The translations under genes and the position numbers were made by a program. 64,000 nucleotides of DNA, from assembly GCA_032718475.1 (NCBI GenBank), contig JAUCBJ010008354.1, positions 124,001 to 188,000 on the forward strand, in the 5' to 3' direction. Of this stretch, positions 1 through 64,000 are shown piece by piece (within the stretch, counting starts at the first letter, position 1; every line of letters starts with the position of its first letter). The notes beneath the pieces were generated by a model. That model ran no database searches and was not told the origin of the DNA. It saw only the letters and a list, made by a program, of their open reading frames with translations. The DNA is from Nemertoderma westbladi (lineage: Eukaryota; Animalia; Xenacoelomorpha).

Positions 1-442
1 TAACTCCACTCTGACTGACTCTAACTTCTCCACTCTCACCCTGATTCTCCTCTACTTCTCTTCTACTTTCACTCTAACTTTCGTACCCCCTGTCCCTCAC
101 TCTGTCTCTTACTCCTCCCCCCCACACTTGAATTGCACTCGCATTCTCTCTACGTGCCTCAACACTTGGCTACTTTTAACCCATTCACTCCTGATGAGCC
201 TCACCCTCCCCTTCCGTGCCGTCGCACCTAAGAAGCGTCAAGTGTGTAGTGCTACGTCTAGTCTCTCGTCCTCATGTCATAGTCAATTGGCCCCCAGTCC
301 CAGTAGCTAATTGGAAAAAGGTTACATGACTATAGTACTTACTTTGGTTATATTGGTTATATGATTATATTCTATTCTAATGATTATTACATACGTACAT
401 ACTAATTGCACTTTTAATTAAATTTGCACTTAGGAGTTTGTA

Positions 443-2116
443 TTACGACACCTTCATAGCCCGCGGCACATGCTCCGCCAAGAAATCTCTGAACTCTCCC
501 CGGTTCTCTGGCGTCCACCGGTTTAAATACCTCTGTGTATTTATCACTCCGGCATACGACGCCGCCGTTGACACTTCCTGATAAGTAAACGGAAGTCTCC
601 GTTTGATGATTTCCAGGTGGGCCTCCTGGTTAATATTAAAGAAGCCCCACCGGAATTCCTGGGCCTTCATCCGCTGCCGCATCATGACGCCAAACATCGG
701 CCCACTCCTCGAAGATCCTAAACTTCTCCTTGTTGTCCATCCAGTCGCACTGGCGTCCGTAGTGCCCCCAGAAGTTGCACTTAGAACGCCCCCATCCTAT
801 GACTCGACTCGCGGCAATAGAGGCAGCTTGTTCCCCTTTGGAATCGGTACAAGCAGCTCCTTTCCTGGTGAGTTTGCCTCCTGCAGTAATCGCAGCCGAG
901 TACCAGTGCCTCCCGCCCCACGTCGTCTTTCGTGCCAAGCGATCTCCTCGGTCTATGGAGTCGCTGGTAAGCGAACTTCTGGACATTAGCGTCCCTGTCC
1001 ATGTCCATCTCCTCGCCTCGCCTGGGCATCGTCTCTCCGAATACTACCCGTGGTGCCGTTCCCGGTTCATCGCCCAACCTGATGGTGCTCCCCGCGAAAT
1101 CCATCGCCAGCTCTCATGCACCCAGGCCCGCTTGCCGGGTCTATCCCAGAAGGCCCTCGCCCCGCTGGCCATCACCACTCTCCCGCCAACCCAGTCTGTG
1201 TCCGAGTGGCCGATTCTCCCGATGGGCGGCATCTCTCCGAACTCATCGTCATCCTCGTCCTCCTCTGGGAGTGGCTCCAAACCCGGATCCAGTGGATCCA
1301 CTGTGTCCCTTCCCACCTTGGCTCTCGCCCGTGACTCTCCATCCTTCCAGTTCCCCTGGCATTCTCTCCACGAAATCGCCCTCGGCGCCCGCTGGTATGG
1401 GCGTCGTCCTCAATCCCGATGTCGACTGTTTCGGTGATCCTACCGTCCACCCCAATTCTCGCCCTAGAGACTCGCCCGAACTCCCTGATGTCAAGTGTAG
1501 ATCGTCCAAGGCTGCCTGTTCCTCGAACCCATAGCCCTCTCCTCTAGCTTCCGCCTCCCTTTCTTCTGCCTCCCTCCTTTCTCGTCTAGCGATTTCTTCC
1601 AATCGCTTTGCCTCTCGTCTATCCGCCTCTCGCTGCTCCCACCTCTGATATGGCGTATCAACCTCCCTGTCTACTAGATATCGCAGTTATAATATACCGA
1701 CTCGCCCTTCAGCCCCGGGTGGTCTACCAGACCCCCGAAAGCCACTTTGAAGGCTCTTCTGTAGTTCAGGGGTGATCCCGATAGCAGAAATGCCGTTGGC
1801 TCTCTCTCGATAACCACGGTCATGAATAGGTTTAGCAAACCTATCATTATCCAGTCCTCCTGCAGGATATATTGCTTCTGATATATCTTTTTCGCTCCTC
1901 TCTGGAATTGATGCACCTCCAGCATCCCCACATGCATCCCCACTTCAGCGAGTTCGCCAACTCCGCTCCATACTCCTCCCTGAATTTGCCCCAGTCTATT
2001 GTCTTGTGGCATACGAGCCCCATTAACTGGCCCATCGCCACCGCTCCACAATGACCCGTGTTCTCTACTAGTCCCAACCCAGCTGGCGCTGTCATAGCCA
2101 TGTAGACCGTTTGCAT
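443..2116 (-). pseudogene. Multiply frameshifted ORF with three CCHC-type zinc knuckles; probable accessory gene of an older mobile element
   Basis: Overlapping minus-strand ORF pieces (1847-2116, 1674-2051, 1249-1602, 1044-1316, 781-1104, 636-986, 443-697) join into one protein with CDYCRRQTHQERSC, CLYCRESSH and KCNFWGHYGRQC, followed by FEEWADV...RQR...WGFF. Confidence 0.6.
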
Positions 2117-2149
2117 GTCCAGGAGGTTGGGGGTCTCCGGACCAATGAT

Positions 2150-2170
2150 CCTCTCTCTCTCTCTCTCTCT
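2150..2170. repeat. (CT)n microsatellite
   Basis: About 10 CT units read directly. Confidence 0.9.
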
Positions 2171-2424
2171 AAAGTGCCAAATTTCCTAAATTCCATAATT
2201 TTGTCAGTTACTTTAATTATGTTCTAGAATATCCTGCCTACTGTTACCATAATTTGTTTAATTTTGATTTTAATATTTATTTTGATCCTACAACTGTGCT
2301 ATCAGTATCTATTAATGGATTATTTATTCTCTTAATCCATATTCTGGCCTATTCTGCAGTACAGTAGTATGTCCCGTGTGGCCTACACGATCTGTGCTGC
2401 TGTCCCCACGTGCCCCCCTCTCAC

Positions 2425-2854
2425 TACTCACTACTAACTCTACTAACTTTCTAGCTAATTTCTACTAACTCTTACTGACTCTTACTACATACTACGTACC
2501 CTCCTACTACCAACTCTTGCTACTAACAGTACTACACGTACCCTCTTACTGACTCTTACTAACGGTACTACGTACCCTCTTACTAACTAACTCCACTAAC
2601 TCTTACTAACGGTACTACGTACCCTCTTACTAACTAACTGCACTAACTCTTACTAACGGTACTACATACCCTCTTACTAACTAACTCCACTAACTCTTAC
2701 TAACGTTACTACATACCCTCTTACTAACTAACTCCACTAACCCTTACTAACGGTACTACGTACCCTCTTACTAACTAACTCCACTAACTCTTACTAACGG
2801 TACTACGTACCCTCTTACTAACTAACTCCACTAACTCTTACTAATGGTACTACG
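2425..2854. repeat. 47-bp tandem minisatellite: about 6 good copies from 2577, degenerate copies upstream
   Basis: Unit CTCTTACTAACTAACTCCACTAACTCTTACTAACGGTACTACGTACC starts at 2577, 2624, 2671, 2718, 2765, 2812; the last unit is cut at 2854. Confidence 0.9.
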
Positions 2855-3615
2855 AGTAGTAGAGGAAGAGGTGACCCCATCATACTCCTCCCTAGCTTGG
2901 GCTATGGGCTATATCTCGGAGGACTATTAAAAATGCCAAATTCCAGTGCTAAATTGTGGTGTTTAATTGACCATCTGCCACCATCAGTATTGATTCGCGT
3001 CGTTGCCATCAACCAATCGTTGAATATTCACCTACGCGTAGCCTAACCACGCGATGCCTGCCTTACTCCGCCATATGTCACCATCGGCAGTTGCCATCAA
3101 CCAATCGTAGCGTAGCCTAACCTCGCGATGCCCGCCTTACTCGACTGACTGACTAACCCTAATGTTATTCACCTTTTCGCCACGTTACCACCACTGCCAC
3201 GTTACCACCACCACTGTATACTGTATATGGTGACGACGTGGCCATCTACACGCATCACGCATATATTATATTATATTGATTGCCAACTCCACGACTGCTG
3301 TCGCCAAATCAACAAACCAACCAGTATGATACATGAAATTCCGTCACGTTCCAGCTACGCGTATACGAGCATTAGTGATTATTATTATTATTATTACGCA
3401 GAACCAAATAATTTTTGTTTATACAGTAGTTCCCTACCGGCTAATCAACCAATCAATAAACCGAATTTAGGCTATTTCTCAGTTTAAGACCTGTATTATT
3501 TTTGAAAATATCTTATATATAATCTCTTGCTTTAATCACAATTAATCATTTGTAATGGTTTTAGTTTAAAAGTTTTTACTTTGTTTGTTTGATTTACAAT
3601 AAAATAAATTAAATA

Positions 3616-4059
3616 ATGTCTTCTGATTCCGATATGGTTATGCCAATAGTAAGGCATTCATTTTTTGCAGAAGATGGTGAAGCCTATATTGTTATTGATT
3701 ATACAATTTACCGTCGGGGAGATGATAAATATAAAATTGAGTTTTCTGAAAAAGCCAGGAAAGTTTTAAGCTCAATTGATATTGATGCTTCTGATAATAG
3801 TATTCATCTCTTAGATTACAACCTGAAAGTTGAGCATGAGGGAAAATTAATCAACATCTTACTATTATCCATGATAGAGGGGTTAATTGTTATTACACAA
3901 TACAACGAAGCTGGTGAAAAGTTTGAAATACGGCTAAATCGGCATAGCCCCTACGAAATTATGTCTTTCTTTATTGTAATGATTTCAAAAGAATCCTTTG
4001 TCGAACCTGAAGAATCAACAGATAATGTTGAATATGTTGATAATATCATTGATTCTTGA
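3616..4059 (+). CDS. Hypothetical 147-aa acidic protein of the Polinton
   Basis: Intact ATG ORF in AT-rich context, co-oriented with the Polinton genes; no motif recognised. Confidence 0.5.
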   Translation: MSSDSDMVMPIVRHSFFAEDGEAYIVIDYTIYRRGDDKYKIEFSEKARKVLSSIDIDASDNSIHLLDYNLKVEHEGKLINILLLSMIEGLIVITQYNEAGEKFEIRLNRHSPYEIMSFFIVMISKESFVEPEESTDNVEYVDNIIDS

Positions 4060-4244
4060 CTTTTCCCTCTATATTATAAATATTTTATGATTATTTATAA
4101 AATTTTGATGTTTTTAATTATGAAAAAAAACATCAAATTTTAAATAATCGAAAATTGTAGTAGTAATTGCATATACAGTATAACAGATTTGTTTGTTGTT
4201 GTGTATTGAGGTAATTATTTTCAATTTACTTTAAAATTTGGAAA

Positions 4245-4694
4245 ATGGATATTTTAAATGAAAAATGTCCAGTTTGCTATTCTAAGTTATTGCAACATCG
4301 AGATTATTATAAATGTGAAAATAAACATGCAACTTGCGTACAATGTATTGTACAATATTCCGAAATGAATAATTATTGTTCTAAAATTTGTCCTATTTGT
4401 CACGCACCCATATCTAAATTTAATATAAAGTTGGCAAGATACCAACCCAATTATTGGAAAGAGCTTTGCAATATAACTTATATTTCTGCGGAAAGTAATG
4501 ATCCGGGAGATTTATTTACAATATTGGAGAATATTTTTTATAGAAATGTCGTACGACGGTGTTGCTACTATATTCCTTATTTTTTTAGCAGCGAACATAA
4601 AAAAATCATTAGCGCGAAATTCTCGGGAAGTGATTTCCAAACCGCCGATGTTACCTATCATCATTTCGCGTATAAAGACGCTCACCATGCTTGA
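4245..4694 (+). CDS. RING-finger protein (C3HC4-like), Polinton accessory gene
   Basis: CPVC-x11-C-x3-H-x2-CVQC...CPIC pattern at the N-terminus. Confidence 0.65.
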   Translation: MDILNEKCPVCYSKLLQHRDYYKCENKHATCVQCIVQYSEMNNYCSKICPICHAPISKFNIKLARYQPNYWKELCNITYISAESNDPGDLFTILENIFYRNVVRRCCYYIPYFFSSEHKKIISAKFSGSDFQTADVTYHHFAYKDAHHA

Positions 4695-4906
4695 AAATGA
4701 GTCTATACTATAATTGGAAATAACACCTTTTGTTGCAGCGAGCGTCACATACTGTAGTTGTGTCATATGTTAATTAAATATACAGTACTCTAATATTGTA
4801 GTTGCATCAATTATTGTTATATACATAGTAATGGTGATGGTTTATTGATATTGATATTTATATTATATTATATTGTATTGTTGATATATCTTAATAATAA
4901 TAATAA

Positions 4907-5589
4907 ATGGCTGACTTTAATTCAGGTCCATATAATTTAAACTTTCAAATGGGAACGAGTATGATAATTTCTGGCCCATCTGGTTCTGGAAAGTCAACAT
5001 TTTTGTTAGCAATTTAATTAAATACAAGAATGGTTGTTTCAAAGAAGCCCCCTTGCGAGTATTGTATTGTTACGGGAGCAATCCCCCAACTATTCCTGGT
5101 ATTACTCACCTTTACAAAGGTTTGCCAGAAAATATAGATAGTTTAGTGAATAGTCGAGATTTATTAATTATAGATGATTTATTAACAGAAACTGAGTCCA
5201 GTACAGCTTTAACTGTATTGTTTACTAAGGTAGCTCATCATTCCAATATATTTATTTGTTTTATAACGCAAAACATGTTTTACGGTGGGAAGCATAACCG
5301 CACAAGATCAATTAATAGCCATGCTTTAGTATTAATGAAAAATCCGCGAGACAGTTTATTGGTTTTAAATTTCGCGAAGCAGATGTTACCAGGGCAGACC
5401 AAATTTTTAGTAGATTCCTATCAAGATGCGACTATTGAACCATTTTCACATTTCTTAATTGATTTACGACAGGAAACACCCGAACATTTAAGATTTAGAT
5501 CGGATATATTTCGTAATCATAATTTTTACATTAAAAATTACATTGACTATAAACGTAGCGAAAATAATAATAATAATAATAATAAATAA
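4907..5589 (+). pseudogene. A32/FtsK-like DNA packaging ATPase, frameshifted after Walker A
   Basis: ATG at 4907 gives ...MIISGPSGSGKSTF; a frameshift in the T run near 5000 leads to ORF 5053-5589 with Walker B LLIIDDL and HHSNIFICFITQN. Confidence 0.85.
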
Positions 5590-5626
5590 TTAATATTTTG
5601 TAACAATTTTCAATAATGTTGCAACA

Positions 5627-6010
5627 ATGAATAGACTTGTGCAGAAATATCGTAACGAACTGGAATTTCTAGGCAGCGCTACCCCTCAACAAAGAACTTA
5701 TTTTATTAACCATACCGCGAGTAACGAATTAATACGGCTCATTGTAAATACTGCATTAAATGTTCTAAAAGGTAACGTACAATTGTCTCCTCATTCATTT
5801 AGAAATATTCGCCACTATAAAAAGGTATTGAAATCACTCAACCGTAAAACAAAAAATATATCAAGTTACAGAAAAAAGTTAAACAATCAATCTGGATGCA
5901 TACTACCGTTTCTAATACCCTTACTCGGCATTGGTGCGAAACTCGCCGCGAGTGCCGGTGCCGCTGCCGCTGGAGCGGCTATTGCGAAAAAAATTAACCG
6001 CGGACGGTAA
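5627..6010 (+). CDS. Small basic Polinton protein (possible core/virion protein)
   Basis: NVLKGNVQL and QSGCILPFLIPLLG followed by an Ala/Gly-rich tail resemble a small ORF commonly seen in Polintons (recognised from memory). Confidence 0.6.
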   Translation: MNRLVQKYRNELEFLGSATPQQRTYFINHTASNELIRLIVNTALNVLKGNVQLSPHSFRNIRHYKKVLKSLNRKTKNISSYRKKLNNQSGCILPFLIPLLGIGAKLAASAGAAAAGAAIAKKINRGR

Positions 6011-6234
6011 TAATGGTTAAAACAGGAGTAACATTTAGAAAATTATATTTAGTATCGAGTAAACCGTTAGCTACTGATTTAAAACCTCAAGATATACCTA
6101 GAGTAAATACTACAAAAAGAAAACCCTTTAAAACATCAACTTCAAAGAAAATAATAAAAAAATTTCAGTTGTTTTTACGGTGATGCCCTTTATAAGAGAT
6201 TTGAATATACATATTACTTGCGGTTGTCGAAAAG

Positions 6235-7283
6235 ATGCCACGCAAGATGAAACCGATTTTAAGCCGAAGCTTAGACAAAAAACTGTTAAGAATTTATTTA
6301 GATCCTTCATCCCCTGCGGGATTTGCAAGTATCGCAAAATTAGCAAAAGCTGCAAACATCAAACCAGCTCAAGCCCAGAAATGGTTGAGCGAGCAAAAGA
6401 CATACTCCCTTCACGCACCACGTAGACATCATTATCCGTCAACTAAAATATTTACGGGAGGCTTAAAAGATATATATATGATAGATCTGGTGGATATGCA
6501 GCAATATAAATCGCAAAATAATAATTATAACTATATATTAACATGTATTGATGCCTTTAGCCGGCTTGCTTTTGCCTATGGTATGAAAACAAAAAAGGGT
6601 ATTGAAATTATTAGTATATTGCAAAAAATATTCCAGAAAGGAAAACCAAACAGAATCGCAACCGATCAAGGGTCTGAGTTTCTAAATAAATCTGTAAGGA
6701 AATATTTAGATACTATTGGTATAAAGTATTATGTAATGTATTCTGTGAATAAGGCGGCTATATATGTTATATGTATATATGATATAATGTTTGGATAAAA
6801 ATTTTACCGAAGCTCATTTATGCTTATAATAGGTCATATCATAGGACAATAAAAATGACACCCATTGAAGTTAATAAATTTAATGAAACTGAATTAATGA
6901 ATAGATTATATGGGAAATATAGACAGATTAATCACAAGAAAATAAAATTTAAAGTTGGAGATACAGTACGATTATCTATCGCTCGTACTGCTTTTGCTAA
7001 AGGCTATCGAGAACAATGGACACGCGAATTATTTATTATTCATCGGGTTAGATTGGATAGAGTACCAGCGGTAATGTTCGATATTAAGGACAGCGCTGGA
7101 GCTATAATAAATGGCTCATTTTATTCATACGAACTCCAAAAGGTCCACCCGAATAGTAATATTTATCTCCCGATTGATAAAAATATTGGCAAACTTAAAG
7201 AACGTGTACGCAATGGGAAAAAAGAATATTTAGTCCGATTCATCGGATCCAAGAAACAGTCGTGGGTACAGCATATTCAATAA
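6235..7283 (+). pseudogene. Polinton rve (DDE) integrase with C-terminal chromodomain-like region, disrupted near 6760-6850
   Basis: YLDPSSPAGF, IDLVDMQ, IDAFSR, TDQGSEF, YNRSYHRTIKMTP, FKVGDTVR, FAKGYREQWT, YLVRFIG; the segment with the catalytic Glu is missing or scrambled. Confidence 0.88.
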
Positions 7284-7569
7284 GTTTAGGTTTATACTGT
7301 ATATTAATTCATTTTGGGCACATATGTCCGTAATTAATTAATCAATCAATCAATCAATATTAACTCGAATGATATTACTATACTATAGTTCATTCGCTTT
7401 AAATAAAGCCAGTAAAATATTGATCCCTCGCATATACTGTAGAAGCGCATATACTGTAGAAGCGGGGGGAATGAACGTGGTCACAGATGTCTATAATTTA
7501 ACATTATACCGGACTGTACTGTACTGTATGTACAAAGGAGTCAAGTAGAGAGCTTAAATAATAATAATA

Positions 7570-8448
7570 ATGGCTGTAGATACATATATCACTCTACTTT
7601 CAGATAGCTCATTAAACACTTACCCCAATAATAACCCTAGTGAGTTTACTGTTGATTTAGCCGAAGAATTATATATTGGTCCAAACGCTAAAATTGGACT
7701 CGCGGAGATACAATATCAAGCAACATACAGTAATATTACTCTGCAAACTCAAATCTCGCTGTCAATCGGGGTAGATGCAAAAGATGCCAAATTATTCAGT
7801 TTATTTCCTGGTATGCATAGCTCTATTCAAGTCATTATTGATGATATAAATAAACTGTTTAATTCTGAAGCGAAATATAGAGATTTCGAATTCATTTTTA
7901 ATACAAATAATTCTAGAATTAAATTTAAATTTCCTAAAAAGTTGAAAAAAATACAATTAAGTCTACGTGGTGATTTAATTCAAATTCTAGGCTTAAAACC
8001 GTTATTGGATCAGAATCATCCGGGTATTCCGAATTGGGATATATACAGTACCACTACAGTGGATGAATTAAGCAATATAGAACAGCTGATATTAATTTTA
8101 AATTATAGTGGACCAAAAATTTCGGAAATTGGGATTTTAGATTTTCCAGCTCCCACGAATATTACTCGTAATAAAGACACTATCTTCATATATACAGATA
8201 TTATTAAGAGCTCATTTGTTGGCGACGCTTTAGCTCCGCTCTTAAGAACCTGTCCTTTAACACAATTATATCGAAAATATATTAATCACGAATACGAGAG
8301 CATTTGCTATTACCCGTTGTTGAATAAAAAACTAAAAACAATCTTAATTACTTTACGTGACGGCCAAGGCGAATTAATTAATTTTAACGGTGGTCGCACT
8401 GTTATAACACTTAAGTTAATACGTGGTGGTGGTGGTGGTGATGGATGA
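7570..8448 (+). CDS. Polinton minor capsid (penton-like) protein
   Basis: N-terminal YITLLSDSS..YPNN..SEF..L...IGLAEIQY and C-terminal IFIYTDII...VGD..APLLR...YYPL...I.I.LRDGQGELINF. Confidence 0.7.
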   Translation: MAVDTYITLLSDSSLNTYPNNNPSEFTVDLAEELYIGPNAKIGLAEIQYQATYSNITLQTQISLSIGVDAKDAKLFSLFPGMHSSIQVIIDDINKLFNSEAKYRDFEFIFNTNNSRIKFKFPKKLKKIQLSLRGDLIQILGLKPLLDQNHPGIPNWDIYSTTTVDELSNIEQLILILNYSGPKISEIGILDFPAPTNITRNKDTIFIYTDIIKSSFVGDALAPLLRTCPLTQLYRKYINHEYESICYYPLLNKKLKTILITLRDGQGELINFNGGRTVITLKLIRGGGGGDG

Positions 8449-8525
8449 GCTCTACGTTAGACTACCAAGTAACTCCTGTCCAATTGATTTTCCTCGTAAT
8501 AATGGTAGTAATTATCAGATCAATT
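8441..8525 (+). pseudogene. Start of a second minor-capsid-like paralogue, cut by the LINE
   Basis: ATG overlapping the previous stop reads MDELYVRLPSNSCPIDFPRNNGSNYQINF, similar to the N-terminus of ORF 7570-8448. Confidence 0.6.
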
Positions 8526-10160
8526 TCCATGGCAACAACCGACGATCCATTTTGAAGCTGTAGGCCTGCCGACAATAAGACCAAGAAAGATACTGGTACT
8601 AGGCCTATACAGTTTTTATCCCTGAGTCAGACTACAGCCAGACAGCACAATGTCCCCGCTCTTAATCTCCACAGTTCTCATCGTTCTGGGTCGTTTCGTT
8701 GTGGCAGAACCATCCGATCCGCGGGGTAACCCTGCAACCCACCCAATACCCGTATTGGACTGGTTTGCGGAACACCCTGTCGCTACCGTTTCGAACTGCC
8801 GCGCCGAATCGACGGAGATGTGGTCGACGAGTGGATTTAGCCTCTACTGCTCTCGTCGGGGAAGAAGATCTTGGGTCTCCTCTCCACGATCTAGAGGCCT
8901 AATCGCTAAACTCTGTCTACTGTCTCTGGCTGGGGATATTGAGACCAACCCAGGACCCAGCAGGACGCGGGCCCCGAAGATCAACTGTCCCGTCTGTCAA
9001 CGAGGAACAAACTCTCGGAGTAAGATCGTCCAATGCGAGAGTTGTGACACATTTGTACATTTAAAATGTTACCGTAGGAAACGCAGTAATTTATTCTCCA
9101 CCAGAAACAATATTGAACCAAGTTTTCTCTGCAATAGCTGTATTTTTACCGAACTTCCCTTTCATGATACAATTTTAGAATCAGAAACCGACGATTCATT
9201 TCTCACATCGCCTCTGCAAACTCCAAGTGATGCTGAGAGTGAAACTTTTAATTTTTTTAAGAAAAAAGGTCTGCATTTTTTGCACTTAAATGCACGATCT
9301 CTGCTTCCAAAACTTTCCGAAATTCGTATTTTAATCAATAAATCCAACCCAGCAGTTTTAACAATCTCTGAAACTTGGCTCGATGATAGTGTTTCTGATG
9401 GAGAAATTTATATTGATAATTACGTAGTTTTACGTAAGGATAGGGACAGACACGGTGGTGGTGTCTGTACTTACATTCGATGTGATTTAGCTTTTAATCG
9501 TAGGGAAGATTTAGAGACTTGTGACGAAGTTTTACTGGTGGAACTTTTACTTCCTAAAACTAAACCTATTTTAATCGGTACTTTATATCGGCCCCCTAAA
9601 CAATCAGATTTTTTGCAAAATTTTGAAAATACAATTTTATGTAATCTTAGGTCAGACTGTGAAATATATTTCTTAGGTGATTTTAATATCTGTTACCATC
9701 ACAAAGCATCCCCCATCTGTAAACAGTACCAAAGTATTTTAAATTTGTTTGGTTTAAAACAAATTATCGAGATTCTACCAGAATTACCAGTAAAACTTCT
9801 ACTTTACTAGATCACATCCTTTGTAATAATACCGATATTATTTCTCAATCTGGGGTTTTACCTATAGGTCTAAGCGATCATTTTATAGTTTTTTGCACAA
9901 GAAAGACACAAAAATCTTTTTTCGGGGATCATAAAACAGTAACAGTTAGGTCTATGAAAAATTACAGCAAGGAACGCTTTTTAAGTTTGTTAGTTAATTC
10001 TGACTGGGAACCCTGTTTTAAGGCCGCTGACATTGACCTTGCGTACACTGTTTTTAAAGATATATTTTTAACGGCACTTAATACTGTAGCACCAATTAAA
10101 GAAATTCGTCTTAAACAACGCACTGAGCCCTGGATGACCTCGGGTATTCTTAGTAATATC
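8526..10160 (+). mobile_element. Non-LTR retrotransposon (CR1/L2-group LINE), fragment 1: 5' UTR, 2A-like peptide, PHD finger, APE endonuclease
   Basis: ORF from 8650: GDIETNPGP, CPVC..CESC..H..C..CNSC, HLNARSL, ISETWL, GGGV, YRPP, GDFN; frameshift near 9770, then LLDHI, SDH, EPWMT. 5' boundary approximate. Confidence 0.88.
8932..8958 (+). other. 2A-like ribosome StopGo motif GDIETNPGP
   Basis: Matches D(V/I)ExNPGP, preceded by LLSLA. Confidence 0.8.
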
Positions 10161-11396
10161 TGTTCGCGCTTTCAGACCTTTGGCAGTTTAACCCGCCAAA
10201 TTAGGATGTCTTCTAGATAATCAATCGCTTTTAGCCTCTGACAAGTATTTGATTCACTACACTAGTCGAAACCAATCTGTGCGCGATCATTCACCCGCTG
10301 GATATACCCGGGAGATTGGGTTCGACGGCTTAATCTTATTGCTATGTAAGCCTAATGTATTATTCGACTGACAGTATTATATAATCTCTGACAATATTAT
10401 TCACCTTCGGGGAATATTAACAGTTCCTTTAGGACGTGGCGCTCTATCTATATAAACAGAGTTATGACTTAAACTACTCACAACGATATGGCTTAGTTAT
10501 AATTCACATATATGGCGCATTCTTTAGGAAATGCTTCGTTATCAGTCTCACTCATACACAATGCTGCACAATACTGCACACTAATCTGCCGATCTTCACT
10601 GATTTTAGTCACATATAAAAGGAACACAGACCGACTCATGTAGGGTCTATCAAATAACATTAGATTCACTTCAAACCACTTTAACATAAGTCACAATCGT
10701 TATATGTAACCTGTCTCTCTTACCTTCTGTATATCAAGAATATTGGGTTTTCGGGGTTATTTATCGTTATTCCAAATATAATAATTCATCAACCATATTA
10801 TGAAGAACCGACAGTAAATAGCAGTATAACAATATAAAAGTATGCACAGGTATATTAGATTAGGTATGTTGCGTTGATTGAGTATGGGCCAGTTAACCAG
10901 TGTGGTTGGTTGGTTTGTTTGATAACGGATATATGTCCTTATAATTAAGCCTACTAGTGTTAGGCTAAAACAGAAAAGCACAAAATATTCCAAAGCCGCT
11001 CTCTCCTGGCTCAGGACAGAATGTAAACACTGCCCATAAATGCATTGCGTGATTTCTAGGAAATTTCTGTACAAGAGCCATAAAAATGCTCTGATTGGCT
11101 GACTGAACTGAGAGACGCCGTAGAACAAAGAAAATCGACACGTATGAATATCAGCTGTTAACCGTCGTCATAGTAACTACTGTTCAAGAGTAGCTATCAC
11201 CTTTTGCGTCACGGAATTGCCATAGAATCATCAACTATGCCTTCCACAGTACACATACGGAGGAAATAGCTCTTAGATCCTCTAAAAAACACCGATACAG
11301 CAATAATACGGTCTCTTACACCTATTAAATCAACTACAGAGTATTTTAATGTAAAAATAATAAAAATAACGGGGCAATTCAGCAAAGGCTTTTACA
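10161..11396 (-). repeat. 3' LTR of copy A
   Basis: Appears identical to 25578-26813; purine tract GGGAGCGG abuts it on the minus strand (11397-11404). Confidence 0.95.
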
Positions 11397-11474
11397 CCGC
11401 TCCCAGAAAATGGGATTTTCAGTCTATAAAATATAAAAATCACAGTTTCTAAAACCTAAAGATACTCTAAACAG

Positions 11475-13577
11475 TTAGTCTTTCTTACGCGGACGGCGTT
11501 TACGCAGTTTCTTGAGGCTAGCAAGAGTCCTTTTCTCTTTGGGGCGAGCCACTTTACGAGGAGGGCTGTAGCTCCTAGGCGAAGGGTGCAATACAATTGC
11601 ATCAGAAGGTGTAGGGTTATGATCGGTATACCCGCCGGTCGAAGTACCTGGTTGATTAATATCAACCTCAGTGGAGTGAGGTCTAACGGCCTTTAGAGCG
11701 CGTCTCAGGACAGCAGCTCCTACGGGTCCTTGACGGGTCGTCTGGACACTAGCGGTGGGTGGACCGTGAGTGGTGAGGAACTTTCTCGGTTTAATGGTTC
11801 TCTCCAGCTCGCGTTCTCGGGTTCGATATTCATATGGTCACCGAGATACTTCCTGTAGTTCAGGATGCGAGTTCACAAAGATGTCGCCATACTCAGGGTC
11901 CTGACGGATAAAATTGATCAGGTGATATGTGGTTATATCATTAGGGTTAACGTTTCTAAGGTATTTTCTGACAAACTTGGTGGAAATACACTCACCAACA
12001 CGCTTCATTAACTCGTAACTTGGTACGCGTGTTTTCTGTTCAATCGACGCGAATAGATAAGGATGGAACGCGTAAACTCCCTCGTAAGCTCGTCCAGAGT
12101 AATAGCGATGTCGGGATTCGCAATGTAAATCCGCGTTCGCTTCCCAAGCTCGGATGTATCGCAGGGTGATCATCTCGTCTACGCTCTCTAAATCGCGATT
12201 AAAGGGACAATTGTAACTTTCATGTCCTTTAAGTTGACAGTAGTGACATTGAGTCATAAATTGTGGGCAGACGGCAAAAATATGAGAGTTATTAAGCCTG
12301 CAATAAGCACAATATATTTCCATCATCGGTTGTTCGAGGAAATAGGAGCAAGGTACGCTCGAGTCTAGAGAGGTGAAGTGGTCTCTCGATGCGCATAATC
12401 GACAACGTTTTCGAGAAACGTAGTTGGCGTGTCGATAATCGTACGCTGTGAGACGTTGTGGACCTTGATACCACTCTATGACATAATCATTGTCACTGCT
12501 CCGGGAAGCTGTAGGCTGAATCGCTTCTGATTCCAAGCATACTGGTTCATCCTCCAGCTGTATAGACGAAGTGGGTGCGTCGGTCTCAGTAAGTGGACCC
12601 ACTGTCTGTATTTCCACGACAGAATAACCTGTAGGTATTCGGGGTCTTTGTATAACAGATGAATGTAAGTTCTGTATACAAACGTCTTGAAAAACGGCAA
12701 ATCCAGCGCTACTCAGTTTCTCCGCAGCTGAGTCTCTCAGACTGAGTTTGGTCAGCGCGCGGTCCTTGAACTGACTATCGACGTTACGGAACGGAGTCAG
12801 AAAGCGCCGGAAACATTCGAAACGTATGAACTTATTGTGTTCGTCTAACTTGGCGAGTTTAGTTCCAAGTATTAATGGATGAGCGCGTATGGTACGACTG
12901 CACACATCGGCTAGCCAACCAGCAAGTGCTGCGTTTTCAAAGATCGTGTATATAGCTAAGGACGGGCGAAGTGGAACACTCATAAAGCTATATACGGCAC
13001 CAGGCGCAGTTAATGGTCCATCAAAATATAAACGAGAGTAATGATCTCCATATACTTGCTGGTAATTGATAGGATTTCCAACTTTGAAATTCCATCCATA
13101 TTCTTGAAAGGCAAGATGTCCGATGGATGTCCGTTGTACCTTAGTAATGTCGCTGGGTGTATTGGCATACATAGTGCGAAAGAAACCTCGGCCTTCGGCC
13201 CAAGGAGCAATCAGCTGAGTATCAACGAAAGGGTATGGAATGTTTTCCATATTCCGGAAGTCCTTTTGGAGATCTCCATAAACAGCTGAGCCGATCTTTA
13301 GGATTCTTTCGTTAAACAACATTTCGAGCACAGGTTGGGGTAACATTGATCCATCAATACCCATGGCCGGTTTGCGCTCGGTGTCGGTGACGTAACGCTG
13401 CGCGAGCTCGAATTGTCCATGTCGAAGTTTCTTTTGTGTCTCCGTAAGGGTTTCAAAAGAATAATCAATCACATCGGAACACGCTCGAGTGAATACGTGG
13501 GTAGAATCGACAAACGCTTGTAAAGGTAGAGTATATCTCTCCCTGATACCAAGATCATCTTCTATTAATTCAGTCAT
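11475..13577 (-). pseudogene. Accessory ORF2 of copy A (~700 aa) with three zinc knuckles and a basic C-terminus; one premature TGA at 11838-11840
   Basis: CRLCASRDH, CAYCRLNNSHIFAVC, CHYCQLKGHESYNC; the frame continues past the TGA (CGG in copies B and C) to ...KKLRKRRPRKKD*. Confidence 0.8.
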
Positions 13578-14408
13578 ATCTGCTATACGAGTTCACCAAT
13601 ATTATAATGAGTTTATATATTTATTAGGCGAGCAGGCGTCGCTGCCTACTTCTCCCTTGCCCCCGGACAGTGTGAGATTCTCAGCGCCGATGTACCGCTG
13701 TCGCTGTACTTTCGCCAACGACATAGCCGTACAACGACAACGATAACCGGCACAAGTCACTCCACTGTCCGTCCCAAAGGCTTAGATGTACTTCAGGTTT
13801 TCCTTGGAGAGTTAGGTTACTTTCACGATTGCGACTAGCTACTGTAAACACACTTTAGCAGTAACATTCACCTATAAACTCACAAATACCACACAACTGG
13901 TCACAACTACGCACATTCGGGCCATTTGTCCGTTAGTCAATGCCTTCCAGAATGTCACTGTATTATTATGTATCCTTGGATACTAGCAGTGCGCTATTTA
14001 TTCCCTATGCTATTCATTGGGACAAGCTTTCTATTGTTCTTTTAACTCAATTCTAATTCTAGCGTGGTTGTTGCTATGGTGACATTATGTAAAGCTAGCG
14101 GTAGAGTTAGGGTAATTCCCATGCATACAGATCTGGGATGTTATTTAATAGTAATTCTTTAATAGTCAATGTCCTGTTTGATACATGACTTTATGAATTT
14201 TATCGGCTATTGACTATGTTTGGGAGACTTTCGCACACTCATACGCATAATAAGATAAATCTCCGCTCCCTTGATCTATTAATTAATGGAATTTTGGGAA
14301 TGTTATAAATTGCGTAAAAATGGCAATTTATTAAATTCATTAAAAGGCATGAATTTAAATTTATTCCCTGAAATTTTATTATTTGATAATTAAATGGACA
14401 TATTTTGA

Positions 14409-14685
14409 TTCTAGAACATGTCTGGGGACACAAGATCCTTAATTCTATGAAAATTGTCCTTTTAAGAATATCGGTAAATGCTACGATATCTTAATTGACT
14501 AGAATTGTTGAAGGATCTGAATTTTACAGATTTTGATTTATTGGATTTGCAAATATTAAATAATTAATATTTGAGATGGGCACCGATTTATTCCAGAACT
14601 TGTCTGGGGACGTTAACCACTGATTCTAGAATTTGTCTTTCAAGTATATCGGTGGGTGCCGCGATATCTTAATCGACTAGAATTA
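14409..14685. repeat. Imperfect direct duplication (~100 bp, period ~180) in the pol-ORF2 spacer
   Basis: AGAAC.TGTCTGGGGAC...TATCGGT...CGATATCTTAAT.GACTAGAAT occurs twice; also present in B (~31070-31330) and C (~41830-42090). Confidence 0.7.
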
Positions 14686-15228
14686 CAGATGGTCAAAGGG
14701 TTTAACAGATTTATTTTGCGTTATACGCTACTGTTAAAGGGACATCACGCTACTATATGTATTATTTAATATACGGTATGAGAGCAATATCGCACGAAGC
14801 AATGTCAGTGTGAAGAGGCAAGTCGTTTCCAAGGTCTACCCAGAGCTTGGTTTAGCCGAGACACGAGGATCTGAACTTTGCATTCCTAATACTCTGCCTA
14901 CCAATAATACTTGAATATAGTAGTGGCTTTATTGTACTTTAATAAGTACGGACATTTCATCTTACGGTAGTTACGTATTTATAATATAATACGGACAGTA
15001 AGGAAAGAGAAAAACACTTGTTTCTCACCGTCACACTAAATATAATATAAGTAATTACGTACGCAATAAACACGAACATATTGCACTATTCTACTAAATA
15101 ATCGCTAAATAATATTCTACTAAATTAAATAAAACGATTATAATAAAATTACATAGTAATACATACATAAATATAAAAATAATAAAATAATATAAAATAA
15201 TAGAGTCACACGCCCACTCCGAACGATA

Positions 15229-18200
15229 TTAAGTTGGGGAGTCCCTAGATGTCGGTTGGATTAGGGAAGTGGTCGTGGGAAGAGTTTCTTGCCTTCCATA
15301 GTTTCCGGAGAGCTCTCTGTCTCTTTCCAGTAAACATAAACGACCCACTGGGCGGTTGAGCTGTTGAGTCTCAAAGACTATCCCTGGTTTCTTAAAGTTA
15401 CGCCGCATGACGACGAGCTCTACTGATCGCACCAAACCATCGCTCGAGATATGAGTCTCGATGATACGTCCTGTTTGCCATCGCTTACGTGGGAGATCGG
15501 GGTCCACAATAAGCACCATGTCTCCAGCGCTGACGTTTTCTTGCTGCGCAAACCACTTAGTTCGAAGTTGTAGAGTGGGCAGGTAATATTTCTCGAAATG
15601 GTCAGCGAAACGACGGGATAGCAACTGCATAAGTTGCCAGGTTCGACGGCAGTACTCGTCTCCGTCTGTGATCTCCGATCGTGGGAGCATGGCTACGGGT
15701 TTCTTCAGTAGAAAGTGCGCGGGTGTTAGCGCTTCCAGGGAATCAGGACTTGAAGAGACTGGCATAAGCGGTCTTTCGTTGAGATAGGCGGCGATTTCCT
15801 CCATTAACGTCCGCAATAGTTCGTCGGTGAGATAAGCGCGACAAGGTACAATAAAGTGGAACGCAGTCTTCACGCTCCTAATCAATCTCTCCCAACTTCC
15901 TCCCCACCAAGGGGCGTCGGCGGCATTGAAGGTCCAGCTAGACGCTGTTATCTTTAGCTGATCGTCCACCTGTCTTTTGTTCCAGTCCTTTACGTAAGCT
16001 TGAATTTCGTTGTTGGCGCCAATGAAGTTCGTTCCCTTATCCGATCTCATCGTGTTACTGGTTCCGAAGCGAGCGATCTGTCGTCGTAAACTCAACACGA
16101 AGCTGTTGGTGGATAGATCGTTTACCATATCGAGATGGATAGCTCTACAAGTCATACAAACGAAGATGACACACCATCTCTTGACTATAGTCCGGGCACG
16201 ATATACTTCAATAGGGCCAAATAAATCCACACCGGTATTAGTAAAGGGTGGTTCATAGAAGCTTACTCTTTCCCTAGGTAATTCTGCCTCTCGCTGTGTC
16301 AAAGGCCTACTGAATGCTTTCCTACAGGGTATGCAGTTCCTAAGGACTTGGTTCAGAGCCCTACGGGGTTTATAAAAATAGTAGCGAGTTCGAATTTCGC
16401 TCAGAACTCGTTCTCTTCCAGCATGATACAGTTTGCTATGAACATCTACAATCATCTTGATTTGTATGTCAAGATTTCTAATGAGTATGGGAAACTTAGT
16501 GTCAAAGGATAATGGGGCGTTGGTAAGCCTGCCTCCAACACGTATTAACCCATCTATCATGGTACTAGAGAAGCGATCCCTTAAGCGCATCTGCGGATTT
16601 CTTAACAACAGGAAATACTTATCGGGATCCTCATAGCATTGTAGGAGTCTCAGCATCTGTTTGTTGGTTTCATCATGCTCCTGGTAACTGATCTTCTCCT
16701 TTAGAAACCTGTCGGATATCTTGTATTTGGGAAGATCTTTAACAACATGGACTCGTGCAGATGTTGATGGAGCATCATCACTATTGGTCTTTGTCCCGGA
16801 GTAACGATGATGAAAACATCGTTTTAAATAGGTGACGGCTTTACAGAGCCGATTCCAGGAACTGTAATGACGTATCACTCTCTGCAGGAGAGGTGAGAGT
16901 CCTTGCGAAATATCTGGTATTCCAGATTTCCAATCCTTGTCACGGATTTCTAAGACTTCTTTATCTGTGGCGGTGGGTTTCTGATCCAAAGCATCCTCTC
17001 CGGAAGTAAATAATACAGATAGATCAACCGCAGGTTTAAACAACTTCGATTTACTCGCTCGAGTTTTGGGTTTAACTTTCTCCGCTCCCTTGGCCTGTCT
17101 GATCTCTGCTGTTGTGAGATGGGGAGGCCATTCTTCTTCTTCTCTGTAGAGAAAGTCGGGTCCACCTAACCATTCGGGAGTATTTACCAATTCCTTTGGA
17201 GTCGCTCCTCGGGAAGCGATGTCTGCTGGATTAATCGTTCCGGGGCAATGTCTCCATTGATCCATCGTCGTGCGACTAAGTATGATGGCTACTCTGTTGG
17301 TAATGAAGACGCTGAACTGACAGACTTCATTGGTTATATACTCTAACACGAGTAAAGCGTCAGTCCAATAGACAGTTTTATCTAATGGATAGTCAATCTG
17401 TTCTGTTACATTCCGGCCGATGGCTGTAGCGTATAGAGCCGCTTTTAACTCCGCTCGAGGAACTTTCAACTTGTTGTTGATTAATGCCTTAGAAGTAACC
17501 AAGGCGACTTTGATTCCATCCGGAGTTTCCACTCTTAGATAGGCTACTATACCTATTCCCATATCGCTGGCGTCTCCAAACACATGGAGTTGATAGGAAT
17601 ACATAGGGAGAACATGACCAAAATATGAACGGGAAATTATAAAATCCTCGATAGCCGGCAGAGAATCTTCCCATTTCATCCACTTCTTTAATAATTCTCC
17701 CTTAAGTGGATCGTCCCATGAGTGGTTTTCAAGCCACATTTGTTGTACCAAACTACGAGCAATCAATATAACTGGGCTAATAAATCCCAATGGATCGAAA
17801 TAAGTGCTCAGTATACTTAAGCAAATCCGTTTGGTTCGAACTGGATTATCTCGCTGTTTTAGCTGGAAAAACAGGATATCTCGCTCTGTGTCCCACTTTA
17901 AGCCGAGTGTCTTGGTTTCTGGCAGATCATCTTTGATCAAATCTAGATCTTTCGCCCCTCGATCTTCCGCAGGGATCGACTCCAGAAACTCACGGGAGTT
18001 GCTGGTGAATTTCGTTAATCGAAACCCACCTCTTTTTAAGCACTCTACCGTTCCTTTAGCGACCTCAATGGCTTCCTCAACTGATGGGAGGGACTTCAGA
18101 TTATCGTCCATATATATGTCTCGCTTGATGTTGTCGATCACTTCCTTAGAGAATGCCTCTCGGTTGTCCTCTGCAGTGGTACGCACTACCGAACAGGTGT

Positions 18201-21200
18201 TGGAAGGGCTTGAGATTATCCCAAAGGCCTGGATGGTCATCCAGTACTCCACCGGTTTCTGGTTGAGGTCTCCTTCGGGCCACCACAGAAATCGTAGACT
18301 ATCTCGATCCCTATCTAACACCTTGACTTGTAAGAACATGCCTTCTATATCGGAGGCGAAAGCAATCGAATATTGTCTCAATCTTAAAAGAATTCCCAAC
18401 AAAGATTGAAGTAAGTTGGGTCCGGGTAACAATTCAGAGTTAAGGGATTGACCCATGTAAAGAGCGGAGCCATCAAACACTACTCTCACTTCATGTGGTT
18501 TACCGGGTTTAGGAACGTAATGGTGAGTTAAGTAATACGTTCTTTCAGTCACAGGTGTTTCTTCCGGTACTCTCTCCGCGTATCCCTTACTAATAAATTT
18601 CTCCAGCTATGTTTGATACATTTCTTTAGCTGAAGAATTAGCCGTAAGGCGTCGATGGAGTTGCGCGATTCTTTTTTCCGCCAAGGGTCTGTTATTGATG
18701 AACTTCGGTTCTCTCTTGCGGAAAGGTAGACCGACTTCATACCTACCTTGATCTTTGAGGAAACGCGTAGTTGTTTCTTGGATCTGCTTGGCCCTTTCCT
18801 CTTCCACCGATAAGGCTTTATCGTAGGAATTGGGCTCTACCGCCTCTTGCGTAAAGAATCATACGGCATGTTCATCTCGAGTCTTGGCATTGCAACGCTC
18901 AATGACGTCATTTAACTCGTCGTTATAAGCTTCTCGTTCAGATGGATAAAGAAGTTGACATAAGTTCACTTGGTTTTGCCAAGCCTCGTTTTCCTTAAGG
19001 AGATCGATGGTATTCTCCTCATCAAAAAGCTGGTGAACGTCGTCGTTATCTGAGGAGTATGGAGTTCCCTCAGTTAAATCGTCTCCCTCACTAGTATCAT
19101 CTTCCCATTCACTCACCTGGCAGACGCGCTCTTGCGGTAGTCTTTCTCTGAGTGTTCTACGGGAAGGGCCAGTAAAGTACCAACCTACTCTAGTTCTTAC
19201 CGCATAGGTCTGTAGTGGCTGCGGTTGAGCAGGCCGTTTCTCTAATGTCTCCAGCGCCTCATGCGCGTTTTGGCCGATGAGTATTTGCACTCCAGGATAA
19301 TCAGTCTGGAATCGAGGTATGTTAAGATGTTGGATGCTCTCATCCTCGTCCCAATTATAAAGGTCTGCTTGAGTAGTAGCGAAGTTCTTTATAGCCACCA
19401 TTTTCACTGACCTTATGCTATGTTCTCCTAGTTCGTCCTGGGGGGTGGACAACACGCCTACATAATAATCCGCTGTTACTGTAGATTTCCAAACTTGCAT
19501 AATGCCGGACATGTTTAGCTTAGTTCGGAACTTGGGTTGTCCAGCAAATATGTCTTCGGCTAGCTCTTTGTCGATGAATGTTCCTGTACTACCGGAGTCA
19601 AGGAGGGCGTTCACTACATAACTCCGTTTAGGTCCGTGAACCCTTACCTGCACCACAGGAAACTCTCGGATCCCTACATTGGAAGATGGCTCTTTCCAAG
19701 ATGGTTGTCGATCAGGAGTAGTTAGAGTGAGGTCGCTGTCTGTATCTTTTTCATATGTGAGTGCTCGATACACTGCGGTATTTATCATGTAACAGGATTC
19801 GTTTTCGTCGGAGAACTCGTCCGTATAGAATCCTTCCATCTCAGATTGATCAGTGTCGTTCACATCACTGAATTGGACATGTAGTTCGGAATCACTTACC
19901 TGATTCGGACTATTTCGCTCGAATTCAGCGTGCAACAAGATATGATGTTTCGCACCACACTTTGCACACCTTATGTCAGAGTAACAGGTTCGCCGTTGGT
20001 GTCCTTGTCTGAGGCAATTATAACATAACCGCTTATCCCACATGACTTCTCGTCTCTCCGTTAATGATTTCTTCAGGAATTCATCACACATATTCAAACG
20101 GTGGGTCCCGTCACATAGCGCACATTTCGGTTTGATGTTACTTACCTTATTTTGGGTAACATTGTGCACTCTCGTTCTTTCTTCGGGCTTTCTCACCTGA
20201 ATTCTCTTGGGAGACGTAGGAGGAGTTTTTCTTACCTGTTCTCTCTTGTCATTGGATCGAGACTTAAATTTACTTCCCTGTTCGTTAGGTGTTTTATTGA
20301 CATAATAAGATCTTTCAGTGTCTTTCCCGCTATCCTCCCCTTGGGAAGCTTGGCTTTCGCCGTCGTCGGTATAACACACTGGTGTTACCTTTCTTCTGGA
20401 GACGGGTTTCTCACTTACCTTGTTCTCCGATGTCTTCTCTCTGGACTGCTTTATGAGCTGTAATTTCACTTCGCCATCCAAGAATGTCATGAGATCAGTC
20501 ATGGTAGGGTCTCGTTGTTGTTGTTCCATCATGTATAACACTTTCTTGTCCCAGCGTGTACCTACTCCACCCTTCGGTAAAGTAGAAGCCACTGCTCTAA
20601 TAACCATAGCACTCTGATACTCATGAGACTTACCTAGCCAATCTAATTGTCTGCAGATCTCCTGAATTTCATTGGAAAACTCTATAATCCCGTTGCTAAT
20701 AAACTTTCGGGGCGCTACCAACTTTGCATACAAATACCCAGCTATGTTATTCCTATTACCATATGTTTAGTGTATCCCAAACTTGTCTTAATCCGTCTGG
20801 ATGTCCAATAAACTTTAACGCCATTAACTTGGGAGATCCTTCCAAGCACTCTATGAGGAATCTAAGTTTCTCTCCATTAGATAGTACAGAGTTCTGTATG
20901 TTATCTTTGTAATATTCATTAAAAGGTAACCATTTCATCTCATCTCCATTGAACTTGACGATCTCTCCCACCTTTACCGCTTGCCGGGCTTCGGTTCTAG
21001 CCATTTGACGCGTAAAACTTTCTTGGGCCATCGTGTTATTTAATATCGAATTATCGGTATATAAATTTCTCGGATTATGATCAGGTCTATAGGGAATGTC
21101 ATTATCAACAGGTCTATAATTACCCTTAATAGGGTTCACTATAGGAGTTTCTACTTCGCTAGCAGTGTATATGCGTGTAGGCTCCACACCTTGCGCATGA

Positions 21201-23344
21201 GATACTTCAGGCCTAACAGGTTGACACATTGTTACCGAGGGTGGTGGTATACCCTTTTGTGTATTTACTAATTTATCGCGTTCGAGCGCGATACTTTGCT
21301 GCACTTCTTGCAACTCTAGTCTACTTTCCCTTACTGTGCCCTTGAATTGCTGAACAGTCTCCTGCATCTGCCCGAGCAGGAGATCCATCCCCCGCCGTCT
21401 CTCGTCCACCCATTCGACCGCAGAAGCGGGAGTCGCCAACGTTGTAGCGGGCGGACGAGGGACAACGGGTGACAAATCATGAATATTTCGCTCGGGGTCC
21501 AGGACCTGAACTGTCTCCTGGGCAGTTCTACTGGGCACAGGTAGCTTAGTGCTGTGCAGAGGGAATTTAGAGGTAGCTTCAGGGAGCACAGGTGTGTCTA
21601 TCACCGAAGGGGTGATTTCAAGAACAGGCCTAATTATTTCAGGCTCATCTACTATAGTAGGGAGTCTTTCTATTTTAATTATTTGGTCTGTGGGTTCTGT
21701 ACTACCTAAGTTGGTGCTATTTAGTTGCCTTCTAACAGCTGGAGGCAAATCAGGCAATTTCTGACGGTAGAATGTTCTTTTACGTCTGCTTAGACGAGAT
21801 CTATTTCCTTTGCCTTCAGTATCGGTGGTATCGCCTTCCTCAGATGATGTATATCCCTGTCTTTTGGGAGTAGATCGATTCATCATCTGCATATTACTAG
21901 CTGTTAACTGTTTATTTATGCAGTCTTGATTCTCCTGAATGTTTTCCAATTCTAATTGGGTGATTTCTTCCGCCGCTCTACGTTCTGCTTCTGCCACTGC
22001 CATTTCTGCTTTTCTTTTCATTTCGGCTGCTTTTCTTTTCGCTTCTGCCTCTGCCGCTGTCGCTGCCGCTTTTCTTTCCATTTCGGCTGCTTTTCTTTCC
22101 ATTTCGGCTGCTTTACTTTCCTCTTCGGCTGCTTTCCTTTCCGCTTCGGCAGCTGCTACTGCTGCTTTCTTTCTGTCTTCTATACGTTTTTTCTTTACTT
22201 GCTCTTCTTGGACTCGTGTGATGCGGAGTTGTTCATCAAATTTAGCCTGATTCGCAGCCCTCATTTCCACATCGATGGCATCCAACACGCGCTGAGTTCC
22301 TTCACTATTAGGGCTAAGTCCATCTAACCTTCTCCTCAACTCGTCATCACCTAAAAAACGTTGATAGTCTGACAGATAGATGTCAATGGCATCCCTCTTA
22401 TGCGGCTTCTCTGCCGTCGCTTCACTTTCCACTTGGGAAAAAGTAGCGTCTGTTGATTCTCCATGGGATGAGCGCTCCTCCAGCTGAGCTTTCCACTGAG
22501 CTGTTCCTTGAACCTGGAGACTCACCCGTTGAAACCAAGTCTTTACGGCAACTTGCAACGACGTGTCTTGTCTTCGTTTAGAAGCCTCCTCAAAGGCCGA
22601 TAATATTAGCCTGATTCGTAGAATTCTTTCTCTAACTTGATAAAGCAGTTGTCCCTGCTCTTGAGGTCCTTGTGGTTGTTGAAACAGTTGTCCTTTTACT
22701 CGCTCCATAGAGCTGAAAAATCCCTGTGCGTATCCGGCTGCGGACCTCTTCCACACAGCTGGATCTATGGTTTCCTTGGCTACTCCCATCCGGTGTATGT
22801 CTTCCCAGGCAGCTTCTGATAAATCAAACGGGAGTCCGGGTCCGGGGAAGTTCCATTGCGACTCGACAATAGACTTCAGTTCTTCCCTCGTGTATCCCGC
22901 ATAACTATCTTTAGTTGATCGCTGACTTCTCGCCCAATCGATCTGGTGTTCTTCCACTGCAATCAATAACCTAGTGAGTACGGCTGCAGGAAGGATGTGA
23001 AGGGGATCCGAATAAACCGCATCCTTCATCTTTGCTCCGCGCTCGGGTGTCAGCTCTACAGTATCCTCACTACTGGAGCGGTTGGGCCATTGAGAAATAA
23101 GTTCTTGGCTCGCGGGTTGTTGCTGTTCTGCTGCTTCTTGGTCCCGCTTGACCTGAGCTCGAGTGCCTATGATAGACCTACGATGTTGGACCAGCCTAGG
23201 TTCTGTTATTACTACTGGAGGGATGACCTTCCTCACAGTAGGAGGTGAACTGAACTTAGGTCTAGACGGTTCTACACCTCTATCTGAGTCACAGATAGTT
23301 ACATCTAATAAACTGTCTGACAGGTTCTGCTTAGTATCAGACAT
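15229..23344 (-). pseudogene. Single gag-pol ORF of copy A with one frameshift and two nonsense codons
   Basis: Gag CALC..H..C / CYNC...GH....C / CAKC...HH..LH; protease LLDSGS; RT VRVVFDGS, SDIEGMF, YMDD; RNase H FGDAS, WTDA, NPADIASRG; integrase H..H..CIPC, GVDLFGP, SDKGTNF, WERL. 5-bp deletion near 20762 relative to D; in-frame stops at 18859 and 18607. Confidence 0.95.
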
Positions 23345-24733
23345 GTTTATGGGTACAGTTGAATGCCTACTGCTATATTACAGTCTAAGCAAGTCTAGTA
23401 ATTCAGTATTAACTGCTAGCCTAGTAATTAATTACCGATACTGCTACTCAGTGTAGCGTGATATATATAATATATTAGATTACCGGTATGCTTATAGTAT
23501 ATATAAGTATTATTACAGACTAGGTTTATCACAGAATACCGGTATAATTTTAGCACAGATATATATAAATATATAATAGGCCTATCGGGAATACCGGTAT
23601 ACAGCTTACAGTTTGTAGTATATATAATTCTGGACTAGAATTAATTACAAGTACCGGTATAATTTCAGCCTAAATTTATAGAAATAAAGATAATAGGCCT
23701 ATCGTAAATACCGGTATATCAATTATTTTAAATAATTGAATTTCTGAATTTTAGGGTTACTTGGTTACTTTACTTACTTTATTACCGTTATTTGAGCAGT
23801 AATCCAACTGATATTGAGACCTAATGGTTGTATGGTAGCTATGCCTGCTACCATATGCATGCTGGTAGCCTGCTATTTATAAATCGTTAGATTTGATTTA
23901 TAATATATATATACCCGTTTTAATGGGTTTTGTCAATGTTTGAAATAAATGTTATTATTTCTGGGGAGTAATCACTACACAAAGCGGTGCGCTTTCAGTG
24001 AAGTGTTACTTATAGGACACTAAAACAAATAATTCTAATTTACCTAAGTTACTTAATACTACAAATTACGTACAATTCGGGTGAGATTACAATCTCTAAA
24101 TAAACACAAAAATTTACAAAAACACAAAATACGAATTTTCAGGGTAATTTTACAAGAAGTCTACAAACCAGCCTAACAAAGGGTTAGAAATCTGGTTATT
24201 ACAACTACTGCGGTATTTGAAAATAATACGTAGTAGTAAATACACTGCGTTGTCCAGATAGGAAAATACCACCGCCTGACGACCTATAGCCATATCGCTA
24301 TAGGTACTACGTTATGTATCACGGAGTGTTCCTACCTAGAAGTTAATAGAGCTAATCGAACGTGCCTATCAACCACTTTACAACACAAATATAATGCCTA
24401 CACTAATTACTTTCGGAAAGCACTGTACACTAAACCCTAAATTAGGTACGAGTACTTGTACAACATATAATCAGTAGTTAAATATACTTGAACAGCTAAA
24501 AGAACCACGGCATCTGCTGGAGTGACCAGTGCACAAAATCACCAGTCTTTACCTACGCCAAGCAGCCCGTGTAGTACCGGGGTTAATTTAACTATAGCGG
24601 TATGTATAACAAACACAATTATTGTAGGAACAAACTTGGGGAATGAATGTTGCGAATAATAGCATAAACTCTGAATAATAAATATTACGCTACGCGTACA
24701 AACCACTCAAACAAAATGCAGACCAAATACTGA

Positions 24734-25255
24734 CAGACTACTATCAAGCCTAAATAAACTACAGGACATGCAGACTCCGAAATGGTTAGGTAGTATGCGT
24801 TCTAACCCAGTAGTACGACTTATTCTTTAGATGGGGGTTTACCTTACAGCTTTGGCTGCCCCTACTTCCTAACCGTTCTTTATCGGACAGAGGCTCTACA
24901 CACACTGCAATCCGTTCAGACCTAATAACAGCCAGACAACTATCCAGCCTACAAATTATCTAAATAAATATTATACGCTACCTGTACAGACTACACAAAC
25001 AAAGCACAGACTAAACGATGGCAGACTACTCTCAAGCCTAAATAAACTACAGGACATGCAGACTCCGAAATGGTTAGGTAGTATGCGTTCTAACCCAGTA
25101 GTACGACTTATTCTTTAGATGGGGGTTTACCTTACAGCTTTGGCTGCCCCTACTTCCTAACCGTTCTTTATCGGACAGGTGATCTACACACACTGCAATC
25201 CGTTCAGACTTAACAGCAATCAGACAACAGCCCAGCCTACAAATTGTCTGTACAA
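24734..25255. repeat. 288-bp-period tandem duplication in the 5' leader (also in B, C, D, E)
   Basis: CAGACTACT.TCAAGCCTAAATAAACTACAGG at 24734 and 25022; the same 288 spacing at 53289/53577 and 62860/63148. Confidence 0.85.
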
Positions 25256-25566
25256 TATGATCAGGCTTACACGCCTTCTGTTCAATACTGGCCTACAAAT
25301 AAATAAAACTGACAGAAATAAGTAAGCTCCAAAAGAAACAAGGGGTGTACAGTCCCTAATCTCTTAAACAGCCTACCGGTATGCAATAATCAAAATCGAA
25401 TAATACTAATGTACTTATACTAGAAGTACCGGTTAGGACAGTTGGGCCTACAGACCTACTGAAGTACCGATTCTGGCAGTTGGACCTACGGGCCTACAGC
25501 AGTACCGTTCAGGTTTACCGGTTGACCGGTACTTTCAACTTTATTGCTTACTGCAATAAAGAAGCT

Positions 25567-25577
25567 ATATCCATTAT
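25567..25577 (-). promoter_or_regulatory. Primer-binding-site position of copy A, complementary to LTR-internal 26339-26349
   Basis: Minus-strand ATAATGGATAT pairs with minus-strand ATATCCGTTAT with one G.U pair. Confidence 0.7.
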
Positions 25578-26813
25578 TGTTCGCGCTTTCAGACCTTTGG
25601 CAGTTTAACCCGCCAAATTAGGATGTCTTCTAGATAATCAATCGCTTTTAGCCTCTGACAAGTATTTGATTCACTACACTAGTCGAAACCAATCTGTGCG
25701 CGATCATTCACCCGCTGGATATACCCGGGAGATTGGGTTCGACGGCTTAATCTTATTGCTATGTAAGCCTAATGTATTATTCGACTGACAGTATTATATA
25801 ATCTCTGACAATATTATTCACCTTCGGGGAATATTAACAGTTCCTTTAGGACGTGGCGCTCTATCTATATAAACAGAGTTATGACTTAAACTACTCACAA
25901 CGATATGGCTTAGTTATAATTCACATATATGGCGCATTCTTTAGGAAATGCTTCGTTATCAGTCTCACTCATACACAATGCTGCACAATACTGCACACTA
26001 ATCTGCCGATCTTCACTGATTTTAGTCACATATAAAAGGAACACAGACCGACTCATGTAGGGTCTATCAAATAACATTAGATTCACTTCAAACCACTTTA
26101 ACATAAGTCACAATCGTTATATGTAACCTGTCTCTCTTACCTTCTGTATATCAAGAATATTGGGTTTTCGGGGTTATTTATCGTTATTCCAAATATAATA
26201 ATTCATCAACCATATTATGAAGAACCGACAGTAAATAGCAGTATAACAATATAAAAGTATGCACAGGTATATTAGATTAGGTATGTTGCGTTGATTGAGT
26301 ATGGGCCAGTTAACCAGTGTGGTTGGTTGGTTTGTTTGATAACGGATATATGTCCTTATAATTAAGCCTACTAGTGTTAGGCTAAAACAGAAAAGCACAA
26401 AATATTCCAAAGCCGCTCTCTCCTGGCTCAGGACAGAATGTAAACACTGCCCATAAATGCATTGCGTGATTTCTAGGAAATTTCTGTACAAGAGCCATAA
26501 AAATGCTCTGATTGGCTGACTGAACTGAGAGACGCCGTAGAACAAAGAAAATCGACACGTATGAATATCAGCTGTTAACCGTCGTCATAGTAACTACTGT
26601 TCAAGAGTAGCTATCACCTTTTGCGTCACGGAATTGCCATAGAATCATCAACTATGCCTTCCACAGTACACATACGGAGGAAATAGCTCTTAGATCCTCT
26701 AAAAAACACCGATACAGCAATAATACGGTCTCTTACACCTATTAAATCAACTACAGAGTATTTTAATGTAAAAATAATAAAAATAACGGGGCAATTCAGC
26801 AAAGGCTTTTACA
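25578..26813 (-). repeat. 5' LTR of copy A
   Basis: 1236 bp, TGTAAAAG...CGCGAACA on the minus strand. Confidence 0.95.
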
Positions 26814-26818
26814 ATATC

Positions 26819-27486
26819 AGAGAAAGAGATAACTATTTTGTATAAATTTAGGAAATACCGTGTTTTAGCTGATTATAATAATTACTGCAAATATAGAAAC
26901 CTTGTCCAACGGGAAATAAAAAAAGCTAAATCTGAATATTTGTACAACAAAATAAGTGAGAATAAAGATAATCCAAAAAGTCTATGGTCTACCCTAAAAT
27001 CTTTAGGTTATAAAAACCTTAAATCTAAATCGAATATTGTTCTGCAAGATAACGGTGAGCTGATTCATGATCATACTCTAGTTAGTAATTTATTTAATAA
27101 TTATTTTACTAATGTTGCCTCTAATTTAGTTAAGAAATTACCGTTATCAAGTAATAAATATAGTATAGGGTCCGAAACTCTAAATAATTTTTATTTAGAA
27201 AAGTTACAAAATTCAGAAAAGTTATTTTTAAAACTAGATCTAATACCTGCCCGTTTTCTTAAGGATGGTGCTGAAGTACTTAAAGTGCCTATTACTTTTA
27301 TTATTAATTACTCTATCGTAGATAATGTAGTACCAGACGAACTGAAATTAGCTAAGGTTGTTCCTCTGTATAAAAAGAATAGTAAAGTAGAACCCTGTAA
27401 TTACAGACCTGTTAGTATCTTAAGTATTGTATCTAAAATTCTAGAACGTTCTGTTTTTCTACAGCTGGAGGCACATCTTAGTAGGC
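26819..27486 (+). mobile_element. LINE fragment 2 (linker and start of RT), with an internal deletion near 27230
   Basis: Continues PWMTSGILSNI across the TSD; FNNYFTNV, LDLIPARFLKDG, LAKVVPLYKK, NYRPVSIL..SKILER. Confidence 0.9.
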
Positions 27487-28719
27487 TGTACGCGCTTTTG
27501 AAGAACTTTAGCAGTTTAACCTGCCAAAATTTATATGTCTTTTGGTTTACAAATAGACTTTAGAAGTTGACAAATATTTAATACCAATAAACACAACATT
27601 AGCAGAAGCCAGCCTAGTGCGCGTCCATTCACCCGCTGGATATACCCGGGAGACTGGATTCTGAGGGCTTAGATTATTATTGCAGTGTAAGCTTACTGTA
27701 TTATTCGATTGATCGTTAATAAATAATTTCTGACTAATATTATTCACTTTCGGGAAATATTAACAGTTCCTTTAGGACGTGGCGCTCTATCTAGGTAAAC
27801 AGAGATATGACTTATACTAATCACAACGGTAAGTCGGTAAGGCTTATGATTCACGTATGAGGCGCATTCTTTAGGAAATGCTTAGTTATCAGCCACAATC
27901 ATGCACGCTACCGGTAACACACAATACTGCTCACTAATTTGCCGACCGTCAATGAATTTTATCATATATAAAGAGAACAGCAACGGACCCATGTAGTGCT
28001 TATCAAATAGCATTAAATTCACTACAAACCACAACAATATAAGTCGCAATCGCTATATATAACCCATCTCTCTAACCTGTAGTGTATCAAGAAAATTGGG
28101 AAATTTGGGTTCTTTATAAATGTTCTCCAAATAATAATATTCAACCAAAACACAACAGTAAATAGCATTAAGACGGTAGGTTAAGATGGTAACACTGTTT
28201 GACTGGACCGATAACAGTTATACGCTCTATAATCTTAAGCCTACTAATGTTTCTTCTAAAGTCTGAAACGAATTGACTCTAGAGCCGGTGTTCCTGGCCT
28301 GGATAGAAGGAACATAACAGTATCACAAAAACAGTAAGACTGAACACTCCTAGTATGATCGGCCGAATATCTCCACAACGACAGAAAAAATCGCTCTGAT
28401 TGGCTTAAGCTAAACAAAGAACCATGTGTCCAATGGCCGTTTCCATGTCAGCAACCAGCTGTTAGATGTCGTAATCTGAATCATCAAGGCTAAGCTGTGT
28501 AAAGGTATTTGGTACATTGCGGGTTTTTTGCCTCACCGTGTCCGCCAAAACACGTATATAGAAGAATGACTTTTATGTCCGTTAAAACACCTATAACGGT
28601 ACCTTGCGGGCGAGGGGAATATATATATAGTTAGAGAGCCTTTTAGAGTATTCCAGCGCCTGGGGGGAAACTGGATTGCGAAGCAAAAGGGCCAGTTATA
28701 TCCCACAGAAGCTTTTACA
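27487..28719 (-). repeat. 3' LTR of copy B (second LTR subtype)
   Basis: Matches 50300-51532; followed by the same purine tract as copy A. Confidence 0.93.
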
Positions 28720-28797
28720 CCGCTCCCAGAAAATGGGATTTGAGTCTATAAAATATACAAAATCACAGTTTCTAATATACGTAAATACTCTAAACAG

Positions 28798-30248
28798 TTA
28801 GTCTTTCTTGCGCGGACGGCGTTTACGCAGTTTTTTAAAGCTAGCCAGAGTCCTTTTCTCTTTGGGGCAAGCCACTTTACAAGGAGGGCTATAACTCCTG
28901 GGTGAAGGGTGCAATATGATTGCATCAGAGGGTGTAGGATTATGGTCGGTGTATCCGCCAATCGAAGTACCGGGTTGATTGACATCAACGTCAGGGGAGA
29001 GGGTTCTAACGGCTTTGAGAGCTCGTTTCAAGACAGCCGCTCTTATGGGTCCTTTACGAGTGGTCTGAACGAGAGCCGTGGGTGGACCATAGGCAGTTCG
29101 AAACCTCCGGGGTTTAACGGTTCTTTCCAACTCGCGTTCGCGGGCTCGGTATTCGTAAGGCCGTCGATATACTTCCTGTAACTCGGGGTGTGAGTTAACA
29201 AATAAGTCTCCATAGTCCGGATCCTGACGGATATAATTGATTAAGTTATAAGAATGAAGGTCGCTAGGATTAACACTCCTGAGAAATTTGCGTACGAACT
29301 TGGTTGAAATACATTCTCCGACGCGCTTCAGTAGTTCGTAACTCGATATGCGTGATTTCTGTTCGACAGAAGCGAATAGATAAGGATGGAACGCATAAAC
29401 TCCTTCGTAAGCGCGTCCAGGATACTAGCGATGGCGCGAATCACAATGTAAATCAGTGTTCGCTTCCCAAGCTCTGATGTAACGTAGTGTGATCATTTCA
29501 TCTACGCTTTCCAAATCATGATTAACAGGGCAATCGAAACTGGCGTGTCCCTTTTAGTTGACAATGGTGACATTGAGTCATAAATTGAGGGCAAACCGCA
29601 AAAATGTGCAAGTTATTGAGTCTGCAATACGCGCAATAAATTTCCATCGCCGGTTGTTTGTGGAAATAGGAACAGCGGACGTTTGTGTCCATGGGCGTAT
29701 CATGGTCTCTCGATGCGCATAACCGACAACATTGCCTAGAAACATAGTTGGCATGTCGATAATCGTACGCAGTGAGACACTGTGGACCTTGATACCATTC
29801 TATGATGTAATCGTTGTCGCTGTTCCGGGGCGCGATAGGCTGAATCTCCTCAGATTCTAGACATATTGGTTCGTCTTCCCAGTCTGTTACGAATAGAATT
29901 TTCGTGATCTATTCTCGGTTTATCGTTACGACTCCGCTGGGTATGATATTTAAATAGAATCATTTCCCTTTCGGTGTCTACATCGTCCGTATCATGTAAA
30001 TCGATAGGATGGCCGGTAGTTAGGAAGTGCATATACGTACTATTACGATGCGTATAGTGAGCGGTGAATTTTCGATAGTCCAATTCACGCGTAAGTTGCT
30101 CTTGGGACATCGGTGGTTCGATATAACGACCATCGTCCTCCGTAATGGTTGGATCGGTTTCACCGCGTATCAAGCTATCCACAAATGCTTGTAAAGGTAG
30201 AGTATATCGCTCCCTGATACCAAGATCATCTTCTATCAACTCCGTCAT
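28798..30248 (-). pseudogene. Accessory ORF2 of copy B (short variant, frameshifted)
   Basis: Same MTELIEDDLG start, knuckles and KKLRKRRPRKKD end as A; different segment after AFVDS. Confidence 0.8.
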
Positions 30249-31878
30249 ATCTGCTATCTGAGTTTATTAATATTATAATAAGTTTATGTTTAGGCGAGCG
30301 GGCGTCGCTGCCTACCTTTCTTTGCCCCCGGACAGTGGGATTCTCAGTGCCGATGTACCGTCGTCGCGGTGTTTACGCCAACATGTAGCAACAGCACGAC
30401 AACGATAACCGGCACAAGTCACTCCACTGTCCGTCCCAAAGGCTTGAATCCACTTTAGGTTCTTTCTATAGGAGAGTTGGGCTACTTTCACAATTGCGAC
30501 TAGCTACTGTAAACACACCTTAGCAGTAACATTCCCCTACAAACGCACAAATTCCACACAACTGTCACCAATTGTACACATACAGGCCATTTGTCCGTTA
30601 GTCAGTGCCTTCCAGAATGTCACGTTATTACTGTGTATCCTTGGATACTAACAGTGTGCTATGTATTCTCTATGCTATGCAATGGGACAAGCTTTCTGTT
30701 GTTCTTTTAACTTGCTTCTAATTCTAGCGTGGGTGTTGCTATGGTGACATTATGGAATGCTAGCGGTAGAATTAGGGTAATTCTCATGCATACAGATCTG
30801 GGATGCTATTTAATAATAATTCTTTAATTGTCAATATCCTCTTTATGCATGATTTTATTAATTTTATCGGCTATTGACTATATGTTGGAGATTCTCGCAC
30901 TCTAATACACTCAATAGGATGAATCTCCGCTCCCATGATCTATTAATTAATGGAATTTTGGGAATGTTATAAATTGCGCAAAAATGACAATTTATGAAAT
31001 TCATTTAAAATATGAATTTAAATTTATTCCCGTGAATTTTATTATTTGATGTTAAGATTGACACAATTTTTATTCCAGAGCATGTCTGGGGACTGAGGAT
31101 CCTTAATTCTAGAAAATTGCCTTTTAAGAGTATCGGTAAGTGCTGCGATATCTTAATTGACTAGAAATTTAAAGGATCTGAATTTTACAGATTTTACTAA
31201 ATATTAAATTAATATTTAAGATGGGCACCGATTTATTCCAGAACTTGTCTGGGGACGTTAACCACTGATTCTAGAATTTGTCTTTCAAGTATATCGGTGG
31301 GTGCCGCGATATCTTAATCGACTAGAATTACAGATGGCCAAAAGGTTTAACAGATTTATTTGCGTTTTACGCTACTGTTATATGGACATCACGCTACTAT
31401 ATGTATTATTTAATATAAGGTAGAAGAGCAATATCGCACGAAGCAATGTCAGTGTGAAGAGGCAAGTCGTTTCCAAGGTCTACCCAGAGCTTGGTTTAGC
31501 CGAGACACGAGGATCTGAACTTTGCATTCCTAATACTCTGCCTACCAATAATACCTGAATATAGTAGTGGCTTTATTGTACTTTAATAAGTACGGACATT
31601 TCATCTTACTGTAGTCACGTATTTATAATATGATACGGACAGTAAGGAAAGAGAAAAAATAATTATTTCTCGCCGTCGCACTAAATATATTATAAGTAAT
31701 TACGTACGTAGTAAACACTAATATATTGCACTAATCTACTAAATAATCACTAAAATAACATTTTACTAAAATAAAATTAAAGGAAACGATTATAATAAAA
31801 TTACATAATAATACATACATAAATATAAAATAAAAACAAATATAAAATGATATAGTCACACGCCCACTCCATATGTTA

Positions 31879-33180
31879 TTACGTTATGGAGTCCCTAGAT
31901 ATTTGTCGAATTAGGGAAGTGGTCGTAGGAAGAGTATCTTGCCTTCCATAGTTTCCGGACAGTTTTCAGTCTCTTTCCAGTAAACATAAACGACTAGCTG
32001 GGCGATTTAGTTGTTGTGTTACTTTCTCCGCTCCCTTGGCCTGTCTAATCTTCACCGGGGTAAGATGAGGAGGCCATTCTTCTTCTTCTTTACTTAAGAA
32101 GTCGGATCCACCTAACCAGCCTGGATTATCTATCAGTTCTTGAGGAGTTGCTCCTCTGGAAGCGATGTCGGCTGGATTAATCGTCCCAAGGCAATGTCTC
32201 CATTGATCTACATTGGAGTTAATATCGTCATTATCTGAGGAGTATGGTGTTCCCTCAGTTGGATCGTCCACATCACTGCTCTCCACTTCCCATTCCTTTA
32301 CTTGGTATACCTGTTGTTGAGGTAATCTCTCTTTGAGAGTTCTACGGGAAGGGCCAGTGAAGTACCAACCTACTCTAGTTCTTACCGCATAGGTTTGCAG
32401 TGGCTGCGGTTGAGCAGGCCGTTTCTCCAATGTCTCGAGCGCCTCATGCGCGTTTTGGCCAATGAGTATTTGCACTCCAGAATAATCTGTCTGGAATCGA
32501 GGTATCTTAAGATGTTGGATGCTCTCATCCTCGTCCCAATTATAAAGGTCTGCTTGGGTAGTAGCGAAGTTCTTTATAGCCACCATTTTTACCGACCTTA
32601 TCCCTTGTGCTCCTAATTTATCCTGGGGGGTGGACAACACACCTACATAGTAGTCTGCCGTTAGGGTAGATTTCCAAACCTGCATAATTCCTGACATATT
32701 CAATTTAGTCCGGAATTTGGGTTGTCCAGCAAAGATATCTTCGGCTAGTTCTTGATCGATGAATGTTCCTGTGCTGCCGGAGTCAAGGAGGGCGTTCACT
32801 ATGTAACTTTTGTTAGGACCATGAACTCTTACCTGCACTACAGGAAATTCTCTGATTCCTACGTTGGAAGTTGGAGCTTTCCAAGATGGTTGTCTGGCAA
32901 AAGTAGTTGGGGGGAACTCATTGTCGGTGTCCTTTTCATAAGTAAGTGCTCGATACACTGAAGTATTTATTAGGTAACAGGATTCGTTGGCGTCAGAGAA
33001 TTCGTCAGTATAGAATCCTTCCATCTCAGACTCTTGATCAGTGTCATTTACATCACTGAATTGGACATGTAGTTCGGGCTCACTTACCTGACTCGGGTTG
33101 TCTCGTTCGAATTCACTGCGTAACAAGATGTGATGTTTCGCACCGCACTTTGCACACTTTACTTCGGAGTAACAGGTTCG
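31879..33180 (-). pseudogene. 3' part of copy B gag-protease ORF, with RT/RH and IN deleted in frame
   Basis: LLDSGS protease, then SSDNDDINSN|VDQWRH and GAEKV|TQQLNRP junctions. Confidence 0.88.
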
Positions 33181-34420
33181 CCGTTAGTAAAAGCTTCTGT
33201 GGGATATAACTGGCCCCTTTTGCTTCGCAATCCAGTTTCCCCCCAGGCGCTGGAATACACTCAAAGGCTCTCTAACTATATATATATTCCCCTTGCCCGC
33301 AAGGTACCGTTACAGGTGTTTTAACGGACATAAAAGTCATTCTTCTATATACGTGTTTTGGCGGACATGGTAAGGCAAAAAACCAGCAATGCACCAAATA
33401 CCTTTACACAGCTTAGCCTTGATGATTCATATTACGACATCTAACAGCTGGTTGCTGACATGGGAACAGCCATTGGACACATGGTTCTTTGTTTAGCTTA
33501 AGCCAATCAGAGCGATTTTTTCTGTCGATGTGGAGGTATTCGGCCGATCATAATAGGAGTGTTCAGTCTTACTGTTTTTTCTTGATACGGTTGTGTTCCT
33601 TCTATCTAGGCCAGGAACACCGGCTCTAGAGTCAATTCGTTTCAGACTTTAGAAGAAACATTAGTAGGCTTAAGATTATAGAGCGTATAACTGTTATCGG
33701 TCCAGTCAAACAGTGTTACCATCTTAACCTACCGTCTTAATGCTATTTACTGTTGTGTTTTGGTTGAATATTGTTATTTGGAGAACATATATAAAGAACC
33801 CAAATTTCCCAATTTTCTTGATACACTACAGGTTAGAGAGACGGGTTATATATAGCGATTGCGACTTATATTATTGTGTATGTAGTTAATTTAATGCTAT
33901 TTGATAAGCACTACATTGGTCCGTTGCTGTTCTCTTTATATATGATAAAAATCATTGACGGTCGGCAAATTAGTGGGCAGTATTGTGTGTTACCGGTAGT
34001 GTGCATGATTGTGACTGATAACTAAGCATTTCCTAAAGAATGCGCCTCATACGTGAATCATAAGCCTTACCGACTTACCATTGTGATTAGTATAAGTCAT
34101 ATCTCTGTTTAACTAGATAGAGCGCCACGTCCTAAAGGAACTGTTAATATTTCCCGAAAGTGAATAATATTGGTCAGAAATTATTTATTAACGATCAATC
34201 GAATAATACAGTAAGCTTACACTGCAATAATAATCTAAGCCCTCAGAATCCAGTCTCCCGGGTATATCCAGCGGGTGAATGGACGCGCACTAGGCTGGCT
34301 TCTGCTAATGTTGTGTTTATTGGTATTAAATATTTGTCATCTTCTAAAGTCTATTTATAAACCAAAAGACATATAAATTTTGGCAGGTTAAACTGCTAAA
34401 GGTCTTCAAAAGCGCGTACA

Positions 34421-34431
34421 ATAACAGTTAT
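34421..34431 (+). promoter_or_regulatory. PBS position of copy C, perfect complement of LTR-internal 33687-33697
   Basis: ATAACAGTTAT versus ATAACTGTTAT. Confidence 0.7.
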
Positions 34432-36657
34432 TGACTTTATTGCAGTAAACAATAAAGTTGAAAGTACCGGTCGACCGTTAAACCTGAACCGGTACATCTG
34501 TAGGTCAGTAGGCCCAACTGCCAGAACCGGTACTGCTGTAGGTCCGTAGGTCCAACTGCCAGAACCGGTACTTCTGTAGGTCCGTAGGCCCAACTGTCCT
34601 AACCGGTACTTCCAGTATAAGTACATTAGTATTATTTCGATTGTGATCTATTGTATATTGTAGGCTGTCAGGGGAATAGGGATTGATCACCCCTCATTCT
34701 TTTGTATAGTTTACTTATTTCTGTCAGTTTTATTTCCTAGTAAGTTAATATTGAGCTGAAGACGTGTAAGTCTGCTCAGATTGTTCAGATAATTGTAGGC
34801 CGGACTGTTGTCGGATTGTTGTTGGGTTTGGAGAGATTACGGCGTGTGTAGAGTTTGTCCGATAGAGTGCCAGTTAGTAAGTTGGGGCAGCCATAGCTGT
34901 AAGGTCAATCCCCTCTTAAAGAATAAGTCGTACTACCGTGTTAGAACGCATACTAACTAACAATTTTGGAATCTGCACATACTGTAGTTTATTTAGGCTT
35001 GACAGTATTCTGCCAGCGTTTTGGCCTGTGTTTGTTTGTGTGGTCTGTTCAGGTACCGTAATAGTTATTACTCAGATATTTTGTAGGCTGGATTGTTGTC
35101 TAGCTATTATTAGGTCTGAAGAGATTGCTGCGTGTGTAGAGTTTGTCTGATAAAGTGCCAGTTAGTAAGTTGGGGCAGCCATAGCTGTAAGGTCAATCCC
35201 CTCTTAAAGAATAAGTCGTACTACCGTGTTAGAACGCATACTAACTAAACATTTCGGAATCTACACGTACGGTAGTTTATTTAGGCTTGGTGGTAGTCTG
35301 CCAGCGTTTGGTTTGTATTTTGTTTGAGTATTCTGTACGGGTAGCGTAATATTTATTATTCAGAGTTTATGCGATTATTCGCAACATTCATGTCCCCAAG
35401 TTTATTCCTACAGTAATTGTGTTTGTTACACATACCGTTATAGTTAAATTAACCCCGGTACTACACGGGCTGCTTGGCGTAGGACAAGACTGGTGACTTT
35501 GTGCTTCGGTCACTCCAGCAGATGCCGTGGTTCTTTTAACTGTTCAAGTATATTTAACTACTGATTATTTGTTGTACCAGTACTTGTACCTAATTTAGGG
35601 TTTAGTGTACAGTGCTTTCCGAGGTAATTAGTGTGTAGGCAGTATATTTGTGTTGTAAAGTGGTTAATAGGCACGCTGGATCTGGTAGTCCGCGGTAATT
35701 AACTTCCAGGTAGGAACACTCCGTGATACATAACGTAGTACCTATAGCAATACGGCTATAGGTCGTCAGGCGGTGGTATTTTCCTATCTGGACAGTGCAA
35801 TATATTTACTACTACTTATTATTTTCAAATACCGTAGTACCCTGTCCGTTGTAATAACCAGTATTCTAACCCTTTGTTAGACTGGTTTGTAGACTTCCTG
35901 TAAAATTACCCTAAAAATTTCGTACGTAATATTTTTGTTGTGTTTAATTAGAGATTTAATCTCACCCGTATCGTAAGTAATTTGTAGTATTAAGTAACTT
36001 AGGTAAATTAGAATTATCTGTTTTAGTGTCCCATAGGTAGCACTTCACTGAGAGCGCACAGCTTCTGTGTAGTGACTCCCCCAGAAATAATAACATTTAT
36101 TTCAAATATTGACAAAAAACCCATTTTTTAGGGTATATATTTATTATAAATCAACTCAAACGATTTATAAATAGTAGGCCTGCCATACAACAACTAGGTC
36201 TCAATATCAGTTGGACTACTGCTTAAATAGCGGTAATAAAGTAAGTTAAAGTAACTAAGTAACCCTAAAATATTCAGAAATTCAATTATTCTAAAATAAT
36301 TGACATACCGGTATTTACCATAGGCTTATTATATTTATTTCTATAAATTTGAGCTAAAATCATACCGGTATTCTGTAATTAATTCTAGTTCATAATTATA
36401 CTTATATATACTATAAGTGTAAGCTGTATATCGGTATTCACGATAGGCCTATTATATATGTATATATATTTGTGCTAAATTTATATACCGGTACTCTGTG
36501 ACAAAACAAGTTTACAATACTTATATATATTATAAGTGCATACCGGTATTCTAATATATTGCAATAAATTACCGGTACTAGGCCAACGGTCATACTGAAT
36601 TACTAGACTTGCTTTAACTGTAACTATAGCAGTAAGTATTCAACTGTGTAGCTAAAC

Positions 36658-39600
36658 ATGTCTGACACTCAGCAAAACCTGTCAGACAGTCTAATCGATA
36701 CAACCATCTGTGACACAGATAGGAGTGTGGAGCGATTAAGAAAGGAGTTCAGCTCACCTCCTACTGAAAGAAAAGTCATCCCTCCAGTAGTGGTATCAGA
36801 CCCTAAGCTAATCCAACACCGTAGGTCTATCATCGGCACTCGGGCCCAAGTCAAATGGAACCAGGAAGCAGCTGTCCAACAGCAGCAACATCCTAGTCAA
36901 GAAACTTGTTCCCAGCGATCCGATAGCTCCAGTAGTGCGGATACTGCAGAGCTGACCCCCGAACGCGGAGTGCAGATGGCGGCTACAGCCTACTCGGATC
37001 CCCTTCTCACCCTTCCTGCCGCAGTGCTAACTACAATATTGATCGCGGTGGAGGAACATCAAGCCGATTGGGCGAGAAGTAAGCGAGCGACCCAAGATAG
37101 TTATGCGGGATACGCCAGGGAAGAATTGATGTCTATTGTCGAGTCACAATGGAACTTTCCCGGACCCGGACTCCCGTTAGATTTGTCCGAAGCTGCTTGG
37201 GAAGATATACACAGGCTGGGAGTGACTAAAGATACAATGGATCCAGCTGTTTGGAAGAGGTCGGCAGCAGGATATGTGCAGGGATTCTTCGGCTCCTTGG
37301 AGCGATTAGAAGAACAACTGTTTCGACAACCCCAAGGACCTCAAGAGCAGGAAGAGCTGCTATATCAAGTACGCGAAAGAACCCTGCGCATTAGACTAAT
37401 CCTATCAGCCTTTGAGGAAACTTCCAAAAGAAAACAGGACACGTCGCTGCAGGTTGCTGTCAAAACTTGGTTCCAGCGGGTAGGTCTCAAAGTACAAGAA
37501 ACGGACCAGTGGAAATCCCAGCTGTCTGAGAGACTAACCTATGAAGAACCAACCGATGCCACCCTTTCTCAAGTGAAAGGCGAAGAGACCGCAGAGAGAC
37601 CACGAACGCGAGACGCCATAGACATATATCTGTCCGACTATCAGCGATTCCTAGGAGACGAAGAGTTGAGGAGACGGCTGTCTGGACTTTCCCCTAATAG
37701 TGAAGGAACCCAACTTGTGTTGGACGCAATTGATACTGAGATGATAGCTGCGGACCAAGCTAAATTTGATGAACGTCTCCGCATAGCTAGAGCTCAAGAA
37801 GAACAAGTAAAGAAAAGGCGGATTGAAGACAAAAAGGCAGCAGCAATAGCAGCGGCAATGGCAACAGCAGAAGCAGACAGAAAGGCAGAAAGAAAGGTGG
37901 CAGAAGCAGCGGCCGAAGCGGAAATAAAGGCGGCGGAGGCAAAAGCAGAAGCAGACAGAAAGGCGGAAAGAAAGGCGGCGGAGGCAGTGGCAGAAGCAGA
38001 ACGGAGAGCGTCTGAGGAGACCGCCCAGCTGGAGTTAGAAGATCTGCAGGAGACGCAAGACAGCATCGGTAGGCAGTTAACAGACAGTCGAATGCAGATG
38101 ATGAGTCGATCTACCTCCAAACGCCAAGGCTATACATCATCGGAGGAAGGGGATACCACCGATCCTGAAGGTGGAGGAAATCAATCTCGTCTCAGTAGAC
38201 GTAGAAGAACATCTCACCGTCATAAATTGCCTGATTTGCCCCCAGCCGTTAGAAGACAATTAGCTAGCACAACAGTAGGTAGTACAGAACCCACAGACCG
38301 AATTATTACCGTCAACAGACTCCCTACTATAACAGATGAGCCTGAAATAATTAGGCCTTTTCTCGAAGCCACCCCTTTGGTGCTAGAGACACCTGTACTC
38401 CCTGAAACAAACTCTAAATTCCATTTACACAGTACTACACTGCATGTACCCGGTAGAACAGTCCATGAAAATATCCCTGTCCTGGAAGCTGAGAGAGAAA
38501 TCAAAGATTTGTCTCCTGTCGTCCCGCGTCAGCCCGCTACAATGTTGGCGACTCCCGCTTCGGTGGTCGAGTGGGTAGAGGAGGGACGGCGGGGGATGAA
38601 TCTCCTGCTCGGACAGATGCAGGAGACTGTCCACCAACTTAAGGGAAGGTAGAGCAGAGTTGCAAGAAGTGCAGCAAAGTATCGCACTAGAACGCGACAA
38701 ATTAGTCAACATACAAAAGGGCATACCAATACCCCCAGTAACATTGTGTCAACCTGTTAGGTCTGAAGTATTACATGCGCAAGGTGTGGAGCCTACACGC
38801 ATCTATACTGCTAGTGAAGTAGAAACTCCTATAGCAAACCCTATTAAGGGTGATTATAGACCTGTTATTAACGATATCCCCTATAGACCTGACAATGACC
38901 CGAGAAATTTATATACTGATAATTCGATATTAAATAACACGATGGCCCAAGAAAGCTTTACGCGTCAGATGGCTAGAACAGAAGCCCGCCAAGCAGTCAA
39001 AGTGGGAGAGATCGTCAAATTCAATGGAGATGAGATGAAATGGTTACCTTTCAACGAATATTACAAAGATAGCATACAAAACTCTGTACTATCTAACGGA
39101 GAGAAACTTAGGTTCCTCATCAAGTGCTTGGAAGGACCTCCCAGGTTAATGGCGTTAAAGTTTATTGGACATCCAGAAGAATTAAGACAGGTATGGGATA
39201 CATTAAACATCAGGTATGGTAACAAGGATAACATAGCTAAGTATTTGTATGCAAAATTAGTAGCCCCCCGACACTTCCTTAGTAGCGGGATTATAGAGTT
39301 TTCCGATGAAATTCAGGAGATCTGTAGACAATTGGACTAGTTAGGTAAGTCTCATGAATATCAGAGTTCAATGGTTATTGGAGCCATAGTCTCTACTTTA
39401 CCAAAGGGTGGAGTATGTACACGCTGGGACAAGAAAGTGTTGTACATGAATGAACAACAACGACGAAGTCCTACCATGGCTGATCTCATGTCCTTCTTAG
39501 ATAGTGAAGTAAAATTACAACTCATAAAGCAGTCCAGAGAGAAAACATCGGAAAATAAGGTAAGTGAGAAACCCGTTTCTAGGAGAAGGATAATACCAGT

Positions 39601-41283
39601 GTGTTATACTGACGACGGCGAAAGCCAAGCTTCTCAAGAAGAGGACAGCGGGAAAGACACAGCAAAATCTTACTATGACAATAAGACCTATAAAGGCGTA
39701 AGTAAATACAAGTCTCGAACCAGTGACAGGAGAGAACAGGTAACAACAACTCCTCCTACGTCTCCTAAGAGAATTCACAGAAGAAAGCCCGAAGAAAGAA
39801 CGAGAGTGCATAACGTTACCCAAGGTAAGGTGAGTAACATCAAACCAAAATGTGCGCTGTGCGACGGGCCCCACCGTTTGAGTGCGTGTGCTGAATTTCT
39901 AAAGAAATCCCTTGTAGACAGACGTACAGTCCTGTGGAATAAGCGGTTATGCTATAATTGCCTCAGATCAGGACACCAACGGCGAACCTGTTACTCCGAC
40001 GTAAAGTGTGCAAAGTGTGGCGCGAAACATCACATCTTGTTACACAGTGAGTTCGAACGAGACAACCCGAGTCAGGTAAGTGAGCCCGAACTACATGTCC
40101 AATTCAGTGATGTAAATGACACTGATCAAGAGTCTGAGATGGAAGGATTCTATACTGACGAATTCTCTGACGCCAACGAATCCTGTTACCTAATAAATAC
40201 CTCAGTGTATCGAGCACTTACTTATGAAAAGGACACCGACAATGAGTTCCCCCCAACTACTTTTGCCGACAACCATCTTGGAAAGCTCCAACTTCCAACG
40301 TAGGAATCAGAGAATTTCCTGTAGTGCAGGTAAGAGTTCACGGTCCTAACAAAAGTTACATAGTGAACGCCCTCCTTGACTCCGGCAGCACAGGAACATT
40401 CATCGATCAAGAACTAGCCGAAGATATCTTTGCTGGACAACCCAAATTCCGGACTAAATTGAATATGTCAGGAATTATGCAGGTTTGGAAATCTACCCTA
40501 ACGGCAGATTACTATGTAGGTGCGTTGTCCACCCCCCAGGATAAATTAGGAGCACAAGGTATAAGGTCGGTAAAAATGGTGGCTATAAAGAACTTCGCTA
40601 CTACCCAAGCAGACCTTTATAATTGGGACGAGGATGAGAGCATCCAACATCTTAAGATACCTCGATTCCAGACAGATTATCCTGGAGTGCAAATACTCAT
40701 CGGCCAAAACGCGCATGAGGCGCTCGAGACATTGGAGAAACGGCCTGCTCAACCGCAGCCACTGCAAACCTATGCGGTAAGAACTAGAGTAGGTTGGTAC
40801 TTCACTGGCCCTTCCCGTAGAACTCTCAAAGAGAGATTACCTCAATAACAGGTATACCAAGTAAAGGAATGGGAAGTGGAGAGCAGTGATGTGGACGATC
40901 CAACTGAGGGAACACCATACTCCTCAGATAATGACGATATTAACTCCAATGTAGATCAATGGAGACATTGCCTTGGGACGATTAATCCAGCCGACATCAC
41001 TTCCAGAGGAGCAACTCCTCAAGAACTGATAGATAATCCAGGCTGGTTAGGTGGATCCGACTTCTTAAGTAAAGAAGAAGAAGAATGGCCTCCTCATCTT
41101 ACCCCGGTGAAGATTAGACAGGCCAAGGGAGCGGAGAAAGTAACACAACAACTAAATCGCCCAGCTAGTCGTTTATGTTTACTGGAAAGAGACCGAAAAC
41201 TGTCCGGAAACTATGGAAGGCAAGATACTCTTCCTACGACCACTTCCCTAATTCGACAAATATCTAGGGACTCCATAACGTAA
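36658..41283 (+). pseudogene. gag-protease ORF of copy C (several stops and frameshifts; RT/RH/IN deleted)
   Basis: ORF pieces 36658-38652, 38660-39340, 39371-40303, 40324-40848, 40876-41283 are colinear with A gag-pro; same deletion junctions as B. Confidence 0.9.
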
Positions 41284-42910
41284 TAACATATGGAGTGGGC
41301 GTGTGACTATATCATTTTATATTTGTTTTTATTTTATATTTATGTATGTATTATTATGTAATTTTATTATAATCGTTTCCTTTAATTTTATTTTAGTAAA
41401 ATGTTATTTTAGTGATTATTTAGTAGATTAGTGCAATATATTAGTGTTTACTACGTACGTAATTACTTATAATATATTTAGTGCGACGGCGAGAAATAAT
41501 TATTTTTTCTCTTTCCTTACTGTCCATATCATATTATAAATACGTGACTACAGTAAGATGAAATGTCCGTACTTATTAAAGTACAATAAAGCCACTACTA
41601 TATTCAGGTATTATTGGTAGGCAGAGTATTAGGAATGCAAAGTTCAGATCCTCGTGTCTCGGCTAAACCAAGCTCTGGGTAGACCTTGGAAATGACTTGC
41701 CTCTTCACACTGACATTGCTTCGTGCGATATTGCTCTTCTACCTTATATTAAATAATACATATAGTAGCGTGATGTCCATATAACAGTAGCGTAAAACGC
41801 AAATAAATCTGTTAAACCTTTTGGCCATCTGTAATTCTAGTCGATTAAGATATCGCGGCACCCACCGATATACTTGAAAGACAAATTCTAGAATCAGTGG
41901 TTAACGTCCCCAGACAAGTTCTGGAATAAATCGGTGCCCATCTTAAATATTAATTTAATATTTAGTAAAATCTGTAAAATTCAGATCCTTTAAATTTCTA
42001 GTCAATTAAGATATCACAGCACTTACCGATACTCTTAAAAGGCAATTTTCTAGAATTAAGGATCCTCAGTCCCCAGACATGCTATGGAATAAAAATTGTG
42101 TCAATCTTATCAAATAATAAAATTCACGGGAATAAATTTAAATTCATATTTTAAATGAATTTCATAAATTGTCATTTTTGCGCAATTTATAACATTCCCA
42201 AAATTCCATTAATTAATAGATCATGGGAGCGGAGATTCATCCTATTGAGTGTATTAGAGTGCGAGAATCTCCAACATATAGTCAATAGCCGATAAAATTA
42301 ATAAAATCATGCATAAAGAGGATATTGACAATTAAAGAATTATTATTAAATAGCATCCCAGATCTGTATGCATGAGAATTACCCTAATTCTACCGCTAGC
42401 ATTCCATAATGTCACCATAGCAACACCCACGCTAGAATTAGAAGCAAGTTAAAAGAACAACAGAAAGCTTGTCCCATTGCATAGCATAGAGAATACATAG
42501 CACACTGTTAGTATCCAAGGATACACAGTAATAACGTGACATTCTGGAAGGCACTGACTAACGGACAAATGGCCTGTATGTGTACAATTGGTGACAGTTG
42601 TGTGGAATTTGTGCGTTTGTAGGTGAATGTTACTGCTAAGGTGTGTTTACAGTAGCTAGTCGCAATTGTGAAAGTAGCCCAACTCTCCTATAGAAAGAAC
42701 CTAAAGTGGATTCAAGCCTTTGGGACGGACAGTGGAGTGACTTGTGCCGGTTATCGTTGTCGTGCTGTTGCTACATGTTGGCGTAAACACCGCGACGACG
42801 GTACATCGGCGCTGAGAATCCCACTGTCCGGGGGCAAAGAAAGGTAGGCAGCGACGCCCGCTCGCCTAAACATAAACTCATTACAATATTAATAAACTCA
42901 GATAGCAGAT

Positions 42911-44359
42911 ATGACAGAGTTGATAGAAGATGATCTTGGTATCAGGGAGCGATATACTCTACCTTTACAAGCATTTGTGGATAGCTTGATACGCGATGAA
43001 GCCGATCCAACCATTACGGAGGACGATGGTTGTTATATCGAACCGCCGATGTCCCAAGAGCAACTTGCGCGTGAATTGGACTATCGAAAATTCACCACTC
43101 GCTATACGAATCGTAATGGTACGTATGTGGACTTCCTAACTACCGGCCATCCTATCGATTTACATGATACGGACGATGTAGACACCGAAAGGGAAATGGT
43201 TCTATTTAAATATCATACCCAGCGGAGTCGTAACGATAAACCGAGAATAGATCACGAAAATTCTACTCGTAACAGACTGGGAAGACGAACCAATATGCCT
43301 AGAATCTGAGGAGATTCAGCCTATCGCACCCGGAACAGCGACAACGATTACATCCTAGAATGGTATCAAGGTCCACAGTGTCTCACTGCGTACAATTATC
43401 GCCATGCCAACTATGTTTCTCGGCAACGTTGTCGGTTATGCGCATCGAGAGACCATGTTACGCCCATGGACACAAACGTCCGCTGTTCCTAGTTCCAAGA
43501 ACAACCGACTATGGAAATTTATTGCGCATATTGCCGACTCAATAACTTGCACATTTTTGCGGTTTGCCCTCAATTTATGACTCAATGTCACCATTGTCAA
43601 CTAAAGGGACACGCCAGTTTCGATTGCCCTTTTAATCGAGATTTGGAAAGCGTAGATGAAATGATCACACTACGTTACATCAGAGCTTGGGAAGCGAACG
43701 CTGATTTACATTGTGATTCGCGCCATCGCTATTATCCTGGACGCGCTTACGAAGGAGTTTATGCGTTCCATCCTTATCTATTCGCTTCTGTCGAACAGAA
43801 ATCACGCATATCGAGTTACGAGCTACTGAAGCGCGTCGGAGAATGTATTTCAACCAAATTCGTACGCAAATTTCTCAGGAGTGTTAATCCTAGCGACCTT
43901 CATTCCTATAACTTAATCAATTATATCCGTCAGGATCCGGACTATGGAGACTTGTTTGTTAACTCACACCCCGAGTCACAGGAAGTATATCGACGGCCTT
44001 ACGAATACCGAGCCCGCGAACGCGAGTTGGAAAGGACCATTAAACCCCGGAGGTTTCTAACTGCCTATGGTCCACCCACGGCCCTCGTTCAGACCACTCA
44101 TAAAGGACCCGTAAGAGCGGCTGTCTTGAAACGAGCTCTCAAAGCCGTTAGACCCCTCTCCCCTGACGTTGATGTCAATCAACCCGGTACTTAGATGGGC
44201 GGATACACCGACCATAATCCTACACCCTCTGACGCAATCATATTGCACCCTTCACCCAGGAGTTATAGCCCTCCTTGTAAAGTGGCTCGCCCCAAAGAGA
44301 AAAGGACTCTGGCTAGCTTTAAAAAACTGCGTAAACGCCGTCCGCGCAAGAAAGACTAA
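42911..44359 (+). pseudogene. Accessory ORF2 of copy C (short variant)
   Basis: Near-identical to the B version; knuckles in ORF 43511-44194. Confidence 0.8.
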
Positions 44360-45677
44360 CTGTTTAGAGTATTTACGTATATTAGAAACTGTGATTTTGT
44401 ATATTTTATAGACTCAAATCCCATTTTCTGGGAGCGGTGTAAAAGCTTCTGTGGGATATAACTGGCCCCTTTTGCTTCGCAATCCAGTTTCCCCCCAGGC
44501 GCTGGAATACTCTAAAAGGCTCTCTAACTATATATATATTCCCCTTGCCCGCAAGGTACCATTACAGGTGTTTTAACGGACATAAAAGTCATTCTTCTAT
44601 ATACGTGTTTTGGCGGACATGGTAAGGCAAAAAACCGGCAATGCACCAAATACCTTTACACAGCTTAGCCTTGATGATTCATATTACGACATCTAACAGC
44701 TGGTTGCTGACATGGGAACAGCCATTGGACACATGGTTCTTTGTTTAGCTTAAGCCAATCAGAGCGATTTTTTCTGTCGATGTGGAGGTATTCGGCCGAT
44801 CATAATAGGAGTGTTCAGTCTTACTGTTTTTTCTTGATACGGTTGTGTTCCTTCTATCTAGGCCAGGAACACCGGCTCTAGAGTCAATTCGTTTCAGACT
44901 TTAGAAGAAACATTAGTAGGCTTAAGATTATAGAGCGTATAACTGTTATCGGTCCAGTCAAACAGTGTTACCATCTTAACCTACCGTCTTAATGCTATTT
45001 ACTGTTGTGTTTTGGTTGAATATTGTTATTTGGAGAACATATATAAAGAACCCAAATTTCCCAATTTTCTTGATACACTACAGGTTAGAGAGACGGGTTA
45101 TATATAGCGATTGCGACTTATATTATTGTGTATGTAGTGAATTTAATGCTATTTGATAAGCACTACATTGGTCCGTTGCTGTTCTCTTTATATATGATAA
45201 AAATCATTGACGGTCGGCAAATTAGTGGGCAGTATTGTGTGTTACCGGTAGTGTGCATGATTGTGACTGATAACTAAGCATTTCCTATAGAATGCGCCTC
45301 ATACGTGAATCATAAGCCTTACCGACTTACCGTTGTGATTAGTATAAGTCATATCTCTGTTTACCTAGATAGAGCGCCACGTCCTAAAGGAACTGTTAAT
45401 ATTTCCCGAAAGTGAATAATATTGGTCAGAAATTATTTATTAACGATCAATCGAATAATACAGTAAGCTTACACTGTAATAATAATCTAAGCCCTCAGAA
45501 TCCAGTCTCCCGGGTATATCCAGCGGGTGAATGGACGCGCACTAGGCTGGCTTCTGCTAATGTTGTGTTTATTGGTATTAAATATTTGTCATCTTCTAAA
45601 GTCTATTTATAAACCAAAAGACATATAAATTTTGGCAGGTTAAACTGCTAAAGGTCTTCAAAAGCGCGTACACCGTT

Positions 45678-48039
45678 GGTGTCCTGGTCTGAGGCAATTA
45701 TAGCATAACCGCTTATCCCACATGACTTCACGTCTGTCTACCAGGGATTTCTTTAGGAATTCAGCACACACACTCAAACGGTGGGGCCCGTCGCACAGCG
45801 AACATTTTGGTTCGATGTTACTCACTTTACCTTGGGCAACGTTATGCACTCTCGTTCTTTCTTCGGGCTTTCTTCCGTGAATTCTCTTAGGAGACGTAGG
45901 AGGAGTTGTTGTTACCTGTTCTCTCCTGTCCCTGGTTCGAGACTTATATTTACTTACGTCTTTATAGGTCTTGTTATCATAGTAAGATTTTGCTGTGTCT
46001 TTCCCGCTGTCCTCTTCTTGAGAAGCTTGGCTTTCGCCGTTGTCAGTATAACACACTGGTGTTACCCTTCTCCTAGAAATGGGTTTCTCACTTACCTTAT
46101 TTTCCGATGTTTTCTCTCTGGACTGCTTTATGAGTTGTAATTTTACTTCACTATCTAAGAAGGACATGAGATCAGCCATGGTAGGGTCTCGTTATTGTTG
46201 TTCCATCATATATAACACTTTCTTGTCCCAGCGTGTACCTACTCCACCCTTTGGTAAAGTAGATGCTAAGGCTCCTACAACCATAGAGTTCTGGTATTCA
46301 TGAGACTTACCTAACCAATCTAGCTGTCTACAGATCTCCTGAATCTCATCGGAAAATTCTATAATCCCTCTGCTAAGAAACTTTCGGGGCGCCATTAATT
46401 TCGCATATAAATACCTAGCTATGTTAGTCCTATTACCATACCTGATGTTTAGAGTATCCCAAACTTGTCTTAATCCATCTGGATGTCCAATAAATTTTAA
46501 CGCCATTAACTTGGGAGGTCCTTCCAAGCATTCGATGAGGTATCTGAGTTTCTCTCCGTTAGATAGCACAGAATTCTGTATGTTATCTTTGTAATATTCA
46601 TTAAAAGGTAACCATTTCATCTCATCTCCATTTAACTTGACGATCTCTCCAACCTTTACCGCTTGACGGGCTTCGGTTCTAGCCATTTGACGCGTAAAAC
46701 TTTCTTGAGCCATCGTATTATTGAATATAGAATTATCGGTATATAAATTTCTCGTTCTATCGCGTTCTAACGCGATACTTTGCTGCACCTTTTGCAACTC
46801 TAACCTACTTTCCCTTACTGTTCCCTTGAGCTGCTGAACAGTCTCTTCCATTTCCCGGACCTGCTGAGAGGAGCACAAACAGTGTTCCCTCAGCTGCTCG
46901 AGCAGGAGACCCATCTCCCGTCGTCCCTCAGCTACCCACTCAACCGCCGAAGCGGGAGTCGCCAACGTAGTAGCGGGCGAGCGAGAGACGACGGGCGATA
47001 AATTCTTGATATCTCGCTCGGCGTCCAGGACGGGTTCGGACTCGGGAACAGTCCTACTGGGCACAGGTAGTTTAGTATTGTACAAAGGGAATTTATAGGC
47101 AGGTTCTGGGAGCACAGGTGTCTCTATCACCGAAGGGGTGATTTCAAGAACAGGCCTAATTATTTCAGGCTCATCTACTACAGTAGGGAGTCTTTCTACT
47201 GTAATAATTTGGTCTGTGGGTTCTGTACTACCTAAGTCTGTGCTAGCTAGTTGCCTTCTCCCAGCTGGGGGCAGATTAGGCAATTTCTGACGGTGAGGCA
47301 TTCTTCTACGTCTGTTGGAACGAGATCTATTTCCTCCGCCTTCAGGATCAGTGGTATCGCCTTCATCAGATGACGTAACGCTTGCGTCCTTCTTCTGAGG
47401 TTTCTCTGCCGTCGCTTCGCCTTCCACTTGAGAAAAGACGGCGTCTGTTGATTCTCCTTGGGTCATGTGCTCGGTTAGCAGAGCTTTCCATTGAGTCGTT
47501 GCTTGGACTTTAAGACTCACACGCCAGAACCAAGTCTTTACGGCGACCCGCAACGACGTATCTTGGCTTATCCTTGAGACTTTCTTATAGGCTGAAAGAA
47601 TTAGTCTGATCCACAGAACTCGTTCGCGAACTTGATAAAGCAGCTCTTCCTGCTCCCGAGGTCCGTAAGGCCGCTGAAACAGCTGCTCCTCCAATCGCCA
47701 CAGAGAGCTGAAGAATCTCTGTGCATATTCTGCTACCGACCCCTTCCACCTAGCCGAATCCCTAGTGTTCCATACCACTCCCATCCTGTATAAGTCCTCC
47801 CAGCCAGCTTTCGATAAGTTAAACGGGAGTCCGGGTCCGGGGAAATTCCATTGCGTCTCGACAATAGACTTCAGTTCCTCCTTCGTGTATCCCGCATAAC
47901 TATCCTTGGTCGATCGCTCACTTTTCGCCCAATCCATCTGGTGCTCCTCCACCGCAATCAATACCCTTTTGAGTACGGCTACAGGAAGGATGAGAAGGGG
48001 ATCCGAACTATCTGACAGTGCCCGTTTTGTGTCAGACAT
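45678..48039 (-). pseudogene. 5' part of copy B gag with three in-frame internal deletions
   Basis: ALSDS|SDPLL, QKKDA|SVTSSDEG and ALERD|RTRNLY junctions relative to A/C/D; stop at 46192. Confidence 0.88.
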
Positions 48040-50299
48040 GTTTGTTTACACAGTTGAATGCCTACGGCTATAAATACAGCTAAAGTAAGTCTAGTAATTC
48101 AGTATCACTGTTATCCTAATAATTAATTACCGATACTGCTGCTCAGTGTAGCGTGATATATATATAATATATTAGAATATCGGTATGCTTATAGTAGATA
48201 TATAAGTATTATTACAGACTAGATTTGTCACAGAGTACCGGTATATAAATTTAGCACAAATATATATAAATATATAATAGGCCTATCGTGAATACCGGTA
48301 TACAGCTGACACTTATAGTATATATAAGTATAATTATTACAGACTAGAATTAATTACAGAATAACGGTATGATTTCAGCCCAAATTTATAGAAATAAATA
48401 TAATAAGCCTATGGTAAATACCGGTATGTCAATTATTTTAGAATAATTGAATTTCTGAATATTTTAGGGTTACTTGGTTACTTTAACTTACTTTATTACC
48501 GTTATTTAAGCAGTAGTCCAACTGATATGGAAACCTAGTTGTTGTATGGCAGGCCTACTATTTATAAATCGTTTGAGTTGATTTATAATATATATATACC
48601 CGTTTAAAATGGGTTTTGTCAATATTTGAAATAAATGTTATTATTTCTGGGGGGAGTCACTACACAGAAGCTGTGCGCTCTCAGTGAAGTGCTATTTATT
48701 GGACACTAAAACAGATAATTCTACTTCCTAAGTTACTTATCTACGAATTACTTACGATACGGGTGAGATTAATTCTCTAACTAAACACAACAAAAATATT
48801 ACGTACGAAATTTTAGGGTAATTTTACAGGGAAACTACAAACCAGTCTAACAAAGGGTTAGAACTTCTGGTTATTACAACAGACAGGATACTACGGTATT
48901 TGAGAATAATAAAGCAGTAGTCAATATACTGCGTTGTCCAGATAGGAAAAATACCACCGCCTGACGACCTATAGCCGTATCGCTATAGGTACTACGTTAT
49001 GTATCACGGAGTGTTCCTACCTAGAAGTTAATTACCGCGGACTACCAGATCCAACGTGCCTATTAACCACTTTACAACACAATACACTGCCTACACACTA
49101 ATTACCTTCGGAAAGCACTGTACACTAAACCCTAAATTAGGTACAAGTACTGGTACAACAAATAATCAGTAGTTAAATATACTTGAACAGTTAAAAGAAC
49201 CACGGCATCTGCTGGAGTGACCAGAGCACAAAGTCACCAGTCTTTACCTACGCCAAGCAGCCCGTGTAGTACCGGGGTTAATTTAACTATAACGGTATGT
49301 GTAACAAGCACAATTACTGTAGGAATAAACTTGGGGACATGAATGTTGCGAATAATCGCATAAACTCTGAATAATAAATATTACGCTACCCGTACAGAAT
49401 ACTCAAACAAAATTCAAACCAAACGCTGGCAGACTACCACCAAGCCTAAATAAACTACAGTATGTGCAGATTCCGAAATCGTTAGTTAGTATGCGTTCTA
49501 ACACGGTAGTACGACTTATTCTTTAAGAGGGGATTGACCTTACAGCTATGGCTGCCCCAACTTACTAACTGGCACTTTATCAGACAAACTCCACACACGC
49601 AGCAATCTCTTCAGACCTAATAATAGCTGGACAACAATCCAGCCTACAAAATATCTGAGTAATAACTATTACGGTACCTGAACAGACCACACAAACAAAC
49701 ACAGGCCAAAACGCTGGCAGAATACTGTCAAGCCTAAATAAACTACAGTATGTGCAGATTCCAAAATGGTTAGTTAGTATGCGTTCTAACACGGTAGTAC
49801 GACTTATTCTTTAAGAGGGGATTGACCTTACAGCTATGGCTGCAGCTACAGCTCTATCGGACAAACTCTACACACGCCATAATCTCTCCAAACCCAACAA
49901 CAATCCGACAACAGTCCGGCCTACAATTATCTGAACAATCTGAGCAGACTTACACGTCTTCAGCTCAATATTAACTTACATGTAAATAAAACCAACAGAA
50001 ATAAGTAAAATCTCAATAAAAAAACCAGGGCTGCAGTCCCTGATTAAATACTAAGACCTACCGGTATACAATAATCAAAATCGAATAATACTAATGTACT
50101 TATACTGGAAGTACCGGTTAGGACAGTTGGGCCTACGGACCTACAGAAGTACCGGTTCTGGCAGTTGGACCTACGGACCTACGGCAGTACCGGTTCTGGC
50201 AGTTGGGCCTACTGACCTACAGAAGTACCAGTTCAGGTTTACCGGTCTACCGGTACTTTCAACTTTATTGCTTACTGCAATAAAGTCAATAACTGTTAT

Positions 50300-51532
50300 T
50301 GTACGCGCTTTTGAAGACCTTTAGCAGTTTAACCTGCCAAAATTTATATGTCTTTTGGTTTACAAATAGACTTTAGAAGTTGACAAATATTTAATACCAA
50401 TAAACACAACATTAGCAGAAGCCAGCCTAGTGCGCGTCCATTCACCCGCTGGATATACCCGGGAGACTGGATTCTGAGGGCTTAGATTATTATTGCAGTG
50501 TAAGCTTACTGTATTATTCGATTGATCGTTAATAAATAATTTCTGACTAATATTATTCACTTTCGGGAAATATTAACAGTTCCTTTAGGACGTGGCGCTC
50601 TATCTAGGTAAACAGAGATATGACTTATACTAATCACAACGGTAAGTCGGTAAGGCTTATGATTCACGTATGAGGCGCATTCTTTAGGAAATGCTTAGTT
50701 ATCAGCCACAATCATGCACGCTACCGGTAACACACAATACTGCTCACTAATTTGCCGACCGTCAATGAATTTTATCATATATAAAGAGAACAGCAACGGA
50801 CCCATGTAGTGCTTATCAAATAGCATTAAATTCACTACAAACCACAACAATATAAGTCGCAATCGCTATATATAACCCGTCTCTCTAACCTGTAGTGTAT
50901 CAAGAAAATTGGGAAAATTGGGTTCTTTATAAATGTTCTCCAAATAATAATATTCAACCAAAACACAACAGTAAATAGCATTAAGACGGTAGGTTAAGAT
51001 GGTAACACTGTTTGACTGGACCGATAACAGTTATACGCTCTATAATCTTAAGCCTACTAATGTTTCTTCTAAAGTCTGAAACGAATTGACTCTAGAGCCG
51101 GTGTTCCTGGCCTAGATAGAAGGAACATAACAGTATCACAAAAACAGTAAGACTGAACACTCCTAGTATGATCGGCCGAATATCTCCACATCGACAGAAA
51201 AAATCGCTCTGATTGGCTTAAGCTAAACAAAGAACCATGTGTCCAATGGCCGTTTCCATGTCAGCAACCAGCTGTTAGATGTCGTAATCTGAATCATCAA
51301 GGCTAAGCTGTGTAAAGGTATTTGGTACATTGCGGGTTTTTTGCCTCACCGTGTCCGCCAAAACACGTATATAGAAGAATGACTTTTATGTCCGTTAAAA
51401 CACCTATAACGGTACCTTGCGGGCGAGGGGAATATATATATATATTCCTTTTCTTTTAGAGTATTCCAGCGCCTGGGGGGAAACTGGATTGCGAAGCAAA
51501 AGGGCCAGTTATATCCCACAGAAGCTTTTACA
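50300..51532 (-). repeat. 5' LTR of copy B
   Basis: TG...CA, 1233 bp; PBS position at 50289-50299. Confidence 0.93.
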
Positions 51533-51537
51533 TAGGC

Positions 51538-51661
51538 TAAATCTGATCTATGAACTTCAGTCCGGTTTTCGTAAATCATATTCTACAGACACCTGCCTTA
51601 TTAACTTAACTGATACAATTAGATGTAATAACGCAAAGGGTTTATATACTGGTATGGTAAT
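51538..51661 (+). mobile_element. LINE fragment 3 (RT, QSGFR region)
   Basis: LNLIYELQSGFRKSYSTDTCLINLTDTI...GLYTGMVI continues fragment 2 across the TAGGC TSD. Confidence 0.9.
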
Positions 51662-52851
51662 TGTAAAAGCTTTTGCTGAATTGCCCGGTTAATTTTCCTT
51701 ATTTTTCCCGTAAAATACTCTGTAGTTGGTTTAATAGGCGTAAGAGGCCGTATTATTGCTGTATCGGTGTTTTTAGAGGATCTAAGAGCTATTTCTTCCG
51801 TATGTGTACTGTGGAAGGCATAGTTGATGATTCTATGGCAATTCCGTGACGCAAAAGAGGCGAGATACTCTTGAACAGTAGTTACTATGACGACGGTTAA
51901 CAGCTGATATTCATACGTGTCGCTTTTCTTTGTTCTACGGCGTCTCTCAGTTCAGTCAACCAATCAGAGCGTTTTTATGGCTCTTGTACAGAAATTTCCT
52001 AGAAATCACTCAATGCATTATAGGCAGTGTTTACATTCTGTCCTGAGCCAGGAGAGAGCGGCTTTGGAATATTTTGTGCTTTTCTGCTTTAGCCTAACAC
52101 TAGTAGGCTTAATTATAAGGACATATATCCGTTATCTGATGTCTGATCACTGGCTAACTGGCCCATACTGTGCAACTTAACTTAACATTACTGCTTTGCT
52201 GTCGGTTATTCATTATATTTGTTGATGAATTATTATATTTGGAATAACGAGAAATAACCCCGAAACCCAATATTCTTGATATACCGAAGGTAAGAGAGAA
52301 AGGTTACATATAACGATTGTGACTTATGTTAAAGTGGTTTGAAGTGAATCTAATGTTATTTGATAGACCCTACATGAGTCGGTCCGTGTTCCTTTTATAT
52401 GTGACTAAAATCAGTGAAGATCGGCAGATTAGTGTGCAGTATTGTGCAGCATTGTGTATGAGTGAGACTGATAACGAAGCATTTCCTAAAGAATGCGCCA
52501 TATATGTGAATTATAACTAAGCCATATCGTTGTGAGTAGTTTAAGTCATAACTCTGTTTATATAGATAGAGCGCCACGTCCTAAAGGAACTGTTAATATT
52601 CCCCGAAGGTGAATAATATTGTCAGAGATTATATAATACTGTCAGTCGAATAATACATTAGGCTTACATAGCAATACGATTAAGCCGTCGAAGTCAATCT
52701 CCCGGGTATATCCAACGGGTGAATGATCGCGCACAGATTGGTTTCAACTAGTGTAGTGAATCAAATACTTGTTAGAGGCTAAAGCGATTTATTATCTAGA
52801 AGACATCCTAATTTGGCGGGTTAAACTGCCAAAGGTCTGAAAGCGCGAACA
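51662..52851 (+). repeat. 5' LTR of copy D (1190 bp, A-type)
   Basis: TGTAAAAG...CGCGAACA; followed by ATAACGGATAT (52852-52862), the exact complement of 52125-52135. Confidence 0.93.
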
Positions 52852-54983
52852 ATAACGGATATTTAGTCTGTATTGCAGTGTAGGCACTAAATGCAGTTTA
52901 ATATTGTTCTGGTAAAGAACAATAACGGATATAGCTTCTGTATTGCAGTAGGCAATAAAGCTGAAGTACCGGCAACCGGTACCCAGTAGGCCTGCCTACC
53001 TAACCACCCGGACCGGTACCTACAGCAGTACAGGTACAGCAGTATTATTCGATTTTGATAATTATATACCGGTAGGCCTTAATAATTAATCAGGGACTGC
53101 AGCCCTGGTTTTTTATTGAGATTTTTACTTATTTCTGTCAAGTTTTATTTGTTTGTAGGCCAGTATTGAACAGAAGGCGTGTAAGCCTGATCATATTGTA
53201 TAGATAATTTGTAGGCTAGATAGTTGTCTGATTGTTGTTAAGTCTGAATGGATTGCAGTGTGTGTAGATCACCTGTCCGATAAAGAACGGTTAGGAAGTA
53301 GGGGCAGCCAAAGCTGTAAGGTAAACCCCCATCTAAAGAATAAGTCGTACTACTGGGTTAGAACGCATACTACCTAATCATTTCGGAGTCTGCATGTCCT
53401 GTAGTTTATTTAGGCTTGAGAGTAGTCTGCCATCGTTTAGTCTGTACTTTGTTTGTGTAGTCTGTACAGGTAGCGTATAATATTTATTTAGATAATTTGT
53501 AGGCTGGATAGTTGTCTGGCTGTTATTAGGTCTGAACGGATTGCAGTGTGTGCAAAGCATCTGTCCGATAAAGAACGGTTAGGAAGAAGGGGCAGCCATC
53601 GCTGTAAGGTAAACCCCCATCTAAAGAATAAGTCGTACTACTGGGTTAGAACGCATACTACTTAATCATTTCGGAGTCTGCATATACCGTAGTTTGTTTA
53701 GGCTTGATAGTAGTCTGTCAGTATTTGGTCTGCATTTTGTTTGAGTAGTTTGTACGCGTAGCGTAATATTTATTATTCAGAGTTTATGCGATTATTCGCA
53801 ACATTCATATTCCCCAAGTTTGTTCCTACAGTAATTGTGTTTGTTATACATACCGCTATAGTTAAATTAACCCCGGTACTACACGGGCTGCTTGGCGTAG
53901 GTAAAGACTGGTGATTTTGTGCACCGGTCACTCCAGCAGATGCCGTGGTTCTTTTAGCTGTTCAAGTATATTTAACTACTGATTATATGTTGTACCAGTA
54001 CTTGTACCTAATTTAGGGTTTAGTGTACAGTGCTTTCCGAGGTAATTAGTGTGTAGGCAGTATATTTGTGTTGTAAAGTGGTTAATAGGCACGCTGGATC
54101 TGGTAGTCCGCGGTAATTAACTTCCAGGTAGGAACACTCCGTGATACATAACGTAGTACCTATTGTTTGTTAGGCTGGTTTGTAGACTTCTTGTAAAATT
54201 ACCCTGAAAATTCGTATTTTGAGTTTTTTGTAAATTTTTGTGTTTATTTAGAGATTGTAATCTCACCCGAATTGTACGTAATTTGTAGTATTAAGTAACT
54301 TAGGTAAATTAGCATTATTTGTTTTAGTGTCCTATAAGTAACACTTCACTGAAAGCGCACCGCTTTGTGTAGTGATTACTCCCCAGAAATAATAACATTT
54401 ATTTCAAACATTGACAAAACCCATTAAAACGGGTATATATATATTATAAATCAACTCAAACGATTTATAAATAGTAGGCCTGCCATACAACAATTAGGTC
54501 TCAATATCAGTTGGACTACTGCTCAAATAGCGGTAATAAAGTAAGTAAAGTAACCAAGTAACCCTAAAATTCAGAAATTCAATTATTTAAAATAATTGAT
54601 ATACCGGTATTTACGATAGGCCTATTATCTTTATTTCTATAAGTTTCGGCTGAAATTATACCGGTACTGGTAATTAATTCTAGTCCAGAATTATATATAC
54701 TATAAACTGTAAGCTGTATACCGGTATTCCCAATAGGCCTATTATATATTTATATATATTTGTGCTAAAATTATACCGGTATTCTGTGATAAACCTAGTC
54801 TGTAATAATACTTATATAGTTATATATACTATAAAAGCATACCGGTATTCTAATATATTATATATATTACGCTACACTGAGTAGTAGTATCGGTAATTAA
54901 TTACTAGGCTAGCAGTTAATACTGAATTACTAGACTTGCTTAGACTGTAATCTAGCAGTAGGCATTCAACTGTACACATAAAC

Positions 54984-57900
54984 ATGTCTGATACTAAGCA
55001 GAACCTGTCAGACAGTTTATTAGATGTAACTATCTGTGACTCAGATAGAGGTGTAGAACCGTCTAGACCTAAGTTCAGTTCACCTCCTACTGTGAGGAAG
55101 GTCATCCCTCCTGTAGTAATAACTGAACCTAGGCTGGTCCAACATCGTAGGTCTATCATAGGCACTCGAGCTCAGGTCAAGCGGGACCAAGAAGCAGCAG
55201 AACAGCAACAACCCGCGAGCCAAGAACTTATTTCTCAACGACCCAACAGCTCCAGTAGTGAGGATACTGTAGAGCTGACACCCGAGCGCGGAGCAAAGAT
55301 GACGGATGCGGTTTATTCGGATCCCCTTCTCATCCTTCCTGCAGCCGTACTCACTAGGTTATTGATCGCTGTGGAAGAACACTAGATCGATTGGGCGAGA
55401 AGTCAACGATCAACTAAAGATAGTTATGCGGGATACACGAGGGAAGAACTGAAGTCTATTGTCGAGTCGCAATGGAACTTCCCCGGACCCGGACTCCCGT
55501 TTGATTTATCAGAAGCTGCCTGGGAAGACATACACCGGATGGGAGTAGCCAAGGAAACCATCGATCCTGCTGTGTGGAAGAGGTCCGCAGCCGGATACGC
55601 ACAGGGATTCTTCAGCTCTATGGAGCGAGTAGAAAAACAACTGTTACAACAACCTCAAGGACCTCAAGAGCAGGGACAACTGCTTTATCAAGTTAGAGAA
55701 AGAATTCTGCGAATCAGGCTAATATTATCAGCCTTTGAAGAGGCTTCTAAAAGAAGACAAGACACGTCGTTGCAAGTTGCCGTAAAGACTTGGTTTCAAC
55801 GGGTGAGTCGCCAGGTTCAAGGAACAGCTCAGTGGAAAGCTCAGCTGGAGGAGCACTCAACCCATGGAGAATCAACAGACGCTACTTTTTCCCAAGTGGA
55901 AAGTGAAGCGACGGCAGAGAAGCCGCATAAGAGGGATGCCATTGACATCTATCTGTCAGACTATCAACGTTTTTTAGGTGATGACGAGTTGAGGAGAAGG
56001 TTAGAAGGGCTTAGCCCTAATAGTGAAGGAACCAAGCTTGTGCTGGACGCAATCGATGTGGAAATGAGGGCTGCGAACCAGGCTAAATTTGATGAACAAC
56101 TCCGCATCACACGAGTCCAAGAAGAGCAAGTAAAGAAAAAACGTATAGAAGACAGAAAGATAGCAGCAGTGGCAGAGGCAGAAAGAAAAGCGACCTTGGC
56201 AGAAGCAGCGGCAGAGGCAAAAGCTGCAGCAGCAGAAGCAGCGGCAGAGGCAAAAGCGGCAGCGGCAGAGGCAAAAGCGGCAGCGGTGGCGGAAGCAGAA
56301 CGGAGAGCGGCTGAAGAGATCACCCAATTAGAATTGGAAAATATTCAGGAGAATCAAGACTGCATAAATAAACAGTTAACAGCTAGTAATATGCAGATGA
56401 TGAATCGATCTACTCCCAAAAGACAGGGATATACATCATCTGAGGAAGGCGATACCACCGATACTGAAGGCAAAGGAAATAGATCTCGTCTAAGCAGACG
56501 TAGAAGAACATCCCACCGTCATAAATTGCCTGATTTGCCTCCAGCTGTTAGAAGGCAACTAAATAACACCAACTTAGGTAGTACAGAACCCATAGACCAG
56601 GTGGTTAAAATAGAAAGACTCCCTACTATAGTAGATGAGCCTGAAATAATTAGGCCTGTTCTTGAAATCACCCCTTCGGTGATAGACACACCTGTGCTCC
56701 CTGAAGTTACCTCTAAATTCCCTCTGCACAGTACTAAGCTATCTGTGCCCAGTAGAACAGCCCATGAGACAGTTCAGGTCCTGGACCCCGAGCGAAATAT
56801 TCATGATTTGTCGCCCGTTGTCCCTCGTCCGCCCGCTACAACGTTGGCGACTCCCGCTTCGGCGGTCGAATGGGTGGACGAGAGACGGCGGGGGATGGAT
56901 CTCCTGCTCGGGCAGATGCAGGAGACTGTTCAGCAATTCAAGGGCACAGTAAGGGAAAGTAGGCTAGAGTTGCAAGAAGTGCAGCAAAGTATCGCGCTAG
57001 AACGCGATAAATTAGTAAATACACAAAGGGGTATACCACCACCCTCGGTAACAATGTGTCAACCTGTTAGGTCTGAAGTATCTCATGCGCAAGGTGTGGA
57101 GCCTACACGCATATATACTGCTAGCGAAGTAGAAACTCCTATAGTGAACCCTATTAAGGGTAATTATAGACCTGTTGATAATGACATTCCCTATAGACCT
57201 GATCATAATCCGAGACATTTATATACCGATAACTCGATATTAAATAACACGATGGCCCAAGAAAGTTTTACGCGTCAAATGGCTAGAACCGAAGCCCGGC
57301 AAGCGGTGAAGGTGGGAGAGATCGTCAAGTTCAATGGAGATGAGATGAAATGGTTATCTTTTAATGAATATTACAAAGATAACATACAGAACTCTGTACT
57401 ATCTAATGGAGAGAAACTTAGATTCCTCATCGAGTGCTTGGAAGGATCTCCCAAGTTAATGGCGTTAAAGTTTATTGGACATCCAGACGGATTAAGACAA
57501 GTTTGGGATACACTAAACATCAGGTATGGTAATAGGAATAACATAGCTGGGTATTTGTATGCAAAGTTGGTAGCGCCCCGAAAGTTTATTAGCAGCGGGA
57601 TTATAGAGTTTTCCGATGAAATTCAGGAGATCTGCAGACAATTAGATTGGCTAGGTAAGTCTCATGAGTATCAGAGTGCTATGGTTATTAGAGCAGTGGC
57701 CTCTACTTTACCGAAGGGTGGAGTAGGTACACGCTGGGACAAGAAAGTGTTATACATGATGGAACAACAACAACGAGACCCTACCATGACTGATCTCATG
57801 ACATTCTTGGATGGCGAAGTGAAATTACAGCTCATAAAGCAGTCCAGAGAGAAGACATCGGAAAACAAGGTAAGTGAGAAACCCGTCTCCAGAAGAAAGG

Positions 57901-58583
57901 TAACACCAGTGTGTTATACCGACGACGGCGAAAGCCAAGCTTCCCAAGGGGAGGATAGCGGGAAAGACACTGAAAGATCTTATTATGTCAATAAAACACC
58001 TAACGAACAGGGAAGTAAATTTAAGTCTCGATCCAATGACAGGAGAGAACAGGTAAGAAAAACTCCTCCTACGTCTCCCAAGAGAATTCAGGTGAGAAAG
58101 CCCGAGGAAAGAACGAATGTGCACCACACAGCACAGGTTAAAGTAAGTAACATCAAACCCAAATGTGTGCTGTGCGACGGGCCCCACCGCTTGAATATGT
58201 GCGATGAATTCTTAAAGAAATCATTAAAAGAGAGACGGGAAGTCATGTGGGATAAGCGGTTGTGTTATAATTGCCTCAGACAAGGACACCAACGGCGAAC
58301 CTGTTACTCTGACATAAGGTGTGCAAAGTGTGGTGCGAAACATCATATCTTGTTGCACACTGAATTCGAACGAAACAGCTCGAGTCAGGTAAGTGAGTCC
58401 GAACTACATGTCCAATTCAGTGATGTGAACGACACTGACCAAAGTTCTGAGATGGAAGGATTCTATACGGACGAATTCTCCGACCAAAACGAATCCTGTT
58501 ACCTAATAAACACCACCGCAGTGTATCGAGCACTCGTGCATGAGAAAGACACAGACAGCGACCTTACCTTAACTACTTCTGAT
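54984..58583 (+). pseudogene. gag of copy D (5' exon); one TAG at 55383-55385
   Basis: ORFs 54984-55385 and 55539-58589 are in one frame and very similar to A gag. Confidence 0.9.
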
Positions 58584-59853
58584 GCCTAAGGAGGTGAGGT
58601 CTCTATAGGGGTGTCAGAAACAGGCGGCAGCAGACTCGTGAGGGTCTGGGGGCACGTTAAATCGTAGTTATAGTGCAAGGGAGTAACTGAAGGCCCTCGT
58701 GTCTTGCGAACCATGAATCAACATGGTGCCGTGGTACCGTCTAGTTGGCCTGTTGCCGTACTGCCAGTCCTGTACACAGTAGGGGTGGTGGCTTAGTGTG
58801 ATCTGTGGTTTATGTGGTTTATGTGGTAGGTCTATGTTTGGTATGTATGAGTTGACCAGACTCTGTACTGTCTCCGATCGGTTGCCAAAACGTGTTTTTT
58901 CCCAGGGTAGCACTATTGGAATGGAGGTGTTGCATCGGAATGGACAGGTTCTGATGATTCTGTTGGTACTACTATTGGAATGGAGGTGGCACCCGGAATA
59001 TCGGCTGCAAGGAGGGGTTGGTGTTGTAGTGTGGTCCGAGTGAATGATACTCTGGAATCTGTGGTTTGTGTGTGTACGTGGTATACGTGAGTGTATGTAT
59101 GGCCACTGCGAGTGAGTGTGGGAAACCTTGCCGGTTGGTTTAGTCGCCGCCGGTTATTAGTAGGACCATATTTTACTGCGCCCCAGCATACTTTGTGCAC
59201 ACAAAGTTATTTTACCCTGTCGGTAAAATAAAGTACTCTCGACTTTTTATTAGTCGATACAATTTTGTCCCCTCTGATTTTGTCACCGATTTTGTCTTCC
59301 CCGATTATGTCCTCTGTGTATGCGTGGTATGCGTCAGATTTTGTGTTTAACGTAGTGTACTCGATTTCGTGAGCATCTATTGAGTACACGTGTACAGTGA
59401 CTGGTAAGTGGTTACTTGTTCCTAGCTTTCGAGCTAGTCAGTATTGTTTGCGGAACCGCCTTCCCCTCAATACTGCCGGCGAGGCGGGTGAAAACGTGTC
59501 AATATTCCATGCTGGGTAGCGCAAGCCCACATGGGACAAGACCGTCGGTTTGGCTCAAGGGCGACCTTGATGCTCGATCGCTATCGACTGGTCCACCCGC
59601 CGGTTGACTCTCTGAGTTGGCTCAATGTACAGTCAGGCCACAGCAAGTTGACAGTAGCCGACCATCTGGCTACACCGACGAGTTGTGCCGGTGTGATCGG
59701 GGGATTGAAAAGTGAACCCGGGAAGCATCGGGCTACCCTCCGGCCCGGTCTGATAAAAACATCAGTCGGACTGGCCCCAAGGGTGGTGGGACAGCGTCCG
59801 CCTCATGGGTGCGCCTCGGAGTCATCGGAGAGGAGCCCAGAAGGACGCAAGCG
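58584..59853 (+). ncRNA. Group I self-splicing intron (IE-like core) inserted between gag and protease
   Basis: P1: exon TTCTGAT 58577-58583 pairs with GTCAGAA 58613-58619, U.G at the junction. P3 GGCGGGTG 59483-90 / CACCCGCC 59594-601. P4 ACG(T)GTC 59494-500 / GACCGT 59540-45. P5 TTCCATG / CATGGGA. P6 CGGT / ATCG. P7 T(C)GACTG 59584-90 / CAGTCA 59630-35. P8 59602-22. Terminal G 59853. Removal restores the sequence colinear with intron-less copies. Confidence 0.88.
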
Positions 59854-61175
59854 CAACAACCATCTTGGATGCGCCAACTTCCAATATAGGAATCCGAGAA
59901 TTTCCTGTAGTCCAGTTACGGGTCCACGGACCTCAGAAGAGCTATATAGTGAACGCCCTCCTGGACTCCGGTAGCACAGGAACATTCATCGATAAAGAAC
60001 TAGCCGAAGTCATCTTTGCTGGACAACCCAAGTTCCGAACCAAGCTAAACATGTCAGGGATCATGCAGGTTTGGAATTCTACTGTAGCTGCCGACTATTA
60101 TATAGGTGAGTTGTCCACTCCACAGGATAAACTAGGAGAATACAGTATAAGGTCAGTCAAAATGGTGGCAATAAAGAACTTCGCTACCACCCAAGTGGAA
60201 CCTTATAATTGGGACGAAGATGATCATGTCCAACAACTTAACATCCCTAGATTCGACACCGATTATCCTGGAGTACAAATATTAATCGGTCAAAACGCGC
60301 ATGAGGCGCTGGAGACATTAGAGAAACGACCTACTCAACCGCAACCACTTCAGACCTATGCGGTAAGAACTAGAGTAGGTTGGTACCTTACTGGACCTTC
60401 CCGTAGAACGCTCAGGGAAAGACTGCTTCAAGATCGCGTCTGCCAGGTGAGTGAATGGGAAGACGATACTAGTGAGGGAGACGACCCAACTGAGGGAACA
60501 CCACACTCCTCAGATAATGACAATCTTAACTCCAATGTAGATCAATGGAGATATTGCCCCAAGACGATGAATATAGCTGACATCGCTTCCAGAGGAGCAA
60601 CTCCTCAAGAACTGACAGATACTCCAGACCAGCTAGGTGAACCCGACTTCCTGAGTAAGGAGGATGAATGGCCTCCCCATCTTACTCCGACTGAGATTAG
60701 ACCAGCCAAGGGAGCGGAGAAAGTCAAACCTAAAACCCGGACGGGTGGATCGGAGTTATTTGAACCCGGGATAGATCTGTCGGTATTACATATTGCCAGG
60801 GACGACGCCGTGGATCTGGACCTCCCCACCGCGAGTGGATCCTTCATGAAGATCAGAGAGAGCGATTGGAGCTCTGGAACATCAGACGTCTCGCAGGGAC
60901 TCTCATCTATCCTGCAGGGAGCGACAGACCACTATAGCTCCTGGAATTGGCTTTGTAAGGCCGTCGTGTACTTAGAGCGATGTTTCTATCGTCACTATTC
61001 CAGGACGAAGAGGAAACCTGGAATTGTATTCGGGATGCAGCGACTCAATCACCCAGTCGGTCGTTTGTGTTTACCGGAAGGGAATGGAGGACTCTCCGGA
61101 AACTGTGGAAGGCAAGATTCTCTTCCCACGACCACCTCCCTAATCCTTCAAACATCCAGGGACTCCATAACGTAA
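59854..61175 (+). pseudogene. Protease and truncated pol remnant of copy D (3' exon)
   Basis: LLDSGS; NSN|VDQWRY junction (RT/RH deleted); YSRTK|RKPGIVF junction (integrase deleted); 1-nt deletion near 59869 relative to A/B. Confidence 0.88.
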
Positions 61176-61412
61176 CAACATATGGAGTGGGTGTGTGACT
61201 CTATTATTTTATATTATTTTATTATTTTTATATTTATGTATGTATTACTACGTAATTTTATTATAATCGTTTTATTTAACTTAGTAGAATCTTATTTAGC
61301 GATTATTTAGTAGAATAGTGCAATATATTCGTGTTTATTGCGTACGTAATTACGTATATATTATATTTAGTGCGACGGCAAGAAATAATTCTTTTCCTTC
61401 TTCCTTACTGTC

Positions 61413-62403
61413 TGTTCGCGCTTTCAGACCTTTGGCAGTTTAACCCACCAAATTAAGATGTCTTCTAGATATTAAATCGGTTTTTAGTCTTACACTAGTA
61501 GGTTTAATTATAAGGACATATATCCTTTAACCTGGCTTTTAATCGCTGCTAACTGATCATACATACTGACTGCTGAAACATTGCAAACTCATAACAATCA
61601 GTGTTTTCATTGTTGTTTTATACTGCTATTTACTGTCAGTTCTTCATAATATGGTTGATGAATTATTATATTTGGAATAACGATAAATAACCCCGAAACC
61701 CAATATTCTTGATATACCGAAGGTAAGAGAGAAAGGTTACCAATAACGATTGTGACTTATGTTAAAGTGGTTTGAAGTGAATCTAATGTTATTTGATAGA
61801 CCCTACATGAGTCAGTCTGTGTTCCTTTTATATGTGACTAAAATCAGTGAAGATTGGCAGATTAGTGTGCAGTATTGTGCAGCATTGTGTATGAGTGAGT
61901 CTGTTAAAGAAGCAATTCCTAAAGAATGCGCCATATATGTGAAATATAATTGAGCCATATCGTTGTGAGTAGTTTAAGTCATAACTCTGTTTATATAGAT
62001 AAAGCGCCACGTCCTAAAGGAACTGTTAATATTCCCGAAGGTGAATAATATTGTCAGAGATTATATAATACTGTCAGTTGAATAATACATTAGGCTTACA
62101 TAGCAATAAAATTAAACCGTCGAACCCAATCTCCCGGGAATATCCAGCGGGTGAATGATCACGCACAGATTGGTTTCGACTAGTGTAGTGAATCAAATAC
62201 TTGACATAGACTAAAAACCGATTTAATATCTAGAAGACATCTTAATTTGGTGGGTTAAACTGCCAAAGGTCTGAAAGCGCGAACATTAAAGGATATATGT
62301 CCTTATAATTAAACCTACTAGTGTAAGACTAAAAACCGATTTAATATCTAGAAGACATCTTAATTTGGTGGGTTAAACTGCCAAAGGTCTGAAAGCGCGA
62401 ACA
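61413..62403. repeat. Perfect 118-bp inverted repeat arms (61413-61530 and 62286-62403) bracketing the E LTR
   Basis: Direct reverse-complement comparison of the two arms. Confidence 0.9.
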
Positions 62404-64000
62404 TTAAAGGATATAGCTTCTTTATTGCAGTAAGCAATAAAGTTGAAAGTACCGGTCAACCGGTAAACTTGAACCGGTACTTCTGTAGGTCAGTAGGCCC
62501 AACTGCAAGAACCGGTACTGCTGTAGGCCCGTAGGTCCAACTGCCAGAACCGGTACTTCTGTAGGTCCGTAGGCCTAACTGTCCCAACCGGTACTTCCCG
62601 TATAAGTACATTAGTATTATTCGATTTGATTGTTGTATACCGGTAGGTCTTAATACTTAATCAGGGAACGGCCGCCCTGGTTTTTTATTGAGATTTTACT
62701 TATTTCTGTCAAGTTTTATTTGTTTGTAGGCCAGTATTGAACAGAAGACGTGTAAGCCTGATCAGATTGTACAGACAATTTGTAGGCTGAGCTGTTGTCT
62801 GATTGCTGTTAAGTCTGAACGGATTGCAGTGTGTGTAGATCACCTGTCCGATTAAGTACGGTTAGGAAGTAGGGGCAGCGAACGCTGTAAGGTAAACCCC
62901 CAACTAAAGAATAAGTCGTACTACTGGGTTAGAACGCATATTCCCTAATCATTTCGGAGTCTGCATGTCCTGTAGTTTATTTAGGCTTGAGAGTAGTCTG
63001 CCATCGTTTAGTCTGTACTTTGTTTGTGTAAGTCTGTACGGGTAGCGTATAATTTTATTTAGATAATTTGTAGGCTGGATAGTTGTCTGGCTGTTATTAG
63101 GTCTGAGCGGATTGCAGCGTGTGTAGATCACTTGTCCGATAAAGAACGGTTAGGAAGTAGGGGCAGCGGACGCTGTAAGGTAAACCCCCAATTAAAGAAT
63201 AAGTCGTACTACTGGGTTAGAACGCATACTACCTAATTATTTCGGAGTCTGCATATACCGTAGTTTGTTTAGGCTTGATAGTAGTCTGTCAGTATTCGGT
63301 CTGCATTTTGTTTGAGTGGTTTGTACGCGTAGCGTAATATTTATTATTCAGAGTTTATGCGATTATCCGCAACATTCATTCCCCAAGTTTGTTCCTACAA
63401 TAATTGTGTTTGTTATACATACCGCTATAGTTAAATTAACCCCGGTACTACACGGGCTGCTTGGCGTAGGTAAAGACTGGTGATTTTGTGCATCGGTCAC
63501 TCCAGCAGATGCCGTGGTTCTTTTAGCTGTTCAAGTATATTTAACTACAGATTATATGTTATACAAGTACTCGTACCTAATTTAGGGTTTAGTGTACAGT
63601 GCTTTCCGAAAGTAATTAGTGTAGGCATTATATTTGTGTTGTAAAGTGGTTGATAGGCACGTTCGATTAGCTCTATTAACTTCTAGGTAGGAACACTCCG
63701 TGATACATAACGTAGAACCTATAGCGATACGGCTATAGGTCGTCAGGCGGTGGTATTTTCCTATCTGGACAACGCAGTGTATTTACTACTACGTATTATT
63801 TTCAAATAACCGCAGTACCCTGTCCGTTGTAATAACCAGTTTTCTAACTCTTTGTTAGGCTGGTTTGTAGACTTCTTGTAAAATTACCCTAAAAATTCGT
63901 ATTTTGTGTTTTTGTAAATTTTGTGTTTATTTAGAGATTGTAATCTCAACCCGAATCGTACGTAATTTGTAGTATTAAGTAACTTAGGTAAATTAGAATC
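61413..64000 (+). mobile_element. BEL/Pao copy E: rearranged 5' LTR (61413-62403) and leader, running out of the window
   Basis: Interrupts the D 3' spacer after CTGTC; A-like LTR body 61490-62285; leader with the 288-bp duplication follows. Confidence 0.85.

Follow-up and report, generated by a model that had tools for sequence, protein, structure and literature searches.

The window (the whole 64,000-nt stretch of DNA analyzed here) contains sister copies of a BEL/Pao LTR retrotransposon, designated A to D, and the gag-pro gene of copy D is interrupted by a 1270-nt insert (58584–59853, plus strand). Upstream of it, the 5′ LTR (51662–52851, plus strand) has TG...CA ends and is 91.8% identical to the LTRs of copy A, and the gag region forming the 5′ exon (54951–58583, plus strand) matches DUF1759 (E = 4e-11) and has 92 to 94% amino acid identity to copy A. 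The 3′ exon comprises the protease region and pol remnants (59854–61175, plus strand). Copy D is dead and non-autonomous: gag contains an in-frame stop (55383–55385), the reading frame breaks about 15 nt past the insert, and the element has lost RT, the integrase core, and most of RNase H, retaining only residues 446 to 606 and 1069 to 1125 of the copy A Pol. An inverted LTR cuts the element at about 61412. Copies B, C, and D are all pol-deletion derivatives.

Copy A (10161–26813, minus strand), characterized by sequence comparison and Pfam, lacks the insert and provides the reference for the empty site (19711/19710). Its two LTRs (1236 nt each) are identical, so its insertion is young, and its coding region is split over three frames. 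The host element was classified as BEL/Pao from DUF1759 in the gag of copy D, from Pao peptidase A17, Integrase_H2C2, and DUF5641 in the Pol of copy A, and from the LTRs. All 22 named organisms with Pol relatives (33 to 43% identity; best 120 of 783 relatives) are animals, the gag clusters closest to it come mostly from arthropods or cnidarians, and a protein search with the protease region found one protein. BEL/Pao elements are described as metazoan in PMC3118150. Copy A itself interrupts a PHD-endonuclease LINE (8626–10220), and a Maverick/Polinton fragment with a RING-like ORF, a packaging ATPase, an integrase, and a minor-capsid-like ORF occupies positions 3613 to 8448. Together, these observations make an animal host likely.

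The boundaries of the insert are unambiguous. One kilobase of flank on each side matches copies A (94% identity to copy D upstream and 87% downstream), B, and C (83 to 84%), and the insert itself matches none of them; its sole match when compared with the rest of the window is a 24-nt internal repeat of its own. The equivalent empty sites lie at 19711/19710 on the minus strand in A, at about 40265 to 40269 in B, and at about 32893 to 32898 in C. The exon ends in T58583 and the insert in G59853, and comparison with the insert-less copies revealed no target duplication. A DNA contig without the insert, from sequencing run X4, joins the identical two points, with four differences over 172 nt on the left and none over 101 nt on the right. 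The preliminary description had reported an insert absent from the three sister copies, a 5′ exon ending in U, a terminal G, and no target duplication, all of which are borne out by the sister copies, with the X4 contig agreeing on the ends. A spliceosomal intron was rejected because the insert borders show no GT/GC-AG ends and specifically no AG end, and a nested transposon was rejected because there is no target duplication. Identity between copies A and D falls from 94% before the insert (54166–58583) to 87% after it (59856–60521), which suggests recombination near the intron in copy D.

Parts of the stretch are present in six of nine listed sequencing runs from four studies, none of them on record as RNA. 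In three DNA runs of organism A, 30 of 30 bins are covered by contigs, the insert included, and one organism B run reaches 24 of 30; no single piece spans the whole stretch, and contig depth does not equal copy number. Dozens of diverged variant contigs cover the insert region among the matches listed, and at several positions the window copy departs from almost every other genomic copy. The X4 contig thus shows that forms with and without the intron occur in almost the same flanking sequence. Such a pair could arise by precise gain through reverse splicing or by precise loss via spliced RNA, or alternatively by conversion from an empty copy. One contig of run X1 matches up to exactly 59853 and then continues with 30 unaligned letters, which may mark a second insertion site. 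Run X5 (organism B, RNA by guess only) contains two insert-less contigs and at least three insert pieces, in which splicing and insert-less DNA are not separable.

The insert is almost certainly a group I intron, as indicated by sister-copy comparison, DNA contigs, and a covariance model. Its P1 (58577–58619) pairs the exon end and intron start with an internal guide (58609–58619), as found in a guide/exon pairing test. The 11-bp helix 58577–58587/58609–58619 places the pair U58583.G58613 at the 5′ splice site, exactly where the preliminary description had put an 11-bp helix with a U.G wobble. A small hairpin in the P1 loop (58590–58604) is common to the retroelement-type relatives described below. 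The following P2/P2.1-type 5′ peripheral domain (58620–58763) is colinear with those of 10 relatives (11 rows with the window). A peripheral hairpin (58764–58777 with 59390–59404) then carries in its loop a repeat-rich, non-coding expansion of about 610 nt, and the introns of loci L124, L149, L153, and L185 are expanded at the same place.

The catalytic core (59483–59635) has its P4–P6 scaffold and P8 in canonical group I order, and all helices from P3 to P8, together with the guanosine site, occur at the positions first proposed for them: P3 at 59483–59490/59594–59601 (8/8 pairs), P4–P6 at 59494–59580, P7 with a bulged base at 59584–59590/59630–59635, and P8 at 59602–59622, followed by J8/7. 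The guanosine site in P7 is the pair G59586-C59634. P4 contains a bulged T59497, which had been suspected of being decay. This need not be so: two unrelated relatives (L109 and L189) have the same bulge, as do most genomic copies, and T59497 is missing from two, four, and one contigs in X1, X3, and X4, respectively. In the window copy, the last P3 pair is broken, with a J7/3 string that occurs in 2 of 105 cores. The window copy also lacks a short peripheral hairpin that is frequent among close relatives but absent from some natural ones.

The 3′ domain (59636–59853) contains P9.0, P9, P9.1, and P9.2 and terminates in G59853; in a folding test, this part of the insert did better than all of 100 shuffles (z = −3.7). 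P9.0, formed by G59637-C59638 with G59851-C59852, is kept in all 19 rows of the comparative alignment, the window included, and P9 (59639–59644/59682–59687), P9.1, and P9.2 covary across these rows. The P9-type stems of the preliminary description thus exist as domains, but its GGCCA/TGGCC pairing is wrong and was rejected as P9, since relatives show P9.0 and pair P9 at 59639–59644/59682–59687. P10, already noted as not obvious, is not evident by eye in the window intron or its relatives, with at most two to three pairs in each, and is given as optional for group I introns in PMC3679873. The ends predicted by P1 and the terminal motif are the same as those obtained from the empty-site comparison. 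The intron has a simple P5 without P5abc, together with P2.1- and P9.1/P9.2-type domains; the IE-like label of the preliminary description is tentative. A Pfam search of the insert found no homing endonuclease and no TnpA or TnpB, the mark of an IStron; its 161-codon open frame on the minus strand has no Pfam match, and local comparison with eight related endonuclease-like proteins gave a best E value of 0.31.

Rfam yielded no match on the insert at either its gathering or E-value thresholds (the RF00028 gathering score is 50 bits). This result is uninformative because Rfam misses the relatives as well: across 17 viral loci, only two family cores were matched, at 33.6 and 22.3 bits, both below threshold. 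The Rfam seed held no ID or IE introns at the time of GISSD, according to PMC2238919, and the need for subtype-specific models for group I introns is supported by PMC6125680. Relatives were recovered by pattern. A P7/J8-7 scan of viral contigs returned 106 stretches, and a stricter motif reduced these to 24 distinct cores, which share the core, the 5′ domain, and P9.1 with the window intron. A corresponding scan of metagenomes returned at least 118 stretches, 80 of them with long flanks, and the best of these align with the window intron from its first bases to its 3′ end. Among 185,579 prokaryote genomes, three matches were found, all in MAG contigs, one of which reads by eye as a giant-virus capsid.

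A covariance model (R1) was built from 47 cores, chosen among the 72 short, non-redundant members of a set of 105, with the window left out. In the alignment of these cores, pairing holds in 99.1% of 1645 cells, and two-sided changes occur at 18 of 35 pairs; none of 500 shuffles reached any of these measures, and slid controls paired at 27 to 45%. P3, P5, and P8 covary freely. The letters of P7 were largely fixed by the search pattern, and within it the pair before the bulge covaries (UA in 32 cores and AU in 15). The model scores the window core at 111.9 bits (E = 1.2e-28), and other full-length members outside the training set score 103 to 127. The covariance-model support anticipated for the intron was thus lacking in Rfam but was obtained from this independent model of relatives, and covariation among homologues was likewise found. 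A chance fold was rejected on the strength of this score, the next best site in the window reaching 12.5 bits.

Phylogenetic placement of the window core depends on the method. In a FastTree phylogeny it groups with all 10 retroelement-labeled tips, three viral tips, and many unassigned tips (0.947). In an IQ-TREE analysis of 110 block alignments, which left out 17 loci, including the retroelement loci L111, L113, L135, and L185, viral and retroelement tips are interleaved with weak support, and the window pairs with two other cores that have the bulged T. The two trees disagree, and neither fixes the direction of transfer.

To assign host genes, Pfam was run on 150 of 161 flanking ORFs, then on 28 exon-side ORFs and 84 short ORFs, with the last round assigning only L129. 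Retroelement domains were found at 12 of the 118 metagenome loci among the matches listed and are of Ty3/gypsy, copia, and non-LTR types: copia RT (L111), RT with LTR-type RNase H (L113, L147, L176, and L185), integrase (L125, L128, L133, L138, and L140), RT with non-LTR-type RNase H (L116), and zf-RVT (L135). L128 is a near-duplicate of L138, as L125 is of L133. No BEL/Pao context was found among 224 loci. The other assigned loci of the 118 listed comprise 11 with giant-virus capsid, RNA polymerase, or VLTF3 domains, 2 with helicase, 3 with mitochondrial nad5, 1 with LAGLIDADG only, and 1 each with histone H3, a kinase, and an inositol phosphatase; most of the 118 have no assigned host gene. 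The viral family cores are located in giant-virus capsid, PolB, primase-helicase, and RPB2 genes. DUF7487 ORFs, candidate intron-encoded endonucleases, adjoin or sit inside giant-virus capsid-gene introns in either orientation (L010, L011, L032, and L042).

The introns at these unrelated sites are matched to their exons. Twelve introns with a long-loop P1, including that of the window, have 11 distinct exon ends, and each guide pairs with its own exon around the invariant U.G at 11 of 11 sites, compared with 7 of 110 swapped partners (the cognate sites having been selected for pairing). Seven of the 11 exon ends finish in GAT. Among the 11 metagenome members of this set, five are assigned to retroelements and none to viruses. 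Among loci in which both intron ends were identifiable, the reading frame is preserved across the intron in L124, in L128/L138 (within the integrase core), in L176, and in L185 (just before the RT YxDD motif); it fails in L156, and the sequences of L149 and L153 are not long enough to judge. In L122, integrase sequence precedes the intron and, as judged by eye, RT-connection sequence follows it; this locus is probably a chimeric assembly across similar intron copies.

Several groups of relatives have distinctive distributions. Introns that are 78 to 95% alike adjoin many different 3′ exons, several of them Ty3/gypsy-like (L110, L118, L122, L125, L133, L155, L158, L165, L172, L177, L180, and L182), probably through repeated colonization of one retroelement group. 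Dispersed copies that are 83 to 96% alike, with decayed cores, lie beside unrelated genes such as those for the kinase and the inositol phosphatase (L121, L123, L129, L169, L174, L186, and L217), as if multiplied within one eukaryotic genome. In L127 (minus strand), the 3′ end of a family intron, at about 332, directly precedes a histone H3 ORF (Pfam E = 2e-34) at its second-residue region, which places a group I intron in a histone gene; the 5′ end is off the contig. Mitochondrial nad5 introns with the family core (L132, L139, L170, and L183) include some with LAGLIDADG ORFs.

Nuclear group I introns are described as confined to the rDNA of microbial eukaryotes, namely protists and fungi (PMC3679873, PMC8395846, and PMC9223047), and in a 2025 survey of 42,459 introns those of animals are placed in placozoans, corals, and sponges and are mostly mitochondrial IB4 (PMC11835236). 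The window intron breaks both of these stated limits, rRNA genes of microbial eukaryotes in one case and mitochondria of three early-branching animal groups in the other. With nuclear rDNA introns of types IC1 and IE (Tetrahymena Tth.L1925, Didymium Dir.S956-1 GIR2, and the myxomycete introns) it shares the U.G in P1, the guanosine site in P7, the terminal G, and a nuclear location. Myxomycete rDNA introns also have large non-coding direct-repeat inserts in peripheral loops, as described in PMC3679873 and PMC8395846. Unlike these rDNA introns, it interrupts protein-coding sequence, that of an LTR retrotransposon whose host is likely an animal. The mitochondrial introns of placozoans, corals, and sponges are likewise found in animals but differ in being mostly IB4 and mitochondrial (PMC11835236), whereas the host here is a nuclear mobile element.

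Group I introns of eukaryotic DNA viruses, such as chloroviruses and Polinton-like viruses, also interrupt protein-coding genes, and the window core shares homology with introns that giant viruses carry in their capsid, PolB, RPB, and primase genes; the host of the window intron, in contrast, is an RNA-replicating retroelement. As compared by published description, the chlorovirus intron is called IB (PMC7019647) and the Polinton-like virus introns are RF00028 matches from protist nuclear genomes (PMC12220804), whereas the window family falls below the RF00028 threshold. The bacterial IStrons, IA2 group I introns fused to IS605/IS607 elements, resemble it as group I ribozymes tied to a transposable element at unrelated protein-coding sites (PMC13565253). 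However, an IStron contains its transposon and moves as DNA by TnpA, whereas the window intron is itself contained in a retrotransposon, has no coding content, and probably moves via RNA. Hammerhead ribozymes of Penelope-like elements and retrozymes are also ribozymes in eukaryotic retroelements (PMC4209133), but they are small self-cleavers and parts of the element itself, whereas the window intron is a splicing intron that interrupts gag-pro. A literature search of titles and abstract openings, covering few subscription papers, found no report of group I introns in retrotransposons among the matches listed. The insert is a real group I intron residing in a retrotransposon and a member of an apparently undescribed lineage associated with retroelements and viruses. 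Because Rfam overlooks this family, unannotated members may exist in many genomes.

In the reading preferred here (probability about 0.8), the window intron belongs to an endonuclease-free lineage predicted to self-splice and likely spreading by reverse splicing into retroelement RNA, followed by RT copying. In the fold described above, the U.G pair of P1 sets the 5′ splice site, P7 contains the guanosine site, and the 3′ end is marked by P9.0 and the terminal G. By established group I chemistry, guanosine would attack after U58583 and the exons would be joined. The host reading frame would survive splicing, so the element would pay little. Excised intron RNA could then pair its guide with a 5- to 6-nt match, often ending in GAT, in retroelement RNA and reverse splice into it, the insertion becoming fixed once that RNA is reverse transcribed and integrated. 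Unspliced element RNA would yield intron-bearing copies and spliced RNA intron-less ones. This RNA route of reverse splicing, reverse transcription, and integration is considered probable. There are reports of reverse splicing in vitro, in yeast, and in E. coli, and the complete route with reverse transcription and integration is described as lacking evidence in PMC3679873. Residing in an element that provides RT and integrase, and found with matching guides at numerous sites, such an intron would be a natural record of the reverse-splicing route and make an old open question testable.

Spread with the retroelement's own copying enzyme is likely because relatives sit in other retroelements and in giant viruses. 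The preliminary description had proposed a ribozyme that parasitizes its retroelement, and the occurrence of relatives in several retroelement classes at unrelated sites agrees with this. Its premise that the element's own enzymes would be used does not hold for copy D, which lacks RT and integrase and would require those of another element as helper. Activity of this exact intron copy is predicted at only slightly better than even odds. It is also reasonably likely, if less so than the RNA route itself, that a widespread endonuclease-free group I lineage inhabits eukaryotic retrotransposons (BEL/Pao, Ty3/gypsy, copia, and non-LTR), including those of animal nuclear genomes. Such a lineage would retarget by guide change, complete the RNA route with host-element enzymes, exchange members with giant viruses, and sometimes land in cellular genes such as histone H3.

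Alternatively, a real group I intron could have arrived in a single DNA-level transfer, perhaps from a giant virus or Polinton integrated in the genome, and now be a passive, possibly dead passenger that is copied solely along with its element. The close core relatives found in giant-virus genes for capsid, polymerase, and primase, in some cases next to endonuclease-like ORFs, would fit such an origin, as would the Maverick/Polinton piece in the same window and the state of copy D, which is dead and has private changes. A single gain is nevertheless unlikely: the insertion falls precisely at the ends defined by the ribozyme, its guide matches this exon, introns of this type occupy unrelated positions in several classes of retroelement, each with a matched guide of its own, and the 5′ hairpin and 3′ domain are most like those of retroelement-type relatives. 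Endonuclease-driven homing, with the 610-nt expansion as a decayed homing endonuclease gene, is less probable still. Viral and mitochondrial members do carry HNH, LAGLIDADG, or DUF7487 ORFs, and the insert has its 161-codon minus-strand frame, but that frame resembles neither a Pfam family nor the eight endonuclease-like proteins (best E value, 0.31), and the expansion is rich in short repeats. Moreover, homing copies an intron to the same site and leaves the 11 unrelated sites unexplained.

A chance fold, spliceosomal intron, nested transposon, or misassembly would be consistent with the lack of an Rfam match and of any single contig spanning the stretch. Against these, the core matches an independent model at an E value of 1e-28, the insert has no AG end and no target duplication, three DNA studies cover 30 of 30 bins, and the viral members of the family are also under the Rfam threshold; such explanations are already largely refuted and retain a negligible probability.

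The P7/J8-7 motif occurs past the main ORF of small mitovirus-like contigs (L003, L060, and L087; also L090, L094, and L103), with no Rfam or R1 match. In RNA-virus-like contigs, matches to GIR1, the lariat-capping ribozyme, were found at L041 (1878–2084), L016 (1273–1445), L025 (933–1109), L072 (1868–2081), and L004 (1730–1920, minus strand), with weaker ones at L064 and L067. Five of 10 loci have E values of 8e-10 to 4e-5 but score below the gathering threshold of 100. Most of these GIR1-like matches follow a long polymerase-like ORF and precede the adjacent one, and they may cap the downstream viral mRNA.
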